A DNA stretch of 64,000 nucleotides from a virus. Position numbers and translations under genes: made by a program. The DNA is taken from the IMG/VR virus record IMGVR_UViG_3300021368_000003, positions 31,400 to 95,399 of that record; one strand, given 5' to 3'. Shown one piece after another: positions 1 to 64,000 of this stretch (positions are counted from its first letter, which is position 1; every line of letters starts with the position of its first letter). The notes under the pieces are model-generated. The model saw only the letters and a list, made by a program, of their open reading frames with translations, did not search any database and was not told the DNA's origin.

Positions 1-651
1 ATAGAACATGTTCATCCCGTGTGGGGTAGAAATGATAATAACTTTGGTTGATTTACCAGAAGAGATAGTAGGATAAACAGAACTGAAAAACTGGTCAGCA
101 ATATGATTCGGAATGAACGCGAATTCGTCCAGAAAGATGACGTTAAAAGACATACCCCGTACAGCAGATGCCGAAGTAGAAGCAGCCATGATTTTGCTTC
201 CGTTCTCCAATTCCAGAGATCCTCGGTTCCACTGACTGATTCCTTGTTGCAACCACTTGGGGAGGTTTTCATAACTAAGTTGTAGACGTTGTAGCATTTC
301 ACGCGCAGTCGCTGCTTTGTTAGCAAGGATTGCTACGTTGACATTATCATTGAACAGTACATACCACAACAGATAGGAAGTCACAATGGTGGACTTACCC
401 GACTGTCGTGGTAGTTTGGCGATATTAAATCTATTGTCATGAAACTTCCTAGTCATATCAACTTGGAAGTCATACATCTCAAATGGGATCAGACCTTTAT
501 CCAGAGACACAATCTTGATGTATTTCTGAATAAAGTAAACTGGATCCTTAGAGCATTTAATAAATTCCTCAATCTGATCAGGCGTAAACGATTGTGCAAC
601 GTTTGCCTTTTTAAGATTAGGATTGCCTAGGTACTGCTGATCTGCACTCAT
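1..651 (-). CDS. gp17: terminase large subunit gp17, 5' part (runs off the left edge; absent from ORF track)
   Basis: Manual translation from ATG at 651: MSADQQYLGNPNLKKAN...AKLPRQSGKST (Walker A)...ELENGSKIMAASTSASAVRGMSFNVIFLDEFAF (Walker B)...ISTPHGMNMFY. The frame is open to position 1, and the start overlaps the upstream stop (ATGA). Confidence 0.97.
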   Translation of the reverse strand, partial: MSADQQYLGNPNLKKANVAQSFTPDQIEEFIKCSKDPVYFIQKYIKIVSLDKGLIPFEMYDFQVDMTRKFHDNRFNIAKLPRQSGKSTIVTSYLLWYVLFNDNVNVAILANKAATAREMLQRLQLSYENLPKWLQQGISQWNRGSLELENGSKIMAASTSASAVRGMSFNVIFLDEFAFIPNHIADQFFSSVYPTISSGKSTKVIIISTPHGMNMFY

Positions 652-1106
652 ACCAATGTTCCGTGTTCTCTACGAATCTCTTTCAGTTCTTCAAAGTCTT
701 TTTGTTTCGTACCACCATCATATGCCCATGCATATCCTTCGGTGATCATCATTTCGTTGAGCGATAGTTCGCTGTCCCCCACATAGAGCCACCCAAGTAG
801 GCGACCATACTTACCAACACCGCCAACGAGTTCAGTACGAATAGTAAGTTGATCTTCTCCCGCAAGGGCACCTTCGAGTTTTTCTTTGAGCCAGTTTGTT
901 GCATCGATTCCTAACTCCTTTTCTTTGAGGTCTCTCGTTCTCTTCTCTGGCGTATCAACTCCTGCAACTCTAACTCTTTCTTTCTTGTATAGATCAAACC
1001 CGAGATCAATAGTAACGTCAATAGTATCGCCATCAAGAACTCTGTTGATCTCGATCACTCGAAAGTTGTAGCAACTCTTCCTGCTTGGCGGGGTCATCGC
1101 TCCCAT
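648..1106 (-). CDS. SNase/thermonuclease-family endonuclease
   Basis: RVLDGDTIDV, RVRVAGVDTPE, GKYGRLLGWLY and LNEMMITEGYAW motifs of staphylococcal-nuclease-like proteins. Confidence 0.9.
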   Translation of the reverse strand: MGAMTPPSRKSCYNFRVIEINRVLDGDTIDVTIDLGFDLYKKERVRVAGVDTPEKRTRDLKEKELGIDATNWLKEKLEGALAGEDQLTIRTELVGGVGKYGRLLGWLYVGDSELSLNEMMITEGYAWAYDGGTKQKDFEELKEIRREHGTLV

Positions 1107-1242
1107 CTTCTAACTCCTTGAATGCTAGTGTCATTATTGTATATATGTAATAACCTACTCCCATCAATAGGAGAATAAGACACCAGATGATACTCCAAGT
1201 AACATCATTGACATCATTCAGTGGTCTCAGTATCAGGTTCAT
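1033..1242 (-). CDS. small single-TM hypothetical protein
   Basis: Hydrophobic stretch WSIIWCLILLLMGVGYYIYTIM; packed with neighbours on the minus strand. Confidence 0.6.
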   Translation of the reverse strand: MNLILRPLNDVNDVTWSIIWCLILLLMGVGYYIYTIMTLAFKELEDGSDDPAKQEELLQLSSDRDQQSS

Positions 1243-1543
1243 AGGGTTTGAATGATATGCTTATATTATCTAGTCCTTCTACTTCGCTAGGGGTGGATGT
1301 AGTAACCCATGGATCAGGGATCTCTTCATCCCATTGTTTATGGATCTCACGTACCTGGTTATCAACGCTATCCATCTCCTGTTCGACCTTAGCATCGACC
1401 CAGACTTTCCACAACCATTCAATAATTGCTTTGTATATTTGATTCCAAGGGTACTTCTGATTCCTTGCCCATAGTTTGGACTTGGTATACCAGGTTTCTT
1501 TCCCTCCCCAAGTTTTTTCAAATTTGAATAAGTTAAATTTCAT
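1214..1543 (-). CDS. hypothetical protein (Trp-rich)
   Basis: 109-aa ORF; ATGA overlap with the upstream gene. Confidence 0.65.
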   Translation of the reverse strand: MKFNLFKFEKTWGGKETWYTKSKLWARNQKYPWNQIYKAIIEWLWKVWVDAKVEQEMDSVDNQVREIHKQWDEEIPDPWVTTSTPSEVEGLDNISISFKPYEPDTETTE

Positions 1544-1671
1544 TGTTCTAGACTATCTAAGTAGTCTATCCACCATTGTGGATCTTTATGGACTTTCCAG
1601 TTCGGAACAGGTTTACCCTGCTCCGAATAATGGTCGTACAATACCTTATCGATAGTCTGTGCGATCTCCAA
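1540..1671 (-). CDS. hypothetical protein (probable TTG start, 43 aa)
   Basis: 3' part of track ORF 1540..1791. TTG at 1671 is preceded by GAGG; the longer version overlaps the upstream gene extensively. Confidence 0.55.
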   Translation of the reverse strand: MEIAQTIDKVLYDHYSEQGKPVPNWKVHKDPQWWIDYLDSLEQ

Positions 1672-1858
1672 ATTCCTCTTCTTCTTCATCAACATCTGCA
1701 TACGGGTTCTCCAAATAGGGTCCTCGTTTTCGTAGAGGTTCTTTTCTGACATAATCCGACTCAGCATTGACAGCAGACATCCAGACCGCAACCTTCATTA
1801 CTATATAGATGACTGCGAGGGGTAAAAAGCACAGGATCAATGTGTATTGTGATTTCAT
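1646..1858 (-). CDS. small single-TM hypothetical protein with acidic tail
   Basis: TM segment LILCFLPLAVIYIVMKVAVWM; ATGA overlap with the gnd stop. Confidence 0.7.
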   Translation of the reverse strand: MKSQYTLILCFLPLAVIYIVMKVAVWMSAVNAESDYVRKEPLRKRGPYLENPYADVDEEEEEFGDRTDYR

Positions 1859-2868
1859 CTAACGTTGTGTCCTCCAAACATGTATCTCATACCGTTCAGA
1901 ATCTTGGATCCGAAAGCCGACAGACCGCGACTACTAAATCTTTGATAAAGAGCAGTGGATAGAACAGGAGCGGGTACACCCAGATCCACAGCGGTATGAA
2001 CAGTCCAACGACCCTCACCGCTATCGGATACTCCGCCAACGAACTTATTAAGCTCTGGATCGCTGCGAAGTACATCAGCAGTAAGATCGAGTAACCAAGA
2101 CCCAACCACACTACCGCGACGCCAACACTCAGCGACCTCAGCAACGTTAATGTCGTAGCAGTAATCTTCTGGACATTCCATGGGGGCAACCTCTGCGTCT
2201 CCCTCCTTGACATATTTAGATCCTGCATTGGCATTTTTTAGTATATTGAAACCTTCGGCATATGCCTGCATCATTCCATACTCAACACCATTATGGACCA
2301 TCTTCACAAAGTGACCCGCTCCTGGTGCTCCGCAATGCAACCAACCTGATTCAGCAGGTGAGACCCAGCTGTTGTCGTGGGTTCTGGGGGCAGCACCAAT
2401 GCCTGGTGCGAGGGAGTCAAAGATAGGACGGCAAGCAGCGACTGCTTGATCTCCGCCACCAACCATAAGACAGTATCCACGCTCCAAACCATAAACACCC
2501 CCGCTAGTACCACAGTCAATATACTGGATACCCAGTTTTGAAAGGTACGATGCCCTTTTCCTACTGTCCTTAAAATTGCTATTGCCATGATCAATAACAA
2601 TAGCTCCTTCACTACAAAATTGTAGTAACTCATCGAGTGTCTCCTGTACAAGTTCTGCTGGGATTACCATTTGGTAAACACCAGAAGGTCCAACTTGTTG
2701 AACCAATTCTTCAAGAGAAGGTGCTACCTCAGTAACATATCCTTTCTCTTTTGCTTCCTCTGCCTTAGCAAAGTTCCGTCTGTATCCATGGACTTCAATA
2801 CCAGCGGACATCATCCGACGAGACATACCCTCGCCCATCCGCCCAAGTCCGATCAATCCTACTTTCAT
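1855..2868 (-). CDS. gnd: 6-phosphogluconate dehydrogenase (short, decarboxylating type)
   Basis: Rossmann motif GLIGLGRMG, IDHGNS, DCGTSGG, GAGHFVKMVHNGVEY, DSGEGRWT and C-terminal MRYMFGGH. Confidence 0.98.
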   Translation of the reverse strand: MKVGLIGLGRMGEGMSRRMMSAGIEVHGYRRNFAKAEEAKEKGYVTEVAPSLEELVQQVGPSGVYQMVIPAELVQETLDELLQFCSEGAIVIDHGNSNFKDSRKRASYLSKLGIQYIDCGTSGGVYGLERGYCLMVGGGDQAVAACRPIFDSLAPGIGAAPRTHDNSWVSPAESGWLHCGAPGAGHFVKMVHNGVEYGMMQAYAEGFNILKNANAGSKYVKEGDAEVAPMECPEDYCYDINVAEVAECWRRGSVVGSWLLDLTADVLRSDPELNKFVGGVSDSGEGRWTVHTAVDLGVPAPVLSTALYQRFSSRGLSAFGSKILNGMRYMFGGHNVR

Positions 2869-3023
2869 TTGTGTTTCTTAGTAAACGGTTCCCAGTGTTC
2901 CCATCCATATTTGTGGACCAGGTGCATTCCTATGATGGGTACAAAAACTAAAAAGAATCCCATGATACCTAGGCACCAGGGAGTCTGCATTACCTGTCTA
3001 ACCAGGAGCTGAACGTGATTCAT
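2865..3023 (-). CDS. 52-aa single-TM microprotein (not in ORF track)
   Basis: MNHVQLLVRQVMQTPWCLGIMGFFLVFVPIIGMHLVHKYGWEHWEPFTKKHK; its stop overlaps the gnd ATG (ATGA) and it fills the gap. Confidence 0.75.
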   Translation of the reverse strand: MNHVQLLVRQVMQTPWCLGIMGFFLVFVPIIGMHLVHKYGWEHWEPFTKKHK

Positions 3024-3240
3024 TTTGGAAATACTCTGGTAAAGGACATCCTTTGAATTCGTTTATCTCATTAACAGATAGAACAAACATGGTTACAAAT
3101 CCTAGACAGAACGCAAAGAGCATTTGTGGGAAGTTATAGTTCCCCATATATGCAGTAGGATCTGGTTCATCATCATGAGGATGAAGATGTTTAGAGATCT
3201 GTTCTACTCTTTTCTTACGTTCTTCGTCAGATTTTTTCAT
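2998..3240 (-). CDS. single-TM hypothetical protein
   Basis: Probable start MKKSDEE at 3240 overlaps the zwf stop (ATGA); TM MLFAFCLGFVTMFVLSV. Confidence 0.65.
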   Translation of the reverse strand: MKKSDEERKKRVEQISKHLHPHDDEPDPTAYMGNYNFPQMLFAFCLGFVTMFVLSVNEINEFKGCPLPEYFQNESRSAPG

Positions 3241-4562
3241 GCTGGATAGTCCCAATCTGTGATAAACTCTGTCTTATGCAAGGGACCCCACAGACCTTCA
3301 TGATAAAGGAATGGTGTGGTTCGCACCTTACAAGTCTGTCCAGTACAAAGCAGATCGTCAACAATACGCCAGGATTCCAACACCTCTTCCGCGTGGACGA
3401 AGTGAGACTGGTCTCCATGGATAGCATCATAAAGTAACTTCTCATACCCATCGATAGCATTATCAGGGTAGTTATGAGTTAGTGTCGCTGCTTCGACCTC
3501 ATCCTTAAACCCAGGGGTCTTCATCTCGATACGAATATCTAGATGTGGATTAGGTTGCAATCGCATAACAATGCGATCATTAGTTGCGTGGTTAGAAAAT
3601 AGTTGTCTAACGGGTGCTTTTAGTTTAACAACAACTTCAACACAACCGTGAGGCATCTTCTTTCCTGTTAGGAAATAGAAAGGAACTTGATCCCAACGCC
3701 AGTTATCAATGTAGATATCACCAGCAGCAAAGGTAGGTGTCTCTGTATTATCTTCAACACCTTCCTCTTCTCTATACCCAACGTATTGACCTGCAACATA
3801 CTTAGTGCCAAGTCTTGTAGCAGCGAGAACTTTAACTTTCTCTCTGCGTATCTCCTTAGCGGTATACTTTGCAGGAGGTTCCATAGCAATCAAAGCAAGG
3901 ACTTGCAGGATATGATTCTGCAACATGTCTCTGACTGCACCAGCACCTTCATAGTATTGTGCTCTACCTTCACATCCAATAGTTTCGGATGCAAAGATCT
4001 GAACCTCTTCTATGTAATCCCTGTTCCAAAGTGGTTCAAGTAATACATTACTAAACCGAGTGGCAAGGATATTATTAACAGTATCTTTGCCGAGATAATG
4101 ATCAATGCGATAGACTTGCTTCTCGCGTAAACATCTCCCAACCACAGACTGTAAATGATCAGCAGATTTAAGATCGTACCCAAAGGGTTTCTCAATAACA
4201 ACACGGGATGTTTCTGAGTCTTCGACGAGTCCTGCTTCTTTGAGATTTGTGATGGCATCAGCGTACCTCTCTGGCGGAACTGAAAGAAAATATGTTATAC
4301 TTCCTTCTGTTGGAAGCGCAGCAAGACTATCCTTATCACTCAAATTACATGGAACATAATCCAAGTGCATCTTGAAGTCATCTGGATAGTCTTCCAGGTG
4401 CTCACACCAACTCTCCTTTGTATGTTTTGTTCTGGATGCTCCTATAATCTTAAAAGATTGAGGGAGCATCCCTTTCAAAAACAGTTGATACAAAGCAGGG
4501 ACCAATTTGCGTTTGCAAAGGTCCCCAGTAGCACCGAAGATAATTATTGTTTTAGTGAGCAC
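3237..4562 (-). CDS. zwf: glucose-6-phosphate 1-dehydrogenase
   Basis: IFGATGDL, EKPFG, YRIDHYLGK, RDMLQNH and NWRW motifs. Start moved to GTG 4562 because the track's N-terminal extension overlaps ndhP. Confidence 0.97.
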   Translation of the reverse strand: MLTKTIIIFGATGDLCKRKLVPALYQLFLKGMLPQSFKIIGASRTKHTKESWCEHLEDYPDDFKMHLDYVPCNLSDKDSLAALPTEGSITYFLSVPPERYADAITNLKEAGLVEDSETSRVVIEKPFGYDLKSADHLQSVVGRCLREKQVYRIDHYLGKDTVNNILATRFSNVLLEPLWNRDYIEEVQIFASETIGCEGRAQYYEGAGAVRDMLQNHILQVLALIAMEPPAKYTAKEIRREKVKVLAATRLGTKYVAGQYVGYREEEGVEDNTETPTFAAGDIYIDNWRWDQVPFYFLTGKKMPHGCVEVVVKLKAPVRQLFSNHATNDRIVMRLQPNPHLDIRIEMKTPGFKDEVEAATLTHNYPDNAIDGYEKLLYDAIHGDQSHFVHAEEVLESWRIVDDLLCTGQTCKVRTTPFLYHEGLWGPLHKTEFITDWDYPA

Positions 4563-4683
4563 ATCCGTTACCTTTATAGTCTTCTGATTCGTAGTAGTTA
4601 TTCTCACCCTTTCGTATCCCGAAATAGATCGTGGATAGTACAAAGGGTATTGCTGCCCAAAGTAAGACATTACCGAACGTCAT
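4552..4683 (-). CDS. ndhP: NdhP-like small subunit of the photosynthetic NDH-1L complex (43 aa, not in ORF track)
   Basis: MTFGNVLLWAAIPFVLSTIYFGIRKGENNYYESEDYKGNGCAH: one TM helix plus FG..YY-x4-Y-x-GNG-x-AH, like the cyanobacterial NdhP C-terminus (FFGTRNGFYDTDQYHGNGSAH). ATGA overlap with the PTOX stop. Confidence 0.85.
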   Translation of the reverse strand: MTFGNVLLWAAIPFVLSTIYFGIRKGENNYYESEDYKGNGCAH

Positions 4684-5183
4684 AATAGTTCCATCGCAGA
4701 TCTAAGTTCCTCAACGTGATGAATTTCATCTTCCATAATTTCATAGATCCTTTTGTCAGATCTATCAATGTACATTAAATAATCGCTGTACGTTTGTGCA
4801 GCGTGTTCTTCTACTTCCAGACTTAGATGGTAAGCAGACATAGGAAATAACCAGTAATAAACCACGTTAATCCAATAGTAGATAAGTACGAGGTGTCTGG
4901 CGAAAGCGCGATCAATCCAATAAGCATTACCGCCCCTGCTCTCCATATATTCAAGATGTTCTGTTTCATTTACAGACTGCTCGAAGTGTTGACGCATTAA
5001 AAAATGATGCTCAGGTCCACGTAAACCCATAGATTCACGTAGATGTAACACACTTAAAAAAGCAAAATAGGGTGCCCGAGCAATCTCTTCAAGCACCCAG
5101 AAACGTTGATAGTGACGACCTCTATAAAGAAAGTCAATGATTGCTACTGTGATATCTAACGTTATCGTATTTAATTTTTTCAT
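4680..5183 (-). CDS. ptox: plastoquinol terminal oxidase (AOX family)
   Basis: RFWVLEEIARAPYFAFLSVLH, NETEH, EVEEHA and DEIHH di-iron motifs; start MKKLN at 5183 overlaps the petE stop. Confidence 0.96.
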   Translation of the reverse strand: MKKLNTITLDITVAIIDFLYRGRHYQRFWVLEEIARAPYFAFLSVLHLRESMGLRGPEHHFLMRQHFEQSVNETEHLEYMESRGGNAYWIDRAFARHLVLIYYWINVVYYWLFPMSAYHLSLEVEEHAAQTYSDYLMYIDRSDKRIYEIMEDEIHHVEELRSAMELL

Positions 5184-5503
5184 TCTACATGTACTGTACC
5201 GATCATGCCTGCTCCTTTGTGAGGACCACACCAATAAGTATAGTCGCCTGCCTCAGGGAATGCAACGTCGAACTCTTCACCAGGCATCATAGCGAGTGCC
5301 TCGTGACTTAGTTCTGGATGATCTTCCACAACAACGTTGTGGGGTGGTAGCATGTTGTTGATGAAGTGAACTGATTCTCCTGCGCTGATTGTAACTTCTG
5401 CTGGTTCAAATACTAGATTACCGCCTGAACCCATCTGGACATCTACTGCCCATGCTGGCATAGCAAAAAATAGTGCAGCAAATAAGGAAAGAATAAACTT
5501 CAT
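5180..5503 (-). CDS. petE: plastocyanin precursor
   Basis: Signal peptide ending AWA; PHNVV and YWCGPHKGAGM type-1 Cu ligands. Confidence 0.98.
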   Translation of the reverse strand: MKFILSLFAALFFAMPAWAVDVQMGSGGNLVFEPAEVTISAGESVHFINNMLPPHNVVVEDHPELSHEALAMMPGEEFDVAFPEAGDYTYWCGPHKGAGMIGTVHVE

Positions 5504-5524
5504 AAAACCTTACTGTAACTGCAC

Positions 5525-5531
5525 TATTTAG
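5525..5531 (-). promoter_or_regulatory. T4-type late promoter (CTAAATA) upstream of petE
   Basis: TAAATA core in the intergenic gap ~22 nt before the petE ATG. Confidence 0.65.
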
Positions 5532-5549
5532 ATGTATATGATCGGTATA

Positions 5550-5843
5550 TTAACCTAATCGGTCCTGAATCTCTGACATTGCATCCTTCTTTCCTTTGAT
5601 CATTCCATCGATATAACCACTTCTATATTCCCATGTTTGACCACCAACCTGACCCTTCTTTGGGTTGATACATTGATCATTTCCTAGGTTGTTGCAAACC
5701 AAACCTGCAAGGTCTAGTTCTGAATCTTTGTTAGTGTTGCCTGTACCTCGCCAGACATGTTGTCCATTGATCCACGTTGCTCCACACTTCTCACACTCTA
5801 CGCGAGAGAGTGACAGATCAGACGCTTCTTTTTCGTTACTCAT
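5550..5843 (-). CDS. hypothetical protein with four Cys (CxxC...Cx7C)
   Basis: CEKCGATWING...VCNNLGNDQC; possible metal-binding protein. Confidence 0.8.
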   Translation of the reverse strand: MSNEKEASDLSLSRVECEKCGATWINGQHVWRGTGNTNKDSELDLAGLVCNNLGNDQCINPKKGQVGGQTWEYRSGYIDGMIKGKKDAMSEIQDRLG

Positions 5844-6060
5844 TGTTTCTAAATCCCCAGTGATGTTTCCATGGTGGTGTGAGTGGGAGACCCAGTTCCT
5901 TTTCCATTCTGAGTCTCATAGGATAGACCCTAGCACAAATGATGAAGTGTCGCAACTTTAAGTCCAGAAAATAAAACAGTCGCATTGTGGATTCTATACC
6001 AGCATATGCGACCATTAAACAGACTATTGCAACGACAAAATAAAAACCTAGCAGTTCCAT
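5836..6060 (-). CDS. small N-terminally hydrophobic hypothetical protein
   Basis: TM LLGFYFVVAIVCLMVAYAGI; short overlaps with both neighbours. Confidence 0.7.
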   Translation of the reverse strand: MELLGFYFVVAIVCLMVAYAGIESTMRLFYFLDLKLRHFIICARVYPMRLRMEKELGLPLTPPWKHHWGFRNNE

Positions 6061-6452
6061 GCGCGTAAAGATTTCGAGAGACGATCATCCCCAGTATTGT
6101 TGGATGGTTTCTGTCTCTTCCTCATACCTTTCATACGAGCACAGAAAGAACGACGACGAGGATTACCAACCTTTTTACTAGGTGCTTTCAGATCAGACCC
6201 TGGGTTCTCTTTTTCGTAGGACTTACGTCCTTTCTCATTGAGACCACCCTCTTTGTTCTGACCTTCTTTCTTAGTCCAAGCAGCACCTTCCGTACGCATT
6301 GTCATATCAGTAGGCTTCTTCTTCGATACTGCTTTCATTTGCAGTTGAAGTTTCTGCCTATTGATCATCAGTTGCTTACGCTGAATCTGTTGTTGGCGAT
6401 TCTCCATAGATTTATCGCCTGCTTCGGAAATGTACTCCTTGAAAGTAATCAT
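6048..6452 (-). CDS. basic phage protein (DUF6321-like C-terminal domain)
   Basis: GGLNEKGRKSYE..PGSDLKAP..RRSFCARMKGM..SLRAWNC motif common in phages; family name recalled, not searched. Confidence 0.8.
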   Translation of the reverse strand: MITFKEYISEAGDKSMENRQQQIQRKQLMINRQKLQLQMKAVSKKKPTDMTMRTEGAAWTKKEGQNKEGGLNEKGRKSYEKENPGSDLKAPSKKVGNPRRRSFCARMKGMRKRQKPSNNTGDDRLSKSLRAWNC

Positions 6453-6577
6453 CTTGGTTTCTTAGGACAGTTTTCTTCGTGCTTTTCGATCCATGTCTTT
6501 GGACGCCAGTGACCCTGAGGTGAAGTCACCCCACAGTATTGGCACTTCCAAATGTTGTTAGCTTGTTTTTCAGCCAT
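6449..6577 (-). CDS. 42-aa C2HC zinc-finger microprotein (not in ORF track)
   Basis: MAEKQANNIWKCQYCGVTSPQGHWRPKTWIEKHEENCPKKPR; overlaps both neighbours by a few nt. Confidence 0.75.
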   Translation of the reverse strand: MAEKQANNIWKCQYCGVTSPQGHWRPKTWIEKHEENCPKKPR

Positions 6578-7913
6578 AATGGTAAGATCCTTTATTAGTT
6601 TTCTTCGGTAGTTTACCACCTCTTACCTTGGTTCCAGATGTTTCACCGTAACCTGCTGGGTGCTTCCCTGCCTTAGTTTTACCGATGGAGTCAGACTTTG
6701 CCTTACTACCCTTTTCAGTATAGTGCAGTTTGGCGGATTTGTCTTTGTCCTTGGTAATCACAGACTCTTGTCCATGCTTGCGACCCAGACGACGCATCAC
6801 TTTGCCGAAACGGCGCTTAGACATCTTATCAGGTTTTGAGGTCTGATAGGAAACTTCACGTCCAGTTTCACCACTGTCATACTTGTACTCGCCCACACCT
6901 TTCTTGTGACCGATACCGTGCTTCTTCAAATCTTTTTCAAGACCCTTACGACCTTCACGATTTTTCTTCTCGTCAGATCCACGGTCAGCACTGATGTGTC
7001 CAGTAACCTGAGTCTTAGACTTCTGCATCATGCGACCAGTACGGTTGCCTTCGTCGAGGAACTGCTTGAAGGACTTACCCTCAACTTCCTCTTTCTTCAA
7101 ACCAACCTTACGCATCACCTTACCAACGATGCCTTCTTTCTTCTTCGCCTTAGCAGCATCGATACGCTTCTGCAAATCAGGAGAATACTTGACAGAAGAC
7201 TTCTTCTGACGCTTGGAGTAATCCATATAGGATTCACCCTTACGCAGTTTCTTAGGATCTTCCTTCTTAGGGGTTGAAGATGAGGATCCACGATCTTCAC
7301 GAGCACGTTGGTTAGCACCAGGACCACCGAGTTTCTTATCCTTATCGGGATCGGGATGCCAAAAGTCTCCACGTTCCAGTATAACAGACTCTTGCTTCAA
7401 CCGTGCTGCACGCTTTGCCTTTGCCTTAGCAAGGATTCTTTCGCGTGCTGCTTTACGCTCATCGGCGGGGATGGCAGTAACTGCACCAAGTTTTTGATCA
7501 ACATCACCAGGGGCATAACCTTCTTTCTTGGTATCGATGATGGCACCTTTACCATGCTTCTTGCGGATCTCTGCCTTGACATGATCAAGTGCGCCCATAC
7601 CGTCATACTTTTTCTTCTGGGGCATAGGTTTGGGTTGTGAACCACCAGATCTAGCAACGGACTTACTACGAGGACGCCAAGTGCCACGTTCCAACTGACG
7701 ATCCTTCATGCGATCGTAGTCTTCCTCCTTGATGAACTCTTCTTTTTTCATTGGTAACCCCTTATGTTTTGTTGATGCGAATTTCTTCACGTCGGAACGC
7801 TTGGCGGAGGCAGCAACTTTGGCAACCTCAGGCGAGGGATTCTCCATCTCTCCCTTCTGAGCCGCTCTAACCATCCCGAAGAATCTTTGTTGTTTTTTGG
7901 AGACGGCGGGCAT
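6570..7913 (-). CDS. Lys/Arg-rich multi-module protein, putative internal head protein
   Basis: N-terminal MPAVSKKQQRFFGMV..AQKGE (DUF3008-like); basic modules separated by short Glu-containing linkers. Confidence 0.8.
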   Translation of the reverse strand: MPAVSKKQQRFFGMVRAAQKGEMENPSPEVAKVAASAKRSDVKKFASTKHKGLPMKKEEFIKEEDYDRMKDRQLERGTWRPRSKSVARSGGSQPKPMPQKKKYDGMGALDHVKAEIRKKHGKGAIIDTKKEGYAPGDVDQKLGAVTAIPADERKAARERILAKAKAKRAARLKQESVILERGDFWHPDPDKDKKLGGPGANQRAREDRGSSSSTPKKEDPKKLRKGESYMDYSKRQKKSSVKYSPDLQKRIDAAKAKKKEGIVGKVMRKVGLKKEEVEGKSFKQFLDEGNRTGRMMQKSKTQVTGHISADRGSDEKKNREGRKGLEKDLKKHGIGHKKGVGEYKYDSGETGREVSYQTSKPDKMSKRRFGKVMRRLGRKHGQESVITKDKDKSAKLHYTEKGSKAKSDSIGKTKAGKHPAGYGETSGTKVRGGKLPKKTNKGSYHYG

Positions 7914-8195
7914 TTACTGTCTCGCGACTTTTGTGCATTTAAGACCTGTTCCATCGATAGTCTCCAAAGGATCCTTTTCTATGTATACAGTTTCACCAGA
8001 TCTGATCGATGCATTTCTGGCACCAAGTGCTACGTATTTGTCAGATCCACCACGCTCAGTAACCACAGGTGCATCATCAAGAACGAGCACGATGGTGGCA
8101 TTGGTATCGTTGACAACACGTACAGCAGTTGCCTTACTCAGATTGGTTGCGGCACTAAGGGTAACCTCAGTTGCCATTACTCGTACTCTATCCAT
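7914..8195 (-). CDS. hypothetical beta-rich protein
   Basis: 93-aa ORF downstream of a late promoter. Confidence 0.75.
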   Translation of the reverse strand: MDRVRVMATEVTLSAATNLSKATAVRVVNDTNATIVLVLDDAPVVTERGGSDKYVALGARNASIRSGETVYIEKDPLETIDGTGLKCTKVARQ

Positions 8196-8221
8196 TGTAA
8201 TTAGTTACAGTAGTGCTTTTA

Positions 8222-8677
8222 CTATTTATCTTGTTGTTGTTTTAGGAACTTAGCAAGATCTGCTGTACTCCCAACAAACATTGTATTGTTAGTTGTATTA
8301 ACTTCCTTTCCTTTCTTAGGTGCTTCAATATCAGCAACCTTCTTTTGAAGATCAACTAATTTGTCAGCAACATCTCCCACATGCTTGATCAACTGACCAG
8401 CAACCTCAAAGGCACGAGGTTGATCAGACTCCTGTGCAAGTTCCAGGATTCCATCAACTGCTTCTTGTCCTTTCTCAATCAATGAATACAAATTCCCACG
8501 AGTATATTCATAATCCTTCTTCAACTGTTCTTTGGTTGATGTGGATATTTCTTCGATTTTCTTTTCAGGTGGGAGTGGTTTGCTAGCAGGAGCAATCGAT
8601 GTTTCTATATCAAGTGCATCCTCTATGCCATCAAACTTACTCGTCTTGTCCTGTTGTGGGGTTCCGTGAGAGTCCAT
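8222..8677 (-). CDS. gp16: terminase small subunit gp16
   Basis: KDYEYTRGNLYSLIEKGQEAVDGILELAQESDQPRAFEVAGQLIK..NNTMFVGSTADL; follows gp15. Exact start uncertain. Confidence 0.93.
   Translation of the reverse strand: MDSHGTPQQDKTSKFDGIEDALDIETSIAPASKPLPPEKKIEEISTSTKEQLKKDYEYTRGNLYSLIEKGQEAVDGILELAQESDQPRAFEVAGQLIKHVGDVADKLVDLQKKVADIEAPKKGKEVNTTNNTMFVGSTADLAKFLKQQQDK
8223..8229 (-). promoter_or_regulatory. T4-type late promoter ATAAATA
   Basis: Overlaps the gp16 stop codon, upstream of 7914..8195. Confidence 0.65.
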
Positions 8678-9677
8678 CTGTCCATTCCGATTTAATTTCA
8701 TTGAATCCAAAGTCATCATCAGCATCTACCAGAGCATGGTCAACTTGATCAATCTTAAAGATGTTTGATCCGTTAACGTGTGCTGCTTCGGTAGTAGCGT
8801 TCCAAGCACGAGTGACATAAAGTTTAGTACCACTCTTCTTGGTAATACGCATAACCTCATTGTCGATTTGGATGTTAGTCTTAGCAGTAAAGCCAGACGC
8901 ATCTGCTACGTGAATGATGCCATCATTATCATCACATGCTTGTGACAGTTGTGATGTTGCTGCACCATCTCTTTGAATGAGAGATGCTGGTGTAGCCTGA
9001 TAACGTACTTCTCTCGGTGCAGTGGGTACTGCATCGGTAGCATAATCGACGATTGCTTTTGTGATGAGTTCTCCACTCTTGTCTTCCAGAGGACCGTAGA
9101 TGTAGGTCTTCGCAACAAATTGCAGAGTGTAGATCAAAGTACGACGTGTGTCGTAGTCACCTTCATATTGATCATCGTAATCAATACTTTGAAGAGTGAC
9201 AGGATAGTCTCTTTTCTCACCCAGTTCAGGGACCAAGTTCATGGTCATGTTGAAACTAGGTTGGAAGAAAGGTAGAATCTGTTCCAGGATTTGTAGAGAA
9301 TCATCCTGATTCTTAGCAAGAATTGCTAGTTCAAAATTGATGTTATATGGAACAGGCATGAATGCCTTGTTCTCTTTTGTACCAGACGTATGTCTGATAT
9401 ACTGTGTGGGAGATACTTTCCTACTAGGATCGTAACTGATACCTTGAATCTCAAATGCAATTCTAGGTAGAGTAATCTGTACTTGATCTCTCGTGGAGAG
9501 GTCTCCTACTTGACGCAAACGTGCTAAGAACTTTGCCTTAGGACCATAAGCAAGAGGTACTTTCATGACCTCTGTCTTAGAACCAGAGGTTCTGCGAATC
9601 TCAATGTTATTGAAGAGTGTGCCGAAACCGACAACCGTCTTCTTGATGATTGAGTTATAGTTGTATGTACCTAACAT
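8637..9677 (-). CDS. gp15: tail sheath stabiliser/terminator gp15 with extra C-terminal domain
   Basis: FGTLFNNIEI, KVPLAYGP, TLPRIAFE, QILEQILPFFQP and RRTLIYTLQF motifs; synteny gp13-14-15-16. Confidence 0.96.
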   Translation of the reverse strand: MLGTYNYNSIIKKTVVGFGTLFNNIEIRRTSGSKTEVMKVPLAYGPKAKFLARLRQVGDLSTRDQVQITLPRIAFEIQGISYDPSRKVSPTQYIRHTSGTKENKAFMPVPYNINFELAILAKNQDDSLQILEQILPFFQPSFNMTMNLVPELGEKRDYPVTLQSIDYDDQYEGDYDTRRTLIYTLQFVAKTYIYGPLEDKSGELITKAIVDYATDAVPTAPREVRYQATPASLIQRDGAATSQLSQACDDNDGIIHVADASGFTAKTNIQIDNEVMRITKKSGTKLYVTRAWNATTEAAHVNGSNIFKIDQVDHALVDADDDFGFNEIKSEWTDGLSRNPTTGQDE

Positions 9678-10552
9678 TAGAGCGTTCCTCCACTGTTGCC
9701 ATATTCACCGAACGGATTGATTTCAGTAAAGTCAATGATATCGTCCGCCTGGGTCTCAATGGTCCAGTTATTATCAAATTCGTCGTTCACATTATTTAGG
9801 GTGTTGTAATTATATGTAGTCCACACAGCAGTGCTATCGTCTCCTGTGATGGTTTCGCCAACTCTGAATCCACCAGAACGGTTGATAACTTGCAGAGTTC
9901 TAGTAGCAGCATCCCAAGCCTTGACCTCAGCAGTAGTAGCAGATGTGCCACCAGTGACAGTCTCACCAGCAGTAAAGATACCACTACCACCTTCTGCCAT
10001 AACAATAGAGATTGCACTAGCAAAGTTAGTCTGGATAGCATCCACGGCAGCCACACCAGTGTCGATGTCCTCGTCGCTGTACTCGAACAGTTCACAACGT
10101 AGACCCCAGACATACTGGTGACCCAACTGATAGAAGGGTTGTTCGTGCTCTACATATTGAATCTCAAAGGTCTTGTTGACCATAGTGAAATGAATCAGAT
10201 CTCCTTCATTAGGACGACCTTCTACAATCAGAGTAGCATTGTCATCTACTGCTGCTGTAAAGCGTCTCCTTGAAATGATGAAGGTGACTTGATCTTGAAT
10301 TCTGACACCAAACTTTGAGAAAATATCACCGTCGCCCCTAAAACCACCAGCATCTTCAAGATAGACTTCCACTTCAAAGGCTCCCTCAAACTTTGAGAGG
10401 GTGTCTTCTCCGAACACAGAGTCTTCTTTGACGAGCGTTCTTGGGATGTAATAGACGTTCTTGCCGAACATCTTAATTTGCTCATCGACGAGATCTTGTA
10501 CGAGACCTTGCTCTCCCGTTGTACCTTGGGTGAAGAAACTGTTAAGTGCCAT
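9677..10552 (-). CDS. gp14: neck protein gp14
   Basis: EQIKMFGKNVYYIPR, FGED, SKFG, RPNEGDLI, PFYQLG, CELFEYSDE and DFTEINPFG motifs. Confidence 0.96.
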   Translation of the reverse strand: MALNSFFTQGTTGEQGLVQDLVDEQIKMFGKNVYYIPRTLVKEDSVFGEDTLSKFEGAFEVEVYLEDAGGFRGDGDIFSKFGVRIQDQVTFIISRRRFTAAVDDNATLIVEGRPNEGDLIHFTMVNKTFEIQYVEHEQPFYQLGHQYVWGLRCELFEYSDEDIDTGVAAVDAIQTNFASAISIVMAEGGSGIFTAGETVTGGTSATTAEVKAWDAATRTLQVINRSGGFRVGETITGDDSTAVWTTYNYNTLNNVNDEFDNNWTIETQADDIIDFTEINPFGEYGNSGGTL

Positions 10553-10553
10553 A

Positions 10554-11354
10554 TCATCCGATCATGTCTAGGGGTGGAGTTTCCCAAGTGGTACGCAGTT
10601 GCTCATCGAGAATCTTCAACTCTTCGACAGCATCGTTATAGATCATCTCTCCGTTGAGAGTGACACCACCTGGCATTTGGACATTCTGGAATTTGGTTAG
10701 GTTCTGTCCCCACTGCTTCTTAATCTTTGCAGTAGCATAATCCTTCAACCACATCTGATTATAGATCTCAGTCCAGGTTGTGGGATCAAGAGCACGCCAA
10801 CACTTGATAACAACAAACTGATCTTCCAGGGCATCCTGTGACCAGTCAAAGTCCAGATAAATCTTATCTTGTACAGCATTGTATCTAATTGGTTTCATAC
10901 CTTCCAGGATGAAATCAATAGTTTCTAGATGCTGTTGGATCATATAGTAATGATAGAACTGTGTAGACGTAAAGTCATACAGATCATTCAATCTCATCTG
11001 ATAACGAATGTCGAACATATTACGAGTGCCTTTATCAGTGAAGGAGAAGATACCTTCAATGGCAGTAATGTGTTCTGGCACTTGGAGGAAAGCATTACCC
11101 TCTTTCCAAGTAGTAGTCCCATCAGCAGACATAACAGTAGAATCTGATTTACCAGCATCAATCTCTGCTTGGGTAAATTGGTGTTTCAGATAAACACGTT
11201 CAGCACCTTCATAGTGAAACTGCTGGAACTTTTGGATAGAGTAATCGATGGCATCATCACATTGATCATCGGATACGTTTACCTCCAAGACTGGTTTACC
11301 CAGTCTACGGAGGCAGTATTCTTTTAGTTCTGCCTTAGAAGTTGGAATTGCCAT
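10554..11354 (-). CDS. gp13: neck protein gp13
   Basis: LKEYCLRRLGKPVLEVNV, WLKDYATAKIKKQWGQNLTKF and MPGGVTLNG motifs. Confidence 0.97.
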   Translation of the reverse strand: MAIPTSKAELKEYCLRRLGKPVLEVNVSDDQCDDAIDYSIQKFQQFHYEGAERVYLKHQFTQAEIDAGKSDSTVMSADGTTTWKEGNAFLQVPEHITAIEGIFSFTDKGTRNMFDIRYQMRLNDLYDFTSTQFYHYYMIQQHLETIDFILEGMKPIRYNAVQDKIYLDFDWSQDALEDQFVVIKCWRALDPTTWTEIYNQMWLKDYATAKIKKQWGQNLTKFQNVQMPGGVTLNGEMIYNDAVEELKILDEQLRTTWETPPLDMIG

Positions 11355-11360
11355 TGGTTA

Positions 11361-14300
11361 TCAGAGAGCGGCGACGCGGGTCTGGAAGTCGGAGAAGGAA
11401 GAAGAAGCAGCAACAACTGCTTTGAGATCTGCCAAAGACAGAGTTTCAGCTTGCAGAGCGGAGTCTGCTGTTGCACCCTGTGCAGCAGTTGCATAATCAG
11501 TAGATGCAGTTGCAGCAGCAGTACCCAGAGTAGGTTTGCCAGTCAGATCTGCATATGCACCAGAGAACAAGGTGGGCTTACCAGTCAAGTCTGCATAGGC
11601 ACCAGAGAAGAGCGTAGGCAGATTGGTAAGATCATCGTAATCATTGCTGGTAGCAACAGCACCCAGATCTCCTGGTTGAGTTGCACTATCAGCAAGAGCA
11701 CCCTGTGCAGCAGTTGCATAGTCAGCAGCAGCGGTAGTAGCAGCAGTACCCAAACCAAGAGTGGTACGAGCAGCAGCAGCGTCTGCATCATCAATCAGGG
11801 TTCCACCGAAGGTGCTGACAGCAGATGCGTCAAGTTTTCCAGTGATACCAGCGACAACACGAGCATCAGCGCGTGCGTCTGTGTAGTAAAGGTTGCTACC
11901 TTCTGCCAGGTCACCAGTGTCCTGATTAGTCAGATCAAGGTTTGCACCAGTTGCAGCAGCAACTCTTGCATCAGCACGAGTGTCGGTGTAATAGAGGTTA
12001 GTAGAACCTTCTGTCAGAGCATCAGTATCCTTGCTGCTGAGGTCAAGATTTGCACCAACTTGGAGTGCAATGCGAGCATCGGCACGAGCGTTGGTGTAGT
12101 AGAGGTTACTACCCTCAGTGATGTTGCTAGTATCAAACTCACCAAAGTCAGCTGACAGGGTAAGCAGGTTACCTGCATCGTTGTAAGTAGCAGAGATACC
12201 AGTACCACCAGAGATCAGAGCAGCAACGCGATCGTCAACTCTTTCATTGGTGTAGTAAAGGTTAGTGCCCTCAGAAAGGTCACCAGTGTCCTTCTGGGAG
12301 AGATCAAGGTTTGCACCAGTCTGCAAGTTGACACGAGCGTCAGCGCGAGTATTGGTGTAGTAAACATTGGTCGAACCTTCACTGAGATCATCAGTAGTAG
12401 CAGCGGCAATACGTGCATCGGCAAGTGTATTTACCTCAGCATCAGTGCGCTCCGTAAAGGAGAAGACACCAGTAGAAGCATTGTAACCGAGGTCGCCAGT
12501 AACACTGAATGCACCGCGAGCGCGGGCGTCAGTAAAGAAGATATTGGTTGATCCTTCTGTGATGTTATCAGTATCGATATCGCTCTGAGTGACAGAAAGA
12601 GTGCCACTGCCATCATGCTGGATACCAGTTCCATAAGTAAAAGCATTTCTCGTCCTCGCCTGAGTAAAGAATCTATTGCTGGAACCCTCAGTCAGATCGT
12701 CAGTGTTGATCTCACCAAAGTCAACAGCAAGAGACAGCAGGTTATTGGCATCATCATACGTTGCCGAAATACCTGTGCCGCCATCAACCAGTGCAGCAAC
12801 ACGATCATCAACTCTTTCGTTAGTGAAGTAGAGGTTGGTAGTTCCTTCTGCCAGAGCATCAGTATCGTGGTTCGCAATAGAACCCACCTGTGCCACGAAG
12901 TAAGTCAAGGCACCAGTAACAGTCAAGTTACCTTGGACTTCAAAGTCAGTGGTAGAACGGAAGTTAGCAACAGTCAGTCTGTTCTCGTAAGGATTGTAAG
13001 TGAGGTTGGTAGAGTCAACTCTCATCTCACTGTATCCAGTAACAGCAGAGACGAATGTAGGATAGAAGGTAGCGTCGGTAGTTGTGGTATCAGTGATGTC
13101 TGCAAGATCAGACTTATCAGCAGTACCAGTCAGGTCACCAGTAATGTTACCAGTGATTTGTCCTGTAACACCCAGTGTGCCACCGATAGTTGTGTTAGAG
13201 GTTACATCCAGAGTATTGGTAGTCGTCAGACCAGCAGCGGTAATGTTACCAGTTGTGGACTGCATGGTGATCTTGTCAGTACCTGAACCATTTTGCAGGA
13301 TCAGAGTCTTAGAAGCACCACGGAGAACAACGTTGTCCTTGAAGAGAGACGTGCTGTTCTGAGTAATAGTATTATTAAATGTAGCAGCACCATCAACGTT
13401 CAGAGTGCTATCAAGATCAGTTGCACCAGTTACATTGAAGGTGTCATCAATTACAGTTGCACCACCAACATTCAGTGTACCTGCCATGTTGAGGTTACCA
13501 CCAGTCGGGTTGACGGTGAATACAGAAGTACCAACATTGAGAATACCACCAACAGTGATATTACCAGTGGAGGTTGCGCTGCCCAGGTCAAGAGTGGTAA
13601 GCGTTGTGTTGCCAGTGACGTTCAGAGTACCATCAGTGCTAGCGTTACCAGTTGCACCAAGAACAGTGAACTTAGTAGCGTTGTTAGGACCGATGAACAA
13701 ATCAGATCCGATGTACACATCTTCGTCAACGGTCATACCACCTGCGGTGACCATCAACGCAGCGTTGTCAGAGAGGTTAGATGGGTTTTCGTTCTTAGAG
13801 AAGTCAACACGACCACGGAATTCCTGGTTACCTTTCTGGACGACGTTACCATCTACCTCAAAGTCACCATAGACCTTAAAGTCTTCTGCAACTGCCAGGT
13901 CCTTAGCGATAGTTGCACCACCTGCAATCTGCAAAGCACCAGAGGCAGAGAAGTTATTGCCAGTAGATGCGTTAGTAGTATCAGTAAGAGTTGTAATACC
14001 ATCAATGTTGACCGTGCTATCAAAGTCAGCACCCTGTACAACGTTCAGAGTGTTGCTGAGAGTGGTAGCAGAAGTAACACCAAGGGTTCCAACAATGCTG
14101 GTGTTGCCATTATCAGTATCAACGGTGAACTTAGCAGTGCCAGTTCCATCTTGGATAGAAAGTTCTCTACCAGCAACATTGATTGTCAGACCATCAGTCA
14201 AAGTAGTCAGACCATCAACATCGAGAGTGCCATTGACAGTCAGATTGTCGTCAATGATAGTCTCAGAAGTGGCAGAATCAAGAGTAAGGTTACCAGCAAC

Positions 14301-14585
14301 AGTGCTGATCTCAGAGTTACCGTCAACAGCAAGTTTCAGGTTGTTAGCAGTAATATCATCAGACGTGATTGGAGCAGTGAAGGTAGAAGTTGCTCTAACA
14401 GTCAAACTGTCAGTGGAACTGGAACCAAGAGTTGCGTTATCAGAAACAGTCAGGTCATCACTAACGCCCAGGTCACCAGTGACTTGAACATTATTGATAG
14501 AAGAATCAAGTACCAGAGATCCACCATCTGCAATAATACTTCTATTACTAATAGAGATATTATCGATAGTGGCAGTACCGTTCAT
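11361..14585 (-). CDS. C-terminal part of a long tail-fibre-like structural protein (frameshifted continuation of 14666..19297)
   Basis: Same G-x-L-x-V beta repeats as the upstream ORF; frame is open back to ~14695; TDDLxEGSTNLYYT repeats. Confidence 0.85.
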   Translation of the reverse strand: MNGTATIDNISISNRSIIADGGSLVLDSSINNVQVTGDLGVSDDLTVSDNATLGSSSTDSLTVRATSTFTAPITSDDITANNLKLAVDGNSEISTVAGNLTLDSATSETIIDDNLTVNGTLDVDGLTTLTDGLTINVAGRELSIQDGTGTAKFTVDTDNGNTSIVGTLGVTSATTLSNTLNVVQGADFDSTVNIDGITTLTDTTNASTGNNFSASGALQIAGGATIAKDLAVAEDFKVYGDFEVDGNVVQKGNQEFRGRVDFSKNENPSNLSDNAALMVTAGGMTVDEDVYIGSDLFIGPNNATKFTVLGATGNASTDGTLNVTGNTTLTTLDLGSATSTGNITVGGILNVGTSVFTVNPTGGNLNMAGTLNVGGATVIDDTFNVTGATDLDSTLNVDGAATFNNTITQNSTSLFKDNVVLRGASKTLILQNGSGTDKITMQSTTGNITAAGLTTTNTLDVTSNTTIGGTLGVTGQITGNITGDLTGTADKSDLADITDTTTTDATFYPTFVSAVTGYSEMRVDSTNLTYNPYENRLTVANFRSTTDFEVQGNLTVTGALTYFVAQVGSIANHDTDALAEGTTNLYFTNERVDDRVAALVDGGTGISATYDDANNLLSLAVDFGEINTDDLTEGSSNRFFTQARTRNAFTYGTGIQHDGSGTLSVTQSDIDTDNITEGSTNIFFTDARARGAFSVTGDLGYNASTGVFSFTERTDAEVNTLADARIAAATTDDLSEGSTNVYYTNTRADARVNLQTGANLDLSQKDTGDLSEGTNLYYTNERVDDRVAALISGGTGISATYNDAGNLLTLSADFGEFDTSNITEGSNLYYTNARADARIALQVGANLDLSSKDTDALTEGSTNLYYTDTRADARVAAATGANLDLTNQDTGDLAEGSNLYYTDARADARVVAGITGKLDASAVSTFGGTLIDDADAAAARTTLGLGTAATTAAADYATAAQGALADSATQPGDLGAVATSNDYDDLTNLPTLFSGAYADLTGKPTLFSGAYADLTGKPTLGTAAATASTDYATAAQGATADSALQAETLSLADLKAVVAASSSFSDFQTRVAAL
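11870..12870 (-). repeat. about 10 imperfect T-D-x-L-x-E-G-x-x-N-(L/I/V)-(Y/F)-(Y/F)-T-x-x-R protein repeats
   Basis: Visible in translation, e.g. TDALAEGTTNLYFTNER, TDDLSEGSTNVYYTNTR, TGDLAEGSNLYYTDAR. Confidence 0.85.
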
Positions 14586-14665
14586 GTCAACGGCATTCGG
14601 GAATGTAACCGTACCGTTGATAGTATGAGCATCAGTTGAGGCATTACCAAGAGTGACATTACCGT

Positions 14666-17600
14666 CTACATCCAGAGTTCCATCAATCTGAGCATTCCAT
14701 CTACATTCAGGTTGCCATCCACATCAGCATCATCAGTGATGTTAACAGTACCACCAGCAGAGTCGAGGACGAGGTTGCCAGTAGTGGTGCTGATTTCGTT
14801 AGATGCATCTACACCAATCTGAACTGCATCAGCAGTGATGTCTGTTGATGTGATTGCAGCATTGAATGTGGATGTAGCATTGACTGTCAGAGCATCAGCA
14901 GCGTTATCACCAAGAGTGGTGCTACCGTCAACTTCCAGTGCTTGCTTAATTTCAAGACTGTCATCAATAATAGTTTGACCAGTGGCGGAATCCAGAATCA
15001 GATTACCTTGTGTGGTATCAATCTCATTAGCACCAGATACACCGATCTGAATGTTGTCAGCGGTGATATCAACCGAGGTAATCGCTGCCGTGAAAGTTGA
15101 CGTTGCGTTCACAGTTAACGTATCACTGGAAGCATCACCCAGAGTTGTGTTACCATCCACCGTGAGGTTGAGATCAATCTCAGCACTGTCTGTGATACTT
15201 ACATATCCTGCCGCAGAATCAAGGATTAGCGGTCCTTCTGTGGTTGAGATTTCCGATACACCGTCAACGCCGATCTTAATGGCGTCTGCCGTGATGTCGG
15301 TGGAAGTAATCGCTTGGTTGAATGTGACAGTACCCGTGACGCTGTGAGCATCCCCAGCAGCATTACCGATAGTCGTGTTGCCATCAACTGTGAGCGTTCC
15401 ATCAATCTGTGTATTGCCATCAACATTGAGGTTACCGTCTACGTCAGCATTATCTGTGATGTTGACAGTACCGCCTGTTGAATCCAGGATTAAGTTACCA
15501 GCAAGAGTGCCGATTTCATTTGCAGCATCAGTACCGATTTTCAGGTTACGAATGTTTGCTCTCTCGCCAACAGTCAGTGCCTGGTTGAACTGAACAGTAC
15601 CAGTAACTGTGTGAGAGTCGGAAGCAGCATTACCAAGAGTGACGTTACCGTCAACTTGGAGAGTTCCTTCTGCATAGGTATTACCAGACGAAGCGGCAAC
15701 AGTAAACTTACCGCTGTTGATATCAAAGTTATTGGTTACGTCGAGGGTTCCAGTAATGTCAACATTACCACCGAAGGAACCAGCATCGCCTACAACCAGG
15801 TCGTCTCCAACATAGAGATCGATACCAATACCAGCGCCACCACCAACGATCAGTGCGCCAGTGCCAGCATTAGTTGCGTTTGTGCTATCAAAGAGTTTGA
15901 TGCTACCAGCATCAATACCAGATCTCGTACCATTGAATGCCTCAGCAGAGTTGGTTGCATTGTGGAAGAAAGCATAACGAGATGCAGTAGAATCCCAACC
16001 AAAGAAACCAAGTCTTGCTTGTGAATCGTAATATCTAAACTCAACACCACGGTCCTTAGCGTCAGCACTGGAAGGGGCAGTGTCGCCACCCAGAGTAATG
16101 ACAGGATCGTCCAGCGTAGTAACAGTAGAGTTCACCGTTGACGTAGTGCCGTTGACAGTGAGGTTTCCCTCAATGATGGCATTACCGTCTACGTCAAAGT
16201 TACCATTAACAGTAACGTTATCAGTGAATGTAGATACACTGTTAACAGTAAGAGTATCGGTGTTTGCATTACCGATAGTTACGTTGTCAGTAAAACTAGA
16301 AGGATTATTAAAGGTGCTAGCACCATGAACAGTCAAAGTACCAGTTCCCTGACCAGTTCTACCAATTACAGTATTACCGTTATCAAAGTCAACAGAGAAC
16401 TGAGTTACAGAAGAACCGTTGTTGATATTAAAGACTTCATTATCGCTCTCAATAATCAGAGAGTCATAGATAGTTGTCTGACCATCGACAACCAAAGTGC
16501 TATTGAAGTCAACAGCACCGTCAACATTAAGACTACTGTCAAAGTCAACAGACTGATTGACTGTAAGGTTATCTGTGAGAGTAGTATCAGAGTTAATAGT
16601 GAGGGTATCACTAGCAGCGTTACCCAGAGTAATGTTTCCATCGACTTGTAATGAAGATTCAAGGACGACTGCGCCGCCTACGTCAAGAGTACCACGGATG
16701 TCCGTAGAACCAGTGGTGGATTGGACAGTAAATTTATCAGCACTACCATTGGTAATCTTGAAGATCTTACCAGTGGTGTCCAGAGTAATGTCGTTATGGA
16801 AGACAGCATCGTCATCCACATCAAGGGTGCTATTAAGGGTGACAGCACCATCAACATCCAGAGTGGTGTTAAAGTCAACAGCACCGTGAACAGTCAGTGT
16901 GCCAGTTCCAGCATTGTTAAGACCAATAACAGTATTACCATTATCAGAGTCAACAGTGAATCTATTGATGCTGCTACCGTCTCTGACTCTGAATGCATGG
17001 TTAGCACCAAAGACCAGCAGGTTGCCGTCAATAGAGGTGTCGTGACCAACGTCAAGAGACCAACCAATAGTGGTAGCACCTAAGACAGAATCGACAGTGA
17101 ACTTATCCGTTCCATATTGGTTTTGGATCTTGAAGTCATATCCATTAGCACCACCAATGCTACCGTCATCTCTCAGAATGAAGTTCTTATTAACTAGAAC
17201 GTCATTATTGAATGTAGTTGTACCATCAACGTTGAGGTTTTCTGAGATGCCAACACCACCAGTGACTACCAGGGTGCCAGTTGTGGAAGATGTGGATCCT
17301 GTGTTTGTTGTGAGCCTGAGGTTACCAGCAATGAGAGGAGCGTCAGTGCCAGCATAAACTTCATTCGTGTTGGTGGCATTGTAGAGGAAGCGATACCCGC
17401 CAGTGCCAGACCATATGTTGCTGTTTGCGTAATCTTCATCCCAACCAAAGAAACCAAATCTCTCTTGACTATCATAGTATCTGAACTCGATACCACGATC
17501 TTTATTGTCATCAAGTGTTAGAGTATCCTCACCTCCAAGAGTGATGATGGGATCTTGGATAGTCGTCGTGACACTGTTAACAGTAGTAGTTGTACCATCA

Positions 17601-19297
17601 ACTTGCAGGTCACCACGGATCTGTACCAGACCAGTTACGTCGTCATCATCATTAGGATCCAACACCATTGTAGCGTTGGTGGTGGACAGAACATTGTCTT
17701 GGAAGTGGTAGTCCTCCACGTTCACTCTGCTGTCTACATGAGTAGCAGAGATAGTAATATCATTTTCAGCAGTAATGTTGATGAGCGCATCACCACCGCC
17801 AGCGTTAGTGGCATTGATCAGCAGAGTGCGGTCAGCAGCATTGTTTTGAGTGTGCTGGAACGTCAGGTTGCCGTCGCCAGTCTTATCCAGTTTCTGAGTA
17901 ACTGTTCCATCAAGAGTAATATCAGGATCACTGAAATAGGAACGGACGTTGACATCAATCTCACCAGCGCCACTGTCCCCTGTATTGTTAGCGCCAAACA
18001 GAAGATTACCGCTCGTATCATTAACTTTAACGTAGTTAAGATAATTGAATCCTCGGTATCCAGTGGTTGCAGTAAGCTCTTGATCAAGTTCAAAATTCTC
18101 AACGGTGTTACCGTCAGCGAAACCAATACGATTGTTTTGCAGTTGCAGGTTATCAACACCACGTTCTGCAATCTTTACATAACCACCTTGGATGCTGTTA
18201 GCAGAATCCCATGCCGTTACATCAAAGTCTTCTTGGGAGAAGGATGCAAGACCCTTCTGAGGAGTCAGAGCAGATCCGAGATATCTCCAAGATCCTGTAT
18301 CACTGGTGTCTGTGTGTGTCGGTTCACCGCCGCCAGCGTTAATAGGAAGGATAGCCTCATACAGGCGATCATTCGAGTTCTTGACCTTATCATATCGAAC
18401 GTATGCAGTAGCATTATCATAAACAGGTGCCAGAGTACCCTCTCTTGCAGTAGAGATAGGTGCAGTCTGGGCATAGGTCAAACGACCATATCTGTCAACA
18501 GTAAACTCAGTAGTGTTGACAGTCTGGTGAATAGAACCAGATTCAGCAACAGAAGTTTCTGGTTGATCCAGAGATACAGAACCAGTCGGGTTGTAAGAAC
18601 CAACCACAACAGGAGTATCAGCAAGACCGATCAGAGGGTTTGCTGCTTGTGCATTACCATTAGAGACGACCAACTGACCAGGTTGACCTGTAATGTTTCT
18701 GGTAACAAGAGTACCAGCACCACTACGTGCAATGAGACCAATAGTTGTGAGACCTGCCAGTGCTGTCAGTTCGGGGTCAACGATCTGAGCGTCAGTAATA
18801 CCATACCCTGCCAACGTAGTTGGGTTAGAACCCGTGACCACACGACCACGAGAGTCAATGGTCAACTGTGTGTAGACACCAGTAGCGGATAGGTTCTCTG
18901 AATCATAGTGAGGCAGACCAGGTTGATAGTTCAGTTCTGCCGTGATGTTAATGTTGGCGGAACCATCAAACTGAGCAGAACCTGACATGTCACCCGTCAG
19001 GGTGAAAGATCTAGCGTTAGCAAGTCTAGTTGCCGTTGCGGCGTTACCGATAAGAGAAGCAGTAATGGCACCTGCCTCAAAGTTACCGTCAGCGTCACGC
19101 TTGACAAGAGTATCAGCAGTATTACTTTCTGTTTCTAGTGGTCGCTCATATTTCAATGAGTTCCATGGCGTCACGCCATCGCCGATTTTCAGACGCGAGG
19201 TATCTAGTTCGATACCAAGTTCGCCTTGGGCAAGGATTGGATTGACGTTCGCCCACTGCTGTGCGCCGTCACGTCTTAGTTGGATTCTATTTGCCAT
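14666..19297 (-). CDS. N-terminal part of a long fibre-like structural protein with Mtd_N-type head
   Basis: RIQLRRD..W..NPILAQGELGIELDT..KIGDG..WNSLKY motif; CBM-like module; beta repeats; aberrant end MLRLMELWM caused by the frameshift. Confidence 0.88.
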   Translation of the reverse strand: MANRIQLRRDGAQQWANVNPILAQGELGIELDTSRLKIGDGVTPWNSLKYERPLETESNTADTLVKRDADGNFEAGAITASLIGNAATATRLANARSFTLTGDMSGSAQFDGSANINITAELNYQPGLPHYDSENLSATGVYTQLTIDSRGRVVTGSNPTTLAGYGITDAQIVDPELTALAGLTTIGLIARSGAGTLVTRNITGQPGQLVVSNGNAQAANPLIGLADTPVVVGSYNPTGSVSLDQPETSVAESGSIHQTVNTTEFTVDRYGRLTYAQTAPISTAREGTLAPVYDNATAYVRYDKVKNSNDRLYEAILPINAGGGEPTHTDTSDTGSWRYLGSALTPQKGLASFSQEDFDVTAWDSANSIQGGYVKIAERGVDNLQLQNNRIGFADGNTVENFELDQELTATTGYRGFNYLNYVKVNDTSGNLLFGANNTGDSGAGEIDVNVRSYFSDPDITLDGTVTQKLDKTGDGNLTFQHTQNNAADRTLLINATNAGGGDALINITAENDITISATHVDSRVNVEDYHFQDNVLSTTNATMVLDPNDDDDVTGLVQIRGDLQVDGTTTTVNSVTTTIQDPIITLGGEDTLTLDDNKDRGIEFRYYDSQERFGFFGWDEDYANSNIWSGTGGYRFLYNATNTNEVYAGTDAPLIAGNLRLTTNTGSTSSTTGTLVVTGGVGISENLNVDGTTTFNNDVLVNKNFILRDDGSIGGANGYDFKIQNQYGTDKFTVDSVLGATTIGWSLDVGHDTSIDGNLLVFGANHAFRVRDGSSINRFTVDSDNGNTVIGLNNAGTGTLTVHGAVDFNTTLDVDGAVTLNSTLDVDDDAVFHNDITLDTTGKIFKITNGSADKFTVQSTTGSTDIRGTLDVGGAVVLESSLQVDGNITLGNAASDTLTINSDTTLTDNLTVNQSVDFDSSLNVDGAVDFNSTLVVDGQTTIYDSLIIESDNEVFNINNGSSVTQFSVDFDNGNTVIGRTGQGTGTLTVHGASTFNNPSSFTDNVTIGNANTDTLTVNSVSTFTDNVTVNGNFDVDGNAIIEGNLTVNGTTSTVNSTVTTLDDPVITLGGDTAPSSADAKDRGVEFRYYDSQARLGFFGWDSTASRYAFFHNATNSAEAFNGTRSGIDAGSIKLFDSTNATNAGTGALIVGGGAGIGIDLYVGDDLVVGDAGSFGGNVDITGTLDVTNNFDINSGKFTVAASSGNTYAEGTLQVDGNVTLGNAASDSHTVTGTVQFNQALTVGERANIRNLKIGTDAANEIGTLAGNLILDSTGGTVNITDNADVDGNLNVDGNTQIDGTLTVDGNTTIGNAAGDAHSVTGTVTFNQAITSTDITADAIKIGVDGVSEISTTEGPLILDSAAGYVSITDSAEIDLNLTVDGNTTLGDASSDTLTVNATSTFTAAITSVDITADNIQIGVSGANEIDTTQGNLILDSATGQTIIDDSLEIKQALEVDGSTTLGDNAADALTVNATSTFNAAITSTDITADAVQIGVDASNEISTTTGNLVLDSAGGTVNITDDADVDGNLNVDGMLRLMELWM

Positions 19298-19336
19298 TGC
19301 TTATTAAACGCTAGCAGGGTCAGGTGTCTCTTTGTT

Positions 19337-19344
19337 TATTTATA
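19337..19344 (-). promoter_or_regulatory. canonical T4 late promoter TATAAATA
   Basis: Perfect gp55 consensus 40 nt upstream of the fibre ATG. Confidence 0.85.
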
Positions 19345-19346
19345 GC

Positions 19347-19376
19347 CAAAACAAAAGAGGACCCGAAGGTCCTCTT
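19347..19376 (-). terminator. rho-independent terminator with C(UUCG)G tetraloop
   Basis: AAGAGGACC-UUCG-GGUCCUCUU followed by UUGUUUU, immediately after the stop at 19381. Confidence 0.92.
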
Positions 19377-19380
19377 ACGT

Positions 19381-19605
19381 TCATTCTTCGGTTGTTTCTT
19401 CTTCGGTTTCTGCTACTCCCTCTGGTGTATGGGGATAGAGATAATCGAGAGTTTCGATTGCTCCGAGAAGTTTAAGTGCGGTTGTTTCGTTTTCCTTGAT
19501 CTTGTTAGCGAGTTCCTTATTCTGGTTCAGCAGATCTTGGTAACGAGTCTTAAAACCATTAAGCAGTTCCGATGGGGACTGCTGTTCAGTAACATCAGCG
19601 GTCAT
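19381..19605 (-). CDS. small coiled-coil hypothetical protein
   Basis: Heptad-like segment; ATGA overlap. Confidence 0.8.
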   Translation of the reverse strand: MTADVTEQQSPSELLNGFKTRYQDLLNQNKELANKIKENETTALKLLGAIETLDYLYPHTPEGVAETEEETTEE

Positions 19606-19850
19606 TTGTTCTCCTTGATAAAGTCAATCAGTAATTTTTTAATGTCTGACACATCAGATTTTAGGTCATTTACCTCATCTTGTAAAGTGGTAAACTCCTG
19701 CTTCTTACGCTGTCTTTCATTATACGACTGCATGTATTTAGCATATTCATCTTGGTCCTTATACACGATAGCATTTGATTGCATATCACGATAGAACCCT
19801 TTGTTTTCATCCCCTTCGACGGGGATGAATTTCTTACCATTAAAGGTCAT
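19602..19850 (-). CDS. small coiled-coil hypothetical protein
   Basis: C-terminal heptads LQDEVNDLKSDVSDIKKLL; ATGA overlap with the VrlC-like stop. Confidence 0.85.
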   Translation of the reverse strand: MTFNGKKFIPVEGDENKGFYRDMQSNAIVYKDQDEYAKYMQSYNERQRKKQEFTTLQDEVNDLKSDVSDIKKLLIDFIKENK

Positions 19851-22800
19851 GATGCGAAGGCAATAGCACGAAGGTCTTTGATCAGTGGTACTTTCGCTTG
19901 ACTCTTAGACTTCATCACAATCTTGATTTGGAATGCTTGGAATTCCTCACCTTCAACTGTGTATTCAAAGTCTTCCCACTCTTCCTCACCAACGTTAGTA
20001 GATCCAACATCAGGCACAGGAATCTTAATGAAACCACTCTCTTGAATGGGTTTATCAGAACCTGGTTTTCTAATACGATAGTATACATCGATATTAGAAT
20101 CACCGTAACGTTGCATGGAGATCATCAAACGAATAGATCTAGAAACGTTTGCCAGTTGTGCAACCTTAGTCAGATAAACTGCATCGTTCTGATCACCCGA
20201 ATTCAACAATGACACATCGGAAGTAGTATCGATCTCAGATTGGAGACCCAATACTTGTGGTCCACCTGGCCATTCATTGATACGGTTGGAAGTTGTGATG
20301 ACAGACACACGGTCGAGGTCAATCACAGGAGAAAGGTTTTCTTTCTCAGTAGTCATGCTGATTCTAAGAGTCAGAGACTTGGAACCTTCCAGTTTGTTTG
20401 CTTCGTTGATATCAGAGGCAATAATACGAGGATTGTCGTAGTAGTTCTCTTCGTTCAACTGAATCTCATCATAGGTGCCGTTGTTTACAAACGATGCTTG
20501 GTCAACGATTTGACCACCATTACCGATGGAAGTACCAGAAGTAGTATTCAGAGTTGGCGACACATCAGTCTCTTTGAATTGCAGAATCTGGATCGTAGGA
20601 GTGATGAGTTCAAACGGAATGTTCTGCGAAGCAGAAACGTTTGGACCGCCACCTACAATACCGACACTAGCAACAGACTGTGTGGGGAGTGAATAAGTAT
20701 CCAGAGTAGGATCACCAATACCAGTGTGGATCTTGTTGATCTCTGTCAGAGGAATACCATCAAGATTATAGCATTGAACTTCTGTTTCTGCATCCCAACT
20801 GAGAGCAGCACCAGTATTCATAACATCGGAAGTGATACCACGTCCAGATGGAGCAACAGTGATTTCCTTACCGTTATCAGAGATAGCAGAGTAAGCGATG
20901 ATTTCTTTACGTTGAATAACGTGTCTGATACAACGCCATGCCTCAGTAGCATCATCATCACCGCCAGGAGGAGTCGGAGGTCTGAGACCAGTTGCTCTTG
21001 AATCTTCACCAACCAGCATCAGATATCCAGGGTTGGTGGTACTGATGGGTTTACCGTTGATAACTTTATGGAAGGATCCAGCATTAGCAACAGAAAGTGT
21101 AGTTGCAGTAGACGACAAGTTAGAAGTAAGGGTAGTTGATCCGACTTCGGATTCGACATTCGTAATCTCTACGTTGTTGGATCTGTTGTGCATACCATGA
21201 TTAGGATGCATAACAACAACTTTCTTGTCTACGGTTCTCAGTGACGGTTGGGAAACAGGATACCCAGTATACGAGTCACCACCGTACGTAGCAGAACTGA
21301 TAGTGCCAGAAACACCACCAGGCTCAGACAGAGTGTCGTTAGCGGTATCGAACTGTTTATCAACATAATTTGCAGTAATTGTAGATGTACCTGAGTTGTA
21401 GTCTGTAACAACAGCAGTTGCACCAGACGAAGAACCAGTAATTACATCACCTGCTTCAAATGTACCATTGTTCACCGTGGACATTACCAAAGTCACAGTG
21501 GACTGAGAAGATTTCAGACCATTAGTAATTGCACCCTGGTTATCAACGATACCTTGTACAAAGGTGCCAGTGATATCGGTTACAGTTAGTTTCTGTGGGT
21601 TGGAAACGGAATCAAATTCCAGCACAGTTGCCTGAGCATTGGAGGGAGTTTGAATGATACGCGCACCAACAGTAAAGTTGTATGAGGTGCCAGTGACAAG
21701 AGTAAGTTCTTGCTTAGGTTGAATCGTACTAACTGGGTTATTGATCAGTGATGCAAGACCGTCGTTACCACGTCCAAGTTGTGCGTTGTTGAACACAGCA
21801 CTACCAGTGACAGTGGTATCAAACTTCGCTCTATACAGATTGAACTTCAAGTCTTCATACTGGTCAGCGGTCCACGTAGATGCGTTCTGTGATTTGAAGA
21901 GCACACCAGCGTAAGGCTGTTCAGAGATCGTTCTTGTACCAGTGATATCGATGTCACCCATACGTGAGATCCAGACCTTGTATTCGTTAGAGTCAGAGAA
22001 CAGCACGAAGCAATGTTCTTCGGACTCAGGAATATACACAGGTGCAGGGAACTCAAATCTTGTTGCAATCGATGCGTTCTCAGAGATTTCAACCTGAGAA
22101 GGAATCAGAGTACAGTCAGAGAAAGGAAGGATGTCCTTAGTAGGATAACCATTTTCCATCGGACGGATCTGCATCGAGATGGGGATCTTCTGGTCCTTAG
22201 TAGCGAAGAAGATATCAACGCCAGTTACAAACGAACCACCAACTGCTTCAAGCAGGAAGGACTGTGCGAGAGGGTCCCACCAACCAACCTGTCTAGTGTT
22301 AGTACGAACAGAACGAACGGTTCTTCTATCTCTAACAGTATCACGAACGATACGAGCGTTACGAACAGCGAGGATGTTTTCCTGAACAGTATTCAGAGTA
22401 CCTCTTGCGCTGTATTCTGCCTCAGCAGCAGAGTCAACTGCACCTGGCAGTCTGCTGTCAGAGTCAGAAGAAGTAAGACGCATCACGCGAGTACCAGTTG
22501 CCCAACGTGGGTTGGAGTTTCTTCTGGGGTTAGGAATGAAGAACGTACCCTTAACGATACCCAACAGGTCAGAGATCAAACGACGATCTTTAACGACTGC
22601 ACGAGCACCAGAGGTTCTACCGACCAGGACTTCACCAACTGCAACGTTGCCGTATGCAGTGCCCTGTGTTTGGGCTGCCATCTCATTGGTATCAATGTTC
22701 AGAACAGCAGTCTGCGATGCATAAGAATCGGGCAGAGTATCGTTGGTAGCGGTATATGAGTTAGTAGTCAGACCATCATTAGGTGCAACAACTTTCAGAC

Positions 22801-25800
22801 GACAACCAGAGTTCAGACCAATAACAGTTTCACCAATCACAAACGGAGTCTCATTGGTTGAAGGATCCTCAGAGGAGTTCTTAACCAGTTCGATCAACTT
22901 AGGAGTGATGTACTGCATCACATTGTCACCGTCGAAGAATGCATACATTCTGGTCTTCGGCTTGATACGTTCCACATCGAAGGCGACGTTTCTGGAACGG
23001 ATCCATGGGATAAATGTACTATCGATCACGCTATCACCCAGTGAGCGTCTATCCACTCTGGGCACAACTCTAATACGAGTACCAGATCTTACCTGACGAC
23101 GTGTGGTAACAGTAGTCGTAGACGCCATAATACGTCTCGGTACACCACGACGGAAGGAGGTTTCTCTCCAAGCACGACCGTTAGTTCTTCTAGTACCAGT
23201 CCAAGCAGTTCTCCAAGCACGCCACTGAACAGGAGCAAAACCTCTGTTGTTAGTTCTAAATCTACGACGAGTTGCTTGGAAGTTACCTTCAATGCTAGTT
23301 ACACGAGCAGGAACACGACGAGTGTCAACCCAGTCATCCGATGCAGGAAGAAGGTCAATACGACCAATGAAAGTAAACACGTTGAATGGGTTCACGTTTT
23401 CCATACGAGAAGCGTATGGCTGAACGATCACTGCCTCTTCAACGAATGGCAGAGTCAAAATGTTTGAACCATTCTTACCTCTACGAAGTTGTCTACCACC
23501 ATGCCAGACGATATTAGTCGAAGCAGTTCTGTTATATCTCAGTGAGATATTCTGGGTATAGTGAGAAGGACGCAGAACACCCTCAGTGAAGTCTAGCGAA
23601 CACTTGTAGTCATCATCATCGGTTGCTGATGTTGAGTGGTCGGTGAAGTCATCCACCATGAAACCATTCTTCAATCTGTCGAATCCATCACCATCATATG
23701 CTTTGACGTTTCTAGCATCTGCTTCCAGCAGAGACAGAGAAGTGTAGTATTCAAGAGACTGCAAGCGGCGGTCCATGTTACCGATGTCTTCCATCGTATA
23801 ACGACGCTGCTGGTGCAGTGTAATCAGAATGTCTTCTTCAACATCATACACATATGGTTCGTACTGGATCTTCGCCAGCAACATAGCGTTATCGATGTTG
23901 TCTGCTTCTGGGGGATCTTCATTAGGAACACCCATAGACAGTTTCAGATCACCATCATGCGTCATGAACAGTTTGTCCTGACGTGGCAGATAGTATTCGT
24001 AGTCTGCTCTGAATTGTTCTTCTACCTTAGGAAGGTTAAAGATGGTCGAACCACCAGCACCACCAGTGCTAGTAAAGACACGAGAATCGAAGTCAAGTGA
24101 CTTACAGTTGGTGTAATAAGGTTGCTCAACAGTACCAGAACCAGAAGCAAGTTCACCAACAGCAGGACGGAAGTCGATAGCGTCGGTCAGATCCTTACTG
24201 TTACGTTCGGTACGATACTTAGGAATCTCAGAGAAGTTGATACCAGTATAAGACTGGTTGGAGAAGTAATCACCTGATGCTTCATGAATGAAGTAGTCAA
24301 ATACAACTGCCAACTTACGCTTGGGTTCAGATGTACCTGCCTTACGGATCAGTTTAGACACACCATAGAAGAAGGGTGTGATGTTGGGTTCCAGTTCAAA
24401 GTTACCAGTGATGTCCTTAGAACCTCTCTCAACAGAACCATCACCGTCTTCAATAACAGCAACGAGTTTGTTCAGTTCGTCATCGAAACCATCAATAGTT
24501 TCACCAGTCTGGAATGTTTCAGCACTCAGGCTTACAATATAAAGTCTGTTGTTATTAGAGTTAAATGATACAACACGACCCCTGGCGTTAGAAGTTCTAC
24601 CCACAACAACAGAACCGTTGTCGAAATATACGTTCTCTGTCAGCACCACATAGGGGACTTGTGCGTCTTGCTCATCAGTAGATTCGTATACAGCATGAAT
24701 CTTGTATACATCATTCAGTGCAAATGAGATCTCCTCGTCTTCAATACGAGTACCATACAGGTTACCGAAAGCAAGACCATAGTTCAGAACGTCATTCTGA
24801 TTTCTGGTACGAATCACTTTCATCGTACGCATCTTCGCCGCAGTCTTAATCTTCTTAGATACCGTGTTCACAGACACAGCAGCAGTAAGAGTTACTCGGG
24901 AGATGTTAGAAGTACCACCAGAACCATTGTTGATACCAGTGATTTGAAGGGACTGTCTGTTAGCACCGAAACTTACAGAGATAGTAGGGTTCTGTTTCTC
25001 AGACTCCTCTTCGATATCAAGAACAGTACCAGGACTCCAACCATATCCTGTATGGGTGTTAGAACCAGTCTCAATAGCGAGGATATAGTTCTCACCATCA
25101 AGGGTAGTAAACTGTTCGTTCTCAGGTAGTGTGAAGGACACGTCACCAGAAGACAACTGCTTGTTAGCAAATGTTCTGATAGAGATGAACGATTCATCAC
25201 TGATTGCTTTAATTGCCTTCTTAGGCATGTCAATCGCCAACTCACCATCTCTGGTGTTCTTCTGAGTGAAGACAGGACGTAGACGGGTGAACTGAGTGGC
25301 GTTGTATTCTTGGTTGGCAATGTTACCACCATTCTTAATCAACGAGTTATCCAGTTTTGCCACCTGCAAACCGAAGTCAAATACAGGGGTAGTACCAGAA
25401 GACTTTCTATTCAGTGCAGTAAAGGCAATGTTAGTTCCATCGACTCTTCTTACACGAAGTGAAGTGGAACCTTTGTTGTCAGTGGCGACGGGTGAGATAA
25501 CATCACCTGGGCGCAAGTCAGCGGCAAACGCAGTATCGAAACCAGTAACATCATTCGCCTTATCAACAGTAATAGTTTTACCAGTAAGAGCAATAGACTC
25601 ATTCAGTGCCAAAGAAGCAGTGAAGATGATGGTGCTACCAGTTGGAGTATCATATCCAACCATCTGACGGATATCAGACTGCTCGTAAGAGAACACAGCG
25701 GAGCAAGTATCCAGAACACGACCGTCTCTTTCGATAACCTCACCAACTTGGAACTGACCAGATACCTGGTGCAGCATTGCATAGTCGGCAGCAGCAGAGT

Positions 25801-27286
25801 GGACGTAACCTCTTGCACCAGAAGAACGACCAATCAGAACTTCACCATCAATAATGCTTTGTGAAGAAGCAAAGTTGATAGCAGTGAACATATTGATGTC
25901 GAAGAGGAAGCACTTATACTTTGATCCATCAACTTCAAGTTGCAGGACTCTTGCTTTACCAATCAGGTTACCCTGAGCAGTTTGAGAAGGACCAGAACCT
26001 GACCAGTCATCTCTAAGGTCAACAGTCTGATAGCAATGAGTAACACCCTCACCAGATAGTCTTGGCCAACCCCAGATGTCATATACCTCTACTGCCTGTG
26101 ACAGGTCAACAGGGATGATTTGGTTTTGGCGACCAACAAAAGTACGTGGTTTAGGAGAGTCAACATAGGTAGAAGCAAGCAGTGAAGTTCTATAACCTTT
26201 CACATATGCTTTACCAGGTCCAACTTCAATAGCAGCGAAGTTCTCGGATGCAACTTGTCCCTCAGGACTGGTTGATCCAGGAAGATATACACCGTTATTG
26301 AACTGATCGTTCAGGTGCTCTCTTGCTCTAACATCAAAGGTATCGACAACATAGTCGCCATGTGTCTCATACGTTCTACGAGCAATCGACTTTTCGATCT
26401 CGTTATATTCCGTACGGTCAACAAAGTTCTCAACAGTCGAGTTCCTGATGCGAAGCAGTTCGATGAAGTTCTTGTCAGTATCGTCATCGATTGGCTTCTT
26501 AACAAGTTGTGTCTTGATTCTGAATCGGTGACCACCAGGAGCAGAGTAGTTGGACGAACCAATGGCATTGTCCGTAAGTGACGGATCATCCTCAGGTGTG
26601 ATAATTGATTCGCTAACTTCAAATCCAACTCTGTAACTTGGGTTGTTGTCGTACTGTTCAAGGATAATATATGCGGACTGAATATCAACAAAGTGACCAC
26701 GGATAAAGTAGACACCATCACTAATATAAGCAGTGGATCCAACTTCACTAGCATTTACAGGAAGCAGCTGAGCAAAAGGAGATCCAACTTCGATCAAACT
26801 ATTACCGAAGGTGATCTCATCTTCAACGATCAACTGTTCGTTGTTCTGGAATTTCTTAGTCGTTACATCAGAAGTAGTGTCCCCAGACTCCACATATTTG
26901 ATGTAGAACGTGATGTATCCACGAGAAGATGTAGTAGCAGGAATCGAGTAAAGGACTTTCGCTTTGATGCCCGTCGTCAGTCCTTCAATGATTTTGCCAC
27001 TCAACTGTGATCTGTATGTTTCAACGTCAACCCCCAGGAATGACTGCTGAATCAGAACACAATCTACGTTCAGGTCATAACCCACCTGTCCTGGGATGAC
27101 CATAGCACCTTCCTTAAATAGGTGCTGTCCCATTGCTTCGATCTGATTTTGCAGGATCGATTGCATGGTCGTAAGTTCCCTTGCCTGAATTGGAAATCCA
27201 GGTCGGAAGAGAACTCTGTAAAAGTTTTTATCCTTATCGAAATCGTCGAAATAAGGAGCAATGTTTAGATTAGTATTCTGGGGCAT
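19847..27286 (-). CDS. VrlC-like (DUF4815) large virion structural protein, 2479 aa
   Basis: N-terminal PYFDDF..YRVLFRPG.PIQARELT..QSILQ; DPLAQSF; LFKSQNASTWT motifs; lies next to gp8. Confidence 0.9.
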   Translation of the reverse strand: MPQNTNLNIAPYFDDFDKDKNFYRVLFRPGFPIQARELTTMQSILQNQIEAMGQHLFKEGAMVIPGQVGYDLNVDCVLIQQSFLGVDVETYRSQLSGKIIEGLTTGIKAKVLYSIPATTSSRGYITFYIKYVESGDTTSDVTTKKFQNNEQLIVEDEITFGNSLIEVGSPFAQLLPVNASEVGSTAYISDGVYFIRGHFVDIQSAYIILEQYDNNPSYRVGFEVSESIITPEDDPSLTDNAIGSSNYSAPGGHRFRIKTQLVKKPIDDDTDKNFIELLRIRNSTVENFVDRTEYNEIEKSIARRTYETHGDYVVDTFDVRAREHLNDQFNNGVYLPGSTSPEGQVASENFAAIEVGPGKAYVKGYRTSLLASTYVDSPKPRTFVGRQNQIIPVDLSQAVEVYDIWGWPRLSGEGVTHCYQTVDLRDDWSGSGPSQTAQGNLIGKARVLQLEVDGSKYKCFLFDINMFTAINFASSQSIIDGEVLIGRSSGARGYVHSAAADYAMLHQVSGQFQVGEVIERDGRVLDTCSAVFSYEQSDIRQMVGYDTPTGSTIIFTASLALNESIALTGKTITVDKANDVTGFDTAFAADLRPGDVISPVATDNKGSTSLRVRRVDGTNIAFTALNRKSSGTTPVFDFGLQVAKLDNSLIKNGGNIANQEYNATQFTRLRPVFTQKNTRDGELAIDMPKKAIKAISDESFISIRTFANKQLSSGDVSFTLPENEQFTTLDGENYILAIETGSNTHTGYGWSPGTVLDIEEESEKQNPTISVSFGANRQSLQITGINNGSGGTSNISRVTLTAAVSVNTVSKKIKTAAKMRTMKVIRTRNQNDVLNYGLAFGNLYGTRIEDEEISFALNDVYKIHAVYESTDEQDAQVPYVVLTENVYFDNGSVVVGRTSNARGRVVSFNSNNNRLYIVSLSAETFQTGETIDGFDDELNKLVAVIEDGDGSVERGSKDITGNFELEPNITPFFYGVSKLIRKAGTSEPKRKLAVVFDYFIHEASGDYFSNQSYTGINFSEIPKYRTERNSKDLTDAIDFRPAVGELASGSGTVEQPYYTNCKSLDFDSRVFTSTGGAGGSTIFNLPKVEEQFRADYEYYLPRQDKLFMTHDGDLKLSMGVPNEDPPEADNIDNAMLLAKIQYEPYVYDVEEDILITLHQQRRYTMEDIGNMDRRLQSLEYYTSLSLLEADARNVKAYDGDGFDRLKNGFMVDDFTDHSTSATDDDDYKCSLDFTEGVLRPSHYTQNISLRYNRTASTNIVWHGGRQLRRGKNGSNILTLPFVEEAVIVQPYASRMENVNPFNVFTFIGRIDLLPASDDWVDTRRVPARVTSIEGNFQATRRRFRTNNRGFAPVQWRAWRTAWTGTRRTNGRAWRETSFRRGVPRRIMASTTTVTTRRQVRSGTRIRVVPRVDRRSLGDSVIDSTFIPWIRSRNVAFDVERIKPKTRMYAFFDGDNVMQYITPKLIELVKNSSEDPSTNETPFVIGETVIGLNSGCRLKVVAPNDGLTTNSYTATNDTLPDSYASQTAVLNIDTNEMAAQTQGTAYGNVAVGEVLVGRTSGARAVVKDRRLISDLLGIVKGTFFIPNPRRNSNPRWATGTRVMRLTSSDSDSRLPGAVDSAAEAEYSARGTLNTVQENILAVRNARIVRDTVRDRRTVRSVRTNTRQVGWWDPLAQSFLLEAVGGSFVTGVDIFFATKDQKIPISMQIRPMENGYPTKDILPFSDCTLIPSQVEISENASIATRFEFPAPVYIPESEEHCFVLFSDSNEYKVWISRMGDIDITGTRTISEQPYAGVLFKSQNASTWTADQYEDLKFNLYRAKFDTTVTGSAVFNNAQLGRGNDGLASLINNPVSTIQPKQELTLVTGTSYNFTVGARIIQTPSNAQATVLEFDSVSNPQKLTVTDITGTFVQGIVDNQGAITNGLKSSQSTVTLVMSTVNNGTFEAGDVITGSSSGATAVVTDYNSGTSTITANYVDKQFDTANDTLSEPGGVSGTISSATYGGDSYTGYPVSQPSLRTVDKKVVVMHPNHGMHNRSNNVEITNVESEVGSTTLTSNLSSTATTLSVANAGSFHKVINGKPISTTNPGYLMLVGEDSRATGLRPPTPPGGDDDATEAWRCIRHVIQRKEIIAYSAISDNGKEITVAPSGRGITSDVMNTGAALSWDAETEVQCYNLDGIPLTEINKIHTGIGDPTLDTYSLPTQSVASVGIVGGGPNVSASQNIPFELITPTIQILQFKETDVSPTLNTTSGTSIGNGGQIVDQASFVNNGTYDEIQLNEENYYDNPRIIASDINEANKLEGSKSLTLRISMTTEKENLSPVIDLDRVSVITTSNRINEWPGGPQVLGLQSEIDTTSDVSLLNSGDQNDAVYLTKVAQLANVSRSIRLMISMQRYGDSNIDVYYRIRKPGSDKPIQESGFIKIPVPDVGSTNVGEEEWEDFEYTVEGEEFQAFQIKIVMKSKSQAKVPLIKDLRAIAFAS

Positions 27287-27289
27287 CTC

Positions 27290-28825
27290 TTAGAACTCGA
27301 TTACGATTTTGATATCTTCAATTTGGTCGCCAGCACGAGAAATCGCGCCTCTGTTATCTATGTAGATGATTTCGCCAGAGTTCGGTTCGATTTCAGGTTT
27401 GGCATAACCGTTAGTGAAGGACATACCCAAGTCATACTCAGTGTTGTTAATAACACGAGTAGAGACACCAGACACAACGGGGAAGTTGATATCAGGGTCT
27501 GCTGATGTACCAGAGGTAGAACCCGTCACTGGGTTACCTCCTTCAAACTCGGTAAGGTTACCAGTAATTTCTGGGAACACACCATCAATTCTGTTCTGAT
27601 AGTATTTAAGAACTTTGGTAGTGGCGTTCCAGGAAATGACACGACCACGGGCAGTTACCTGCTGACCACCAACCGTTCTAGACTGAGTAATAATCTCGTC
27701 AGTTTGGAACTGACCAGTAAAGGTTGGAGAGAAGATAACAGCACGAGTAGCAGACAACGTAATCGCAGACGTTAGTTCTGTCGTACCATACTGGTTAGGA
27801 TTGATAACGAGACCAATACGGCGATAGTCGTTATCAGTAGGGAAGTCACCCGATCCTTCATCGTAGGTGAACTTCGTGTTGATCATCACTCTGTAACCAC
27901 CAAGTTCTTTGGTAGGATCAGAACCATGACCAGTGTCAGGAGGAATAATAACGTCGATAGCAGCACCCGTTCCAGTACCAGCACCAATACCGTTGATCTC
28001 ATCGATCACGATCTTACCGAAGGTGTAACCAGAACCACCAGAAGTCACAGTTGCCGAAACAACTTTACCACCATCAACCACCAGAGAAACACGACCACCA
28101 ACGCCGTCGCCCTTAATGGGAACGTTTTCGTAGGTGCCGTTGTTATATCCAGTACCAGATGCTTGAATAACCACAGTGTCGATCTCACCACCGACAGCAT
28201 CACCAGTCACAGCGATATCGCTGAGCACAGGCATGTAATCATTCGAGAAGAATTTCAGAACCTGACCAACAGGGATCGTATAAAGATACTTCCAACGGTA
28301 GCCATCAGAAGTGGTAATAATTGAAGTGGAGGTGCCAGTAGGCTCAACAGTAGAAGGTTTACCGTTAGGATCAGAAGGACTGGTGCCGTTGTAAATGCAC
28401 TTGTATACTTGGTACTGCGAGTTAACAACGTAGAAATCTGCGTCGTAAAGTTTCGTAGCACCCGACGATGCCGTCTTGGTCGAGGAGTAATCATGACGAT
28501 ACATATCATAAACGTAACCCAGACCACCAGTGGTTTGTTCTGGGGGTGTCCAGTCAATACGACGAACTACTTGAATCGTGTCATTTGCAAGAACACGCTT
28601 CAACGAAATCATGTCTGAAAACGTATCACTAAACTCTTGGAACGAGTCAATAGGAGTCGGCGGTGCGTTTTCGTTGTCCCATTCTTGGGGACGACCAATG
28701 AAAACGTACAGACGGTCTCTATTAGAACCCGCTACAAGGTCAGACTGCGTAGGGTCGGCACCCTCCAACGACTTAATAAATCGCTTCGCAGTAAAAATCC
28801 TAAATTGGTCGGTGAGAAGTGCCAT
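27290..28825 (-). CDS. gp8: baseplate wedge subunit gp8
   Basis: LYVFIGRPQEW, YQVYKCIYN, DGYRWKYLYTI, GHGSDP, NDYRRIGL and SGEIIYIDNR..EDIKIVIEF motifs. Confidence 0.95.
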   Translation of the reverse strand: MALLTDQFRIFTAKRFIKSLEGADPTQSDLVAGSNRDRLYVFIGRPQEWDNENAPPTPIDSFQEFSDTFSDMISLKRVLANDTIQVVRRIDWTPPEQTTGGLGYVYDMYRHDYSSTKTASSGATKLYDADFYVVNSQYQVYKCIYNGTSPSDPNGKPSTVEPTGTSTSIITTSDGYRWKYLYTIPVGQVLKFFSNDYMPVLSDIAVTGDAVGGEIDTVVIQASGTGYNNGTYENVPIKGDGVGGRVSLVVDGGKVVSATVTSGGSGYTFGKIVIDEINGIGAGTGTGAAIDVIIPPDTGHGSDPTKELGGYRVMINTKFTYDEGSGDFPTDNDYRRIGLVINPNQYGTTELTSAITLSATRAVIFSPTFTGQFQTDEIITQSRTVGGQQVTARGRVISWNATTKVLKYYQNRIDGVFPEITGNLTEFEGGNPVTGSTSGTSADPDINFPVVSGVSTRVINNTEYDLGMSFTNGYAKPEIEPNSGEIIYIDNRGAISRAGDQIEDIKIVIEF

Positions 28826-28847
28826 CTTTTAGAAATTACCTTCTTTT

Positions 28848-28854
28848 TATTTAT
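28848..28854 (-). promoter_or_regulatory. T4-type late promoter ATAAATA upstream of gp8
   Basis: Intergenic, ~22 nt before the ATG. Confidence 0.7.
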
Positions 28855-28858
28855 GTGT

Positions 28859-30745
28859 TTACTCAGGCTCCTTTCTCACAAGGTTAGTGTATTCTTGCGA
28901 GACAAACGTGCCGTTTGCACCACTTCCGCCACCAGTGATAGTATCGGAGGTAGTAAATTTATAGGTAGTGCCATTGTTGGTTATACCTGTAACCTTCAAA
29001 GTCTTGTAACCATATGCATCTTCTGCTGACTGAATCTCAGCAACGGTAGCAGTTACACCAGTCACAGAACCCGTGACAGTTTCTCCTACTGTATAGTTAC
29101 CGCCTGCATGGTTTTTGAGTTTGAGGGTGGATGCTGAAATGTGTTCAACTCCATCATCGAGTTCGCCAGCAGTTTGCACAGAAGCAGTAAGGGGCACAAG
29201 ACTTGAATCATACAGTTCATCTCCAACTTGGAATAGAGTGGTGTTTTGTCCACCAACAGTTTCTTCAATACCGTAAAGGGTGGAAGCAATACCACCATCC
29301 AAACTGATTTCATCTTCAAAGTCTGTACCAGTATTTACCAAGTCAGGAATGCCATCACCTGCACCATCCAACTCATCATCATCTTCAAACTTAAATCCTT
29401 CTAAGACACTAATAGGATTCTCAAAGGTGACGATAGATGAATTCTCATCTTCTACCAGAGGGTGTGGTCCAACACCAGTACCAGATGATGCTGATGTACC
29501 AGCGATGAATTGAATCACCGAGGTCTTTTCATTAGATCTACCGCCATCAATAAACGCTAGTTCATCGACTTGGAAGATTAGAAATAGTTCTCTGGTTTCT
29601 GGTCGCCAGTCATAAACAATAGCGACCTTGTTAGATTTATCTTCCTGTACTCTTCTGACACGATCAGATACAGTAAAGTTGTAACCAGATCCACCACCAG
29701 GTAGATCAGCAAGACTGTCTAAGATAACACGCTGGTCATAACGGAAGTTAATACCTCTATCACATCCAGTGAAGGAGATAGGTGTCTTACCTGTATATCT
29801 AACAATCTCTCTGCCGATCTGGAACTTACCAGAACCAGGGAATGCAGCAGTGGTCTCGATGTATATCGTAGTATCCGTTGCTGTTGCATCACGGATAAGA
29901 GCACTGATCTCATAGAAGTCAGAGACCAGAGAAGTTCTATTTCGTTGTGTACGAATCAGGTTAGTATCTCTGGTGAAGATAACCTGAGGAGGAGATGTGT
30001 ATCCACCACCAGAATTGAGTAGATCGATTGATTCAATTCTACCCAGATTGATAGTTGCTTCTGCCTGAGCACCAGATCCACCACCACCAATAATCTGAAT
30101 CAGAGGAGGGGTCTCAAAGAATTCACCAGGGTTGGTAACATTGATTGCTTCGATCTTACCGAACTGATTAACCTCAGCAACACCTTCGGCGTTCTGTCCA
30201 CCACCACCAGAAATAACAATAGTAATATCTTCGGCGGTATAGTTTCTACCGTTGTTCTCAACGGCAAGACCAGTTACCTGACCAGTAGTAGGAACAAGTT
30301 CAGCACCAGATCCACCACCACCTTCAAGTCTTGCAGTAGCATCAAAATAACCATCACCAGGTCTAGTCACCTGAATGTAGTTTACAGATCCAGCAGGTGC
30401 AAGAATAGTAGATCCATCAGGACCATATTGATCCTCTTCCCAAAGCACAATGTTTGCGTCTGCTTGGGTGATACCAGTATCAGTAGAATCGATGACCAAA
30501 CGCAAGGGATTATATCCTTCACCAGGATCGATTACATCAACAGATAAGATCTCTCCGTTGTCTGCAATGTTTGCTCTTAGAACAGCGTCTCTGATCGGGG
30601 TGCCACAGTTGCCAATAGACAACTTCGGTGGATCGTTGGGATCATACCCACTTCCACCATTTGTTACAATTACGTCCTTTACACCATATACACTATTGAA
30701 TACGGGACGAATTGCTGCACCTGATCCTGGGACTGTTCTTGGCAT
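28859..30745 (-). CDS. virion structural protein with GGGGSGA beta-repeats
   Basis: Repeats of V..G.GY...P.I..GGGGSGA shared with gp7 and gp8. Confidence 0.85.
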   Translation of the reverse strand: MPRTVPGSGAAIRPVFNSVYGVKDVIVTNGGSGYDPNDPPKLSIGNCGTPIRDAVLRANIADNGEILSVDVIDPGEGYNPLRLVIDSTDTGITQADANIVLWEEDQYGPDGSTILAPAGSVNYIQVTRPGDGYFDATARLEGGGGSGAELVPTTGQVTGLAVENNGRNYTAEDITIVISGGGGQNAEGVAEVNQFGKIEAINVTNPGEFFETPPLIQIIGGGGSGAQAEATINLGRIESIDLLNSGGGYTSPPQVIFTRDTNLIRTQRNRTSLVSDFYEISALIRDATATDTTIYIETTAAFPGSGKFQIGREIVRYTGKTPISFTGCDRGINFRYDQRVILDSLADLPGGGSGYNFTVSDRVRRVQEDKSNKVAIVYDWRPETRELFLIFQVDELAFIDGGRSNEKTSVIQFIAGTSASSGTGVGPHPLVEDENSSIVTFENPISVLEGFKFEDDDELDGAGDGIPDLVNTGTDFEDEISLDGGIASTLYGIEETVGGQNTTLFQVGDELYDSSLVPLTASVQTAGELDDGVEHISASTLKLKNHAGGNYTVGETVTGSVTGVTATVAEIQSAEDAYGYKTLKVTGITNNGTTYKFTTSDTITGGGSGANGTFVSQEYTNLVRKEPE

Positions 30746-32229
30746 TAGACTACTACGATATTACCTTGCATGTTTCCATGAATAGTACACTGATAAACAT
30801 ATGTTGTACCAGCAGCAAGATTCATAGGAACTGTCCAGAATTGAACAGAACTTTGACTTCCAGTTGTACCACTAATAGCAGAACCACCAGCACTCACTCT
30901 CAGTGCGAGAGGGTGTCCAGATCCAGTAGTGTTGTCAAATCTGTAAGTAAATCCACGATACACATACAGGGTGGGGTCGTTTGCAGATACACCACCACCC
31001 GTTACAGTGTAATTGTTGGAGTCAGAAGCACTAAACTCAAAGTTGATACAAGGAGTTGCTACTGCTTCAAATGAGGATCCGTTGTGGACGAGAGTTTGTC
31101 CTTCCTGAGCACTGGGTAGTGCGACAGTGTTTGTAATAGTAAGCGTTGACCCAGACACAGCAGTAGTGATCCCAGTCCCACCAGCGATCGTGATAGTAGA
31201 ATCGGCAGCCGCAGCAGTATAGGAACCTGAGTCACCCGCAGCAGTTTGGAGTACGTTTTGTACGACGTTGGGGGAGTCATTCGTGAATGTGATAGCGCCA
31301 GCGTTTAGGTTGGTGCTAATTCCACTACCACCAGTAAAAGTAATAGTATCAGTGGTTGTAGTCGCTGTTGTTGTTCCGTTGTCAGCACCGAGAGTCGTAA
31401 ATACATTCTGATTCAGATCACCCAGTGTACCAGTCATGTCGATGGTGAGTGTATCACCAGACATTGTGGTAGAGATGTTCGTACCGCCGACAATGTTGAG
31501 AGTGTCGTTAGCAGCAGAAGCAGTTGTTGTTCCTGTGTCGCCTGTGAAGGTTTCAAAGAGGTTTTGAGTGGTTCCACCACCGCCGCCACCAGATCCTTGT
31601 AGATCGTTAGCAGGTTGCCAAGCAGAAGCAGATGCTACCCATTTCAGAACCTGACCATCAGACGGACCACCATTAACAGTGGTATCAACGTCAGACAGAA
31701 CAGTAATACTTTGGTTCTCATCTACCAGGGGGACCCAAGCGGCAGAGTGAGCAAAATATGCTTTGCCAGTGCCATGAACGTGAGCAAGCATACCGTGATG
31801 GTTAGTCGCATCAGGAAGGTCGCCCAGAGTAGCGTAAGGGGCATACCATTTGAGATATCCATCGTCACCGTCAATGTAAGTGTAAGCAGATCCAGACCCA
31901 CCTGCCCAGAGTTTGATATCCCCAGTTCCAGTTTGATAAATTACGATATTGTCAGTTCCATCAGACGTGATCTGATGACCATTAGTATCCAGGTTACCAG
32001 TCAGCGTGTCAAAGTTTCCAGCACGAAAAGCAGCACTAGGTGACGTGCCCCATTTCAGAACCTGACCCTCAGTAATACCAGCACCGATATCAAACAAGAT
32101 ATCAGTTTGGTTACCTAGTTTCTCATAGAGTTCATTAAAATTGGAGTTTGCTTTGATGGCACCATCACGGAGGGTATCACCCGTTCCGTCATTCGCCGCA
32201 GAACCAATGCCAATCGTCTGTTTTGCCAT
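30745..32229 (-). CDS. baseplate/fibre protein with gp9/gp10-like N-terminus and C-terminal cupredoxin-like domain
   Basis: MAKQTIGIGSAANDGTGDTLRDG..NSNFNELY; C-terminus GHP...YQCTIHGNMQG. Confidence 0.85.
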   Translation of the reverse strand: MAKQTIGIGSAANDGTGDTLRDGAIKANSNFNELYEKLGNQTDILFDIGAGITEGQVLKWGTSPSAAFRAGNFDTLTGNLDTNGHQITSDGTDNIVIYQTGTGDIKLWAGGSGSAYTYIDGDDGYLKWYAPYATLGDLPDATNHHGMLAHVHGTGKAYFAHSAAWVPLVDENQSITVLSDVDTTVNGGPSDGQVLKWVASASAWQPANDLQGSGGGGGGTTQNLFETFTGDTGTTTASAANDTLNIVGGTNISTTMSGDTLTIDMTGTLGDLNQNVFTTLGADNGTTTATTTTDTITFTGGSGISTNLNAGAITFTNDSPNVVQNVLQTAAGDSGSYTAAAADSTITIAGGTGITTAVSGSTLTITNTVALPSAQEGQTLVHNGSSFEAVATPCINFEFSASDSNNYTVTGGGVSANDPTLYVYRGFTYRFDNTTGSGHPLALRVSAGGSAISGTTGSQSSVQFWTVPMNLAAGTTYVYQCTIHGNMQGNIVVV

Positions 32230-32251
32230 CTTCTTACAGTTTGTACGTTGT

Positions 32252-32258
32252 TATTTAT
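32252..32258 (-). promoter_or_regulatory. T4-type late promoter ATAAATA
   Basis: Contains the TAA stop of the upstream gene. Confidence 0.65.
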
Positions 32259-33865
32259 GTTGCGTCAAAAGACACAGTGGTGGAGTCAAGAGTAGATTCG
32301 GTAGAATCGAACGAATCTGCGCTACCACCAGAGAATCCAGTGACAGTCAAAGTCGCAATTTCAGTTTGTAGTGGGGAGTTAGATGCGGGGGTTGCACCAA
32401 CAGGTCCACTAATTTCGCAACGGAACTTATACCCTGTCATATATGACAGAGCAGTAAAAGCATAAGAGCTGCTAGTTGCACCAGTCAGAACTGCGAAGGA
32501 GAAACCACCATCAGTGGATCTATACCATTGATATCGTTTGGGTCCATCTTCGGGACTGATTGCAGCGGTAACCGTAAAGGTAACCAACTGTCCACTTCCA
32601 ATCGTGGCGTTCTGTGGTTGCAGAGCGATCTGAATCGTTGCAGGGATAACAGTCCCACCATCTCCACCGCCAGTAGGTGGTGGTGGGGGTGCTGCACCAT
32701 TGTTTGCTGGTTGATCAATAGCCTCACGAGTAGTAAGACCAACCATGTATGGGAACATAGGAACCAGGTTCTGCTCACTATCTAATTCAGTAGATAAGAA
32801 GTAAGCATATGTTCCATCAGGATATTCAGGAGTAACACAAAAACGTCCATTATGGAAGTCTAGGTTACCAAGACCCTCAGCGTACTCCCAGTCCTGCATC
32901 AGAGCGCCTGCTGGGGGGTTCTGCTGGGACGATCCATAGCTTGGTCTACCCTCCGCTTCTTCTGATTTAACACGATAAGAAGTAGTTGCTAAACCTATCT
33001 CACTATTATTGTTCCAGGGGTCGTTATAAAAGTAGGGTCCATATACTGGGAATCCATCAAAGGCAATACCAACAAGTTTGGAATGACCATCAGGATGTCT
33101 TAGGTTGTCACCGTTATACTGAGAAGAACCATAGTAGTCATTGTAAGTTGACATGATGGCATTATCTTTCCAGCATTCTAGAAACTCAGTATCGTGGTAA
33201 TGATATTGTCCAGTTACTTCTGGATGTCCACCACAATTATCTTCACCAAAATCTACTGGTGAGTTGGGGTAATGTGCGTTCCAGTTGAATCCTGTTGGGG
33301 GATTGCCTCCGCTTCCAGCCGATGGGTTGAAGAAGACAACACCATTAGCAGCAATGCCGATAGCACCCAGTGGAGTTGCGACTCTACCGTTTCTCTGGTC
33401 ATAATAGTTGTAAGTTCCTGTATGTGCTTCTCTCGTGTAATCCACGATGAGTTGCAAGTATGTACTACTAGCACGCCAGAATTCACCAGCAGTTGCAGTT
33501 TGTGCAGTGCCCTTGTATATAAAGACTTGCTTCTTTTCGTCTGCTGTACCAGCATCAAATACGAAAAGAATTCTATCGCCAACACGGATAGAACCAGATG
33601 TTGTTGTGCCTAAAAGACCATTATCATCTACGCTTAGAGGGATCTCAATAATATATCCATTTTGTGTAAAGGTGTTACTATCAAATGCTCTGGTAATACC
33701 AAATGTTCCACCTCTAAAATAAAAGTCATGGTCAAAATCCTGCTCAGTAACCGCATTAGGGTTATTAGCATTAGGAAACGTACCATAGGCGACGGGATTG
33801 GGTAGACCATTCGCCGAAACGTCTATGATACGGGTGCCAGCGTTATAAGTTGCGGTTCCTGCCAT
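32255..33865 (-). CDS. YHYH-domain structural protein with C-terminal Ig-like domain
   Basis: IGIAANGV, GGHP..GQYHYH, HSKLVGIAFDGFPVYGP and NGRFCVTPEYP motifs; Pro linker followed by QP..YQWYRS..FRC Ig motif. Confidence 0.88.
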   Translation of the reverse strand: MAGTATYNAGTRIIDVSANGLPNPVAYGTFPNANNPNAVTEQDFDHDFYFRGGTFGITRAFDSNTFTQNGYIIEIPLSVDDNGLLGTTTSGSIRVGDRILFVFDAGTADEKKQVFIYKGTAQTATAGEFWRASSTYLQLIVDYTREAHTGTYNYYDQRNGRVATPLGAIGIAANGVVFFNPSAGSGGNPPTGFNWNAHYPNSPVDFGEDNCGGHPEVTGQYHYHDTEFLECWKDNAIMSTYNDYYGSSQYNGDNLRHPDGHSKLVGIAFDGFPVYGPYFYNDPWNNNSEIGLATTSYRVKSEEAEGRPSYGSSQQNPPAGALMQDWEYAEGLGNLDFHNGRFCVTPEYPDGTYAYFLSTELDSEQNLVPMFPYMVGLTTREAIDQPANNGAAPPPPPTGGGDGGTVIPATIQIALQPQNATIGSGQLVTFTVTAAISPEDGPKRYQWYRSTDGGFSFAVLTGATSSSYAFTALSYMTGYKFRCEISGPVGATPASNSPLQTEIATLTVTGFSGGSADSFDSTESTLDSTTVSFDAT

Positions 33866-33878
33866 CGAACTTTTTAGT

Positions 33879-33885
33879 TATTTAT
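33879..33885 (-). promoter_or_regulatory. T4-type late promoter ATAAATA
   Basis: Contains the TAA stop of gp7. Confidence 0.65.
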
Positions 33886-36800
33886 TGGAAGATCTGAGTA
33901 GGTGTAAATCCACTGATAATAGTGGCACCTGTCTGAACTGTGAGGATCACGGAGTTGGAGTAAGTAGGTTGAGCACCAGCAGCAGTGATTGCTACACGGA
34001 ACTCATCACCATCATCTGCCTGTACAGCAGCGTTAGAACTGTAAATCGCATTTGTCTGACCCGTGATGTTGACCCAGTTAGTTTCACCATACTGCTTGCG
34101 CTGCCACTGATAGTTCAGTGCAGTGGTTCCGACAGATCCGTCAGCACTCACGATGAACGAAGCGTCAACGGTGAAGGATGCAGTCTGACCTTGGTTCACG
34201 GTCACGTTAGTGGGTTGTGCGTTGATCAGGATGTAACCAGGTACGATCACGATTGGGTTGCCGTCAGCGTCAGTACCTTCACCCGCGTAGGTGTCGAAAC
34301 CACCGTTAACATTACCGCCCTCAGGTGCTACAAAGTCATCAGGGACAGTTGTCTCAACTTCAACCACAGGTGCTTCATAACCAATACCAGGGTTCTTAAC
34401 CACGATGGAAGAGATACCCATCAGAGCACGGATACGACCGTCGAAACCAGTGGAGGAAACCACGTCAACGTTCGGGCGTGAGGTGTAACCGTTACCAGGT
34501 GCAGTGATCTGTGCCTTAGTAATTTCACCAGATCTGATGGTAGCAAGAGCAGCAGCGTTGCGACCCTTAACAGTTCCTGTGTACTCGAAGGTAATCAAGG
34601 AGTTGGAAGACTCGATCAGAGCGACCTCACGAGGATCACCTTCACCTTCGATTTGCAGAATGTCACCAGCCTCAATCGGAGGTACGACAGTTGCCGCGAT
34701 CACGTCAGCGTCAGAACCAATGTAGGAGAAGGCAACAAATGTAGATCCTGCGCGAGGAATCTCAGCGAAGATAATTCTAGAACCAACCAGGTTATAACCA
34801 ACACCAGGTTCCTGAATCACACCATTGAGCGAGACGATGATGTTGTTCTCAGGCAAGATAGTGTTGGACGACACACCTTCCGTCAGAGTCAAGGAGTAGA
34901 AACCACCCTGATACTTCAAGTTGAAGGACGAGCGCAAGGAGTCAAACTCGAAACTGATGTCATCAAGTTGTCTCAGTTTACCCACGTAGTAACCAATGAA
35001 TTCAGATCCGATCGTGGGAGGTTCAGTGAACTGAATCTGGTCGGAGAACGCAGTGTAGGCGTAAGTTGCACCAGGAGGTTGCAGCACACCATTGACGAAC
35101 ACGAGCAGGTGTCCAGCGGGATCTGGGAAGTATGCTTCACCGTTGTTGACGGTGAGTTTGAAGGAAGTTGCAGTGCCATCAAATCCTCGGAAGAATCTAT
35201 CGCAACGACCCAGAAGCGACTTCGCTTGCGTTACACCTGCTTGCCAATCGTAGTCAGAGATGATCGACAAGTTGCTGGGCCAATCGCCCACAGCATCTTC
35301 CAACCAGATGCGACCAGTGGTGCCGCTGATTGCCTTACCTGCGACCTTACCGTAAGAGGTGTAAGAGGTCTCGGTGACGGAAGAGATGTCTGCACGGAAG
35401 ATTGGGAAGTTGCTAAGGTTCTCAAACTTACCGATAGAACCATTTGCTGCCAGTTGAGGATCGACAGTCGTGGTTCCATCTGCTGCCTGTCCATACGGAC
35501 GCAGGTTCGCGAGCCATACGTTGTGAATGCTGTTATCAGGATCGTAGTTATACTCAGTGACGATAGCAGTCCAACCAGGTTGTGCGGGGATGGTGCCTTG
35601 GAGCAGGTAAACCAGGTCGCCTTTGTTGAAGTCTCCCAGGAATCCTTGGTCTCTTGTGACATTTGTGATCTGACACTGGATTGTCTTAGTCGCATGTACG
35701 AACTGATTAAGTTCGATATTTCTAAATCCAGCAGTGGTGATGTCAGCGATGTCAAGAATAACGTCGGTGACAGAACCGTAGATAATATCGCCATCCACGA
35801 AGTTATCTTGCAGGGACTCAATGTCAATCGTGATACGACCGCCCGTGTTACCCACGAGAGCACCAGCAGAGTTCTCATAGAGTTTGATGTCTGCCTCAGC
35901 ACCATTGCCCTTGTTGAAGATCATCTCACCTTCTGCGAATGCACCGCGATCAATGTTGATCAACATGCGCTCAGTCAGATCACCTTGGACAGTTGCAGTG
36001 ACAGCAGAGTCTACACCCACGAGGTCATCGCCAGCGTTAATTATGCCAGTGATATTCTCGATGTAGCAATTACCTTCGTCAGTGTTATCACCCGAGAGGA
36101 CAGAGGTCTGAACAATGAAACCGTAGTTAGAAGGATTGCCATCAACGTTGACTCTCTCGCCATTTGTGAAGCGACCAGAGGCAGATACGAGATTCGCCTT
36201 CTTGTACAGTTTGATGATCTCTGCTTCATTATTTCTAGTTCTGATAACGTCACCACGGCAGTTGGAGCTAGTACCAACAACCACGTCAGCGAGGTTGAAA
36301 CCACCACTGATAGGCGTATCAATGTCACGAGTACCATATGTGGTGGTCTCACGATAGATACCAGAGCGTACGTCAATTTGGAATCTCTGCTGACCACCAG
36401 TTGAGAGGTCAACATCAAAGTCGCTGTAACGTGCGTCGTGACGAATCTCGCGTGCAATCTCGAAGAATTGAGGAGTTGCGTTCAACACATAGAACCAAGA
36501 CTGACCTTGGAGTCCACGCTCGATGTCAGCCGAAGCGGGTACATAGGTGAGAACATCACCACGAGAGTAGAAGTTCGGGCGAGTAATCTTGACTCTGTTC
36601 TCTCTTCTCTCGAAACCAACTTCCACAGTAGGAGTGTTAAGAACCAGTTCAGGATCAGTGTTCCAGTCATTACCCTCGTCGTAGAGGTTTTGCAGGTTCT
36701 GAGCATGAGTCGAGTTGACCCAGATCAGGTTGTTGTTGGTAGGAGGTGTGGAGCGCGTAAGAGCGAAATTGATCGGATTAGTAGAAGCGTCAATTCTAAA

Positions 36801-39800
36801 CTCAGTAGACTCTTGCTCATACTCGAAGCGATACTCAATAGCATCCATCAGAGTATCATCCAGATAACGGAAGTATTCGTTATTTGTACCCCACTCAGCA
36901 GTGTTGTTCTGATCGTAGAGAATACGCTTAGATGCCTCAGAGATGCGTAGCAGATAGAAGATCAAGTGTTGTCTTACAACACCATCATATGCGATGAAGT
37001 TACCTTCGCCATCGAACCAGGAGTTCGCCAGTTTCATGGAACCAGCGTTACCACCAGTGTTGAGGTCATAGATGATTGCATCCATCACCACCTGAGCGAA
37101 GGACTCAGGAGCAGCGGTGCCAGGATACTGTGTAGTCACTTCTGCGAAGGACTTAGCAACGATAGCGTGCTTGTTGAACACCAAGCGACGTGCAGTTGCA
37201 CGATCAGAGAAGGATCCACCACCAAGGGTTTCACTCATCAGATCGAACAGAGTATCAGCAGCAGAGATTACGTTGTAGCAGGTGTACAACTGATAGGTAG
37301 TATTGCTGTTGTAAGGCGTAGTTCTAGTAACAGTGCTGAGGTGAGTCGGCGTAGGTGATCCAGATGCTGCCTTAGCGACAGTATCGATCACGAGGTCAAA
37401 CAGAGTCTCGATAGCAGATGCAGTCTGCTCACAAGTGCTGTTCCAACCACCAGTTGCACCCTCGTCATAGGTAACAGACACGTCACGGTGAACCATGTCG
37501 TTGCTGTACTTGATTGGCCAGATGTTCGGCAGAGACTTGGTGATAGTTCCGTCAGTGATGCTTGCAGGAGTTGCAAGTGTATCATTGACGATATCCATCA
37601 GAGTTCTCATGGTGGATCTTACGTCAGCACATACACCGAAGGTTCCATCGGGAGCACCATCAGCAGTGATGCTGTACTGAGGATCGCTGTATGGGAAGTA
37701 ATCAAGATCACCGTAGAACTTCTGATTGTAAGAATGACCACCTTGCTTAGTGATTGTGTCATTCTGCATCACATCAACAGCAAGATCGAATGCCTTGTTG
37801 AGGATCCAAGTGGTCTCAGTTACCTGCGAGGAAACGTGAGCCACAGCAGCAGACTGAACATAGAGTTCAGCGGCGTGGAAGACTTTGTTGTTACCACCGT
37901 ATTTCAGGTTGAATACCAATGCACTCAGAATGTCAGTAACGTCATGAACACAATCGATGCTACCAGCAGTAGTAACAGCGTTGTCTTCTGCACGTACGAA
38001 CGTATGTGCGTATTGCTCACCAGCAGGAGAAGCACCAACGTTAACCGTGATCGTGGTAGCAGTTACGCCAGTGATTGCGATAGAATCCTCGTAATAAGGA
38101 TCAGTGGTGCGAGGATAGGCGTGCTCAGTAGCATTTCCATCCTTAGTGCAGGTGAACACCAAAGAATGAGGTTGGATGTAGATCTGGTTGCCAGCAACCA
38201 AGGAGTGAGATCCAATGGTCAGTTCCAACACACCCGAAGCAGGAGTATAGGTAGCAGCAGTAGGAGTGAAGTTCACACCACCAGTAGTACCACCGTTGAT
38301 GTTCAGTGAAGGATATTGCTGTTGACCCAGGTAAACTGCTTCCTCAGCAATGAATCGGATGTTTCTATCAATGATGTTAGCAGCATCGATATAGCGGTCG
38401 CGTACAGCATTCTGTTCGTAAGAGCTGGTTTCCACTTCGTCGAAGGATTCACCACCCAGGTCGCCACCACCAGCAGCGCCGTCACCTTCACCAATTTCGT
38501 TGTAAATGTAGATGTTGTCACGTCCGAATCCATTTCTCATGGTCAGGATGCACATTTCCTGTGCAAACTTCATAACCCATTGTGATGCCTCTTCTTCACC
38601 TTCGACGTGGAGGAGAGTATTGTCTTCTGCATTCAGATAGAGTGCAGCAGCATCCCAGGTCTTAGAGTTACCACCCAGACGCATGTCGTGAACGATTGAT
38701 TCGATAATATCAACCACATCATCAACACAGTTCTGACGACCGCCAGGAACCTTGAAGTTGATGAACTTGGACATGTCGTTCATGGTATGAACTGCTTCCC
38801 AAGCGATCACATACTTGTTACGCTCGATCATGTCGGCAGCATCCATGAGGCGATCATGGTTAGGACCAGTACGAGTCTGATCAGGTGCCTGAGGATCAAT
38901 AGTGATCGTGGTGTCACGATACACCTCACGGGTAGTCCAGATTGCAACGTAGTAATCGTCTTGATATCTACCATCAATACCCAAACCAGCAGCAGTAGTA
39001 CCCTGTGTCAACAGAGTATTGTTGATTGCGTGCTTAACGAGTTTTTTGGTGTACTCAAAGGCGTCCAGCATGGCGCTGAGTTCACCTTCAACATGAAGGA
39101 TCTGGTTATCTTGGTTGATATATTGATCCAGGACATATTGGGTAGAAGAGTTACCACCAGTCAGCAGGTCAGTGATGACAGCAGGCAAGATGAACTTCTT
39201 GATGTCTCTGAGACAATATGGTTCGCCATAACCAGGCATCTGCAAGAAGTCAAAAGTACGGATTTCTCCGAGAGGTCCTTGAATTTCAGCAGCATACTTG
39301 TCTTGGATGTATCCGACAACTTCCTCAGCAATGTAATCGCGGTTTTTCCAGATAGCATCACCACCATCACGGAATCTATCGCCAGTTGGGCAAAGGATGT
39401 CAATGATAGTATCGGCAAGAGAACTAATCTCGTTAGTTACCTGGGAAGATGCAGGAGAAGCGAAGTTGTTGGGGATACGAAGGATGTCAGTGTACTTGGC
39501 AGGAACAGTGTCACCATTCTCATCGACCATGGTTCCATAGTTGACCAGATCACCGCTAGTGGTAGTGATTACATAGTTCATAACATCTGCCAGTTCATTC
39601 CATGCGTAGATGGATTGCAGCAGTTCGTTACCAACGTAGTTCAGACCACCAGACTTGGTGAGATATCCTCTACCAGAGATCACGCTGTTGTAGTTACCAC
39701 CGTAACGGATGTCAGCGATGATTGCTTTCAGGATGTACTCTTTGGTATCGCGAATACACTTGTTAGTGCCCTGCTCACTGGTCTCAGTATCACCAGGGAT

Positions 39801-42800
39801 GATGAAGTCAGGATACTTCGCTGCCATCTTACCGACAGCAGTTTCTGAGATCCAATCGAGGTTGAGTTCAAGCATGTCGGCACACTTTCTGTGCTCGTCA
39901 CGCGAGAGGTCAATGTCCTCAATGATAATTTCTTTGGTGTCGTAGTTGACTTTCTTAGCAGTTGCAGCAGAGTTAGTCTGACCAGTATATACAGCAAATG
40001 ATTCCTCAGTGCTGCAAATGATGTCCTGCTCCATATCCATACCGAACAGAACGTTAGCAGTGTTCGTAGGATAAGTTGTACCAGGAGTAAAGGTTCCAGA
40101 ATACAGGGACTCGTTATGAATAATGAAGTTGTCAACATGACCTTGGAAGGTGTTGGTGCCATCCCAACCAGCCATCATTCTGAATGGACGCTCTACATAA
40201 GTGTTGGTGTCAGAGTAATCACCACCAGTTTGTGTACCGTTAACAAATATCTTGGTGATGCCAGTTGTTCTGGTAATTGCAACGTGAGACCATTGATCTT
40301 GTGCCATGTTGTGAGCACCAGAGATATGATCAGTTCCGTTGAGCCAATACTTAATGGAGTTGTTCTCCAAGTAAATCACAGGAGATTGAGTCAGAGTGGC
40401 ACTTTGAGTTCTACTATCGAAGAGATACTTGATACCAGACTGAGGGTTAGTAGAAGGACGCAACCACATTTCAATGGTGAAGTCACCAGTACCAAACTTA
40501 GTCACATTAGACAGTTCATGAGACAGTCCAGTATGAGTCTGGAAGTTCAGTGACTGAGTACCTGCTTTCTTCTGCAACTTAGTCAGAGTGATCGTACCAT
40601 TAGCAGTCAACTTAGAGTTGGTAATGATCTCTCTATCAGTGAAGGTGCCAGTAACAGCGTTAGTGAACAACCACTTCAAACCAGAGTTAGTTCCCTTCGC
40701 CTCAAAGGATGCACCAGAGGACGTGCCTCTAATGGTATCGCCAGGAATGAAGAATCCGTTACCACCACGATCTTTGTAAGCAAGCTTGAATACACGGAGG
40801 TTCTCGTTCTCGTTGTATGTACCATCAGTGATAGGACTGAGGGAGTTGATGCTGTTGAGGTTACCAGCGCCGATTGCAGTTGCTGCAATCTCAACCAGAG
40901 TATGAATACCTGCCTGTACATCAGCACAGTTCTGGATACTTTCGTTGCTACCAGAGGAGTAGTTAGGATCGTAGTATGCTGCCTCAGTACCACCACCAAC
41001 GAAGATGGCGTTATCAACTGCATCGATAAAGGTGTGAGTATAACCACCACCAGTCGATACAGCGTTTGCATTAGCAGATACGAAGGTGTGAGGATACTGC
41101 TGACCAGTTGGAGAAGCACCAACGTTAACAGTAATCGTAGTTGCCGTTACGGCGTTGATAGCAAGAGTTGCACCAGCAGCAGGGTCAGATGCACGAGGAT
41201 ATGTGTGGTTAGAACCATTGTTATCCTGAGTACAAGTGAAGGTCAGTGAATCAGTAGCAATTCTGATGTCATCACCAATTTCCAGCGTGTGGGAACCAAT
41301 GGTAAGTTCCATGGAACCAGTTGCAGGATTGTAGTTCGCACCAGTAGGAGTGAACTGAACCAAAGGAGATGCACCGACGTTAACGTCAATGGTGGTGCTA
41401 GTTACACCAGTGATTTGCAGAGGTGTGTTGAATGCAGGATCACCAGCACGAGGATACTCATGGAACGTAGCACCACCATCCATGGTGCAGGTGAAGTTCA
41501 TCGAGTAAGGTCTGATCGTTACAGAATCAGAAGTCGAGAGACTGTGAGTACCGATACCGATTGTCATCACACCCGTTGATGGGGTGTAAGTGGCAGCCGT
41601 AGGAGTGAACTGTTGCAGAGTTGTGCCAGCAGCACCCAGGTAAGGACCTTGATAAGTCGAAGGATCCTTCAACATGTATCCCAGTTCTGGGGTTCTGGTG
41701 TTGACCTGTACGTAGAGGAGGTTGTTGATAGCACGACGTGCCATCTCGCCTGCCTTTCTAAATGCAGTCAGGGACTCAGCAAGTTCTCCAACCAAACCAT
41801 TGCTGATAGGTGAACCGTTAGTGAAATACTTTCTAGCAAACTCAACAATGTTGTAGTTACCATCATCACTGATGTCATCAGACAGAGCATCGACCATCAG
41901 ACCGATGTCACGACGACACTTAACTTCGTTAGCAGTGTATTGAGTCGGAACTACCTCATCGAGGATGTCAGCAAGGGAACCAGCAAGCAGGATGACAGAG
42001 ATGTTATCGCAGAGAGTTTGCAGCGCAGATTGTACGTCAGCGCAGTTATTAACTCCATAGTTAATGTCATTAGAACCAGCAGTGCCGTAGTTATTACCAG
42101 GAGAAGGATCAGCAGTGATACCAGTTCCAGTAGAACCACCAGCGGTTCTCTCGTTGTAGAAGATGTAAGTAACACCATCGACAACCTCAGATCCATTCAG
42201 GTCATTTCTGAGTGCCTGACGCATCAGTTCAGTTGCCTTATCAAATGCAAACTCAGTAGCAGCTGCTTCGTTGTTTACATACAGGAATTGTGTACCATCA
42301 GTGCTGAAATACTTCTGTGCAAGTTTTCTGGTATATACTGTACCGCCACTATAAACGTCGAATGACAGAGCATCAATGTAGTAACCAATGTCGCGCTTGC
42401 ACTTGTCAGCAGAAGGAACATTCAGAGAAGGATACTCAGCAGTCATCAGAGCATAAGCCTTCGCCTGGATATAATGCTTATTCTTCTGAATCAGACGATA
42501 TGCATCAGCATATCTGGACCAGGCGTCGGTCGCGTTGTCGCCAGGATAATAGAACCCAGGATGCTCAACAGCAATCTCAGCATTAGCAAAGTCAACGATC
42601 TCATCCTTGTTCAGGGCGATCATACGACCAGCGTCTTTCCATCTGTTCTTAGAGTCGGTAACAGTGTTGCCATACTCGAAGGTGATAGAGCGCAGTTCAT
42701 CACCAGCAGCGAGAGTACCACCAGTTAGGTTCTCGTACTCAATCTCAGTAGATCTAACTTCTTCAAAGTCAAGGAAGTCAGCGTTAATTCTCTGATCAGC

Positions 42801-45800
42801 ATCATCAATCAGAGTAGGAGTAATTGTAGTCTTGGAGATATCATCTACAATGACGTTAGCATTAGTAAGAGAGATGAGACGCTCAAATACCAGACCGAAG
42901 AAGGTTGAACCTTTGTTGATGATCAACTGATCAACAACATCACCCAGTCTAACTTCACCAGCAACAACCTCAGTCATGTTGTCGAGGATTCTATCACCAG
43001 TGGTAGAATCAACGGTATATTTTTGGATAGTATCACCATCTTGGAAATCTGCCACAGATCCCTTCAAGTAATACAGGATCGGAGGAGATGCCTCTTGATC
43101 AATTCTTACAACTTCACCACTTGCAGTTCCACCAGGTCCTTGGATCTTGTCACCCTCAGAGAAGGAACTCCAACCCGATTCACCGCCAACAGGACGTACC
43201 AAGTTGATGTTAACAATAGGATCTCTATAAGGAGAAGTGCTTGTAATTCTTGCAGCAATGTTGGAACTTGCAGAATAGATGATATCTTGTAGACCGATAG
43301 CATAGATACCAGTCTCATATTCAGAAGTACCAGAAGTCTTAGAAAGAACCAGTTTGTCATCGATGTTTCCATCCAAATCTTGGTTGGTTTCTTCAATGAT
43401 CGCTTGATCACCATCAAGATTAGTAACAGTCTCACCAAACTCAAAGATGGTCTTATAGTTGACACTATCAACATTCAGAATGTCACCACCATATTGGAGA
43501 CCGAAGAATGTGACTGATTCACCTCTTTCAAAGTAACCATTTGCCATGTCAGTGACATCAATGGTGTAATCAGTTGGGTTGACAGTAAACACAGTTGCAG
43601 TTGCACCACTGGTCTGACCAGTAACTCTTACACCACCAAGTGCGTTCTGAGTAAATGTGCCACCAACGTTTTCAAGGTATAGCTTTGTTACAGAATCGTC
43701 GATACTTCCGATCAGTGCGCTGAATCCAGTTCTACCAACGTCAATACGCTCGTTAAGATCAAAAGGTCCACCTTGGATATCTACAACGTCAATGCTAGTA
43801 GCACCAGTTGCAACAACCTTTGCTCTTGCCTCAGATGTGAAACCATTAACAGTATCACCCAGTTCAGGGAAGATACCACCGATAGTATTCAAGTTGAGTC
43901 GAGTGATCGGCATGATGTCGAACTCAACGTTTCTGTAAACAACCTTAGAGTCGGGCTTAGGAGGTTCAGCAAAGACGATGTTGTTACCAACGATTTGGAA
44001 GGATTCGCCAGGTGCTTGGATCACACCATTCAAGGTGACAACCAACTGGTTATCCTTAACGATGAGGTTCTCACCTTCAACTCGAAGTGGGAATTGCTTA
44101 GTAGAACCGTCGAACTGACCAGAGATATCGTCAATCTTCTTAACGATAGAAGTCAGAATTTCCTCAGAGTTAGTCAGTCTCTTCTTACGGAAGAGAACTT
44201 CGGAGTTATTGAAGGTTGAGTAGATCGGTTGAGCAGCACCGAAGGAAGTAATCTGGTTAACGTTGGTGTACTCGTTGATGTTCACCTGCTTAGTGAAACC
44301 AGCAACAACCTTACGTCCAGAGATATCCTTACCACCAGTCAGTTCGAGCTGACCGAACATGTTGAAACCAACAGGGTGGTTGTTTTCAAGAATCTGAGAC
44401 TTCCACTTATTGATAGGAATCTGAGACTTAATAACGTAGGAGAAGTTCTGATAGAAGAAGGAGTCTTGAATCTTCTGAACAATCTCGGAAGGTTTACCGA
44501 TGTCATCGATGAATCTACCAGGAGTCTTGGTCAGAGCATCAATGTTCAGCACACCCTTAGCAATGTTGATGTTATCGATCAGACCAGATGCGCGAGAGAT
44601 AACACCCTGCACCTTACCACCAACAACAAAATCACCACGGGGGTTAGTAACTTTAAGAATCTTAGGTTGAATCTGCCAACCTTCGTTTTCTGATACAACA
44701 CCGAAAGCACTAGCAAGTTCGTAAGACTCACCTTGGAAGAGTTCTTCACCTTCCAGGAAGCGAGAGGTCTCAACCACTGCTTCTGCTTGACCACCAAACA
44801 CCTCGGTGAGTAGCACCTGACGACCATCACCCTGAGTCAAGAAGGTAATAAAGTTACCAGACTCAGCGTCAACTCTGGTCAGTGCAAAGCGAAGTTGGTC
44901 TGCTTCCAGACCATTTACATTACCAGCAATAGCATAGTAAGTCTGAGTAGCAGACAAACTGGTCAAACCAACGCTGCTGGGCTTGGGCAGTATACCAACT
45001 TCACTACCGATATCATCAGCACGGAACTGAACCTCAGCACCAGTGGTAATACCATGAGGGAAGTTGAACTGCAAATAGTTCAAGTCAAGGTTCACAACAT
45101 AGGTGAACTCAGATTTCAGAGTGACAACTGGTTGTGAAGAGTAACCAGCACCAGGATTCTTGATCAGAATCTCAGACAGTCTGTTGTTCTTAACAACTGC
45201 TTCTGCCTCAGCACCAGATCCACCACCACCAGAAATGATGACAGAAGGAGCAGAGGTATATCCAGCACCAGGATTAGTGATCTTGATCTGGGAGAGAATA
45301 GAGGTGTTAAAGAGTTGCAGGTTGATCGGGAATGCAATCTCAGGACGCAGGGTGTAGTCATGGGAGTAACCATAACCAAACTCGTTGTTTTTCAGCGTCT
45401 TGATCTTACCAATCTGTCTACCAGTGAGGAACACAGCAGCACCGCTACCCTCAGCAGGGATAACCACTTCTAGTTCTGCACCAGAACCAGACAATGTGGG
45501 TCCAAGAATACCTTCAATACCATCAACGTCGATACTTGCAGTGGTGTAACCCTTACCAGGATCAGTCAGAGCAACATCAGTAATGGTGCCAGATCCGATC
45601 TCGTCATCAACCTCAACGGTGATTTGCACAAGACCACCTTCACCATCACCCAGGATAGGAACCTGAGTATAGACACCAGATGCATATTCAGTACCACCGT
45701 TGCTGATTCTGACTTTTTCGATCTTACGATCAGATGCAATGTCAGATACAACAGGGAGTTTCTTATAGAATCCACCAGGAGAGATCAGTTTAATCGTGTT

Positions 45801-48800
45801 GATAGGACCGATTGCTTTGACCGAAGTGGTGGAGTAGGAAGAGTTGGGACGATCAAACTCATCTTCACCAATTTCTGCATTGGTAAATTCAGGTTCATGA
45901 AGGAGTTTGAATCTAAACTCAGTATCAGAAATAACTTCGCTGATAGTAAACCTACCATCAAACGGAGTCTTGATCACATCAATAAAGGAGTTGTTACCAA
46001 CAGGAGAGTTGGCACCCAGTCTTGATGGGTCAAAGTAATAAGTGATATTAGTAACCTCACCACCAATGGTGAACTTGACCACAGGTGTCTCAGTTGCAGA
46101 GGACAAACCAGGAGTACCTTCACGTTCAATAACGTTGAAGGAGTATTCCAACTTATACTGGTTGTCCTGAGAGAATGACAGATAATAACCGAAGTTAGAA
46201 GGATCACTCATATCAAAGATATAAGAGTGATTTCTAGTCAGCATCAGAGTTGGGTGCTTAGATGCAATCTTGACACCAGTTACACCAGTTGCAAATCCAG
46301 GATCAGCAGTTGCAGTAGCACGCAGTCTGTAAGTAAAGTCTCTGGAAGAGAATACTTCTTGGACAAAGAACGAACCATTAAACTCACCAGTGTCGAATCC
46401 TTGTACAAACAGGATGTCACCAGCAGTATAGTTATGAGGAGTTACAGCAGTTGCATAGATTAGGTCAGATCTACCTTCACTGGTTCTTATAATGTCCTTA
46501 TCAAGAGTAACAGTCAGTTTGATAGTCTTGACAGTAGTAACACCATTGATATCTGCAATCTTGGCATTATCTTCATTAGGACCAGCAGTAATGCTGCCAC
46601 CCAGAGATACTACGTCTCCGATGATGAAGTCAGAGTCAGAATAGGTATCGATAATAGTTACTCTATACTCTTCTGCTCTGAAAGGTCTGAACCTTGCATA
46701 GTCAGAGAGTGGATCATATGTACTAACGTAGGACCAGGTGACGTTTCCATCAGTGACAGTTCCAGAAGTATGTACAGGAGCAGTGCCACCACTGATACCA
46801 TCAGAAGTTGCTTGATACTTATATCTGCCATAGTATACAAAGTCATTGGTGGAATAGGATCTATTGGTTTCCCACTCATCTACCAAAGGTTGAGGCCAAG
46901 CATAATCCAAGAGATTTACTTGGATGGTTCCAGCAGCACTAATGTAGTTCCAAGTTACAGCACCATCAGTTACAATACCGATCTCATGAGTTGGTGCAGT
47001 AGCACCAGAAGTAGCAGTATTAGTAGCAGCGTAGATCTTACCGTCGCTGTATACCTGATCATTGACGTTATATGCCTTACCTGACACCCATTCGTCCTGA
47101 GGACGAGAAACAGTAAAGTCAATCTCTTCAATCAGGTTTTCTTGACCAGTAGAGTTTCTGAATCTATCAGTATTGTTAAAGTTACCAAAGATCTTACCAA
47201 TCTTATACTCAGTACCATAACCTGGGTTGTTGATAGGACCAACAGGAGTCTCTACAATCGTACCAAACGCTTGGGTGACACCCTGAGCGTTAAATTGCTG
47301 AATAACAGTACCCTTATCAAACTTAACGTCTTGGTTGAAGGTAAACTTCTTAACGTTATCCATCTTAGAGTATGCTGCATCTCTAAGGTAGTATTTTGCA
47401 ATTACATTAGGAGAAATAAGCAGTCTCTTTCCGAGAGGTGAGGGTACAGTAGAAGTCTTAGAAGTGTAAGTCGTAATAGACTCACCGAAAGTGTATGTAC
47501 CGTAATTGAGAGTAGAGGTTACATCAGAGTAATCAAGAATTTGCAGACCAGAAGAACCTTCGTTCCAAACTGTGATAACAGGATTGTTCAGGGTATTAAC
47601 ATTGAGGTTAGTTGCCTCACTGAATACAATACCTTGATTATTAGCAATCTGATAATCACCACGCTTGCTATGGAGACGATCAAACTTGATCATATCCATA
47701 CCAGAGTTCTCAGTATCAATTCTGTAACGCTCAGTGGGAACAGTCAGAGAGGAACCAGTATATACAGCACGCGGTTCTACGATGATGTCATCAACCCAAC
47801 CAATAAAGGAGGTGTTGGTGGCACCAGAAGTAGCATTAGAAAGAACTGCAAGGTCATCCATTGCAACATCTTCTGTTCTGGTGGCAGTACAAACTTGTAC
47901 ACCATCGAAGTATGCAGAATATACAAAGGAACCAAGAGTAGGTTCTTCCTTGACCAGAACAATGTGATGCCATCCCTCAGATGACATTGTGGTGAAGTAG
48001 GTAGAACCCACAGATACCACGGTAGCACCACCACCACCCTGAGGAGTGATATCGAGGATGACTTTACCGAAGTTAGGGTCACCAACAGTACCATTGATAG
48101 AGTAGATAACCTTATCGCCATTATCGGCAATACAGGTGATCATTTCCATCTTAGGATTATTGCTAGCATGGCTGCCAATCATCTTGACCCACATGCCGAC
48201 AGTCCAGTCGTCATTGTTATCAAAGTCAGTCCAATCCAAACGACCTGCTGCTTGCAGTTTTAGTGAAGCAGAACCAAACTTATAGATGGTATCATCTCTG
48301 AGGATGTTAGCACCACCAGTTACAGTGACAGCACTCTTCTTCTGCTTGGTAGCATCGAAGTAAGTATCAGCACTATCGTTGAAACGATATACAGCAGTAG
48401 GAACAGATCTTTGAACGTTGACTGGAACAATAATGTCACCAGAGTTATCAACAGTGTGATTGAAAGCAGTAAATCCGAGACCGTAATCAGTGTCACTATT
48501 AACAGAATCCCAAGCACCACGAATGATGTTGGACTTGTAAAGTAGAGTTCCATTGTACTTAAAGTTGGAAGCAACTACTTGTTGATCATTATCTTCGTAC
48601 TTGATATGGGTAAGAACATTGACATTACCGAATTCATCAAGACTGATACCAGCATGATTGATAGATTCAAATGTAACACTAGGAGCAATAATCTTAGAGA
48701 AGTACCACTCAGGAGCACTGAGAGTAAGTCTGATTTGATCCATCGCAATCTTGAAGAATGCAACACCATAGTGCTTGGTGCCATTCCACATATCACATAC

Positions 48801-51800
48801 AAAGAACAAATCGTTGTAGGAATCCAGAACAAACTGAGGTCTTTGTACCTGACCACCAGAGACTGCCAACTTCTTGACATAACTCATTTCGATGTTGGCA
48901 CCGTCATAAACCATCTCACCAAACATGAGATCGTTATTGTCTAAATCAATACCAGCAAAGACGATTTTATTGTTACCAATGTAATACAACTGGTGCATTT
49001 GCTCACCTTCGCTGTCAGAAGCGAACTTACGCTTCTCTACAACGTCACCTTGGTTATTGAGCTGCATAACCCAGATATCATCAGGATCTGGGGAGTTGGT
49101 GTCCGTCCAACCACAAATATAAAGTCTCTGCTCGTCATCGAGGTAAATATCACCTGCATAGTCGCGACGAGTCGCACCAGAGACACCAGCAATCTCTTTC
49201 TGGAATCTGATGATACCTTCGGGATTATTTGCGTTATCAAGACCAGATTCGTACTTAACAAGCAGGATATCGGGATTATATCCAGCAGTGCTCTGAGATT
49301 CGGTTTCACCGAGCACATAGATCAAATGATTGTCCTCAGAAGTCTCGTCGAGGTAAATCTTCTTAAAACGTGCTTTTTTGATGCTAGAAGACGGCAGAAT
49401 ACTTCTATCCCAAATAAGTCCACCCAGATCGGAGAATTTAGCGAGGAAAGCAGAAGTATCGCCATTTGTTTGAGTCAGTTCGCCACAAACGTAAGTAGTA
49501 CGGTCGGAAGCGGTCTGAATGTCGAAAATTTCAAATGTAGAGGCATTAGCACCACTTTCGACATATTGGTTGACCCAATAGTAAGTTTTCTTAAATTGTT
49601 GAGGGTGAGAGACTCTGATTTGAGGAACATCCTCAATATCGTAGTCAAAACCAGAATTGATGATATCAACACGGTCAATCTTACCAGTGGTGGTATCCAG
49701 GATAATATCAAGTTCAACGTCCTGTCCAGAGTCAGTAATGATCTCATAAGTGGGAGGAATTGCCTCATTGTAACCAACACCGATCTGATCAACACTAATT
49801 GACTCAATACCAGTCACAACGGACATGTAGAATCGCTTATTAGTGTTATCAGTGATAACTTTCGACGAAACAATAATTTCGTCTTGTGCAATCAGTTCGT
49901 GATCGTTAGCAGTGGTAATTTTACCGTATGGTTCATCATCAATGATCTCTTTACGATATCCAGAGATACTTTGACCAGTAACAGACTCAATTTGAGCAGA
50001 AGCACCAAATCCATCAGTTCCAGTGTTATCAAAGAACAAAGTATCGTTAACCTGGTAAGAAACACCAGGGTTCTCGATAACGAATCCGTCAATTTGTGCA
50101 GACTCGAATTTAGTAGTATTTTCGACCTCAATATCCACTCTGGACTCGGTAGAGACCGTTGGGAAGTAATCATAGATCTGCAATGCCGCTTCTTCGGTCA
50201 TTGCTTGCAGAGTTGCAATTTCAACGGGACTGATGATGCCATCACCGTCCATATCTTCAATTTCAAAGATAATTACGTCACCTTCACGCTCAGTAACGAG
50301 TTCATCAGATCTTTGGTTAGGTTGACGATCAATATCGATGTCAACATTAGCATAGGGGTCTCTGAAACGAGAAACATCAAGAGGAATGTTTTCTTGGGTT
50401 GCAGATTGACTCAGGTTCCAAGTATCAACAACAGAGTTGAACTGAGGACCAACAATATAAGGGAATACAGGAAGACCAGCGTCAGATTCGTCAATAGTTA
50501 CAAAATAAGCGTAAGTACCAGCAGGATAGTCAGGAGTCTTACAGAAACGACCGTTATAGGGGTCTAGGTCGCCTCTCTGGAAGTCATATTCGTAATCATT
50601 GATGAAAGTACCAGCAGGATAGGTTGCAAGCAGCGGACCATCCGTTCTGGCAGGAGTTGGGTTGGTATCAATGTTATATACAACCTCATCCTTCAATTTG
50701 TAAGAAGAACGCATTCTTCTAAGACCACTGTTCTGATCAGTCGGGTCAATATAACCGTAAGGACCGTAAATCGGGTTACCATCAAACGCCCAACCAATAA
50801 TTGGAGAGTGTGCTTCGTTCTGACCAATCTCACGGAAGTTCTGAGTCTGAGGGTCAAGAACTACGTTGTCACCAACCACATAACGGAGTTCTTTCGGGTC
50901 AGAGACGTGTGCATATTCACCACCATACTGGTTATTGAAACCAGTGAATACATAACCACGAGCAATGTCATATTTGGAGTTAAGTTCATATTCAAGGTTT
51001 TTATTCCACTTGAATACAGTTGCTTCAAAGGTTGCAAGTTGACCAACTGCCTCTAAACGTACAGTTGTTTGACCTTGTGTATATCCAACACCTTTGTTAG
51101 TGATTTGGACAGAAATAACCTTACCTTTGTCCTCACCAAGGGTTCCAATGACAGCAGTTGCCTGAGCACCGAATCCATCACCGTTAATGTATACGGTAGG
51201 AGCAGTGGTATAGTTTTCACCAGAGTTAATGATAGCGATCGACACAATACGACCGTTAATCACAATAGGTTGTGCCAGAGCACCTTCACCAGAGTTCAGT
51301 TTGATCTCGGGAGTAGAAGTATATCCAGATCCAGCAGAAGTCAGTGAAACGCCAGAAATAGGACCACGAACTTGTGCAGTAGCAAGAGCACCAGCACCGC
51401 CACCACCAGTAATAGAGATAGTGGGTTGAGAAGTATAACCAGTACCAGCATTCTCTACCAGAATACGAGTTACACGACCATTAGTCACAACTGCCTGAGC
51501 AGTTGCACCAGAACCACCGCCACCAACGATAGAGATCAGAGGTTGAGCAGTATACCCAGAACCCTGATTGGTAACATCGATAGAGAACAGTGAACCATTA
51601 ACAGTAACGCTAGCAGCAGCACCAGTACCACCGCCACCAGAAATTTGAAGTGCAGGCTTGTTACCAGCATCATAATCGATACCATTGTTGGTAATAGTGA
51701 TTGCAGTCAAAGGACCAAAGGTCACATAGTCCTTAGACTTGTAAGACCAAGCAGCAACACCGTTTACCCAAGAACCAACGGGGTTATTAGGTTGAATAGT

Positions 51801-54800
51801 AGTTCTAGTAGAAACCGTAGATACAGTTCTAGGGAATCTAAGCAGTTTACGCTGGTTACCAGGAATTAGAGCAGAACCTTGGAAAGGACCGATCTTATAG
51901 TTGGGCAGACCAGATGCAGCAACGTAAACGTAGTTATTATTGAAGAAAGTATTCTGAATGTTTGAAGTGAACAGAGATACTACTTCGTTAATAGAGTTAA
52001 TAGTAGACTTACCTCTATTCAAGTCAACAGACAAGAGAATGTTACCCTGAGGAGTGATCTGAGTTGGTACAGGGATAGCATAAGTGAAAGTAAAGTCGTC
52101 AAGACGAGAAGTTACTTCATAAGTTCCGTTATAGACAGCAGGGTTTGCACCATAAATGGTAACCTTGTCTTCTACAAGCAATCCGTGCGGGTTATCACAA
52201 ACGACGGTAGCAGTTTGGTTATTCGATCCCCCAGGAGTAATGCTTGTAACCTTGATGAGTTTCTTAACGTTATACAACCAGGATTGAAGGCGTTCATCAG
52301 TGTCAGTGCCACCCAAAGCAGCCACATTAAGCTTATCGCCTGGTAGATAGTAAGAACCAGTGTCTTCAAGAACGGTAGTACCTGCTTCTGCAATACCGAG
52401 AACACGAAGTTTGACTTCATTGCTCTGTCCTTTGTTAACCCAGACAAAAATATCCGATTGAATCGTCGTACCAGGGTCCCAGTCCTCAACTACACCGTTT
52501 TTAGAACGAGTACACTCGATAAACTGGTTCAGTGACTTTTCTTTGTACTGAACAACCTCTGAATCATCAATAATGATCGTACCGTTCTTCTCTGGCCACC
52601 CAATAGTTGAGTCAACGGTAATTATGTTACCATCAGTGGACAAAGGTTCAACAAGAGTCGTTTTATAAGGAATCTTGAAGGTTCCACTCAGAGTTTCCTC
52701 TGAAATTGCCAATTCGTAAATTACGTCAGTACCCTCAATGATCGAAATCACGTTTTCGATCAAAACAGAGGCATCTTTGATATTTTGGTCAACAGGATCC
52801 TCAATTTGGATCAACTGTGCGTTCGGTAGATCAGCAGGGTCACCAGAAATCAGTTGAGCACGAAGAATCGTGTCAACAACCCAGGATGCTGCCGAAGGAG
52901 TGACCAGTTCGTCTCTTGGATAGTAAACATCAACTTCCTCACCGAACAAAATCTTGAATAGGTACTGTGCAGCAGTTTTCGTACCCTTCGAGATGTAGAA
53001 ATCCTTGATCGTCTTGATAACTTGCACAGGATTGACCCGTGCATAGTCAATGTTGATCGTAGGCATGTATTGATCACGGAATTTATCAAATACACGTCTA
53101 ATAATCTGAGCGTCCAGGTTATGAACAACAGATCCAACAGTATGATTGGTTTGTGCAAGTTGATCTTCCTTAGCGTAGACCTGATTGCCAAAATTATCAA
53201 ATTGGACAACATCAGATACACCACGAGCACAACCACGCAGTGAAGAAGGTTCATAATTTTCACCAGAAGACCTAATAAGGCAACCAGTTACCTCACCAAA
53301 TCCAACATCACATGATGCTTGTGCAGCAAGTGGTTCAGCGATGTAAACCTTAGGAGGATTCTCAGTAGAATACCCTTCACCGAAGTTGGTGATGTTAATA
53401 TCAGTAATTTCACCGTTAAAGATGGTTGCTGCTGCCATTGCACCAGTACCACCAATAGATTCACCCAGAGGACCCTTACGATCGTCTACAATGTATACAG
53501 AAGGAGCATCGGTATAACCAGAACCACCTGTCAGCAGGTTGATATTGGTAACACTACCGTTTGCAACAGTAACATCAAGAACCTGAGCACCAACGGGTTG
53601 TACAACTCTTGCTCTTGGTGCTGTCTGGTAACCACGACCTCTATTAGTGATAGTTACAGACACAACTTGTCCGTCAGGAGACACAGAGCAAGTTGCTTCG
53701 GCGTCAATACCGTCTTCGGGAGCAGGATCAATGTAGATAGTAGGAGGATTACTATAACCAAGACCAAACTTAGTTACAGTGATAGATCCATCAACCAGAC
53801 GACCCTCAGAATCGATTGTAGGGTCAGTACACTCAGCACCACCAGGGTTGATAAAGGTAATTGCAGGAATAAAGTCGTAACCAGAACCAGAGTTGGTGAT
53901 CTCGATACCAGAGACTTGTCCTGTTGTATCATCAACAGTAATTTCAGCAGCAGCACGAGAACCATTGATCAGATCGCTAGGTTCAGTGATACGAACAACA
54001 GGAGGGTTGTATGAAGTGTAACCCTGACCACCATTGATCAGTTTAACGTTCTTAATACCGTTGACCAGAGACCTTGCAGCAGCACCAGTTCCCTTTCCAG
54101 TAGAAGAGAAGATGGATACCTTGGGTGCAAAGTTCAGTCTATAACCACTACCACCATTCTTGATAGTAATTGCGGCAATTTCACCATTAGAACCAACACG
54201 GGTCACTGCCTCAGCGCCAGTTCCAACCGAAGGAGACACATATTCGATCGAACGGATATGGAATGTGTCTTGTCCAGAGATGTTAACAAAGAACTTGATT
54301 CTAGTGTTGTTATCAGTCAACACATAATCATCGAATGGGCGTTGCAGCACACCATTACGGTTGATAATCAGACCAATCTCAGCAATCGGAGCATAGGGGA
54401 GATTATCATATTGAACCACCATCGAATCTCCACCAATGAGACTCTCGACAGGAGGGTAAACCAGTTCTTTAATTACAGAATCAGCAAAACCGATGTAGTA
54501 AAGAATCTGAGTCAGTTCTACTTGATCATTACCAGTTCTAGCACGGGGTGCAGTGGTAAATACAATCTGAGAACCAGTAATAGTGTAATCAACACCAGGG
54601 ATCAACAGATCACCATATACAGTAACTGCAAGGTGTGCTGCTGAGACAGGTGAGACAGGGGTGCCTAGGAATTTGAGATCGAAGGTAGTTCTAGTACCAT
54701 CAAACTCAGTCCAAGGAGATTCTAGTGCTTGTCTCTTCTTATTAAATTCTTGTAGAGAGATACCTGGGGTCAGGATTACGTCAGGACCACGAACAGTCTG

Positions 54801-55121
54801 AGCATAATAGATAACCTCATTATCAATCATTACAGATCCATCCTGAGGGATGAATCCATCAATCTGTTCTACTTCAATCGTGCTAACATTGGCATCAACA
54901 TCCTTGATCACCGTCGTGCTAGAAGTCAGCAGTTTGGGATCGTAGGCATCAAGATCAAGATACCTAAGCAAATTGTTCAGGATGTTATAGGAACGTCCTG
55001 TTTTCTCTTGTGACTTGTAATATTCAAAGAGAAATTGTACGAACTGCTGATCTTCTTCCCGAATAAATTCAGGGAGTTGGTCAGCAACTCTGTCCGAGAT
55101 GTTAATTCTGTCTGCAAACAT
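33882..55121 (-). CDS. gp7: giant baseplate wedge initiator gp7-like protein, 7079 aa
   Basis: QLPEFIREE..FVQFLFEYY N-terminus, IKDFYISKGT..LFKILFGE and IQDSFFYQNFSYVIKS..HPVG motifs; lies between gp6 and gp8; many inserted domains. Confidence 0.9.
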   Translation of the reverse strand: MFADRINISDRVADQLPEFIREEDQQFVQFLFEYYKSQEKTGRSYNILNNLLRYLDLDAYDPKLLTSSTTVIKDVDANVSTIEVEQIDGFIPQDGSVMIDNEVIYYAQTVRGPDVILTPGISLQEFNKKRQALESPWTEFDGTRTTFDLKFLGTPVSPVSAAHLAVTVYGDLLIPGVDYTITGSQIVFTTAPRARTGNDQVELTQILYYIGFADSVIKELVYPPVESLIGGDSMVVQYDNLPYAPIAEIGLIINRNGVLQRPFDDYVLTDNNTRIKFFVNISGQDTFHIRSIEYVSPSVGTGAEAVTRVGSNGEIAAITIKNGGSGYRLNFAPKVSIFSSTGKGTGAAARSLVNGIKNVKLINGGQGYTSYNPPVVRITEPSDLINGSRAAAEITVDDTTGQVSGIEITNSGSGYDFIPAITFINPGGAECTDPTIDSEGRLVDGSITVTKFGLGYSNPPTIYIDPAPEDGIDAEATCSVSPDGQVVSVTITNRGRGYQTAPRARVVQPVGAQVLDVTVANGSVTNINLLTGGSGYTDAPSVYIVDDRKGPLGESIGGTGAMAAATIFNGEITDINITNFGEGYSTENPPKVYIAEPLAAQASCDVGFGEVTGCLIRSSGENYEPSSLRGCARGVSDVVQFDNFGNQVYAKEDQLAQTNHTVGSVVHNLDAQIIRRVFDKFRDQYMPTINIDYARVNPVQVIKTIKDFYISKGTKTAAQYLFKILFGEEVDVYYPRDELVTPSAASWVVDTILRAQLISGDPADLPNAQLIQIEDPVDQNIKDASVLIENVISIIEGTDVIYELAISEETLSGTFKIPYKTTLVEPLSTDGNIITVDSTIGWPEKNGTIIIDDSEVVQYKEKSLNQFIECTRSKNGVVEDWDPGTTIQSDIFVWVNKGQSNEVKLRVLGIAEAGTTVLEDTGSYYLPGDKLNVAALGGTDTDERLQSWLYNVKKLIKVTSITPGGSNNQTATVVCDNPHGLLVEDKVTIYGANPAVYNGTYEVTSRLDDFTFTYAIPVPTQITPQGNILLSVDLNRGKSTINSINEVVSLFTSNIQNTFFNNNYVYVAASGLPNYKIGPFQGSALIPGNQRKLLRFPRTVSTVSTRTTIQPNNPVGSWVNGVAAWSYKSKDYVTFGPLTAITITNNGIDYDAGNKPALQISGGGGTGAAASVTVNGSLFSIDVTNQGSGYTAQPLISIVGGGGSGATAQAVVTNGRVTRILVENAGTGYTSQPTISITGGGGAGALATAQVRGPISGVSLTSAGSGYTSTPEIKLNSGEGALAQPIVINGRIVSIAIINSGENYTTAPTVYINGDGFGAQATAVIGTLGEDKGKVISVQITNKGVGYTQGQTTVRLEAVGQLATFEATVFKWNKNLEYELNSKYDIARGYVFTGFNNQYGGEYAHVSDPKELRYVVGDNVVLDPQTQNFREIGQNEAHSPIIGWAFDGNPIYGPYGYIDPTDQNSGLRRMRSSYKLKDEVVYNIDTNPTPARTDGPLLATYPAGTFINDYEYDFQRGDLDPYNGRFCKTPDYPAGTYAYFVTIDESDAGLPVFPYIVGPQFNSVVDTWNLSQSATQENIPLDVSRFRDPYANVDIDIDRQPNQRSDELVTEREGDVIIFEIEDMDGDGIISPVEIATLQAMTEEAALQIYDYFPTVSTESRVDIEVENTTKFESAQIDGFVIENPGVSYQVNDTLFFDNTGTDGFGASAQIESVTGQSISGYRKEIIDDEPYGKITTANDHELIAQDEIIVSSKVITDNTNKRFYMSVVTGIESISVDQIGVGYNEAIPPTYEIITDSGQDVELDIILDTTTGKIDRVDIINSGFDYDIEDVPQIRVSHPQQFKKTYYWVNQYVESGANASTFEIFDIQTASDRTTYVCGELTQTNGDTSAFLAKFSDLGGLIWDRSILPSSSIKKARFKKIYLDETSEDNHLIYVLGETESQSTAGYNPDILLVKYESGLDNANNPEGIIRFQKEIAGVSGATRRDYAGDIYLDDEQRLYICGWTDTNSPDPDDIWVMQLNNQGDVVEKRKFASDSEGEQMHQLYYIGNNKIVFAGIDLDNNDLMFGEMVYDGANIEMSYVKKLAVSGGQVQRPQFVLDSYNDLFFVCDMWNGTKHYGVAFFKIAMDQIRLTLSAPEWYFSKIIAPSVTFESINHAGISLDEFGNVNVLTHIKYEDNDQQVVASNFKYNGTLLYKSNIIRGAWDSVNSDTDYGLGFTAFNHTVDNSGDIIVPVNVQRSVPTAVYRFNDSADTYFDATKQKKSAVTVTGGANILRDDTIYKFGSASLKLQAAGRLDWTDFDNNDDWTVGMWVKMIGSHASNNPKMEMITCIADNGDKVIYSINGTVGDPNFGKVILDITPQGGGGATVVSVGSTYFTTMSSEGWHHIVLVKEEPTLGSFVYSAYFDGVQVCTATRTEDVAMDDLAVLSNATSGATNTSFIGWVDDIIVEPRAVYTGSSLTVPTERYRIDTENSGMDMIKFDRLHSKRGDYQIANNQGIVFSEATNLNVNTLNNPVITVWNEGSSGLQILDYSDVTSTLNYGTYTFGESITTYTSKTSTVPSPLGKRLLISPNVIAKYYLRDAAYSKMDNVKKFTFNQDVKFDKGTVIQQFNAQGVTQAFGTIVETPVGPINNPGYGTEYKIGKIFGNFNNTDRFRNSTGQENLIEEIDFTVSRPQDEWVSGKAYNVNDQVYSDGKIYAATNTATSGATAPTHEIGIVTDGAVTWNYISAAGTIQVNLLDYAWPQPLVDEWETNRSYSTNDFVYYGRYKYQATSDGISGGTAPVHTSGTVTDGNVTWSYVSTYDPLSDYARFRPFRAEEYRVTIIDTYSDSDFIIGDVVSLGGSITAGPNEDNAKIADINGVTTVKTIKLTVTLDKDIIRTSEGRSDLIYATAVTPHNYTAGDILFVQGFDTGEFNGSFFVQEVFSSRDFTYRLRATATADPGFATGVTGVKIASKHPTLMLTRNHSYIFDMSDPSNFGYYLSFSQDNQYKLEYSFNVIEREGTPGLSSATETPVVKFTIGGEVTNITYYFDPSRLGANSPVGNNSFIDVIKTPFDGRFTISEVISDTEFRFKLLHEPEFTNAEIGEDEFDRPNSSYSTTSVKAIGPINTIKLISPGGFYKKLPVVSDIASDRKIEKVRISNGGTEYASGVYTQVPILGDGEGGLVQITVEVDDEIGSGTITDVALTDPGKGYTTASIDVDGIEGILGPTLSGSGAELEVVIPAEGSGAAVFLTGRQIGKIKTLKNNEFGYGYSHDYTLRPEIAFPINLQLFNTSILSQIKITNPGAGYTSAPSVIISGGGGSGAEAEAVVKNNRLSEILIKNPGAGYSSQPVVTLKSEFTYVVNLDLNYLQFNFPHGITTGAEVQFRADDIGSEVGILPKPSSVGLTSLSATQTYYAIAGNVNGLEADQLRFALTRVDAESGNFITFLTQGDGRQVLLTEVFGGQAEAVVETSRFLEGEELFQGESYELASAFGVVSENEGWQIQPKILKVTNPRGDFVVGGKVQGVISRASGLIDNINIAKGVLNIDALTKTPGRFIDDIGKPSEIVQKIQDSFFYQNFSYVIKSQIPINKWKSQILENNHPVGFNMFGQLELTGGKDISGRKVVAGFTKQVNINEYTNVNQITSFGAAQPIYSTFNNSEVLFRKKRLTNSEEILTSIVKKIDDISGQFDGSTKQFPLRVEGENLIVKDNQLVVTLNGVIQAPGESFQIVGNNIVFAEPPKPDSKVVYRNVEFDIMPITRLNLNTIGGIFPELGDTVNGFTSEARAKVVATGATSIDVVDIQGGPFDLNERIDVGRTGFSALIGSIDDSVTKLYLENVGGTFTQNALGGVRVTGQTSGATATVFTVNPTDYTIDVTDMANGYFERGESVTFFGLQYGGDILNVDSVNYKTIFEFGETVTNLDGDQAIIEETNQDLDGNIDDKLVLSKTSGTSEYETGIYAIGLQDIIYSASSNIAARITSTSPYRDPIVNINLVRPVGGESGWSSFSEGDKIQGPGGTASGEVVRIDQEASPPILYYLKGSVADFQDGDTIQKYTVDSTTGDRILDNMTEVVAGEVRLGDVVDQLIINKGSTFFGLVFERLISLTNANVIVDDISKTTITPTLIDDADQRINADFLDFEEVRSTEIEYENLTGGTLAAGDELRSITFEYGNTVTDSKNRWKDAGRMIALNKDEIVDFANAEIAVEHPGFYYPGDNATDAWSRYADAYRLIQKNKHYIQAKAYALMTAEYPSLNVPSADKCKRDIGYYIDALSFDVYSGGTVYTRKLAQKYFSTDGTQFLYVNNEAAATEFAFDKATELMRQALRNDLNGSEVVDGVTYIFYNERTAGGSTGTGITADPSPGNNYGTAGSNDINYGVNNCADVQSALQTLCDNISVILLAGSLADILDEVVPTQYTANEVKCRRDIGLMVDALSDDISDDGNYNIVEFARKYFTNGSPISNGLVGELAESLTAFRKAGEMARRAINNLLYVQVNTRTPELGYMLKDPSTYQGPYLGAAGTTLQQFTPTAATYTPSTGVMTIGIGTHSLSTSDSVTIRPYSMNFTCTMDGGATFHEYPRAGDPAFNTPLQITGVTSTTIDVNVGASPLVQFTPTGANYNPATGSMELTIGSHTLEIGDDIRIATDSLTFTCTQDNNGSNHTYPRASDPAAGATLAINAVTATTITVNVGASPTGQQYPHTFVSANANAVSTGGGYTHTFIDAVDNAIFVGGGTEAAYYDPNYSSGSNESIQNCADVQAGIHTLVEIAATAIGAGNLNSINSLSPITDGTYNENENLRVFKLAYKDRGGNGFFIPGDTIRGTSSGASFEAKGTNSGLKWLFTNAVTGTFTDREIITNSKLTANGTITLTKLQKKAGTQSLNFQTHTGLSHELSNVTKFGTGDFTIEMWLRPSTNPQSGIKYLFDSRTQSATLTQSPVIYLENNSIKYWLNGTDHISGAHNMAQDQWSHVAITRTTGITKIFVNGTQTGGDYSDTNTYVERPFRMMAGWDGTNTFQGHVDNFIIHNESLYSGTFTPGTTYPTNTANVLFGMDMEQDIICSTEESFAVYTGQTNSAATAKKVNYDTKEIIIEDIDLSRDEHRKCADMLELNLDWISETAVGKMAAKYPDFIIPGDTETSEQGTNKCIRDTKEYILKAIIADIRYGGNYNSVISGRGYLTKSGGLNYVGNELLQSIYAWNELADVMNYVITTTSGDLVNYGTMVDENGDTVPAKYTDILRIPNNFASPASSQVTNEISSLADTIIDILCPTGDRFRDGGDAIWKNRDYIAEEVVGYIQDKYAAEIQGPLGEIRTFDFLQMPGYGEPYCLRDIKKFILPAVITDLLTGGNSSTQYVLDQYINQDNQILHVEGELSAMLDAFEYTKKLVKHAINNTLLTQGTTAAGLGIDGRYQDDYYVAIWTTREVYRDTTITIDPQAPDQTRTGPNHDRLMDAADMIERNKYVIAWEAVHTMNDMSKFINFKVPGGRQNCVDDVVDIIESIVHDMRLGGNSKTWDAAALYLNAEDNTLLHVEGEEEASQWVMKFAQEMCILTMRNGFGRDNIYIYNEIGEGDGAAGGGDLGGESFDEVETSSYEQNAVRDRYIDAANIIDRNIRFIAEEAVYLGQQQYPSLNINGGTTGGVNFTPTAATYTPASGVLELTIGSHSLVAGNQIYIQPHSLVFTCTKDGNATEHAYPRTTDPYYEDSIAITGVTATTITVNVGASPAGEQYAHTFVRAEDNAVTTAGSIDCVHDVTDILSALVFNLKYGGNNKVFHAAELYVQSAAVAHVSSQVTETTWILNKAFDLAVDVMQNDTITKQGGHSYNQKFYGDLDYFPYSDPQYSITADGAPDGTFGVCADVRSTMRTLMDIVNDTLATPASITDGTITKSLPNIWPIKYSNDMVHRDVSVTYDEGATGGWNSTCEQTASAIETLFDLVIDTVAKAASGSPTPTHLSTVTRTTPYNSNTTYQLYTCYNVISAADTLFDLMSETLGGGSFSDRATARRLVFNKHAIVAKSFAEVTTQYPGTAAPESFAQVVMDAIIYDLNTGGNAGSMKLANSWFDGEGNFIAYDGVVRQHLIFYLLRISEASKRILYDQNNTAEWGTNNEYFRYLDDTLMDAIEYRFEYEQESTEFRIDASTNPINFALTRSTPPTNNNLIWVNSTHAQNLQNLYDEGNDWNTDPELVLNTPTVEVGFERRENRVKITRPNFYSRGDVLTYVPASADIERGLQGQSWFYVLNATPQFFEIAREIRHDARYSDFDVDLSTGGQQRFQIDVRSGIYRETTTYGTRDIDTPISGGFNLADVVVGTSSNCRGDVIRTRNNEAEIIKLYKKANLVSASGRFTNGERVNVDGNPSNYGFIVQTSVLSGDNTDEGNCYIENITGIINAGDDLVGVDSAVTATVQGDLTERMLINIDRGAFAEGEMIFNKGNGAEADIKLYENSAGALVGNTGGRITIDIESLQDNFVDGDIIYGSVTDVILDIADITTAGFRNIELNQFVHATKTIQCQITNVTRDQGFLGDFNKGDLVYLLQGTIPAQPGWTAIVTEYNYDPDNSIHNVWLANLRPYGQAADGTTTVDPQLAANGSIGKFENLSNFPIFRADISSVTETSYTSYGKVAGKAISGTTGRIWLEDAVGDWPSNLSIISDYDWQAGVTQAKSLLGRCDRFFRGFDGTATSFKLTVNNGEAYFPDPAGHLLVFVNGVLQPPGATYAYTAFSDQIQFTEPPTIGSEFIGYYVGKLRQLDDISFEFDSLRSSFNLKYQGGFYSLTLTEGVSSNTILPENNIIVSLNGVIQEPGVGYNLVGSRIIFAEIPRAGSTFVAFSYIGSDADVIAATVVPPIEAGDILQIEGEGDPREVALIESSNSLITFEYTGTVKGRNAAALATIRSGEITKAQITAPGNGYTSRPNVDVVSSTGFDGRIRALMGISSIVVKNPGIGYEAPVVEVETTVPDDFVAPEGGNVNGGFDTYAGEGTDADGNPIVIVPGYILINAQPTNVTVNQGQTASFTVDASFIVSADGSVGTTALNYQWQRKQYGETNWVNITGQTNAIYSSNAAVQADDGDEFRVAITAAGAQPTYSNSVILTVQTGATIISGFTPTQIFQ
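36900..42660 (-). repeat. array of phycobiliprotein-like helical domains within gp7
   Basis: Recurring R-x-x-DA..I..N...I..A...YP...C-x-[RDH]-D...D...GG pattern, about 7 copies. Confidence 0.7.
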
Positions 55122-55126
55122 TTATC

Positions 55127-57289
55127 TTAGAAACAGGAGTCGATGTCGGGATACTCGAAAGCATCAATCGGGTAGTTAATCGTATTTATGTTGCCCCCAC
55201 CATAGTTCCAACCAGCAAAGTTGAAGGGGTCAAAGTTAGGAATGTCACTGGGGTTAGTGACAAAATCAATCGGGTAAACTTCGGGGTTGAAGATGGTTGG
55301 GTCAACACCTGGCGGGATGGTAAGACCGTTACCATCGGGGAGAACCACAACGGGAACTCTCGTGTTGCCATCAGGGGTATCAGCAATATTTAGGGGTCCG
55401 ACACAGACCTTTCCTGTATCATAATCTACCGTTCCGACAGACTGATTCAAGACAACTTCTTTTTCATTTCTATTAGTTACCATGATCAATCCGCCATTAC
55501 CATCGTCTCTGATGTTAACGGGGACAAGTGTTGAAGTCGTGATTTCTTCTGAACTGAAAATTGCATCTTCCAGAGCAGATGAAAAACCTGCCTGCTCGCC
55601 AGCAGTTTGTACCAACGAACCTGCCGCTTCACCAGCAGCAATCTGGTCTGCTACATCTTCGGTATAACCAGTTGCATAGAACGAACCAGTTTTAACGGAA
55701 GAAAACTTAGGATTACAGTTGCCACCGTCGCCATTGCCACCGTCGCCGCCAGTTCCATCACCATCTCCATTGCCACCAGGTCCACCGTAGTCGCCTGGGT
55801 CAACAATAGGATTATTAAAGTCAAGACACTGAGTAAAGATATTACCAAACGTGAATTGGTCAAGGTTTTGACCAATAGTCATCTGACTGGTAGTACCAGC
55901 AATAGCATTATCAGAAGAGTCAATCACAGCATTGAATTTAGACATTTCAAGACGACCACCGAAGCGATTATCTCTATTCTGTGAGTTAAACTTGTCAATA
56001 GATTTAAGAATCTCAGATGCCAACTCGTTTGCAGATCTGGATGTCTTGTTTCCGTCGTAGGAAGGGTAAACCTTTGGAGACAGATAGTAAATTCTTGGGT
56101 CAACAACGATCGGTTGGATCGATGCCATGGAGTAGTCAAGCAGTTGGTTCTGAATACGCTTCTTAGTCGTAGTGTTGAGGTTCACACCAGACTTAGAACG
56201 AACTGCGATGAATACCTTGCCATATTCAGGAGGTGATAGTTTCTCACCACCATAAGCAGTAACTGCTGCTGCCTGAGGGAAGATATCCTTTACAATGTGA
56301 GCATAGTCGTTTTCTGTAACTGCTCTGTTTTGGGTCGAGAACGCCCTTGGAGCACGAAACTTGACTGATAGGGCAGATTCCCTGTCTTCGCCTGCCTGAG
56401 ACCCGTCTATGGTCGCCAGAGACATCGATGAGGGCAGAATAGGACGACCAGTGTTGTCAATAGCACGTCCAATGAAATTAAACTTGGTTGCGCCGTTAGC
56501 AGTAGGTCCGTCAGTGGCAATATAGGTCAGTACAATAAATTCATTATCAATCAACTTACGTCCAAGAACACCATCACCGAAAACAACCTTATATCTAATG
56601 TCTTCGGTCTCTTCTAAGAAATAAACACGAGAAGTAGAGTCAAGTGCAGTAACGTTTCTAGAAAGAGAGTATTCGTCAATCTCAGCAGACTGTTCATTTG
56701 GTTTTACTGCTACAACTAGCAGTTCAGTATCAACACCGTCAGCAGGAATCACATATTCTTGCTTCTTAGTATCATCAACGGTGTAATTAAAGGTGAGTAG
56801 GTTGCCCTGATAGATCACCAGTTTCTCAAAACTTGCAATACCAGTATTCTGGTCCACCGCTACCTGGGTGTCCTTCATAATGGCATAGGTATATGCTTCA
56901 CCGTCCACCTGAGAGATGAATACATCACCTGCTTTGATAGTAACTGAGTCAGGGTAGGCAGAACCACCAGGAAGCAGTTGAGTCTGTGCAGAGACGCGCA
57001 CACACGCCTTAGACGCCTTAATAGAACGAGGCGTATAGTTGATCTGTTTGGCAATGCGAACAATGTTGTCTCTAACAGTCGCACTTTCCAGGAATGCTTC
57101 ATTCATTGACATGTTTGCCAAGAACGCAGCGTAGTGCGTATTGTAAGCAAGGATGTCGATCAGGTAAGAGGCAGTCGATCCCTCAAAATCATAATCCGTA
57201 AATTCAGGACGAGTCCTGAGATAGGATTTGATCGATTCCTTAATCTCAAAAAAGTCAAGAGACGTTAGTTCTGAGGGTGTTGCTGGCAT
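55127..57289 (-). CDS. gp6: baseplate wedge subunit gp6
   Basis: LDFFEIK, FTDYDFEGS, LAYNTHY, NEAFLESA, FGDGVLG and QNRAVTENDY motifs. Confidence 0.97.
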   Translation of the reverse strand: MPATPSELTSLDFFEIKESIKSYLRTRPEFTDYDFEGSTASYLIDILAYNTHYAAFLANMSMNEAFLESATVRDNIVRIAKQINYTPRSIKASKACVRVSAQTQLLPGGSAYPDSVTIKAGDVFISQVDGEAYTYAIMKDTQVAVDQNTGIASFEKLVIYQGNLLTFNYTVDDTKKQEYVIPADGVDTELLVVAVKPNEQSAEIDEYSLSRNVTALDSTSRVYFLEETEDIRYKVVFGDGVLGRKLIDNEFIVLTYIATDGPTANGATKFNFIGRAIDNTGRPILPSSMSLATIDGSQAGEDRESALSVKFRAPRAFSTQNRAVTENDYAHIVKDIFPQAAAVTAYGGEKLSPPEYGKVFIAVRSKSGVNLNTTTKKRIQNQLLDYSMASIQPIVVDPRIYYLSPKVYPSYDGNKTSRSANELASEILKSIDKFNSQNRDNRFGGRLEMSKFNAVIDSSDNAIAGTTSQMTIGQNLDQFTFGNIFTQCLDFNNPIVDPGDYGGPGGNGDGDGTGGDGGNGDGGNCNPKFSSVKTGSFYATGYTEDVADQIAAGEAAGSLVQTAGEQAGFSSALEDAIFSSEEITTSTLVPVNIRDDGNGGLIMVTNRNEKEVVLNQSVGTVDYDTGKVCVGPLNIADTPDGNTRVPVVVLPDGNGLTIPPGVDPTIFNPEVYPIDFVTNPSDIPNFDPFNFAGWNYGGGNINTINYPIDAFEYPDIDSCF

Positions 57290-57290
57290 C

Positions 57291-57704
57291 TTACGTTCTC
57301 TCTAAGAGGAATTCAACAGTTTGAGTTTGCGGTTGACCAACGATTGCATATTCAATCGCTACGTCAATACTGTAATCATCGTCAGAGAGATTCACGTCAA
57401 TGTTTTCGACCTCAACACGAGGTTCTAAACGTTGTATAGTATTACTTATTTCATCTCGCAGATCTTCTGCTGAGAAAACGTCAAAGGGTTCAAATAACAA
57501 CCCTTTGACTCTTGAACCAATATCAGGTTGATAGGGGCGTTCACCAAAAGCGGTCAGTATCAGGTTTCTGATCGATTGCTTGATAGCATTTTCATTTTTC
57601 ACCGTCGAGAAATCTTCGGTATTAGGGTTTGCTTCAAATGAAACCGCTAAGTCCTTAAAACCTCGGGAGAAAAACTTTTCTGATCGAAACCTGTACGACG
57701 GCAT
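57291..57704 (-). CDS. gp25: baseplate wedge subunit gp25
   Basis: AIKQSIRNLILT..GERPYQPDIGS..LLFE..EPRV motif. Confidence 0.96.
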   Translation of the reverse strand: MPSYRFRSEKFFSRGFKDLAVSFEANPNTEDFSTVKNENAIKQSIRNLILTAFGERPYQPDIGSRVKGLLFEPFDVFSAEDLRDEISNTIQRLEPRVEVENIDVNLSDDDYSIDVAIEYAIVGQPQTQTVEFLLERT

Positions 57705-57709
57705 TGACT

Positions 57710-57736
57710 TATTTAGTCGTTATCAGGATTATTTAG
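57710..57736 (-). promoter_or_regulatory. two tandem CTAAATA late-promoter candidates upstream of gp25
   Basis: CTAAATA at 57710-57716 and at 57730-57736. Confidence 0.5.
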
Positions 57737-57904
57737 CAACTCAACGGGAGGGTTGTATTTTAGAAACTCCCAAAATGTCATTTTCATCTCTTTTTGGGTC
57801 ATGCCGCAATGTTTAGCGGCATTAGGGAGATTCATTGAAGCATGGAAGAGTGCTTCGTTCGCTTGTTGGACAAGTTCGGGTGTAGTTTTAACGGCCTTGT
57901 CCAC
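57713..57904 (-). CDS. small HTH-like hypothetical protein (probable GTG start)
   Basis: MNLPNAAKHCGMTQKEMKMTF helix-turn-helix-like segment; start trimmed to avoid a long overlap with 57888..58034. Confidence 0.7.
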   Translation of the reverse strand: MDKAVKTTPELVQQANEALFHASMNLPNAAKHCGMTQKEMKMTFWEFLKYNPPVELLNNPDND

Positions 57905-58034
57905 GATAACGTTTTTTCGCTTGGTTTGATGATGTCGCGGCATACTTGGTGTGCTGTCCTCGCCCTTGGCGCGTCTTTTTAGGTTTTGATTCGATGTGAC
58001 TGCTGTTCAGTCCAGTTTTTGCTCGGGTTGCCAT
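57888..58034 (-). CDS. 48-aa highly basic microprotein (not in ORF track)
   Basis: MATRAKTGLNSSHIESKPKKTRQGRGQHTKYAATSSNQAKKRYRGQGR; resembles small basic ORFs I recall beside gp25 in T4-like marine phages. Confidence 0.75.
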   Translation of the reverse strand: MATRAKTGLNSSHIESKPKKTRQGRGQHTKYAATSSNQAKKRYRGQGR

Positions 58035-58052
58035 GTCTTAATTAAAACGACT

Positions 58053-58586
58053 CTATGATGATAGCACAGTTGGACTGCCATATGCAACCACTGAGGAACA
58101 TGGATAGGACCAGAAGCGGAATCCAATACCCAGTGGGTCTAGAACACGACCAATAGGCAGTTTAGTTACAAATACAGTCAAACTGGTTGCCATGAGGAAT
58201 CTGATATGACCTGTGCCTGCCATATCTTCAATAGTGAGAGCACTACAATAGATAGGAGTGAAAATAGGACACAACGCTTTACCACATGGGCACATATAGA
58301 TGACGATATTAGTACAAGGTGAGATGTGTTGAACAAAAACATCACCTAATGTCATCGTAGGTAACCCATTAGTCAGCACAAGTGCTTTAAGGGGGTTCAG
58401 GGCGGTGTAGGGGATCAATGGTTGAGGTGGCCACCAGCATGTCCACTCTTTGATCTTAATTGAATATGGTACAGGTGGAGTACCACACGCCTGAACAGAG
58501 TGAACTGTACCAGGAATGCAGATACCATGCCCTGAGCAGGGCAAACCTGTGATTGGTGCTACTGGTAGTAAGAGTCCGTATGCCAT
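58053..58586 (-). CDS. PAAR-like spike tip protein (gp5.4-like), Cys-rich
   Basis: CSGH, NGLP...GD...H, GH..SLTVFV..PIGRVLD and C..VAYGSPTV PAAR-type repeats. Confidence 0.75.
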   Translation of the reverse strand: MAYGLLLPVAPITGLPCSGHGICIPGTVHSVQACGTPPVPYSIKIKEWTCWWPPQPLIPYTALNPLKALVLTNGLPTMTLGDVFVQHISPCTNIVIYMCPCGKALCPIFTPIYCSALTIEDMAGTGHIRFLMATSLTVFVTKLPIGRVLDPLGIGFRFWSYPCSSVVAYGSPTVLSS

Positions 58587-61500
58587 TATTCAGGGAACAT
58601 GTTATTAGTGTCGGTCGAGAAGTTAGAAATTGCACTATCTGAGAGTTCTGACTCGAAATCAAATTCAGGGTCATACTCAAATGTGAGTTCACCGTCAAAT
58701 TCTAGATCATTGACATCCTTGAATGCCTGTTTCTGTTTTTCGACCAGTGATCTATCTCCTGGGTCATGAGAAGACAAGTGTACTTTTCTTTGTTTGATTG
58801 GTGGGTTGGGATTGATAGCATCAACCAGGTCACCAAAGGCACCACCGTCGCATTCTTGGAAGAATGGGTTACCCATTCCTTTGACTGCTTGACCGAATGC
58901 AATAGATGCACCAGTTGACCAGTTCTTGATATTCATCGTACCGCTGTAAGGTCCCATCCTCATACCCAACTGAGTAATAAGTTGTGGGTCAACAGCAATA
59001 CTAACATCATTACAGTATTCTAAGCAAGATTGATTGTTACCTGAACCAGTCCAACCACCACCATAGGTGTTTAGGAAGGAATATGTGCAAGTAGAGAAAC
59101 CACAGTTGTACCCATTGTACAAATTAGTTATATCCCAGAACCCACCCCCTGAACTTTTACCTTGTGATTGGTTGCTACCTGATCCTGAAACGTAATATGC
59201 ATCGTATACATCAAGTACACCGTCACTATTGTTACCATGTCTAAGGTAAGTATCCCAACATTCGTGTGCAGGCACTCCACCACTTAGACGTTCTATCTCA
59301 ATAACGTAGAAAGTTTGGTTTTGTGTAAGAGAACCATATGATGTACCTGGTGAATAGTCAGGATCTCCTTGCTGTCCACTGCCACCAACCGTAGTTGCGG
59401 GGACTGTCCACTGTACCTGCCTAGTATTGTAGTTAAGATTGTCTCCTAACCACAATCCTAACTGGGCTGCTTCGTTAAAATTCTGGTGATCCCAGTCAAA
59501 AGTGTTTTCATCAAGTCCAACGGGGACAAAAATGATGTCAGATCCGCCACTGGGGTCCCAATAGCAACGACCTTCGATGTCTTGACGACTACATTTCCAC
59601 ATTTTGCGCTTATCACCGCCATTCATGACGGGTCTGGGTCTAGTTAGAGCAGGTCTAGGCAGTCTTTGAAGGAAATTCATGAAGTCTGCGCCCTGTGGAC
59701 CCGTAGTTTTGCCCTGAACAGCAAGGTTTACACTAAAATGTGCGTTATCAGACTTCGATCCACAGTATTTGTAGATAACCCAACCGAAATCACGACCAGT
59801 TTCCGAGTCAGTGAACGGACAAGGAAGGTCTTGGAGGCGAGTTACGTTGTAAAACCTCGGTTGAGGGATCATAACGCACGGATCTGAGTTGTTCCAACCG
59901 AAAACATTGCTCAGAGTCTTGGTTTTTGCGTCTGCTTTCTGTGCAACGTCTGCCATTTGGGGATATTGGTCCTCCATAACGGTCTTCATTGCCGCACTAG
60001 CACCAACCATACCCTCAGTTACTGATGGTGGGAAGAGTGCATCCTCCAAAATGTTCGGAATTTCGATGTCAATACAACCAGCAGGGACGTTAGAGCACAG
60101 TTTTGTCTTCTCAATCTCGTCTGTTCCTGAGAATCTGATGTATCCAGTAGGGTACGAGGCGGTAAAACCCTCCATCATGGTCTCAAAAGACCCCATGACA
60201 CCCTCATCCATAACTTTCAACTTAGATTCCTTCGCACCAGACCTTCTTCTGATCTCACCTTTGAGACCATCGATGGGTTCTGACGGTTTATTTTCCGTTT
60301 CTTCGGTAGTGCTCTGTGCATCAAAGTTATCTTTGAAGCGTTTTTGCTGTTCTCTGGTGTTAGGACCACGGAATTTGTAGTCTTCTTTCTCAGTTTGAAC
60401 GATCCAGACCCTAGGTTGACGGTTAGGATCGGTGTCATAACCCAATCCACGGTCCTTAATCAGGAGTTCATCGATCGCACCGTCTGGTGTGAGGGATACA
60501 ATCTCGATTTTTGCCTGTCTGAACTTACCTTTCTTTCTATGTTCGGAGGAAATTGTTCTAATTTGCTCCTTCTCGACGAATACTGTCGCGATTTCCGACT
60601 CATCTTCGTCCACATCAGTACCAGAAATGGTAATATCACGGTTATCTGCCTCTGGAATCTTACTTTTCCGCTCTTTGAAGTCGGCTTCCATGTCTTTGCC
60701 GACTGCTTTTTGGTTTCTTTTGATCTGTTTGAAGTTCTGATTGAACTTTGTACCGTCAGGATTGTCTAATTTGTTGGTTGGAGAGCGCAAAGTAGTGCCT
60801 TCCCACCCATCTAACTGCTCTAATTGGTGTCTAGCATGATCATTTGCACCTTTTGCAGTCAACTGTGCGGGTTCTTCGACGACGATTGATGGATTTATGT
60901 ACCCTCTTCCGCCGTTGATGATCTCAACACTCTGGATTTCACCGTTTTTATTGACAACACACTCAACTTTTGCCTCATCAATCGACTGTTGGTTGACCAA
61001 TGCGGTCTTATCGATCTCTACTTTGTAGTATGTGATCTTTTTAGGGAACTCATACACACCAAAGAACCCTGCTCGGTCAGGAATTCCGTACCCAGCAAGC
61101 ACATTTGCGGTTTTTCCAAACCTTCCAGGAGCAGTAATGGTCTGATTTGTGGTAAATGCGGCACCATTACCCTTCAACTCCATGTAACCGCAACGTAATT
61201 TGTTACCAAAGTACGCAACTTCGTTGACTTCCCACCCATTGATGGTGTCTCCTGCTTGGAAACTGTCACCTTCACGGGTTGTATAGCGGAATAGAATACG
61301 TTTTGTGTCAGTATCTACGTTCTTAAACGATTCATAGATGCCAGCTCCGCTAGTGTCAGTGAGTTCTAGACGTGAATTGGTCGTTTTCCAACTATCTTCA
61401 CGGACCTCATAGAAGTGAGAGTGGTATTCTTGGGTAATTAAGTTCTCATCACAGACACAAGTGTTCCTTCCAGACCCGTCACTCAGTGATATTGACTTGT

Positions 61501-62752
61501 TTGGACAACAGTTGCGGTTAGAAATAGAATACTGGATGGAAAAGATCGGACCTTTCCATGGATATGAAGTATCGTAGATGTAATAACAGAACTGAGAATC
61601 AAATAGAGTATGGAATTCTAGGTACTTTGGCACTGCTGCCTTGACAGCACCGTTCTTACCATAGATCCATTCAAAGTATGCATCAGTATTAGTGTTAGGA
61701 CACTTCTGAGGATTACCCCAACCGAAGTCTGGGTGGGCATGTACAGAAGGAGTACCGAAATATCTGTAACTTCTTCGTGTTACAGGGTCAGGATCTAGTG
61801 GTCCTGCATCAGCATCATACTGGTACTCATAGTTTTTATGAGTGTAGATACCTGATCCATCAGCATTCCAGTTATACCAACCTGCCCTTGTATTATAGTC
61901 AACAGGTGATCCATACCCCACAGGACCAATTAGACCCTGGTCACGAATTTGTTTCTTATTACCTGATCCTAGATCTTCTGTAAAGACCCATCCAACAATA
62001 CCAACATAACTGTAATCCTGATCTCTGGGGTCCTTACAATCAGGTACACCAGACACACCAGTCTGTAAGTTTACTTCTCTTGTTGGGTCGGCGGTGTAGA
62101 AGTGGTCCCTCTTTGCGTTGCTAGTAGACCTGTAATACTCATACAGAGGCACAGCTGATTCACCAGCATCCGCGAAATCGTTTGCATTACTTTGACTTGT
62201 GTAAATGTATCCGACAATTCCTACCTGAACATATCCACTACCATAACTGCTCTGAGTGGATAGTACAGAGTCATTACGATCATTCTCATAGTGATGATAC
62301 AGTGGTTGTGTCTTACTACCCTTATCACTACGGGATATGTAGAACACAGGTCTACCACTACGAGGTTCGTGGTTATATCCCTTAGAGACATTACCAGTCT
62401 CCCCTGGGAAGTCCTCAGGGAATCTTAATTCTTCTTTATTGATATATTTGTGGTCTCTATTACCTTCATCACCCGATCCACGATAGAAACGGAAGATAGG
62501 CATTCTCTCAGTGTCACACTCTCCTACACACTGTGCTTCTTGATCACCAATGTAGTATACCTTATCCTCACCAAAAATTGACGTACCAGGACCTTCGTCA
62601 TTGAAGGTAATTTGATAGTTCGTTCCTGGTCCGCTATGGTGGGCGTGTGATTCATATTTGTTGTAAGACGGGCGTTCCCAAGTCTTTTCGTACTCACCCC
62701 CCGCATCGATGTTTGGGAAGGATCGCCCTGTCTCACTAATAAAAATACTCAT
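58586..62752 (-). CDS. 1388-aa probable virion protein with N-terminal P-L-Y-x-x-Y..DHFYT repeats
   Basis: Three repeats (PIFRFY..RDHKY, PLYHHY..NDSVL, PLYEYY..RDHFYT); GEIQSVEIINGGRGY module shared with gp7. Confidence 0.85.
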   Translation of the reverse strand: MSIFISETGRSFPNIDAGGEYEKTWERPSYNKYESHAHHSGPGTNYQITFNDEGPGTSIFGEDKVYYIGDQEAQCVGECDTERMPIFRFYRGSGDEGNRDHKYINKEELRFPEDFPGETGNVSKGYNHEPRSGRPVFYISRSDKGSKTQPLYHHYENDRNDSVLSTQSSYGSGYVQVGIVGYIYTSQSNANDFADAGESAVPLYEYYRSTSNAKRDHFYTADPTREVNLQTGVSGVPDCKDPRDQDYSYVGIVGWVFTEDLGSGNKKQIRDQGLIGPVGYGSPVDYNTRAGWYNWNADGSGIYTHKNYEYQYDADAGPLDPDPVTRRSYRYFGTPSVHAHPDFGWGNPQKCPNTNTDAYFEWIYGKNGAVKAAVPKYLEFHTLFDSQFCYYIYDTSYPWKGPIFSIQYSISNRNCCPNKSISLSDGSGRNTCVCDENLITQEYHSHFYEVREDSWKTTNSRLELTDTSGAGIYESFKNVDTDTKRILFRYTTREGDSFQAGDTINGWEVNEVAYFGNKLRCGYMELKGNGAAFTTNQTITAPGRFGKTANVLAGYGIPDRAGFFGVYEFPKKITYYKVEIDKTALVNQQSIDEAKVECVVNKNGEIQSVEIINGGRGYINPSIVVEEPAQLTAKGANDHARHQLEQLDGWEGTTLRSPTNKLDNPDGTKFNQNFKQIKRNQKAVGKDMEADFKERKSKIPEADNRDITISGTDVDEDESEIATVFVEKEQIRTISSEHRKKGKFRQAKIEIVSLTPDGAIDELLIKDRGLGYDTDPNRQPRVWIVQTEKEDYKFRGPNTREQQKRFKDNFDAQSTTEETENKPSEPIDGLKGEIRRRSGAKESKLKVMDEGVMGSFETMMEGFTASYPTGYIRFSGTDEIEKTKLCSNVPAGCIDIEIPNILEDALFPPSVTEGMVGASAAMKTVMEDQYPQMADVAQKADAKTKTLSNVFGWNNSDPCVMIPQPRFYNVTRLQDLPCPFTDSETGRDFGWVIYKYCGSKSDNAHFSVNLAVQGKTTGPQGADFMNFLQRLPRPALTRPRPVMNGGDKRKMWKCSRQDIEGRCYWDPSGGSDIIFVPVGLDENTFDWDHQNFNEAAQLGLWLGDNLNYNTRQVQWTVPATTVGGSGQQGDPDYSPGTSYGSLTQNQTFYVIEIERLSGGVPAHECWDTYLRHGNNSDGVLDVYDAYYVSGSGSNQSQGKSSGGGFWDITNLYNGYNCGFSTCTYSFLNTYGGGWTGSGNNQSCLEYCNDVSIAVDPQLITQLGMRMGPYSGTMNIKNWSTGASIAFGQAVKGMGNPFFQECDGGAFGDLVDAINPNPPIKQRKVHLSSHDPGDRSLVEKQKQAFKDVNDLEFDGELTFEYDPEFDFESELSDSAISNFSTDTNNMFPE

Positions 62753-63000
62753 TAAGGTTCTAGGACTTTGATGCGCTCTTCCAACATATTTAGACGCACA
62801 TACAGGTCATCTAGAAGTTCCCGCATATTGAGGTAGTCGTCATACCCCTCTGGTTTGTATTTGATCATATCAGCGCCAGGAGGAGGGATTTTTGCAAGGA
62901 CCCCTTCTACTGTTGCAATACGAGTCGCAAGATTCTCTAATCCCTTAGAGATCATCTTAATATGCTCAACGTACGACTCTTCAAATGTTTTCTCAGACAT
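62752..63000 (-). CDS. small coiled-coil hypothetical protein
   Basis: 82-aa ORF whose stop overlaps the downstream start. Confidence 0.8.
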   Translation of the reverse strand: MSEKTFEESYVEHIKMISKGLENLATRIATVEGVLAKIPPPGADMIKYKPEGYDDYLNMRELLDDLYVRLNMLEERIKVLEP

Positions 63001-63020
63001 AATAAGATTAGACGCGGTTT

Positions 63021-63197
63021 TTACGGTTTTTCTGTACCCTCGGATTTTTTTAGAACGACAGACCCATCAGTCTCTTCGCTCCACTCTAATTCAGTCCCCT
63101 CATACCATCCGAGATCTTCCATAAGTTCGGCAGGCAGAGTAATAGACATATCTCCGAAGTCGTCTACCTCCACGGGTAGCGTAAATCTTTTGCTCAT
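63021..63197 (-). CDS. AbrB/SpoVT-like swapped-hairpin protein
   Basis: ITLPAELMEDLGWYEGTELEW..DGSVVLKK pattern; probable start MSKRF at 63197. Confidence 0.8.
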   Translation of the reverse strand: MSKRFTLPVEVDDFGDMSITLPAELMEDLGWYEGTELEWSEETDGSVVLKKSEGTEKP

Positions 63198-63223
63198 AGC
63201 ACATATAGTGGCCAGTGTCAAAA

Positions 63224-63757
63224 TTATATAGGAGCAGGATAATTTACAGCATGTGGAGAACGTAACACTAACTCTGTCATTCTATGATAGAAAGAGTGTA
63301 CAGTCAAGTCTACAATCTTACTTGGATCTAACCATGCATGATGTAGCATATATCCATGTCCCAGGTAAATACCGCTATGATTGCATAATCTATCCTGTTT
63401 GCTCGAATAACCCCCTTCTAGGCGCTCTAAGTGCAGTCTCATGACCATCATGTCACCATACTGTAAGTCTGAGAAAGGTGGGGGTTCACTATCACATGTA
63501 CCTGTATAGACATGAATGACTCCATCCTCTAATCGCTCTGCCTGATCCTCAATAAACGATGGATCAAACAACGCCCTCCGATGTAACTTGGGATAGTCTC
63601 TGAGTGTTAGATTAAACTTCTTCTGATAAAACTCCATGCAGATACCATAACAGTCACCTACCTTCATCTTATCCTTATACCACGGGCGACCTACCCATTC
63701 GCCCCAGACCTCATTCATGTCTGCGAGTGTAGGTCTATTATTCTCTGTGGGCGTCAT
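63224..63757 (-). CDS. NlpC/P60-family cysteine peptidase
   Basis: WVGRPW..GDCYG (catalytic Cys), YGDMMVM and NHSGIYLG..MLHH (catalytic His). Confidence 0.85.
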   Translation of the reverse strand: MTPTENNRPTLADMNEVWGEWVGRPWYKDKMKVGDCYGICMEFYQKKFNLTLRDYPKLHRRALFDPSFIEDQAERLEDGVIHVYTGTCDSEPPPFSDLQYGDMMVMRLHLERLEGGYSSKQDRLCNHSGIYLGHGYMLHHAWLDPSKIVDLTVHSFYHRMTELVLRSPHAVNYPAPI

Positions 63758-63881
63758 GGGGGTCTCTCGTGAATACTATTCGTAGAGTCTCTACGAAACA
63801 ATCCCAGATATATGCAAGCTCGACCCTGAGGGTGATCTTACTACCTGGGAAATTTTTTGATACTGGACTTTGCGAAATCAT
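63738..63881 (-). CDS. 47-aa hypothetical protein (not in ORF track)
   Basis: MISQSPVSKNFPGSKITLRVELAYIWDCFVETLRIVFTRDPHDAHRE; short overlap with the NlpC start. Confidence 0.4.
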   Translation of the reverse strand: MISQSPVSKNFPGSKITLRVELAYIWDCFVETLRIVFTRDPHDAHRE

Positions 63882-64000
63882 GAATAATATATCGACCGCT
63901 CTGGGATACTGTTATAGCTTAGAAAGACGGTACTTTTTAATATAACCGCCCACGGGGCTAACAAATAAGGGCGCACAATAACTGTCACATAAGGGGGACG

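What the first reader, a model, noticed from the sequence alone, without database searches (positions are those of the whole stretch)
36900..42660. Phycobiliprotein-like, potentially bilin-binding domains built into the giant baseplate protein: a candidate chromophorylated, light-responsive virion
Seen: in an otherwise beta-rich 7079-aa protein, residues ~4155-6070 carry ~7 helical repeats. The best copy is RYADAYRLIQKNKHYIQAKAYALMTAEYPSLNVPSADKCKRDIGYYIDALSFDVYSGG (Cys4241, nt 42399-42401). Others: KCRRDIGLMVD (C4402), KYPDFIIPG..KCIRD..IRYGG (C5122), YCLRD..LLTGG (C5303), NCVDD..MRLGG (C5465), DCVHD..LKYGG (C5724), and one Cys-less copy at ~37000-37200. Established (sequences from memory): alpha-phycocyanin has DKCARDIGYYLR..AGG, where Cys84 carries the bilin and the Arg/Asp pair contacts it. 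Beta-phycocyanin has [36 protein letters not shown]..ACLRD, matching the upstream D-A..I..N...I..A...AE.P.L..P pattern here. Cyanophages are known to carry bilin-synthesis and lyase genes (ho1, pcyA, pebS, cpeT), and some adsorb in a light-dependent way. Inference: the baseplate may display covalently bound bilins for light-gated adsorption or photoprotection, or mimic phycobiliproteins. This could supply a viral substrate for phage bilin genes. I know of no description of this.
Basis: partly seen in the sequence, partly recalled or inferred. Interest (0 to 1): 0.95.

Follow-up and report, generated by a model that had tools for sequence, protein, structure and literature searches.

The report
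Phycobiliprotein domains in a cyanophage baseplate
A giant baseplate protein of a T4-like marine cyanophage contains seven domains that really have the phycobiliprotein (light-harvesting pigment protein) fold and keep its two pigment-attachment cysteines, so the virus particle may carry bilin pigments and sense light, but no pigment binding has been shown.

Summary
The 7079-aa ORF (33882-55121, minus strand, T4 gp7 position) carries exactly seven helical units between residues 4155 and 6090.

**Shown here**
- The units are homologous to phycobiliproteins (PBPs): Pfam PF00502 E 4e-10; hhalign against real PBPs 92%, E 6e-7, with the phage Cys on CpcB Cys82 and Arg/Asp in register.
- AlphaFold models match PBP beta chains at Z 15-16, rmsd about 2 Å over 130-140 residues.
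- Units are nested inside each other's loops.
- Five of seven have a second Cys at the beta-153/158 position, judged from alignment end-points.
- Two tblastn queries against 50,697 phage records hit 323 and 348 records, all cyanophage or uncultured marine.

**Circumstantial support for bilin binding**
- The C-x-R-D Cys is kept in 69 of 74 units examined.
- The T-type lyase CpeT is present in 17/17 unit-bearing and 0/6 unit-less isolates. This amounts to only one or two independent events.
- A complete psbA-less, CpeT-less relative has adjacent haem oxygenase and bilin reductase genes.
- S-PM2, P-HM1 and P-HM2 (no or reduced dark adsorption) have units. P-SSM2 and P-SSP7 (dark adsorbers) have none.

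**Against**
- P-SSM2 has a bilin reductase gene but no units.
- P-SSM4 lost the 84-like Cys.

Bilin attachment and light sensing remain untested.

The parts
33882..55121 (-). Giant structural gene (7079 aa) in the T4 gp7 (baseplate wedge) position
   Evidence: ORF list and translation. It lies directly downstream of the gp6 homologue. The S-WAM1 orthologue is annotated as baseplate wedge initiator / virion structural protein and has the same gene order. Pfam Baseplate_wedge scores 25.4 bits, just under the cut-off of 27.
55127..57289 (-). gp6-like baseplate wedge gene upstream of the giant gene
   Evidence: 72% identical to S-WAM1 gp6 and found in 22 of 23 myovirus genomes. Used for the tree.
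36852..42659 (-). Region of seven phycobiliprotein-fold units (residues 4155-6090)
41985..42605 (-). Unit 1 (residues 4173-4379): complete PBP fold. The 84-like Cys4241 is at nt 42399-42401 in K-C-K-R-D. The helix-H N-cap Cys4360 is at nt 42042-42044.
   Evidence: AF2 model pLDDT 81.6, pTM 0.84. VIA Z 16, rmsd 1.9-2.0 Å over 136-139 residues, model 18..225 against chain 7..177. hhalign puts C4241 on CpcB Cys82. Model residue 225 aligns with chain residue 172 or 177, which places C4360 at beta-153/158 (inference by offset).
41694..41933 (-). Unit 2 core, helices E-F-G (residues 4397-4476). Cys4402 is at nt 41916-41918 in K-C-R-R-D.
   Evidence: K-C-[RK]-R-D is invariant in 25 orthologues.
40962..41684 (-). 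Two beta domains (motif F-T-C..D..H.Y-P-R..D-P) apparently inserted in the G-H loop of unit 2
   Evidence: Read from the translation. The same domain is predicted as beta strands inside unit 6. It recurs in P-HM2 and in the G001 phage.
40866..40928 (-). Candidate closing helix H of unit 2, starting at Cys4732 (N-C-A-D-V-Q)
   Evidence: Motif scan. In orthologues without the beta insertion the same Cys-capped helix follows unit 2 directly. Not modelled here, so this is inferred.
40104..40514 (-). Laminin_G_3 / concanavalin-like domain between units 2 and 3
   Evidence: Pfam PF13385, 56.7 bits, E 4e-15.
39372..39869 (-). Unit 3 (residues 5085-5250). Cys5122 is at nt 39756-39758 in K-C-I-R-D. Helix H starts with Ser, so there is no second Cys.
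   Evidence: Pfam PF00502 23.1 bits on this unit alone, profile positions 33-84. Also. This unit was not modelled.
39024..39380 (-). Unit 4 opening part, helices B to G (residues 5248-5366). Cys5303 is at nt 39213-39215 in Y-C-L-R-D.
   Evidence: Helices in the AF2 model. C/R/D are invariant in 16 orthologues.
38541..38864 (-). Unit 5 opening part (residues 5420-5527), inserted in the G-H loop of unit 4. Cys5465 is at nt 38727-38729 in C-V-D-D.
   Evidence: VIA: single PBP beta chains align with model 178..677, Z about 15, rmsd 2.0-2.4 Å over 132 residues.
37572..38399 (-). Unit 6 (residues 5575-5850), inserted in the G-H loop of unit 5. It has a beta domain in its own B-E loop (residues 5615-5719). 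Cys5724 is at nt 37950-37952 in C-V-H-D. Its closing helix starts at Cys5831 (nt 37629-37631).
   Evidence: AF2 secondary structure. VIA model 202..611 against chain 4..177, Z 15.3. Model residue 611 aligns with chain residue 177, which places C5831 at beta-158.
37362..37433 (-). Closing helix H of unit 5, starting at the invariant Cys5897
   Evidence: VIA model 677 aligns with PC beta residue 172, which places C5897 at beta-153. Invariant in the A5 alignment.
37227..37280 (-). Candidate closing helix H of unit 4, starting at the invariant Cys5948
   Evidence: Helix 710-726 in the model and invariant Cys. Its pairing with unit 4 is inferred from the nesting order.
36852..37229 (-). Unit 7 (residues about 5965-6090): a degenerate copy with no Cys, Arg or Asp at the site

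Best explanation
The giant baseplate protein contains seven domains descended from a phycobiliprotein, closest in shape to the beta subunit. They were multiplied by repeated insertion of one unit, or of a small beta domain, into the B-E or G-H loop of another. This part is shown by sequence and predicted structure. I infer that these domains still bind bilin covalently. The proposed sites are the Cys of the C-x-R-D motif (equivalent to Cys82/84) and a second Cys capping helix H (equivalent to beta-153/158). Pigment would be attached inside the infected cell, using host-made or phage-made bilin. The phage T-type lyase CpeT would serve the helix-H Cys. A host S/U-type lyase or autocatalysis would serve the 84-like Cys. 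The assembled virion would then display tens of bilins on its baseplate and fibres. More speculatively, light absorbed by them changes the baseplate or fibre conformation so that adsorption proceeds in the light. That would be the unexplained light dependence of adsorption reported for S-PM2, P-HM1 and P-HM2.
For: Homology and fold: Pfam PF00502 E 4e-10. The family profile hits 44 PBPs among 46 PDB matches. hhalign against ten real PBPs gives 92.1%, E 6.2e-7, with Cys on Cys82, Arg on Arg84 and Asp on Asp85. Template-free AF2 models match PBP beta chains at Z 15-16, rmsd about 2 Å over 130-140 residues, nearly end to end.
Site conservation beyond the fold: Cys and Asp are two of the four most conserved columns across 18 units that are only about 25% identical. 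The 84-like Cys is kept in 69 of 74 units from eight phages, including 33 of 33 K-C-x-R-D in a very distant lineage. A second Cys sits at the beta-153/158 offset in three modelled units and recurs in Syn9, P-HM2, S-PM2 and S-WAM1.
Bilin genes: CpeT is found in 17 of 17 unit-bearing and 0 of 6 unit-less myovirus isolates. In S-PM2 and Syn1, cpeT lies 0.7-1.4 kb upstream on the same strand as a unit-bearing giant gene. A CheckV-complete 221-kb relative without psbA or CpeT has adjacent haem oxygenase and bilin reductase genes.
Open questions in the literature: Sullivan 2010 (PMC3037559) calls the role of phage cpeT 'unresolved' and that of pcyA/pebS 'a mystery'. PMC11480375 says the benefit of hemO-pcyA/X in phages of non-phototrophs is only speculated on.
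Phenotypes: P-HM1 and P-HM2 do not adsorb in the dark. S-PM2 adsorption is light-dependent and independent of host photosynthesis. P-SSM2 and P-SSP7 adsorb in the dark (PMC6628666). Units: 5, 5, 9, 0, 0 respectively.
Distribution: two tblastn queries against 50,697 phage records gave 323 and 348 records, all cyanophage or uncultured marine. The T4-like phages of heterotrophs phiN3, phiM12, Cr30 and Melnitz have none.
Against: No chromophore, pocket or absorbance can be tested here. The beta-153/158 equivalence rests on alignment end-points, not a residue-level alignment.
The CpeT co-occurrence is phylogenetically weak. The four marine unit-less phages form one clade (SH-aLRT 99) and S-CRM01 is an outgroup, so there are only one or two independent contrasts. 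The CpeT matches in S-ShM2 and P-SSM7 are weak. The complete genome G007 has units but no CpeT.
Bilin reductase does not track the units, and P-SSM2 has a reductase but no units.
P-SSM4 has lost the 84-like Cys in all three units. One clade replaces the unit-1 Cys with Tyr. Unit 7 here is fully degenerate.
The adsorption comparison has only three or four independent lineages.
The divergent G001/G007 lineage has an unknown host. Its gp6 is closest to phages of Alphaproteobacteria.
Confidence: 0.5

Rival explanations
1. Pigment-free scaffold. The domains descend from a phycobiliprotein but now serve only as rigid helical hubs. They hold and space the inserted beta, LamG and carbohydrate-binding modules of the baseplate and fibres. 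The Cys/Arg/Asp motif would persist for folding, packing or redox reasons.
For: Every unit is interrupted by or flanked with beta domains, and the units are nested, which suits a scaffold. Some lineages lost the Cys without losing the unit: P-SSM4 0 of 3, a Tyr-substituted clade, and unit 7. Arrays reach 35 units per protein in metagenomes. Bilin reductase genes do not co-vary with the units.
Against: A pure scaffold gives no reason for Cys and Asp of the bilin site to be among the four most conserved columns at about 25% identity. It also does not explain 33 of 33 K-C-x-R-D in a distant lineage. Nor does it explain a second Cys at the other canonical attachment position, the association with CpeT, or the bilin cassette.
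Confidence: 0.3
2. The conserved site binds or does something other than bilin. Possibilities are a haem or another tetrapyrrole, a metal, or reactive or structural cysteines such as inter-subunit disulfides that stabilise the extracellular baseplate.
For: Virion proteins are extracellular, where disulfides are stable. The companion beta domain has its own conserved Cys and His (F-T-C..D..H.Y-P-R). The globin-like superfamily includes haem binders (established knowledge).
Against: The motif aligns in register with the PBP bilin site, not with the globin haem histidines. In known PBP structures the 84 and 155 sites are far apart (about 30 Å, from memory), so an intra-unit disulfide is unlikely if the fold holds. 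No haem-ligand pattern is conserved.
Confidence: 0.12
3. Chance or convergent helical repeat with no evolutionary link to phycobiliproteins.
For: Single-sequence phmmer against the PDB is weak (E about 0.3). Foldseek E-values are only about 0.1. Five of the seven units give no Pfam hit alone.
Against: Four independent lines converge on the same family: Pfam, profile against the PDB, hhalign and structure at Z 16 covering nearly the whole beta chain. The functional motif is in register.
Confidence: 0.03

Closest known systems
Phycobiliprotein beta subunits (CpcB, CpeB, cryptophyte PE/PC beta; Pfam PF00502)
   Same: Same helical globin-like fold, nearly end to end (Z 15-16, rmsd about 2 Å). C-x-R-D is in register with Cys82/84, Arg and Asp. 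A second Cys sits at the N-cap of helix H, where beta-153/158 carries a bilin. Unit length is about 160-200 residues.
   Different: These are domains of 3000-7000-aa virion proteins, not free 17-20 kDa subunits. They are nested recursively inside each other's B-E and G-H loops and interrupted by beta domains. Identity to PBPs is about 15-28%. There is no evidence of alpha-beta pairing, trimer rings or linkers. Chromophore binding is untested.
ApcE (the phycobilisome core-membrane linker), whose PBP-like domain is interrupted by a loop insertion
   Same: A PBP-fold domain embedded in a large multidomain protein, with an insertion in a loop. The ApcE bilin-binding domain 4xxi_A is among the structural matches (Z 13.7). 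From memory, it attaches its bilin autocatalytically.
   Different: ApcE has one PBP domain and is part of the antenna. Here there are 3-35 units per protein, located in a virus particle.
T4 gp7 baseplate wedge protein and the giant structural proteins of T4-like cyanophages
   Same: Gene position after gp6. Annotated as baseplate wedge initiator, virion structural protein or short tail fibre in relatives. PHROG families for baseplate wedge and virion structural proteins match.
   Different: Seven times the size of T4 gp7. I found no description of PBP-like domains in these proteins in the searchable literature.
Phage CpeT, and phage hemO-pcyA/pcyX/pebS bilin genes
   Same: Both are bilin-handling genes of the same phages whose benefit is unresolved (PMC3037559, PMC11480375). 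CpeT co-occurs with the units in all 23 isolates examined.
   Different: They are separate genes, not part of the feature. The link is by co-occurrence and neighbourhood only, and it fails for bilin reductases in cyanophages.

Membership tests
Phycobiliprotein superfamily (PF00502) | Profile match above the curated threshold | tested here: met
   Whole C-terminal half 40.3 bits against a cut-off of 22.2. Unit 3 alone 23.1 bits. Unit 1 alone 20.7 bits, just under. The other units give no hit alone.
Phycobiliprotein superfamily (PF00502) | PBP-type globin fold: X/Y hairpin plus helices A, B, E, F, G, H | tested here: met
   On predicted, not solved, structures. Units 1, 5 and 6 match PBP beta chains at Z 15-16, rmsd 1.9-2.4 Å over 130-140 residues, covering chain residues about 7-177. 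The top 50 rows are all PBPs or derivatives.
Phycobiliprotein superfamily (PF00502) | Bilin-attachment Cys82/84 followed by Arg and Asp (C-x-R-D) | tested here: met
   hhalign places C4241, R and D on CpcB C82, R84 and D85. Cys is present in 6 of 7 units, and full C-x-R-D in 4 of 7.
Phycobiliprotein superfamily (PF00502) | Second attachment Cys of beta subunits (beta-153/155/158) before helix H | tested here: inconclusive
   A Cys caps helix H in 5 of 7 units. Counting back from the last aligned residue gives beta-153 or beta-158 in three modelled units. There is no residue-level alignment.
Phycobiliprotein superfamily (PF00502) | Covalently bound bilin chromophore | not testable with these tools
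   Needs expression with bilin synthesis genes and lyases, or virion mass spectrometry and spectroscopy.
Phycobiliprotein superfamily (PF00502) | Alpha-beta heterodimer assembling into (alpha-beta)3 rings with linkers | not tested
   The domains are tethered and nested in one chain. No assembly modelling was run.
T4 gp7-type baseplate wedge protein | Synteny (gp25-gp6-gp7-gp8 module) and a baseplate wedge profile | tested here: inconclusive
   The gene follows gp6 here and in S-WAM1. Pfam Baseplate_wedge scores 25.4 bits against a cut-off of 27. PHROG baseplate wedge and virion structural families match. No virion proteomics exist for this phage.

The most novel reading that the evidence does not exclude
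T4-like cyanophages, and a related psbA-less lineage that makes its own bilin, build covalently pigmented phycobiliprotein domains into their baseplates and fibres. This would be a virion-borne photoreceptor that gates adsorption by light. Phage CpeT and the phage hemO/bilin-reductase cassettes would then exist at least partly to pigment the virion rather than the host antenna.
Probability: 0.3. Interest if true: 0.97.

Novelty: new variant of a known kind. Interest (0 to 1): 0.88.

Why it matters
Three puzzles in cyanophage biology could share one answer.

- **Light-dependent adsorption.** Some cyanomyoviruses adsorb only in the light, independently of host photosynthesis (PMC6628666). The cause is unknown.
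- **The CpeT lyase.** Most cyanomyoviruses carry a T-type bilin lyase whose role is called unresolved (PMC3037559). From memory, the P-HM1 enzyme binds PEB but does not transfer it to host phycoerythrin (Gasper et al. 2017).
- **Bilin cassettes outside cyanophages.** Phages that may not infect phototrophs carry haem oxygenase plus bilin reductase cassettes, and their benefit is only speculated on (PMC11480375).

A bilin-accepting domain built into the virion makes all three directly testable with standard phage and E. coli experiments.

Even if no pigment is bound, two results stand. A host light-harvesting fold has been recruited as a virion building block. And it is assembled by recursive domain nesting, with 1355 cluster representatives and up to 35 units per protein. 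Both are notable cases of host-to-virus exaptation and of protein architecture.

Tried and rejected
- **Single-sequence phmmer of the region against the PDB.** Only marginal PBP hits (E about 0.3). Profiles were needed.
- **Foldseek E-values.** Weak (about 0.1) despite probability 1.0. VIA-align gave the clear result.
- **ESM Atlas look-up of unit 1.** Uninformative: best score 0.75, to a phage fibre cluster.
- **The window's own genome.** It is a 95-kb, 53%-complete fragment. The absence of CpeT and bilin reductase in it says nothing.
- **Relatives search.** Not available for a virus record.
- **CpeT co-occurrence as statistical proof.** Considered and rejected. Naive Fisher p is about 1e-5 for 17/0/0/6. 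The gp6 tree shows only one or two independent events, and the sign test cannot reach significance.
- **'Units explain phage bilin reductases'.** Considered and rejected for cyanophages.
- **'Rhodobacteraceae' bin label as a host for the divergent lineage.** Rejected. The contigs are 36-40% G+C and are T4-like phage modules. Hits in archaeal, Flavobacteriales, Legionellales and Nonlabens assemblies are also phage contigs. The Nonlabens contig has psbA and CpeT.
- **Regex for the helix-H Cys.** Crude; it missed C4360. Those counts are lower bounds, supplemented by eye.
- **Unavailable resources.** Gasper et al. 2017 (PMC5336146) is not held and is cited from memory only.

Full report
**Observation.** The window holds a 7079-aa ORF on the minus strand (33882-55121), directly downstream of a gp6 baseplate-wedge homologue (55127-57289). 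In the closest isolate, Synechococcus phage S-WAM1, the gene order is gp25, gp6, a 6737-aa protein, structural proteins, gp8. There the giant gene is annotated baseplate wedge initiator or virion structural protein. An HMM built from the units finds exactly seven copies, at residues 4238, 4398, 5118, 5299, 5461, 5720 and 6004, and nothing else convincing in the protein.

**Is it phycobiliprotein-like? Sequence evidence.** Pfam PF00502 (Phycobilisome protein) matches the C-terminal half at 40.3 bits, E 4e-10, against a cut-off of 22.2. Scanned alone, unit 3 scores 23.1 bits and unit 1 scores 20.7 bits, both over profile positions 32-101. The other five units give no hit alone. A 25-sequence alignment of residues 4155-4480 with IMG/VR orthologues (A2) was searched as a profile against all PDB sequences. 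It returned 46 hits, of which 44 are phycobiliproteins or derivatives; the best is CpcA at E 0.0014. I then extracted ten genuine PBP genes (CpcA/B, CpeA/B, MpeA/B, Apc) from a Synechococcus MAG. hhalign of A2 against them gives probability 92.1%, E 6.2e-7 over 57 columns. It places phage Cys4241, Arg and Asp exactly on CpcB Cys82, Arg84 and Asp85.

**Structure evidence.** A template-free AlphaFold2 model of residues 4155-4480 has pLDDT 81.6 and pTM 0.84. Foldseek's top PDB matches are PBP beta subunits: probability 1.0, target TM about 0.6, but E only about 0.1. VIA-align gives Z 16, rmsd 1.9-2.0 Å over 136-139 residues, aligning model 18..225 with chain 7..177. All 50 listed rows are PBPs, and 197 chains score Z 8 or more. 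This exceeds the tool's own caution level for helical proteins (about 13). Unit 1 (residues 4173-4379) is therefore a complete PBP fold.

**Nested architecture.** A second model covers residues 5240-5975 (16-sequence alignment A5; pLDDT 64.5, pTM 0.54). It is only moderately confident, but its helices score 75-87. Single 172-177-residue PBP beta chains align with model 178..677 at Z about 15, rmsd 2.0-2.4 Å over 132 residues. Others align with model 202..611 at Z 15.3. So unit 5's helices B to G (model 181-288) are completed by a helix about 370 residues later (model 659-681). Unit 6 and a beta domain lie inside its G-H loop. Unit 6 in turn is closed by helix 592-611 and has a beta domain in its own B-E loop. 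By the same order, unit 4 would be closed by helix 710-726. Unit 2 would be closed by the helix starting at Cys4732, after two inserted beta domains; both of these pairings are inferred. I tested both.

**A second cysteine.** Each closing helix begins with a Cys: C4360, C4732, C5831, C5897 and C5948. In the alignments, C4360 is invariant in 25 sequences, and C5897 and C5948 are invariant in 16. I counted back from the last aligned residue in the VIA alignments. For unit 1, model residue 225 pairs with PC beta 172 or PE beta 177. For unit 5, model 677 pairs with 172. For unit 6, model 611 pairs with 177. This puts these Cys at beta-153 in phycocyanin numbering, or beta-158 in phycoerythrin numbering. 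That is the second bilin site of beta subunits and the site served by T-type lyases (the CpcT/Cys-153 statement is quoted from PMC10452541). This is an offset argument that assumes an ungapped helix H. It is not a residue-level alignment.

**Conservation of the site.** I aligned 18 units, seven from this protein and eleven from a very distant phage. They are about 25% identical to each other. Only four columns are 90% or more conserved: the Cys, the Asp three residues later, a second Asp and a Tyr. The 84-like Cys tally is as follows.

| Phage | Units with the 84-like Cys |
|---|---|
| Window | 6 of 7 |
| S-WAM1 | 6 of 7 |
| P-HM2 | 5 of 5 |
| S-PM2 | 9 of 9 |
| Syn9 | 3 of 3 |
| Syn1 | 7 of 7 |
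| G001 contigs | 33 of 33, all K-C-x-R-D |
| P-SSM4 | 0 of 3 |

One clade replaces the unit-1 Cys with Tyr. The helix-H Cys recurs in Syn9 (3 of 3), P-HM2 (at least 4 of 5), one S-PM2 protein (4 of 4) and S-WAM1. P-SSM4 has at least one. The G001 lineage has none.

**Distribution.** tblastn of residues 4155-4480 against 50,697 phage records finds 323 records: Synechococcus 256, Cyanophage 56, Prochlorococcus 10, Marine 1. A query from the most divergent lineage finds 348 records, again all cyanophage or uncultured marine. T4-like phages of heterotrophs (Sinorhizobium phiN3 and phiM12, Caulobacter Cr30, Methylophilales Melnitz) have none at E 0.1 or better with the widened profile. BFVD structural matches are Synechococcus phage tail or structural proteins and uncultured Caudovirales. 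In 1.84 billion cluster representatives, 1355 proteins match at E 1e-3 or better, with up to 35 units in one 6382-aa protein. All those I looked up are unnamed metagenomic proteins. Hits in 'genomes' of archaea, Flavobacteriales, Legionellales, Lewinella and Nonlabens are phage contigs. The 188-kb Nonlabens contig has psbA, a CpeT-like ORF and 8 units.

**Links to bilin metabolism in isolates.** I scored 23 complete myovirus genomes for units and for CpeT (PF06206). Seventeen of them were also scored for bilin reductase (PF05996).

- Units and CpeT are both present in 17: P-HM1, P-HM2, MED4-213, S-PM2, Syn1, S-WAM1, S-ShM2, S-SM1, P-RSM4, Syn33, Syn19, S-SSM5, P-SSM7, P-SSM4, P-SSM3, P-RSM1 and Syn9. 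The S-ShM2 and P-SSM7 CpeT matches are weak, at 23 and 28.6 summed bits.
- Both are absent in six: P-SSM2, S-SM2, S-SSM7, P-TIM68, S-CRM01 and S-TIM5.
- There are no discordant isolates.
- However, on a gp6 tree the four marine unit-less phages are one clade (SH-aLRT 99) and S-CRM01 is the outgroup. The pattern therefore needs only one or two events and has no statistical force.
- Bilin reductase does not track the units. It is present in P-SSM2 and S-SSM7, which have no units. It is absent in S-PM2, Syn9, Syn1 and others that have them.
- In S-PM2 and Syn1 the order is cpeT, 2OG-Fe(II) oxygenase, unit-bearing giant 'short tail fiber' gene, gp12, all on one strand.

**A divergent lineage.** Three contigs binned with a Rhodobacteraceae MAG each encode a giant protein of about 3700-4000 aa with 11 units. 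The contigs are 36-40% G+C and carry T4-like baseplate modules. Their gp6 is nearest to Sinorhizobium phages (39%) and Caulobacter phage Cr30 (35%), against 31% for cyanophages. An IMG/VR relative, G007, is 221 kb and CheckV-complete, with units 49% identical to these. It has no psbA and no CpeT. It does have a haem oxygenase gene (143997-144476) next to a ferredoxin-dependent bilin reductase gene (144822-145445). Such hemO-pcyA/X cassettes are known in marine and freshwater phages, some proposed to infect non-phototrophs. Their benefit is, in the authors' words, only speculated on (PMC11480375). This lineage lacks both CpeT and the helix-H Cys. That fits CpeT serving the helix-H Cys, but it is a single post hoc observation, and the host is unknown.

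**Link to light.** Liu et al. 2019 (PMC6628666) report three behaviours. P-HM1 and P-HM2 do not adsorb in the dark. P-SSM2 adsorbs in the dark, though less than in the light. The podovirus P-SSP7 adsorbs in the dark. They cite Jia et al. 2010 for light-dependent adsorption of S-PM2 that does not depend on host photosynthesis, and they suggest light-sensitive receptors or tail fibres. Unit counts are P-HM1 5, P-HM2 5, S-PM2 9, P-SSM2 0 and P-SSP7 0. This agrees with the hypothesis but rests on three or four independent lineages.

**Reading.**
- Shown: PBP-homologous, nested domains in a baseplate protein. The family is large and, among cultured phages, specific to cyanophages.
- Inferred, at about even odds: the domains are covalently chromophorylated.
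- Speculative, at about 0.3: they gate adsorption by light.

The main rival is a pigment-free scaffold. It fits the nesting and the lineages that lost Cys. It does not explain why the two bilin-attachment positions and the Asp are the most conserved features. I found no description of PBP-like domains in phage structural proteins in nine full-text searches and several papers read. That library does not cover subscription journals.

Noticed in passing
window 40962-41684 and 37965-38279 (minus strand); also L147, L169, L170: A small beta domain of about 95 aa recurs, with a conserved F-[ST]-C..D..H.Y-P-R..D-P motif. It always sits inside loops of the PBP-like units, and is found in this phage, in P-HM2 and in the divergent G001 lineage. 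Its conserved Cys and His suggest a site of its own.
   Followed up: partly
window 50490-50933 (residues 1397-1544), 47001-47093 (residues 2677-2707) and 40104-40514 (residues 4870-5006): Other domains in the giant protein: YHYH (PF14240, E 1e-28), a sub-threshold CBM_5_12 carbohydrate-binding module, and Laminin_G_3 (E 4e-15).
   Followed up: no
G007 (IMGVR_UViG_3300022921_000002) 143997-145445; L197: A CheckV-complete 221-kb phage with PBP-like units has no psbA and no CpeT. It does carry adjacent haem oxygenase and ferredoxin-dependent bilin reductase genes.
   Followed up: partly
G001 contigs C86, C108, C110 (L147-L151): Three T4-like phage contigs (36-40% G+C) are binned in a Rhodobacteraceae MAG. 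Each encodes a giant protein with 11 units, all K-C-x-R-D. Their gp6 is closest to Sinorhizobium and Caulobacter phages. The host is unknown.
   Followed up: partly
L156 (S-PM2 163952-177267) and L157 (Syn1 19938-33236): A conserved same-strand cluster: cpeT, 2OG-Fe(II) oxygenase, unit-bearing giant 'short tail fiber' gene, gp12. The oxygenase between the lyase and its possible substrate is unexplained.
   Followed up: no
L156 (NC_006820 168556-173383): The RefSeq S-PM2 record lists 16 tRNA features inside the coding sequence of the giant 'short tail fiber' gene. This looks like a coordinate or annotation artefact.
   Followed up: no
L174 (P-SSM4 57001-77000): The three units of P-SSM4 have lost the 84-like Cys (replaced by Lys, Gln or none). 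At least one helix-H Cys remains, and the phage keeps CpeT and a bilin reductase.
   Followed up: partly
L139-L146 (genome contigs): Cyanophage contigs sit in public MAGs or assemblies labelled Euryarchaeota, Flavobacteriales, Legionellales and Lewinella. A whole 188-kb cyanophage genome sits in a Nonlabens xiamenensis isolate assembly.
   Followed up: partly
P0002-P0004: Metagenomic proteins of 4800-6400 aa carry 30-35 PBP-like units each, far more than any isolate examined.
   Followed up: no

Follow-up and report, generated by a model that had tools for sequence, protein, structure and literature searches.

A giant predicted baseplate protein of a marine cyanomyovirus probably contains phycobiliprotein-like domains inserted into one another

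The analysed stretch of 64,000 nucleotides of viral DNA, in the following termed the window, contains an open reading frame (33882..55121, minus strand) that encodes a protein of 7079 residues, whose part comprising residues ~4150-6105 shows the features of a phycobiliprotein (PBP) fold. The gene is directly preceded by a gp6-like gene (phrog_219), and the annotation of relatives of its product is either baseplate wedge initiator or virion structural protein. By gene position and the annotation of its relatives, the protein is thus predicted to be gp7-like (a 'baseplate wedge initiator'), the virus being a T4-like marine cyanomyovirus. It resembles T4 gp7 in the location of its gene immediately after a gp6 homologue and in the wedge-initiator annotation of relatives, and a weak match to PF23786 (residues 698-740) stays below the cut-off (22.5 bits compared to 27). 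However, with a length of about 1030 residues, T4 gp7 is seven times shorter and the array of PBP-like domains is without counterpart in T4. In the virion proteome of S-SZBM1, a homologue of the protein was detected with 71 peptides (PMC9146016), and a search of the literature for descriptions of these PBP-fold virion domains found none. The motifs quoted in the original prediction, which had proposed a nested arrangement of helical domains in this region, are all located at the assigned positions in the translation of the reading frame.

The seven domains found between residues ~4150 and 6105 are homologous to the beta subunits of phycobiliproteins, a relationship that is evident in their fold and weakly reflected in their sequence. 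The Pfam model PF00502 matches residues 4100-6100 with 46 bits (gathering cut-off 22.2). Scores of 22.2-23.2 bits are obtained for the combined units A and B and for unit 4 (23.2 bits), whereas unit B alone stays below the cut-off (15.6 bits) and units 5-8 show no match when searched individually. The PDB profile matches of the units (30-34) are phycobiliproteins without exception, and identity to PBPs amounts to only 13-21%. The top VIA rows are all PBPs, well above the globins at Z 8-11, and in a Foldseek search with whole models PBP rows appear at a probability of 1.0 for the second model, other global matches being meaningless. The underlying AlphaFold models, based on alignments that are shallow (26-29 sequences), are of middling confidence (pLDDT 72-75). 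The resemblance to PBP beta subunits (5aqd_M; 6hrn_B, C-phycocyanin beta; 4lmx_B, cryptophyte PE555 beta) encompasses the helical globin-like fold (Z 15.6-17), the cysteine of a C-x-R-D motif on helix E (Cys82/84), a second cysteine just before helix H (Cys153/158/165) and a G-G-N/T motif following helix E. In contrast to these proteins, which are uninterrupted, stand-alone subunits of 160-185 residues found in alpha-beta monomers and phycobilisome rings, the units described here are parts of a single virion protein of 7079 residues, they appear broken by whole inserted domains and one of them lacks both cysteines.

Each domain would be composed of three pieces: an opening pair equivalent to helices A and B, a core comprising helices E (with its C-x-R-D motif) to G, and helix H, which closes the domain and usually starts with x-C-x-D-V. 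The distribution of these pieces, in two clusters separated by a lectin-like domain, is summarized in Table 1. In the first cluster, the opening of unit A, RWKDAGRMIALNK at residue 4160 (42606-42644), is found where the original prediction had placed it, and the corresponding pair O1 forms helices at residues 9-37 of the AlphaFold model (pLDDT 76-90). The following unit B contains C4241 in a K-C-K-R-D motif and C4360 as closing cysteine, and its model (residues 46-230) aligns with phycoerythrin and phycocyanin beta chains at VIA Z-scores of 15.6-16.8. The core of unit A, with C4402 in K-C-R-R-D, precedes two beta-barrel modules that resemble barrel domains found in phage endosialidases as well as the FCCH domain of E1 (VIA Z ~8). 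These modules are cleanly missing in the homologues L070 and L028, where H3 follows directly after helix G of unit A, and from the order of the pieces H3 is likely to complete this unit. Among the VIA rows, where only the best alignment of each chain is given, no PBP or globin is aligned to the outer unit A (model 9-603). Some cryptophyte PBP rows do reach model residue 24, so that part of O1 lies near unit B, at the place expected for the N-terminal helices of a PBP, a point against the assignment of O1 to unit A.

Table 1. Location of the domain pieces and inserted modules within the window (VIA and PF entries refer to structural and Pfam matches, tokens to profile HMMs of domain pieces)
Feature	Positions	Residues	Strand	Basis
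O1, opening pair of outer unit A (PBP helices A-B)	42552..42656	4156-4190	(-)	unit-4 profile positions 4-46
Unit B, complete PBP-fold domain in B-E loop of unit A	41967..42539	4195-4385	(-)	VIA, PF00502
Unit A resumed, helices E to G	41712..41936	4396-4470	(-)	unit-4 profile positions 51-119; token E3
Two beta-barrel modules in G-H loop of unit A	41082..41615	4503-4680	(-)	absent in homologues L070, L028
H3, probable closing helix of unit A (C4732)	40851..40934	4730-4757	(-)	token H3
Laminin_G_3 lectin-like domain between the two unit clusters	40104..40514	4870-5006	(-)	PF13385, E 2e-15
Unit 4, contiguous complete PBP-fold domain	39387..39938	5062-5245	(-)	VIA, PF00502
Unit 5, opening and helices E-G, C5303 in C-L-R-D; lacks a closing helix in its vicinity	39006..39383	5247-5372	(-)	profiles, tokens
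Unit 6, opening and helices E-G, C5465 in C-V-D-D; in G-H loop of unit 5	38532..38870	5418-5530	(-)	profiles, tokens
Unit 7, opening helix pair	38304..38411	5571-5606	(-)	profiles, tokens
Beta-barrel module in B-E loop of unit 7	37965..38291	5611-5719	(-)	VIA Z 7.7-7.8
Unit 7, helices E-G, C5724 in C-V-H-D	37752..37964	5720-5790	(-)	profiles, tokens
H7, V-C-A-D-V helix that closes unit 7 (C5831, codon 37629-31)	37566..37637		(-)	token
H6, T-C-E-Q helix that closes unit 6 (C5897, codon 37431-33)	37362..37439		(-)	superposition, model 352-857
H5, T-C-Y-N-V helix, assigned as closing helix of unit 5 (C5948, codon 37278-80)	37212..37286		(-)	elimination and grammar
Unit 8, seventh unit, contiguous, without either Cys	36807..37211	5971 to ~6105	(-)	tokens O8, E8

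The second cluster starts with unit 4, whose model superimposes on PBP beta chains with a VIA Z-score of 17 and an rmsd of 2.3 Å over 145 residues. It carries C5122 in a K-C-I-R-D motif and a serine in place of the closing cysteine (S5225 in the hhalign alignment). The beta-barrel module in unit 7 is missing in 11 of the 29 aligned sequences and present in three copies in L046, L048 and L049. For the last of the three consecutive closing helices, H5, a pairing with unit 5 is suggested by elimination and by the order of pieces; in the VIA rows, with the best alignment shown per chain, no PBP or globin aligns to unit 5 together with H5 (model 186-907). Unit 8 forms helices at model residues 912-1010, with a putative closing helix around a D-T-L-M-D motif that was read by eye only. 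Both this seventh unit and the cysteine-less closing helix of unit 4 (residues 5225-5243) had escaped the original prediction.

Using profile HMMs for the opening helix pair (O), the stretch from the C-x-R-D helix through helix G (E), the closing helix (H) and the beta module (B), the order of pieces in the protein reads O1 O2 E2 H2 E3 B B H3 / O4 E4 H4 O5 E5 O6 E6 O7 B E7 H7 H6 H5 O8 E8. A profile of unit 4 matches the first cluster in split, colinear pieces, with its positions 4-46 corresponding to residues 4157-4199 and positions 51-119 to residues 4398-4466, and a second split match covers residues 5573-5614 plus 5708-5794. The arrangement is illustrated in three dimensions by model residues 352-857 (protein 5411-5916), which superpose on the whole phycoerythrin beta chain 5aqd_M (residues 2-184) with a Z-score of 16.2 and an rmsd of 2.5 Å over 156 residues. 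This superposition joins the C-V-D-D unit (unit 6) to the T-C-E-Q helix (H6) across ~370 inserted residues, and thus bears out the pairing that had been proposed for the two. At the level of an AlphaFold model, the re-formation of unit 6 from segments flanking an insert is direct evidence for nesting.

The order of opening, core and closing pieces follows a bracket grammar, which is also found in related giant proteins. In 29 representatives, 10 violations occur in 501 pieces, compared to a mean of 182 and a minimum of 141 in 2000 shuffles, a control that is unable to tell nested arrangements from plain tandem arrays. The window protein, P-TIM40, P-RSM6, S-RIM14 and S-RSM4 can all be parsed as nested brackets. 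The deeply nested forms have relatives whose annotation is that of tail or tail-fibre proteins, and the nesting depth, which is three in the window protein, reaches up to ten in cyanophage tail-fibre relatives (P0033). In P0033, ten O are followed by seven EH pairs, two O and five EH pairs and, since the linkers comprise only 8-20 residues, last-in-first-out pairing alone fits. Gain and loss of beta-module cassettes take place precisely at the B-E and G-H loops, and the models reach pTM values (0.64 and 0.71) that would be high for domains lined up like beads. As an alternative, the region could consist of simple tandem or truncated helical repeats, with the three consecutive closing helices forming a bundle of their own, in line with the plain tandem units of the relatives Syn33, S-RIM2, S-RIM8 and S-P4 and with the lack of a three-dimensional alignment that covers unit A or joins unit 5 to H5. 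We consider such an arrangement highly improbable in light of the completion of unit 6 by H6 in the model and the equal counts of O, E and H in proteins with a complete set of detected pieces (12/12/12 in P0033, 7/7/7 in S-RSM4), and because a separate bundle would leave unexplained why cores and closing helices alternate in the fibres. Nesting of the domains and a chain that runs out and back, as originally predicted, are supported by the split profile matches, the gain and loss of cassettes, the bracket grammar and one superposition (unit 6 with H6).

In the explanation that we favor, and regard as very probable, the seven PBP-like domains are recursively self-inserted and most likely form a rigid stalk that displays exchangeable modules. 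Whole domains and beta-barrel modules of ~85 residues would enter two loops, B-E and G-H, in a recursive manner, placing unit B within unit A, and unit 7 within unit 6, which itself would reside within unit 5. The chain would proceed outward via the N-terminal parts of successive domains and return via the closing helices, with the last domain in being the first one out, and both ends of each cluster would therefore be located at the same base. The resulting rod would most likely project from the baseplate as a rigid stalk of helical domains and expose beta-barrel and lectin-like modules, which are probably binders of the host surface, a role suggested by the variability of the inserts. Self-insertion would thus offer a simple route to a stalk with both ends at its base, whose loops carry swappable binding modules. 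The fold of a light-harvesting protein has here been reused as a structural element of a virion.

A PBP fold inside a large multidomain protein is also found in the core-membrane linker ApcE, whose bilin-binding domain (4xxi_A) aligns at Z 13.2-14.5. In this domain, a loop is inserted between helices B and E, which is the same site that is used in the window protein. However, ApcE is a phycobilisome component that binds its bilin autocatalytically and its insertion is a single loop instead of whole nested domains. Discontinuous domains arising from insertion have been surveyed in SCOP and CATH, where 'Russian doll' cases are rare and shallow; a survey dedicated to nested insertions was not found in a literature search. 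As in other domain-insertion proteins, the chain segments that flank the insert together complete the parent domain, whereas the repeated self-insertion of the same fold at two fixed loops, leading to a rod that resembles a hairpin of domains, sets the present case apart. To our knowledge, the self-insertion of one fold to such depth (three here, ten in relatives) is known in no other family.

The second aspect of the original prediction concerned the cysteines of these units. The protein contains few cysteines, 36 among its 7079 residues, of which 19 are located in the PBP-fold region. In HMMER alignments, those of helix E fall on Cys82/84 of PBPs (K-C-x-R-D). The motif is C-x-R-D in four units and C-V-D-D or C-V-H-D in two, with unit 8 containing no cysteine. 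This helix-E cysteine varies little or not at all among 29 aligned sequences and is found in about all of the 43 units of 11 phage proteins. A closing cysteine is present in five of the seven units, with units 4 and 8 as exceptions. Its proposed 'beta-155-like' location is supported by the ends of the alignments, where it (model 211 or 838) corresponds to chain residue 153 in the 172-residue phycocyanin beta, 158 in the 177-residue cryptophyte beta and 165 in the 184-residue C-phycoerythrin beta chain, as counted 19 residues upstream of the end of the alignment range (model 230 or 857), assuming no gap in this interval. A 34-column profile of 55 closing helices retrieved no phycobiliprotein from the PDB, and the likeness to beta-155 therefore rests on structure and not on the sequence of the helix.

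Such pairs of cysteines could form disulfide bridges that staple an extracellular stalk, either between the C-x-R-D and the closing cysteine of one unit or between neighboring units, as might be expected for a virion protein that is exposed to oxidizing seawater and poor in cysteines, most units of which conserve exactly two. We consider this proposal unlikely. The cysteines of H6 and H5 are invariant, whereas that of H7 is found in only 13 of the 29 aligned sequences and lost in 16, while C5724 of the same unit is kept in 28, and the two residues are thus not coupled. Similarly, the E-helix cysteine of unit 4 is retained in all aligned sequences despite the lack of any closing cysteine. This pattern argues against an obligatory disulfide pair within one unit, and neither scheme for pairing between neighbors matches which units lack which cysteine. 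In phycobiliproteins, sites 84 and 155 are tens of ångströms apart.

A different role of the conserved cysteines, which would add to the nested architecture without replacing it, is the attachment of bilins. The stalk would be chromophorylated in the infected cell, by S/U- and T-type lyases of the host or by phage CpeT with phage-made PEB or PCB, and serve as light sensor, for example in light-dependent adsorption. We regard this possibility as doubtful. It would be consistent with the retention of C-x-R-D in four and of Cys and Asp in six units, the near-invariance of the E-helix cysteine in the 29 aligned sequences and the placement of the closing cysteine on beta-153/158/165 in three numbering systems. 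Yet, the low identity to PBPs, the replacement of C-x-R-D in two units, the absence of the closing cysteine in unit 4, of both cysteines in unit 8 and, in 16 of 29 aligned sequences, of the cysteine of H7, and insertion points that adjoin the beta-155 site all weigh against it, and we know of no report of coloured virions. In its favor, the position of the closing cysteine is the site of T-type lyases (PMC8983314) and CpeT-family genes were detected with the Pfam model in all five complete phages checked, in S-RSM4 at a distance of 1 kb upstream of the fibre gene. Since a tblastn search with the S-RSM4 CpeT retrieved only 66 phage records, compared to five out of five phages with the Pfam model, this co-occurrence does not discriminate. 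Moreover, cpeT was not found in the 95-kb contig containing the window (~53% of a genome) and is missing from a quarter of cyanomyoviruses (PMC3037559).

It would be a bolder and similarly improbable proposal that the baseplate and tail-fibre stalks of cyanomyoviruses consist of PBP-derived domains in which both beta-type cysteines continue to bind bilins. These would be made by the phage and attached by lyases of the host or by CpeT, the T-type lyase of the phage, turning the virion into a photoreceptor. The idea of a pigment-bearing virion can be tested. The genes ho, pcyA, pebS and cpeT are carried only by myocyanophages (PMC10452541), what phage cpeT and the bilin genes contribute is unsettled (PMC3037559) and light-dependent adsorption is independent of host photosynthesis, its cause being unexplained (PMC6628666). 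Most units contain cysteines at both pigment-attachment positions, one of which is served by a lyase family that these phages encode, and the purpose of the phage bilin and cpeT genes and the light sensor of adsorption therefore become testable questions. If true, a bilin-bearing stalk would explain the presence of cpeT, pebS, pcyA and ho1 in these phages and the dependence of their adsorption on light.

The region comprising residues ~4150–6105 of the giant protein contains seven units (A, B and 4–8), whose resemblance to phycobiliproteins (PBPs) is evident at several levels. Over the whole region, the Pfam family PF00502 (Phycobilisome protein) scores 46 bits, with single units reaching 15.6–23.2 bits at a cut-off of 22.2 and a Laminin_G_3 domain located between the two unit clusters. 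From alignments of homologous stretches drawn from IMG/VR loci, models were predicted for residues 4150–4790 (pLDDT 72.5, pTM 0.71) and 5060–6100 (pLDDT 74.7, pTM 0.64). In model superpositions, unit 4 aligns with PBP beta subunits at a Z score of 17 (rmsd 2.3 A, 145 residues) and unit B at 15.6–16.8, whereas the next-best folds, globins and RsbR-type domains, reach only 8–11. PDB profile searches with units 4 and B retrieved exclusively phycobiliproteins (30 and 34 matches, E about 0.02), in whose alignments the cysteine of the unit coincides with Cys84 of the K-C-x-R-D motif. Together, the superposition scores, the exclusive profile matches and the alignment with Cys84 argue that the units are true but distant relatives of phycobiliproteins, with beta subunits as their nearest predicted counterparts in structure.

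A second pronounced feature concerns the insertion of units into each other, as claimed in the original prediction, whose motifs and coordinates all proved correct in the translation. This nested architecture is supported by four lines of evidence, namely split profiles, helix counts, a superposition and the behaviour of inserts. The profile of unit 4 matches in two colinear parts with the whole of unit B between them, and likewise in two parts separated by a beta module. In the secondary structure of the model, units 5 and 6 contain helices A, B, E, F and G and lack helix H, and two surplus closing-type helices are found downstream of unit 7's own closing helix. The top match of the whole model among all PDB representatives is the phycoerythrin beta chain 5aqd_M, whose residues 2–184 align with model positions 352–857 (protein 5411–5916; Z 16.2, rmsd 2.5 A, 156 residues), thus extending from the opening of unit 6 to the closing helix with the motif T-C-E-Q (H6) while skipping unit 7, its beta module and its closing helix H7; 11 other globin-fold chains align with starts at model positions 352–372 and ends at 857–873. 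This range indicates that in the model the C-V-D-D unit obtains its missing helix from the second of the three closing helices, the pairing that had been anticipated from the sequence. By adjacency and elimination, H7 would then pair with unit 7 and the closing helix H5 with unit 5.

The inserts themselves vary among homologues. In two homologous loci (L070 and L028), the two beta modules preceding the closing helix H3 are absent and helix G runs straight into the closing helix. The module at residues 5611–5719 is missing from 11 of the aligned sequences and present in three copies in three others, and 16 sequences carry ~140–190 extra residues directly upstream of H7. This pattern of gain and loss identifies the B-E and G-H loops as insertion sites for modules and domains alike. 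The beta-barrel modules comprise ~85 residues, and in each of them a single Cys and a His are conserved (F-T-C ... H-x-Y-P-R-x-x-D-P), which could form a metal or redox site. Their fold is similar (Z about 8) to that of the barrel domains found in phage endosialidases and to the E1 'first catalytic cysteine half-domain'.

Across the family, the nesting was described by profile tokens for openings (O, helices A–B), cores (E, from the C-x-R-D helix through helix G), closings (H) and beta modules (B), under a stack rule whereby O opens a unit, E needs an open O before it and H closes the last open E. Searched against 1.84 billion representatives, the unit 4 profile detected 598 clusters at E values of 0.001 or below, among which are many giant proteins where as many as 31 stretches match; the core token alone was detected in about 120 of the 149 annotated matches. 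Among the 29 proteins with good detection of all three tokens, the rule is violated 10 times in 501 tokens, compared to a mean of 182 violations (minimum 141) in 2000 shuffles. The giant protein of the window, P-TIM40 and P-RSM6 are free of violations at a depth of 3, with H7, H6 and H5 of P-RSM6 still stacked after inserted modules totalling over 1000 residues, and the 'short tail fiber' of S-RSM4 contains seven closed PBP-like units, nested six deep. Nests are of two types. In one, consecutive openings precede consecutive EH pairs; in the other, consecutive OE pairs precede consecutive closings, as exemplified by P0068, which is five deep. In P0033, whose closest relatives are Synechococcus myovirus tail and tail-fibre proteins, ten openings, seven EH pairs, two openings and five EH pairs succeed each other, so that openings, cores and closings each number 12, all closed at a depth of 10. 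Its linkers, ~8–10 residues between openings and ~20 from a closing to the following core, are so short that they would fit last-in-first-out pairing only, by which the chain would ascend through A–B hairpins and descend via E–H segments to form a rod of domains. Three metagenomic proteins (P0003, P0006 and P0007, 4799–6382 residues) contain ~30–35 C-x-R-D core pieces, with openings and closings almost undetectable by the profiles used here, and constitute a divergent class made nearly entirely of PBP-like units.

A motif common to the closing helices is x-C-x-[DN]-V-x-S-A-I-x-T-L, whose cysteine immediately precedes helix H (model positions 211 in unit B and 838 in H6). Structural alignments stop 19 residues past this cysteine, where the PBP chain reaches its C-terminus, which, assuming a gap-free last helix, places it at position 153 of the 172-residue phycocyanin beta, 158 of the 177-residue cryptophyte beta and 165 of the 184-residue C-phycoerythrin beta chain, in line with the 'beta-155-like' position assigned initially. 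In cryptophyte and R-phycoerythrin beta chains, the corresponding site is Cys158. T-type lyases act on Cys153 in phycocyanin beta and on Cys165 in C-phycoerythrin beta (PMC8983314). The closing-helix profile by itself gave no PBP match in a profile search.

Conservation of the two cysteines differs between units. The E-helix cysteines show no variation at 5122, 5303 and 5465, and 28 of 29 aligned sequences retain that at 5724. Among the closing cysteines, 4360, 4732, 5897 and 5948 vary little or not at all and C5831 is retained in only 13 of 29; unit 4 never contains a closing cysteine, its position being occupied by Ser5225 (hhalign). Both cysteines are present in ~38 of 43 parsed units from 11 phage proteins. 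Since the E-helix cysteine is maintained in units 4 and 7 without its closing counterpart, the two residues would not constitute an obligatory disulfide pair. In PBPs, both sites are far apart. In unit 8, the Asp of C-x-R-D and the G-G-N motif are retained, but the Arg and both cysteines have been lost, so that the unit would provide a natural control without Cys.

Location of features in the window, the giant protein and the S-RSM4 locus (L120)
Feature	Nucleotides (strand)	Residues	Remarks
Giant ORF	33882..55121 (-)		7079 residues
YHYH domain	47922-55121 / 42522-48221 (-)	1397-1544	E 4e-29
CBM_5_12 match	47922-55121 / 42522-48221 (-)	about 2677-2707	weak
G-G-S-G-Y motif	47922-55121 / 42522-48221 (-)		many short repeats
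Unit 4 profile, positions 4-46		4157-4199	
Unit B		4195-4384	
Unit 4 profile, positions 51-119		4398-4466	
Unit 4		5062-5244	
Unit 4 profile, around beta module		5573-5614; 5708-5794	
Beta-barrel modules	41082-41615; 37965-38291 (-)		
Unit 8	36807-37211 (-)	5971 to about 6105	
Plus-strand ORFs	34653-36404; 37488-38309; 38787-39848 (+)		and others
S-RSM4 cpeT	L120:3221-3745		
S-RSM4 'short tail fiber' gene	L120:4699-18147		4482 aa

The window, part of a 95-kb IMG/VR contig covering an estimated 53% of a genome, represents the structural module of a T4-like cyanomyovirus with every gene on the minus strand. The giant gene is placed after a gp6-like gene and before further baseplate wedge genes, and isolate relatives of its product are annotated as 'baseplate wedge initiator' or 'virion structural protein'. 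The S-SZBM1 homologue (6619 residues, ~52% identity over the PBP-like region) is represented by 71 peptides in the virion proteome (PMC9146016). The best-supported reading of the region is that of a structural stalk displaying variable modules. Its units might also bind bilins, a less likely reading. CpeT-family genes are found in all five complete relatives checked, one of them adjoining the S-RSM4 fibre gene, and bilin genes and cpeT are carried by myocyanophages only (PMC10452541), in an unresolved role (PMC3037559). For the light-dependent adsorption of cyanomyoviruses, which does not rely on host photosynthesis, no explanation has been given (PMC6628666). None of these observations demonstrates bilin binding. 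A literature search yielded no earlier account of PBP-like domains in structural proteins of cyanophages.

In S-RSM4, cpeT is located ~1 kb upstream of the fibre gene, with a tRNA cluster and an HNH endonuclease gene between them. Elsewhere in the giant protein, a YHYH domain, a CBM_5_12 match and G-G-S-G-Y repeats were detected, and the long plus-strand ORFs within its gene are most likely coding-strand shadows rather than genes.
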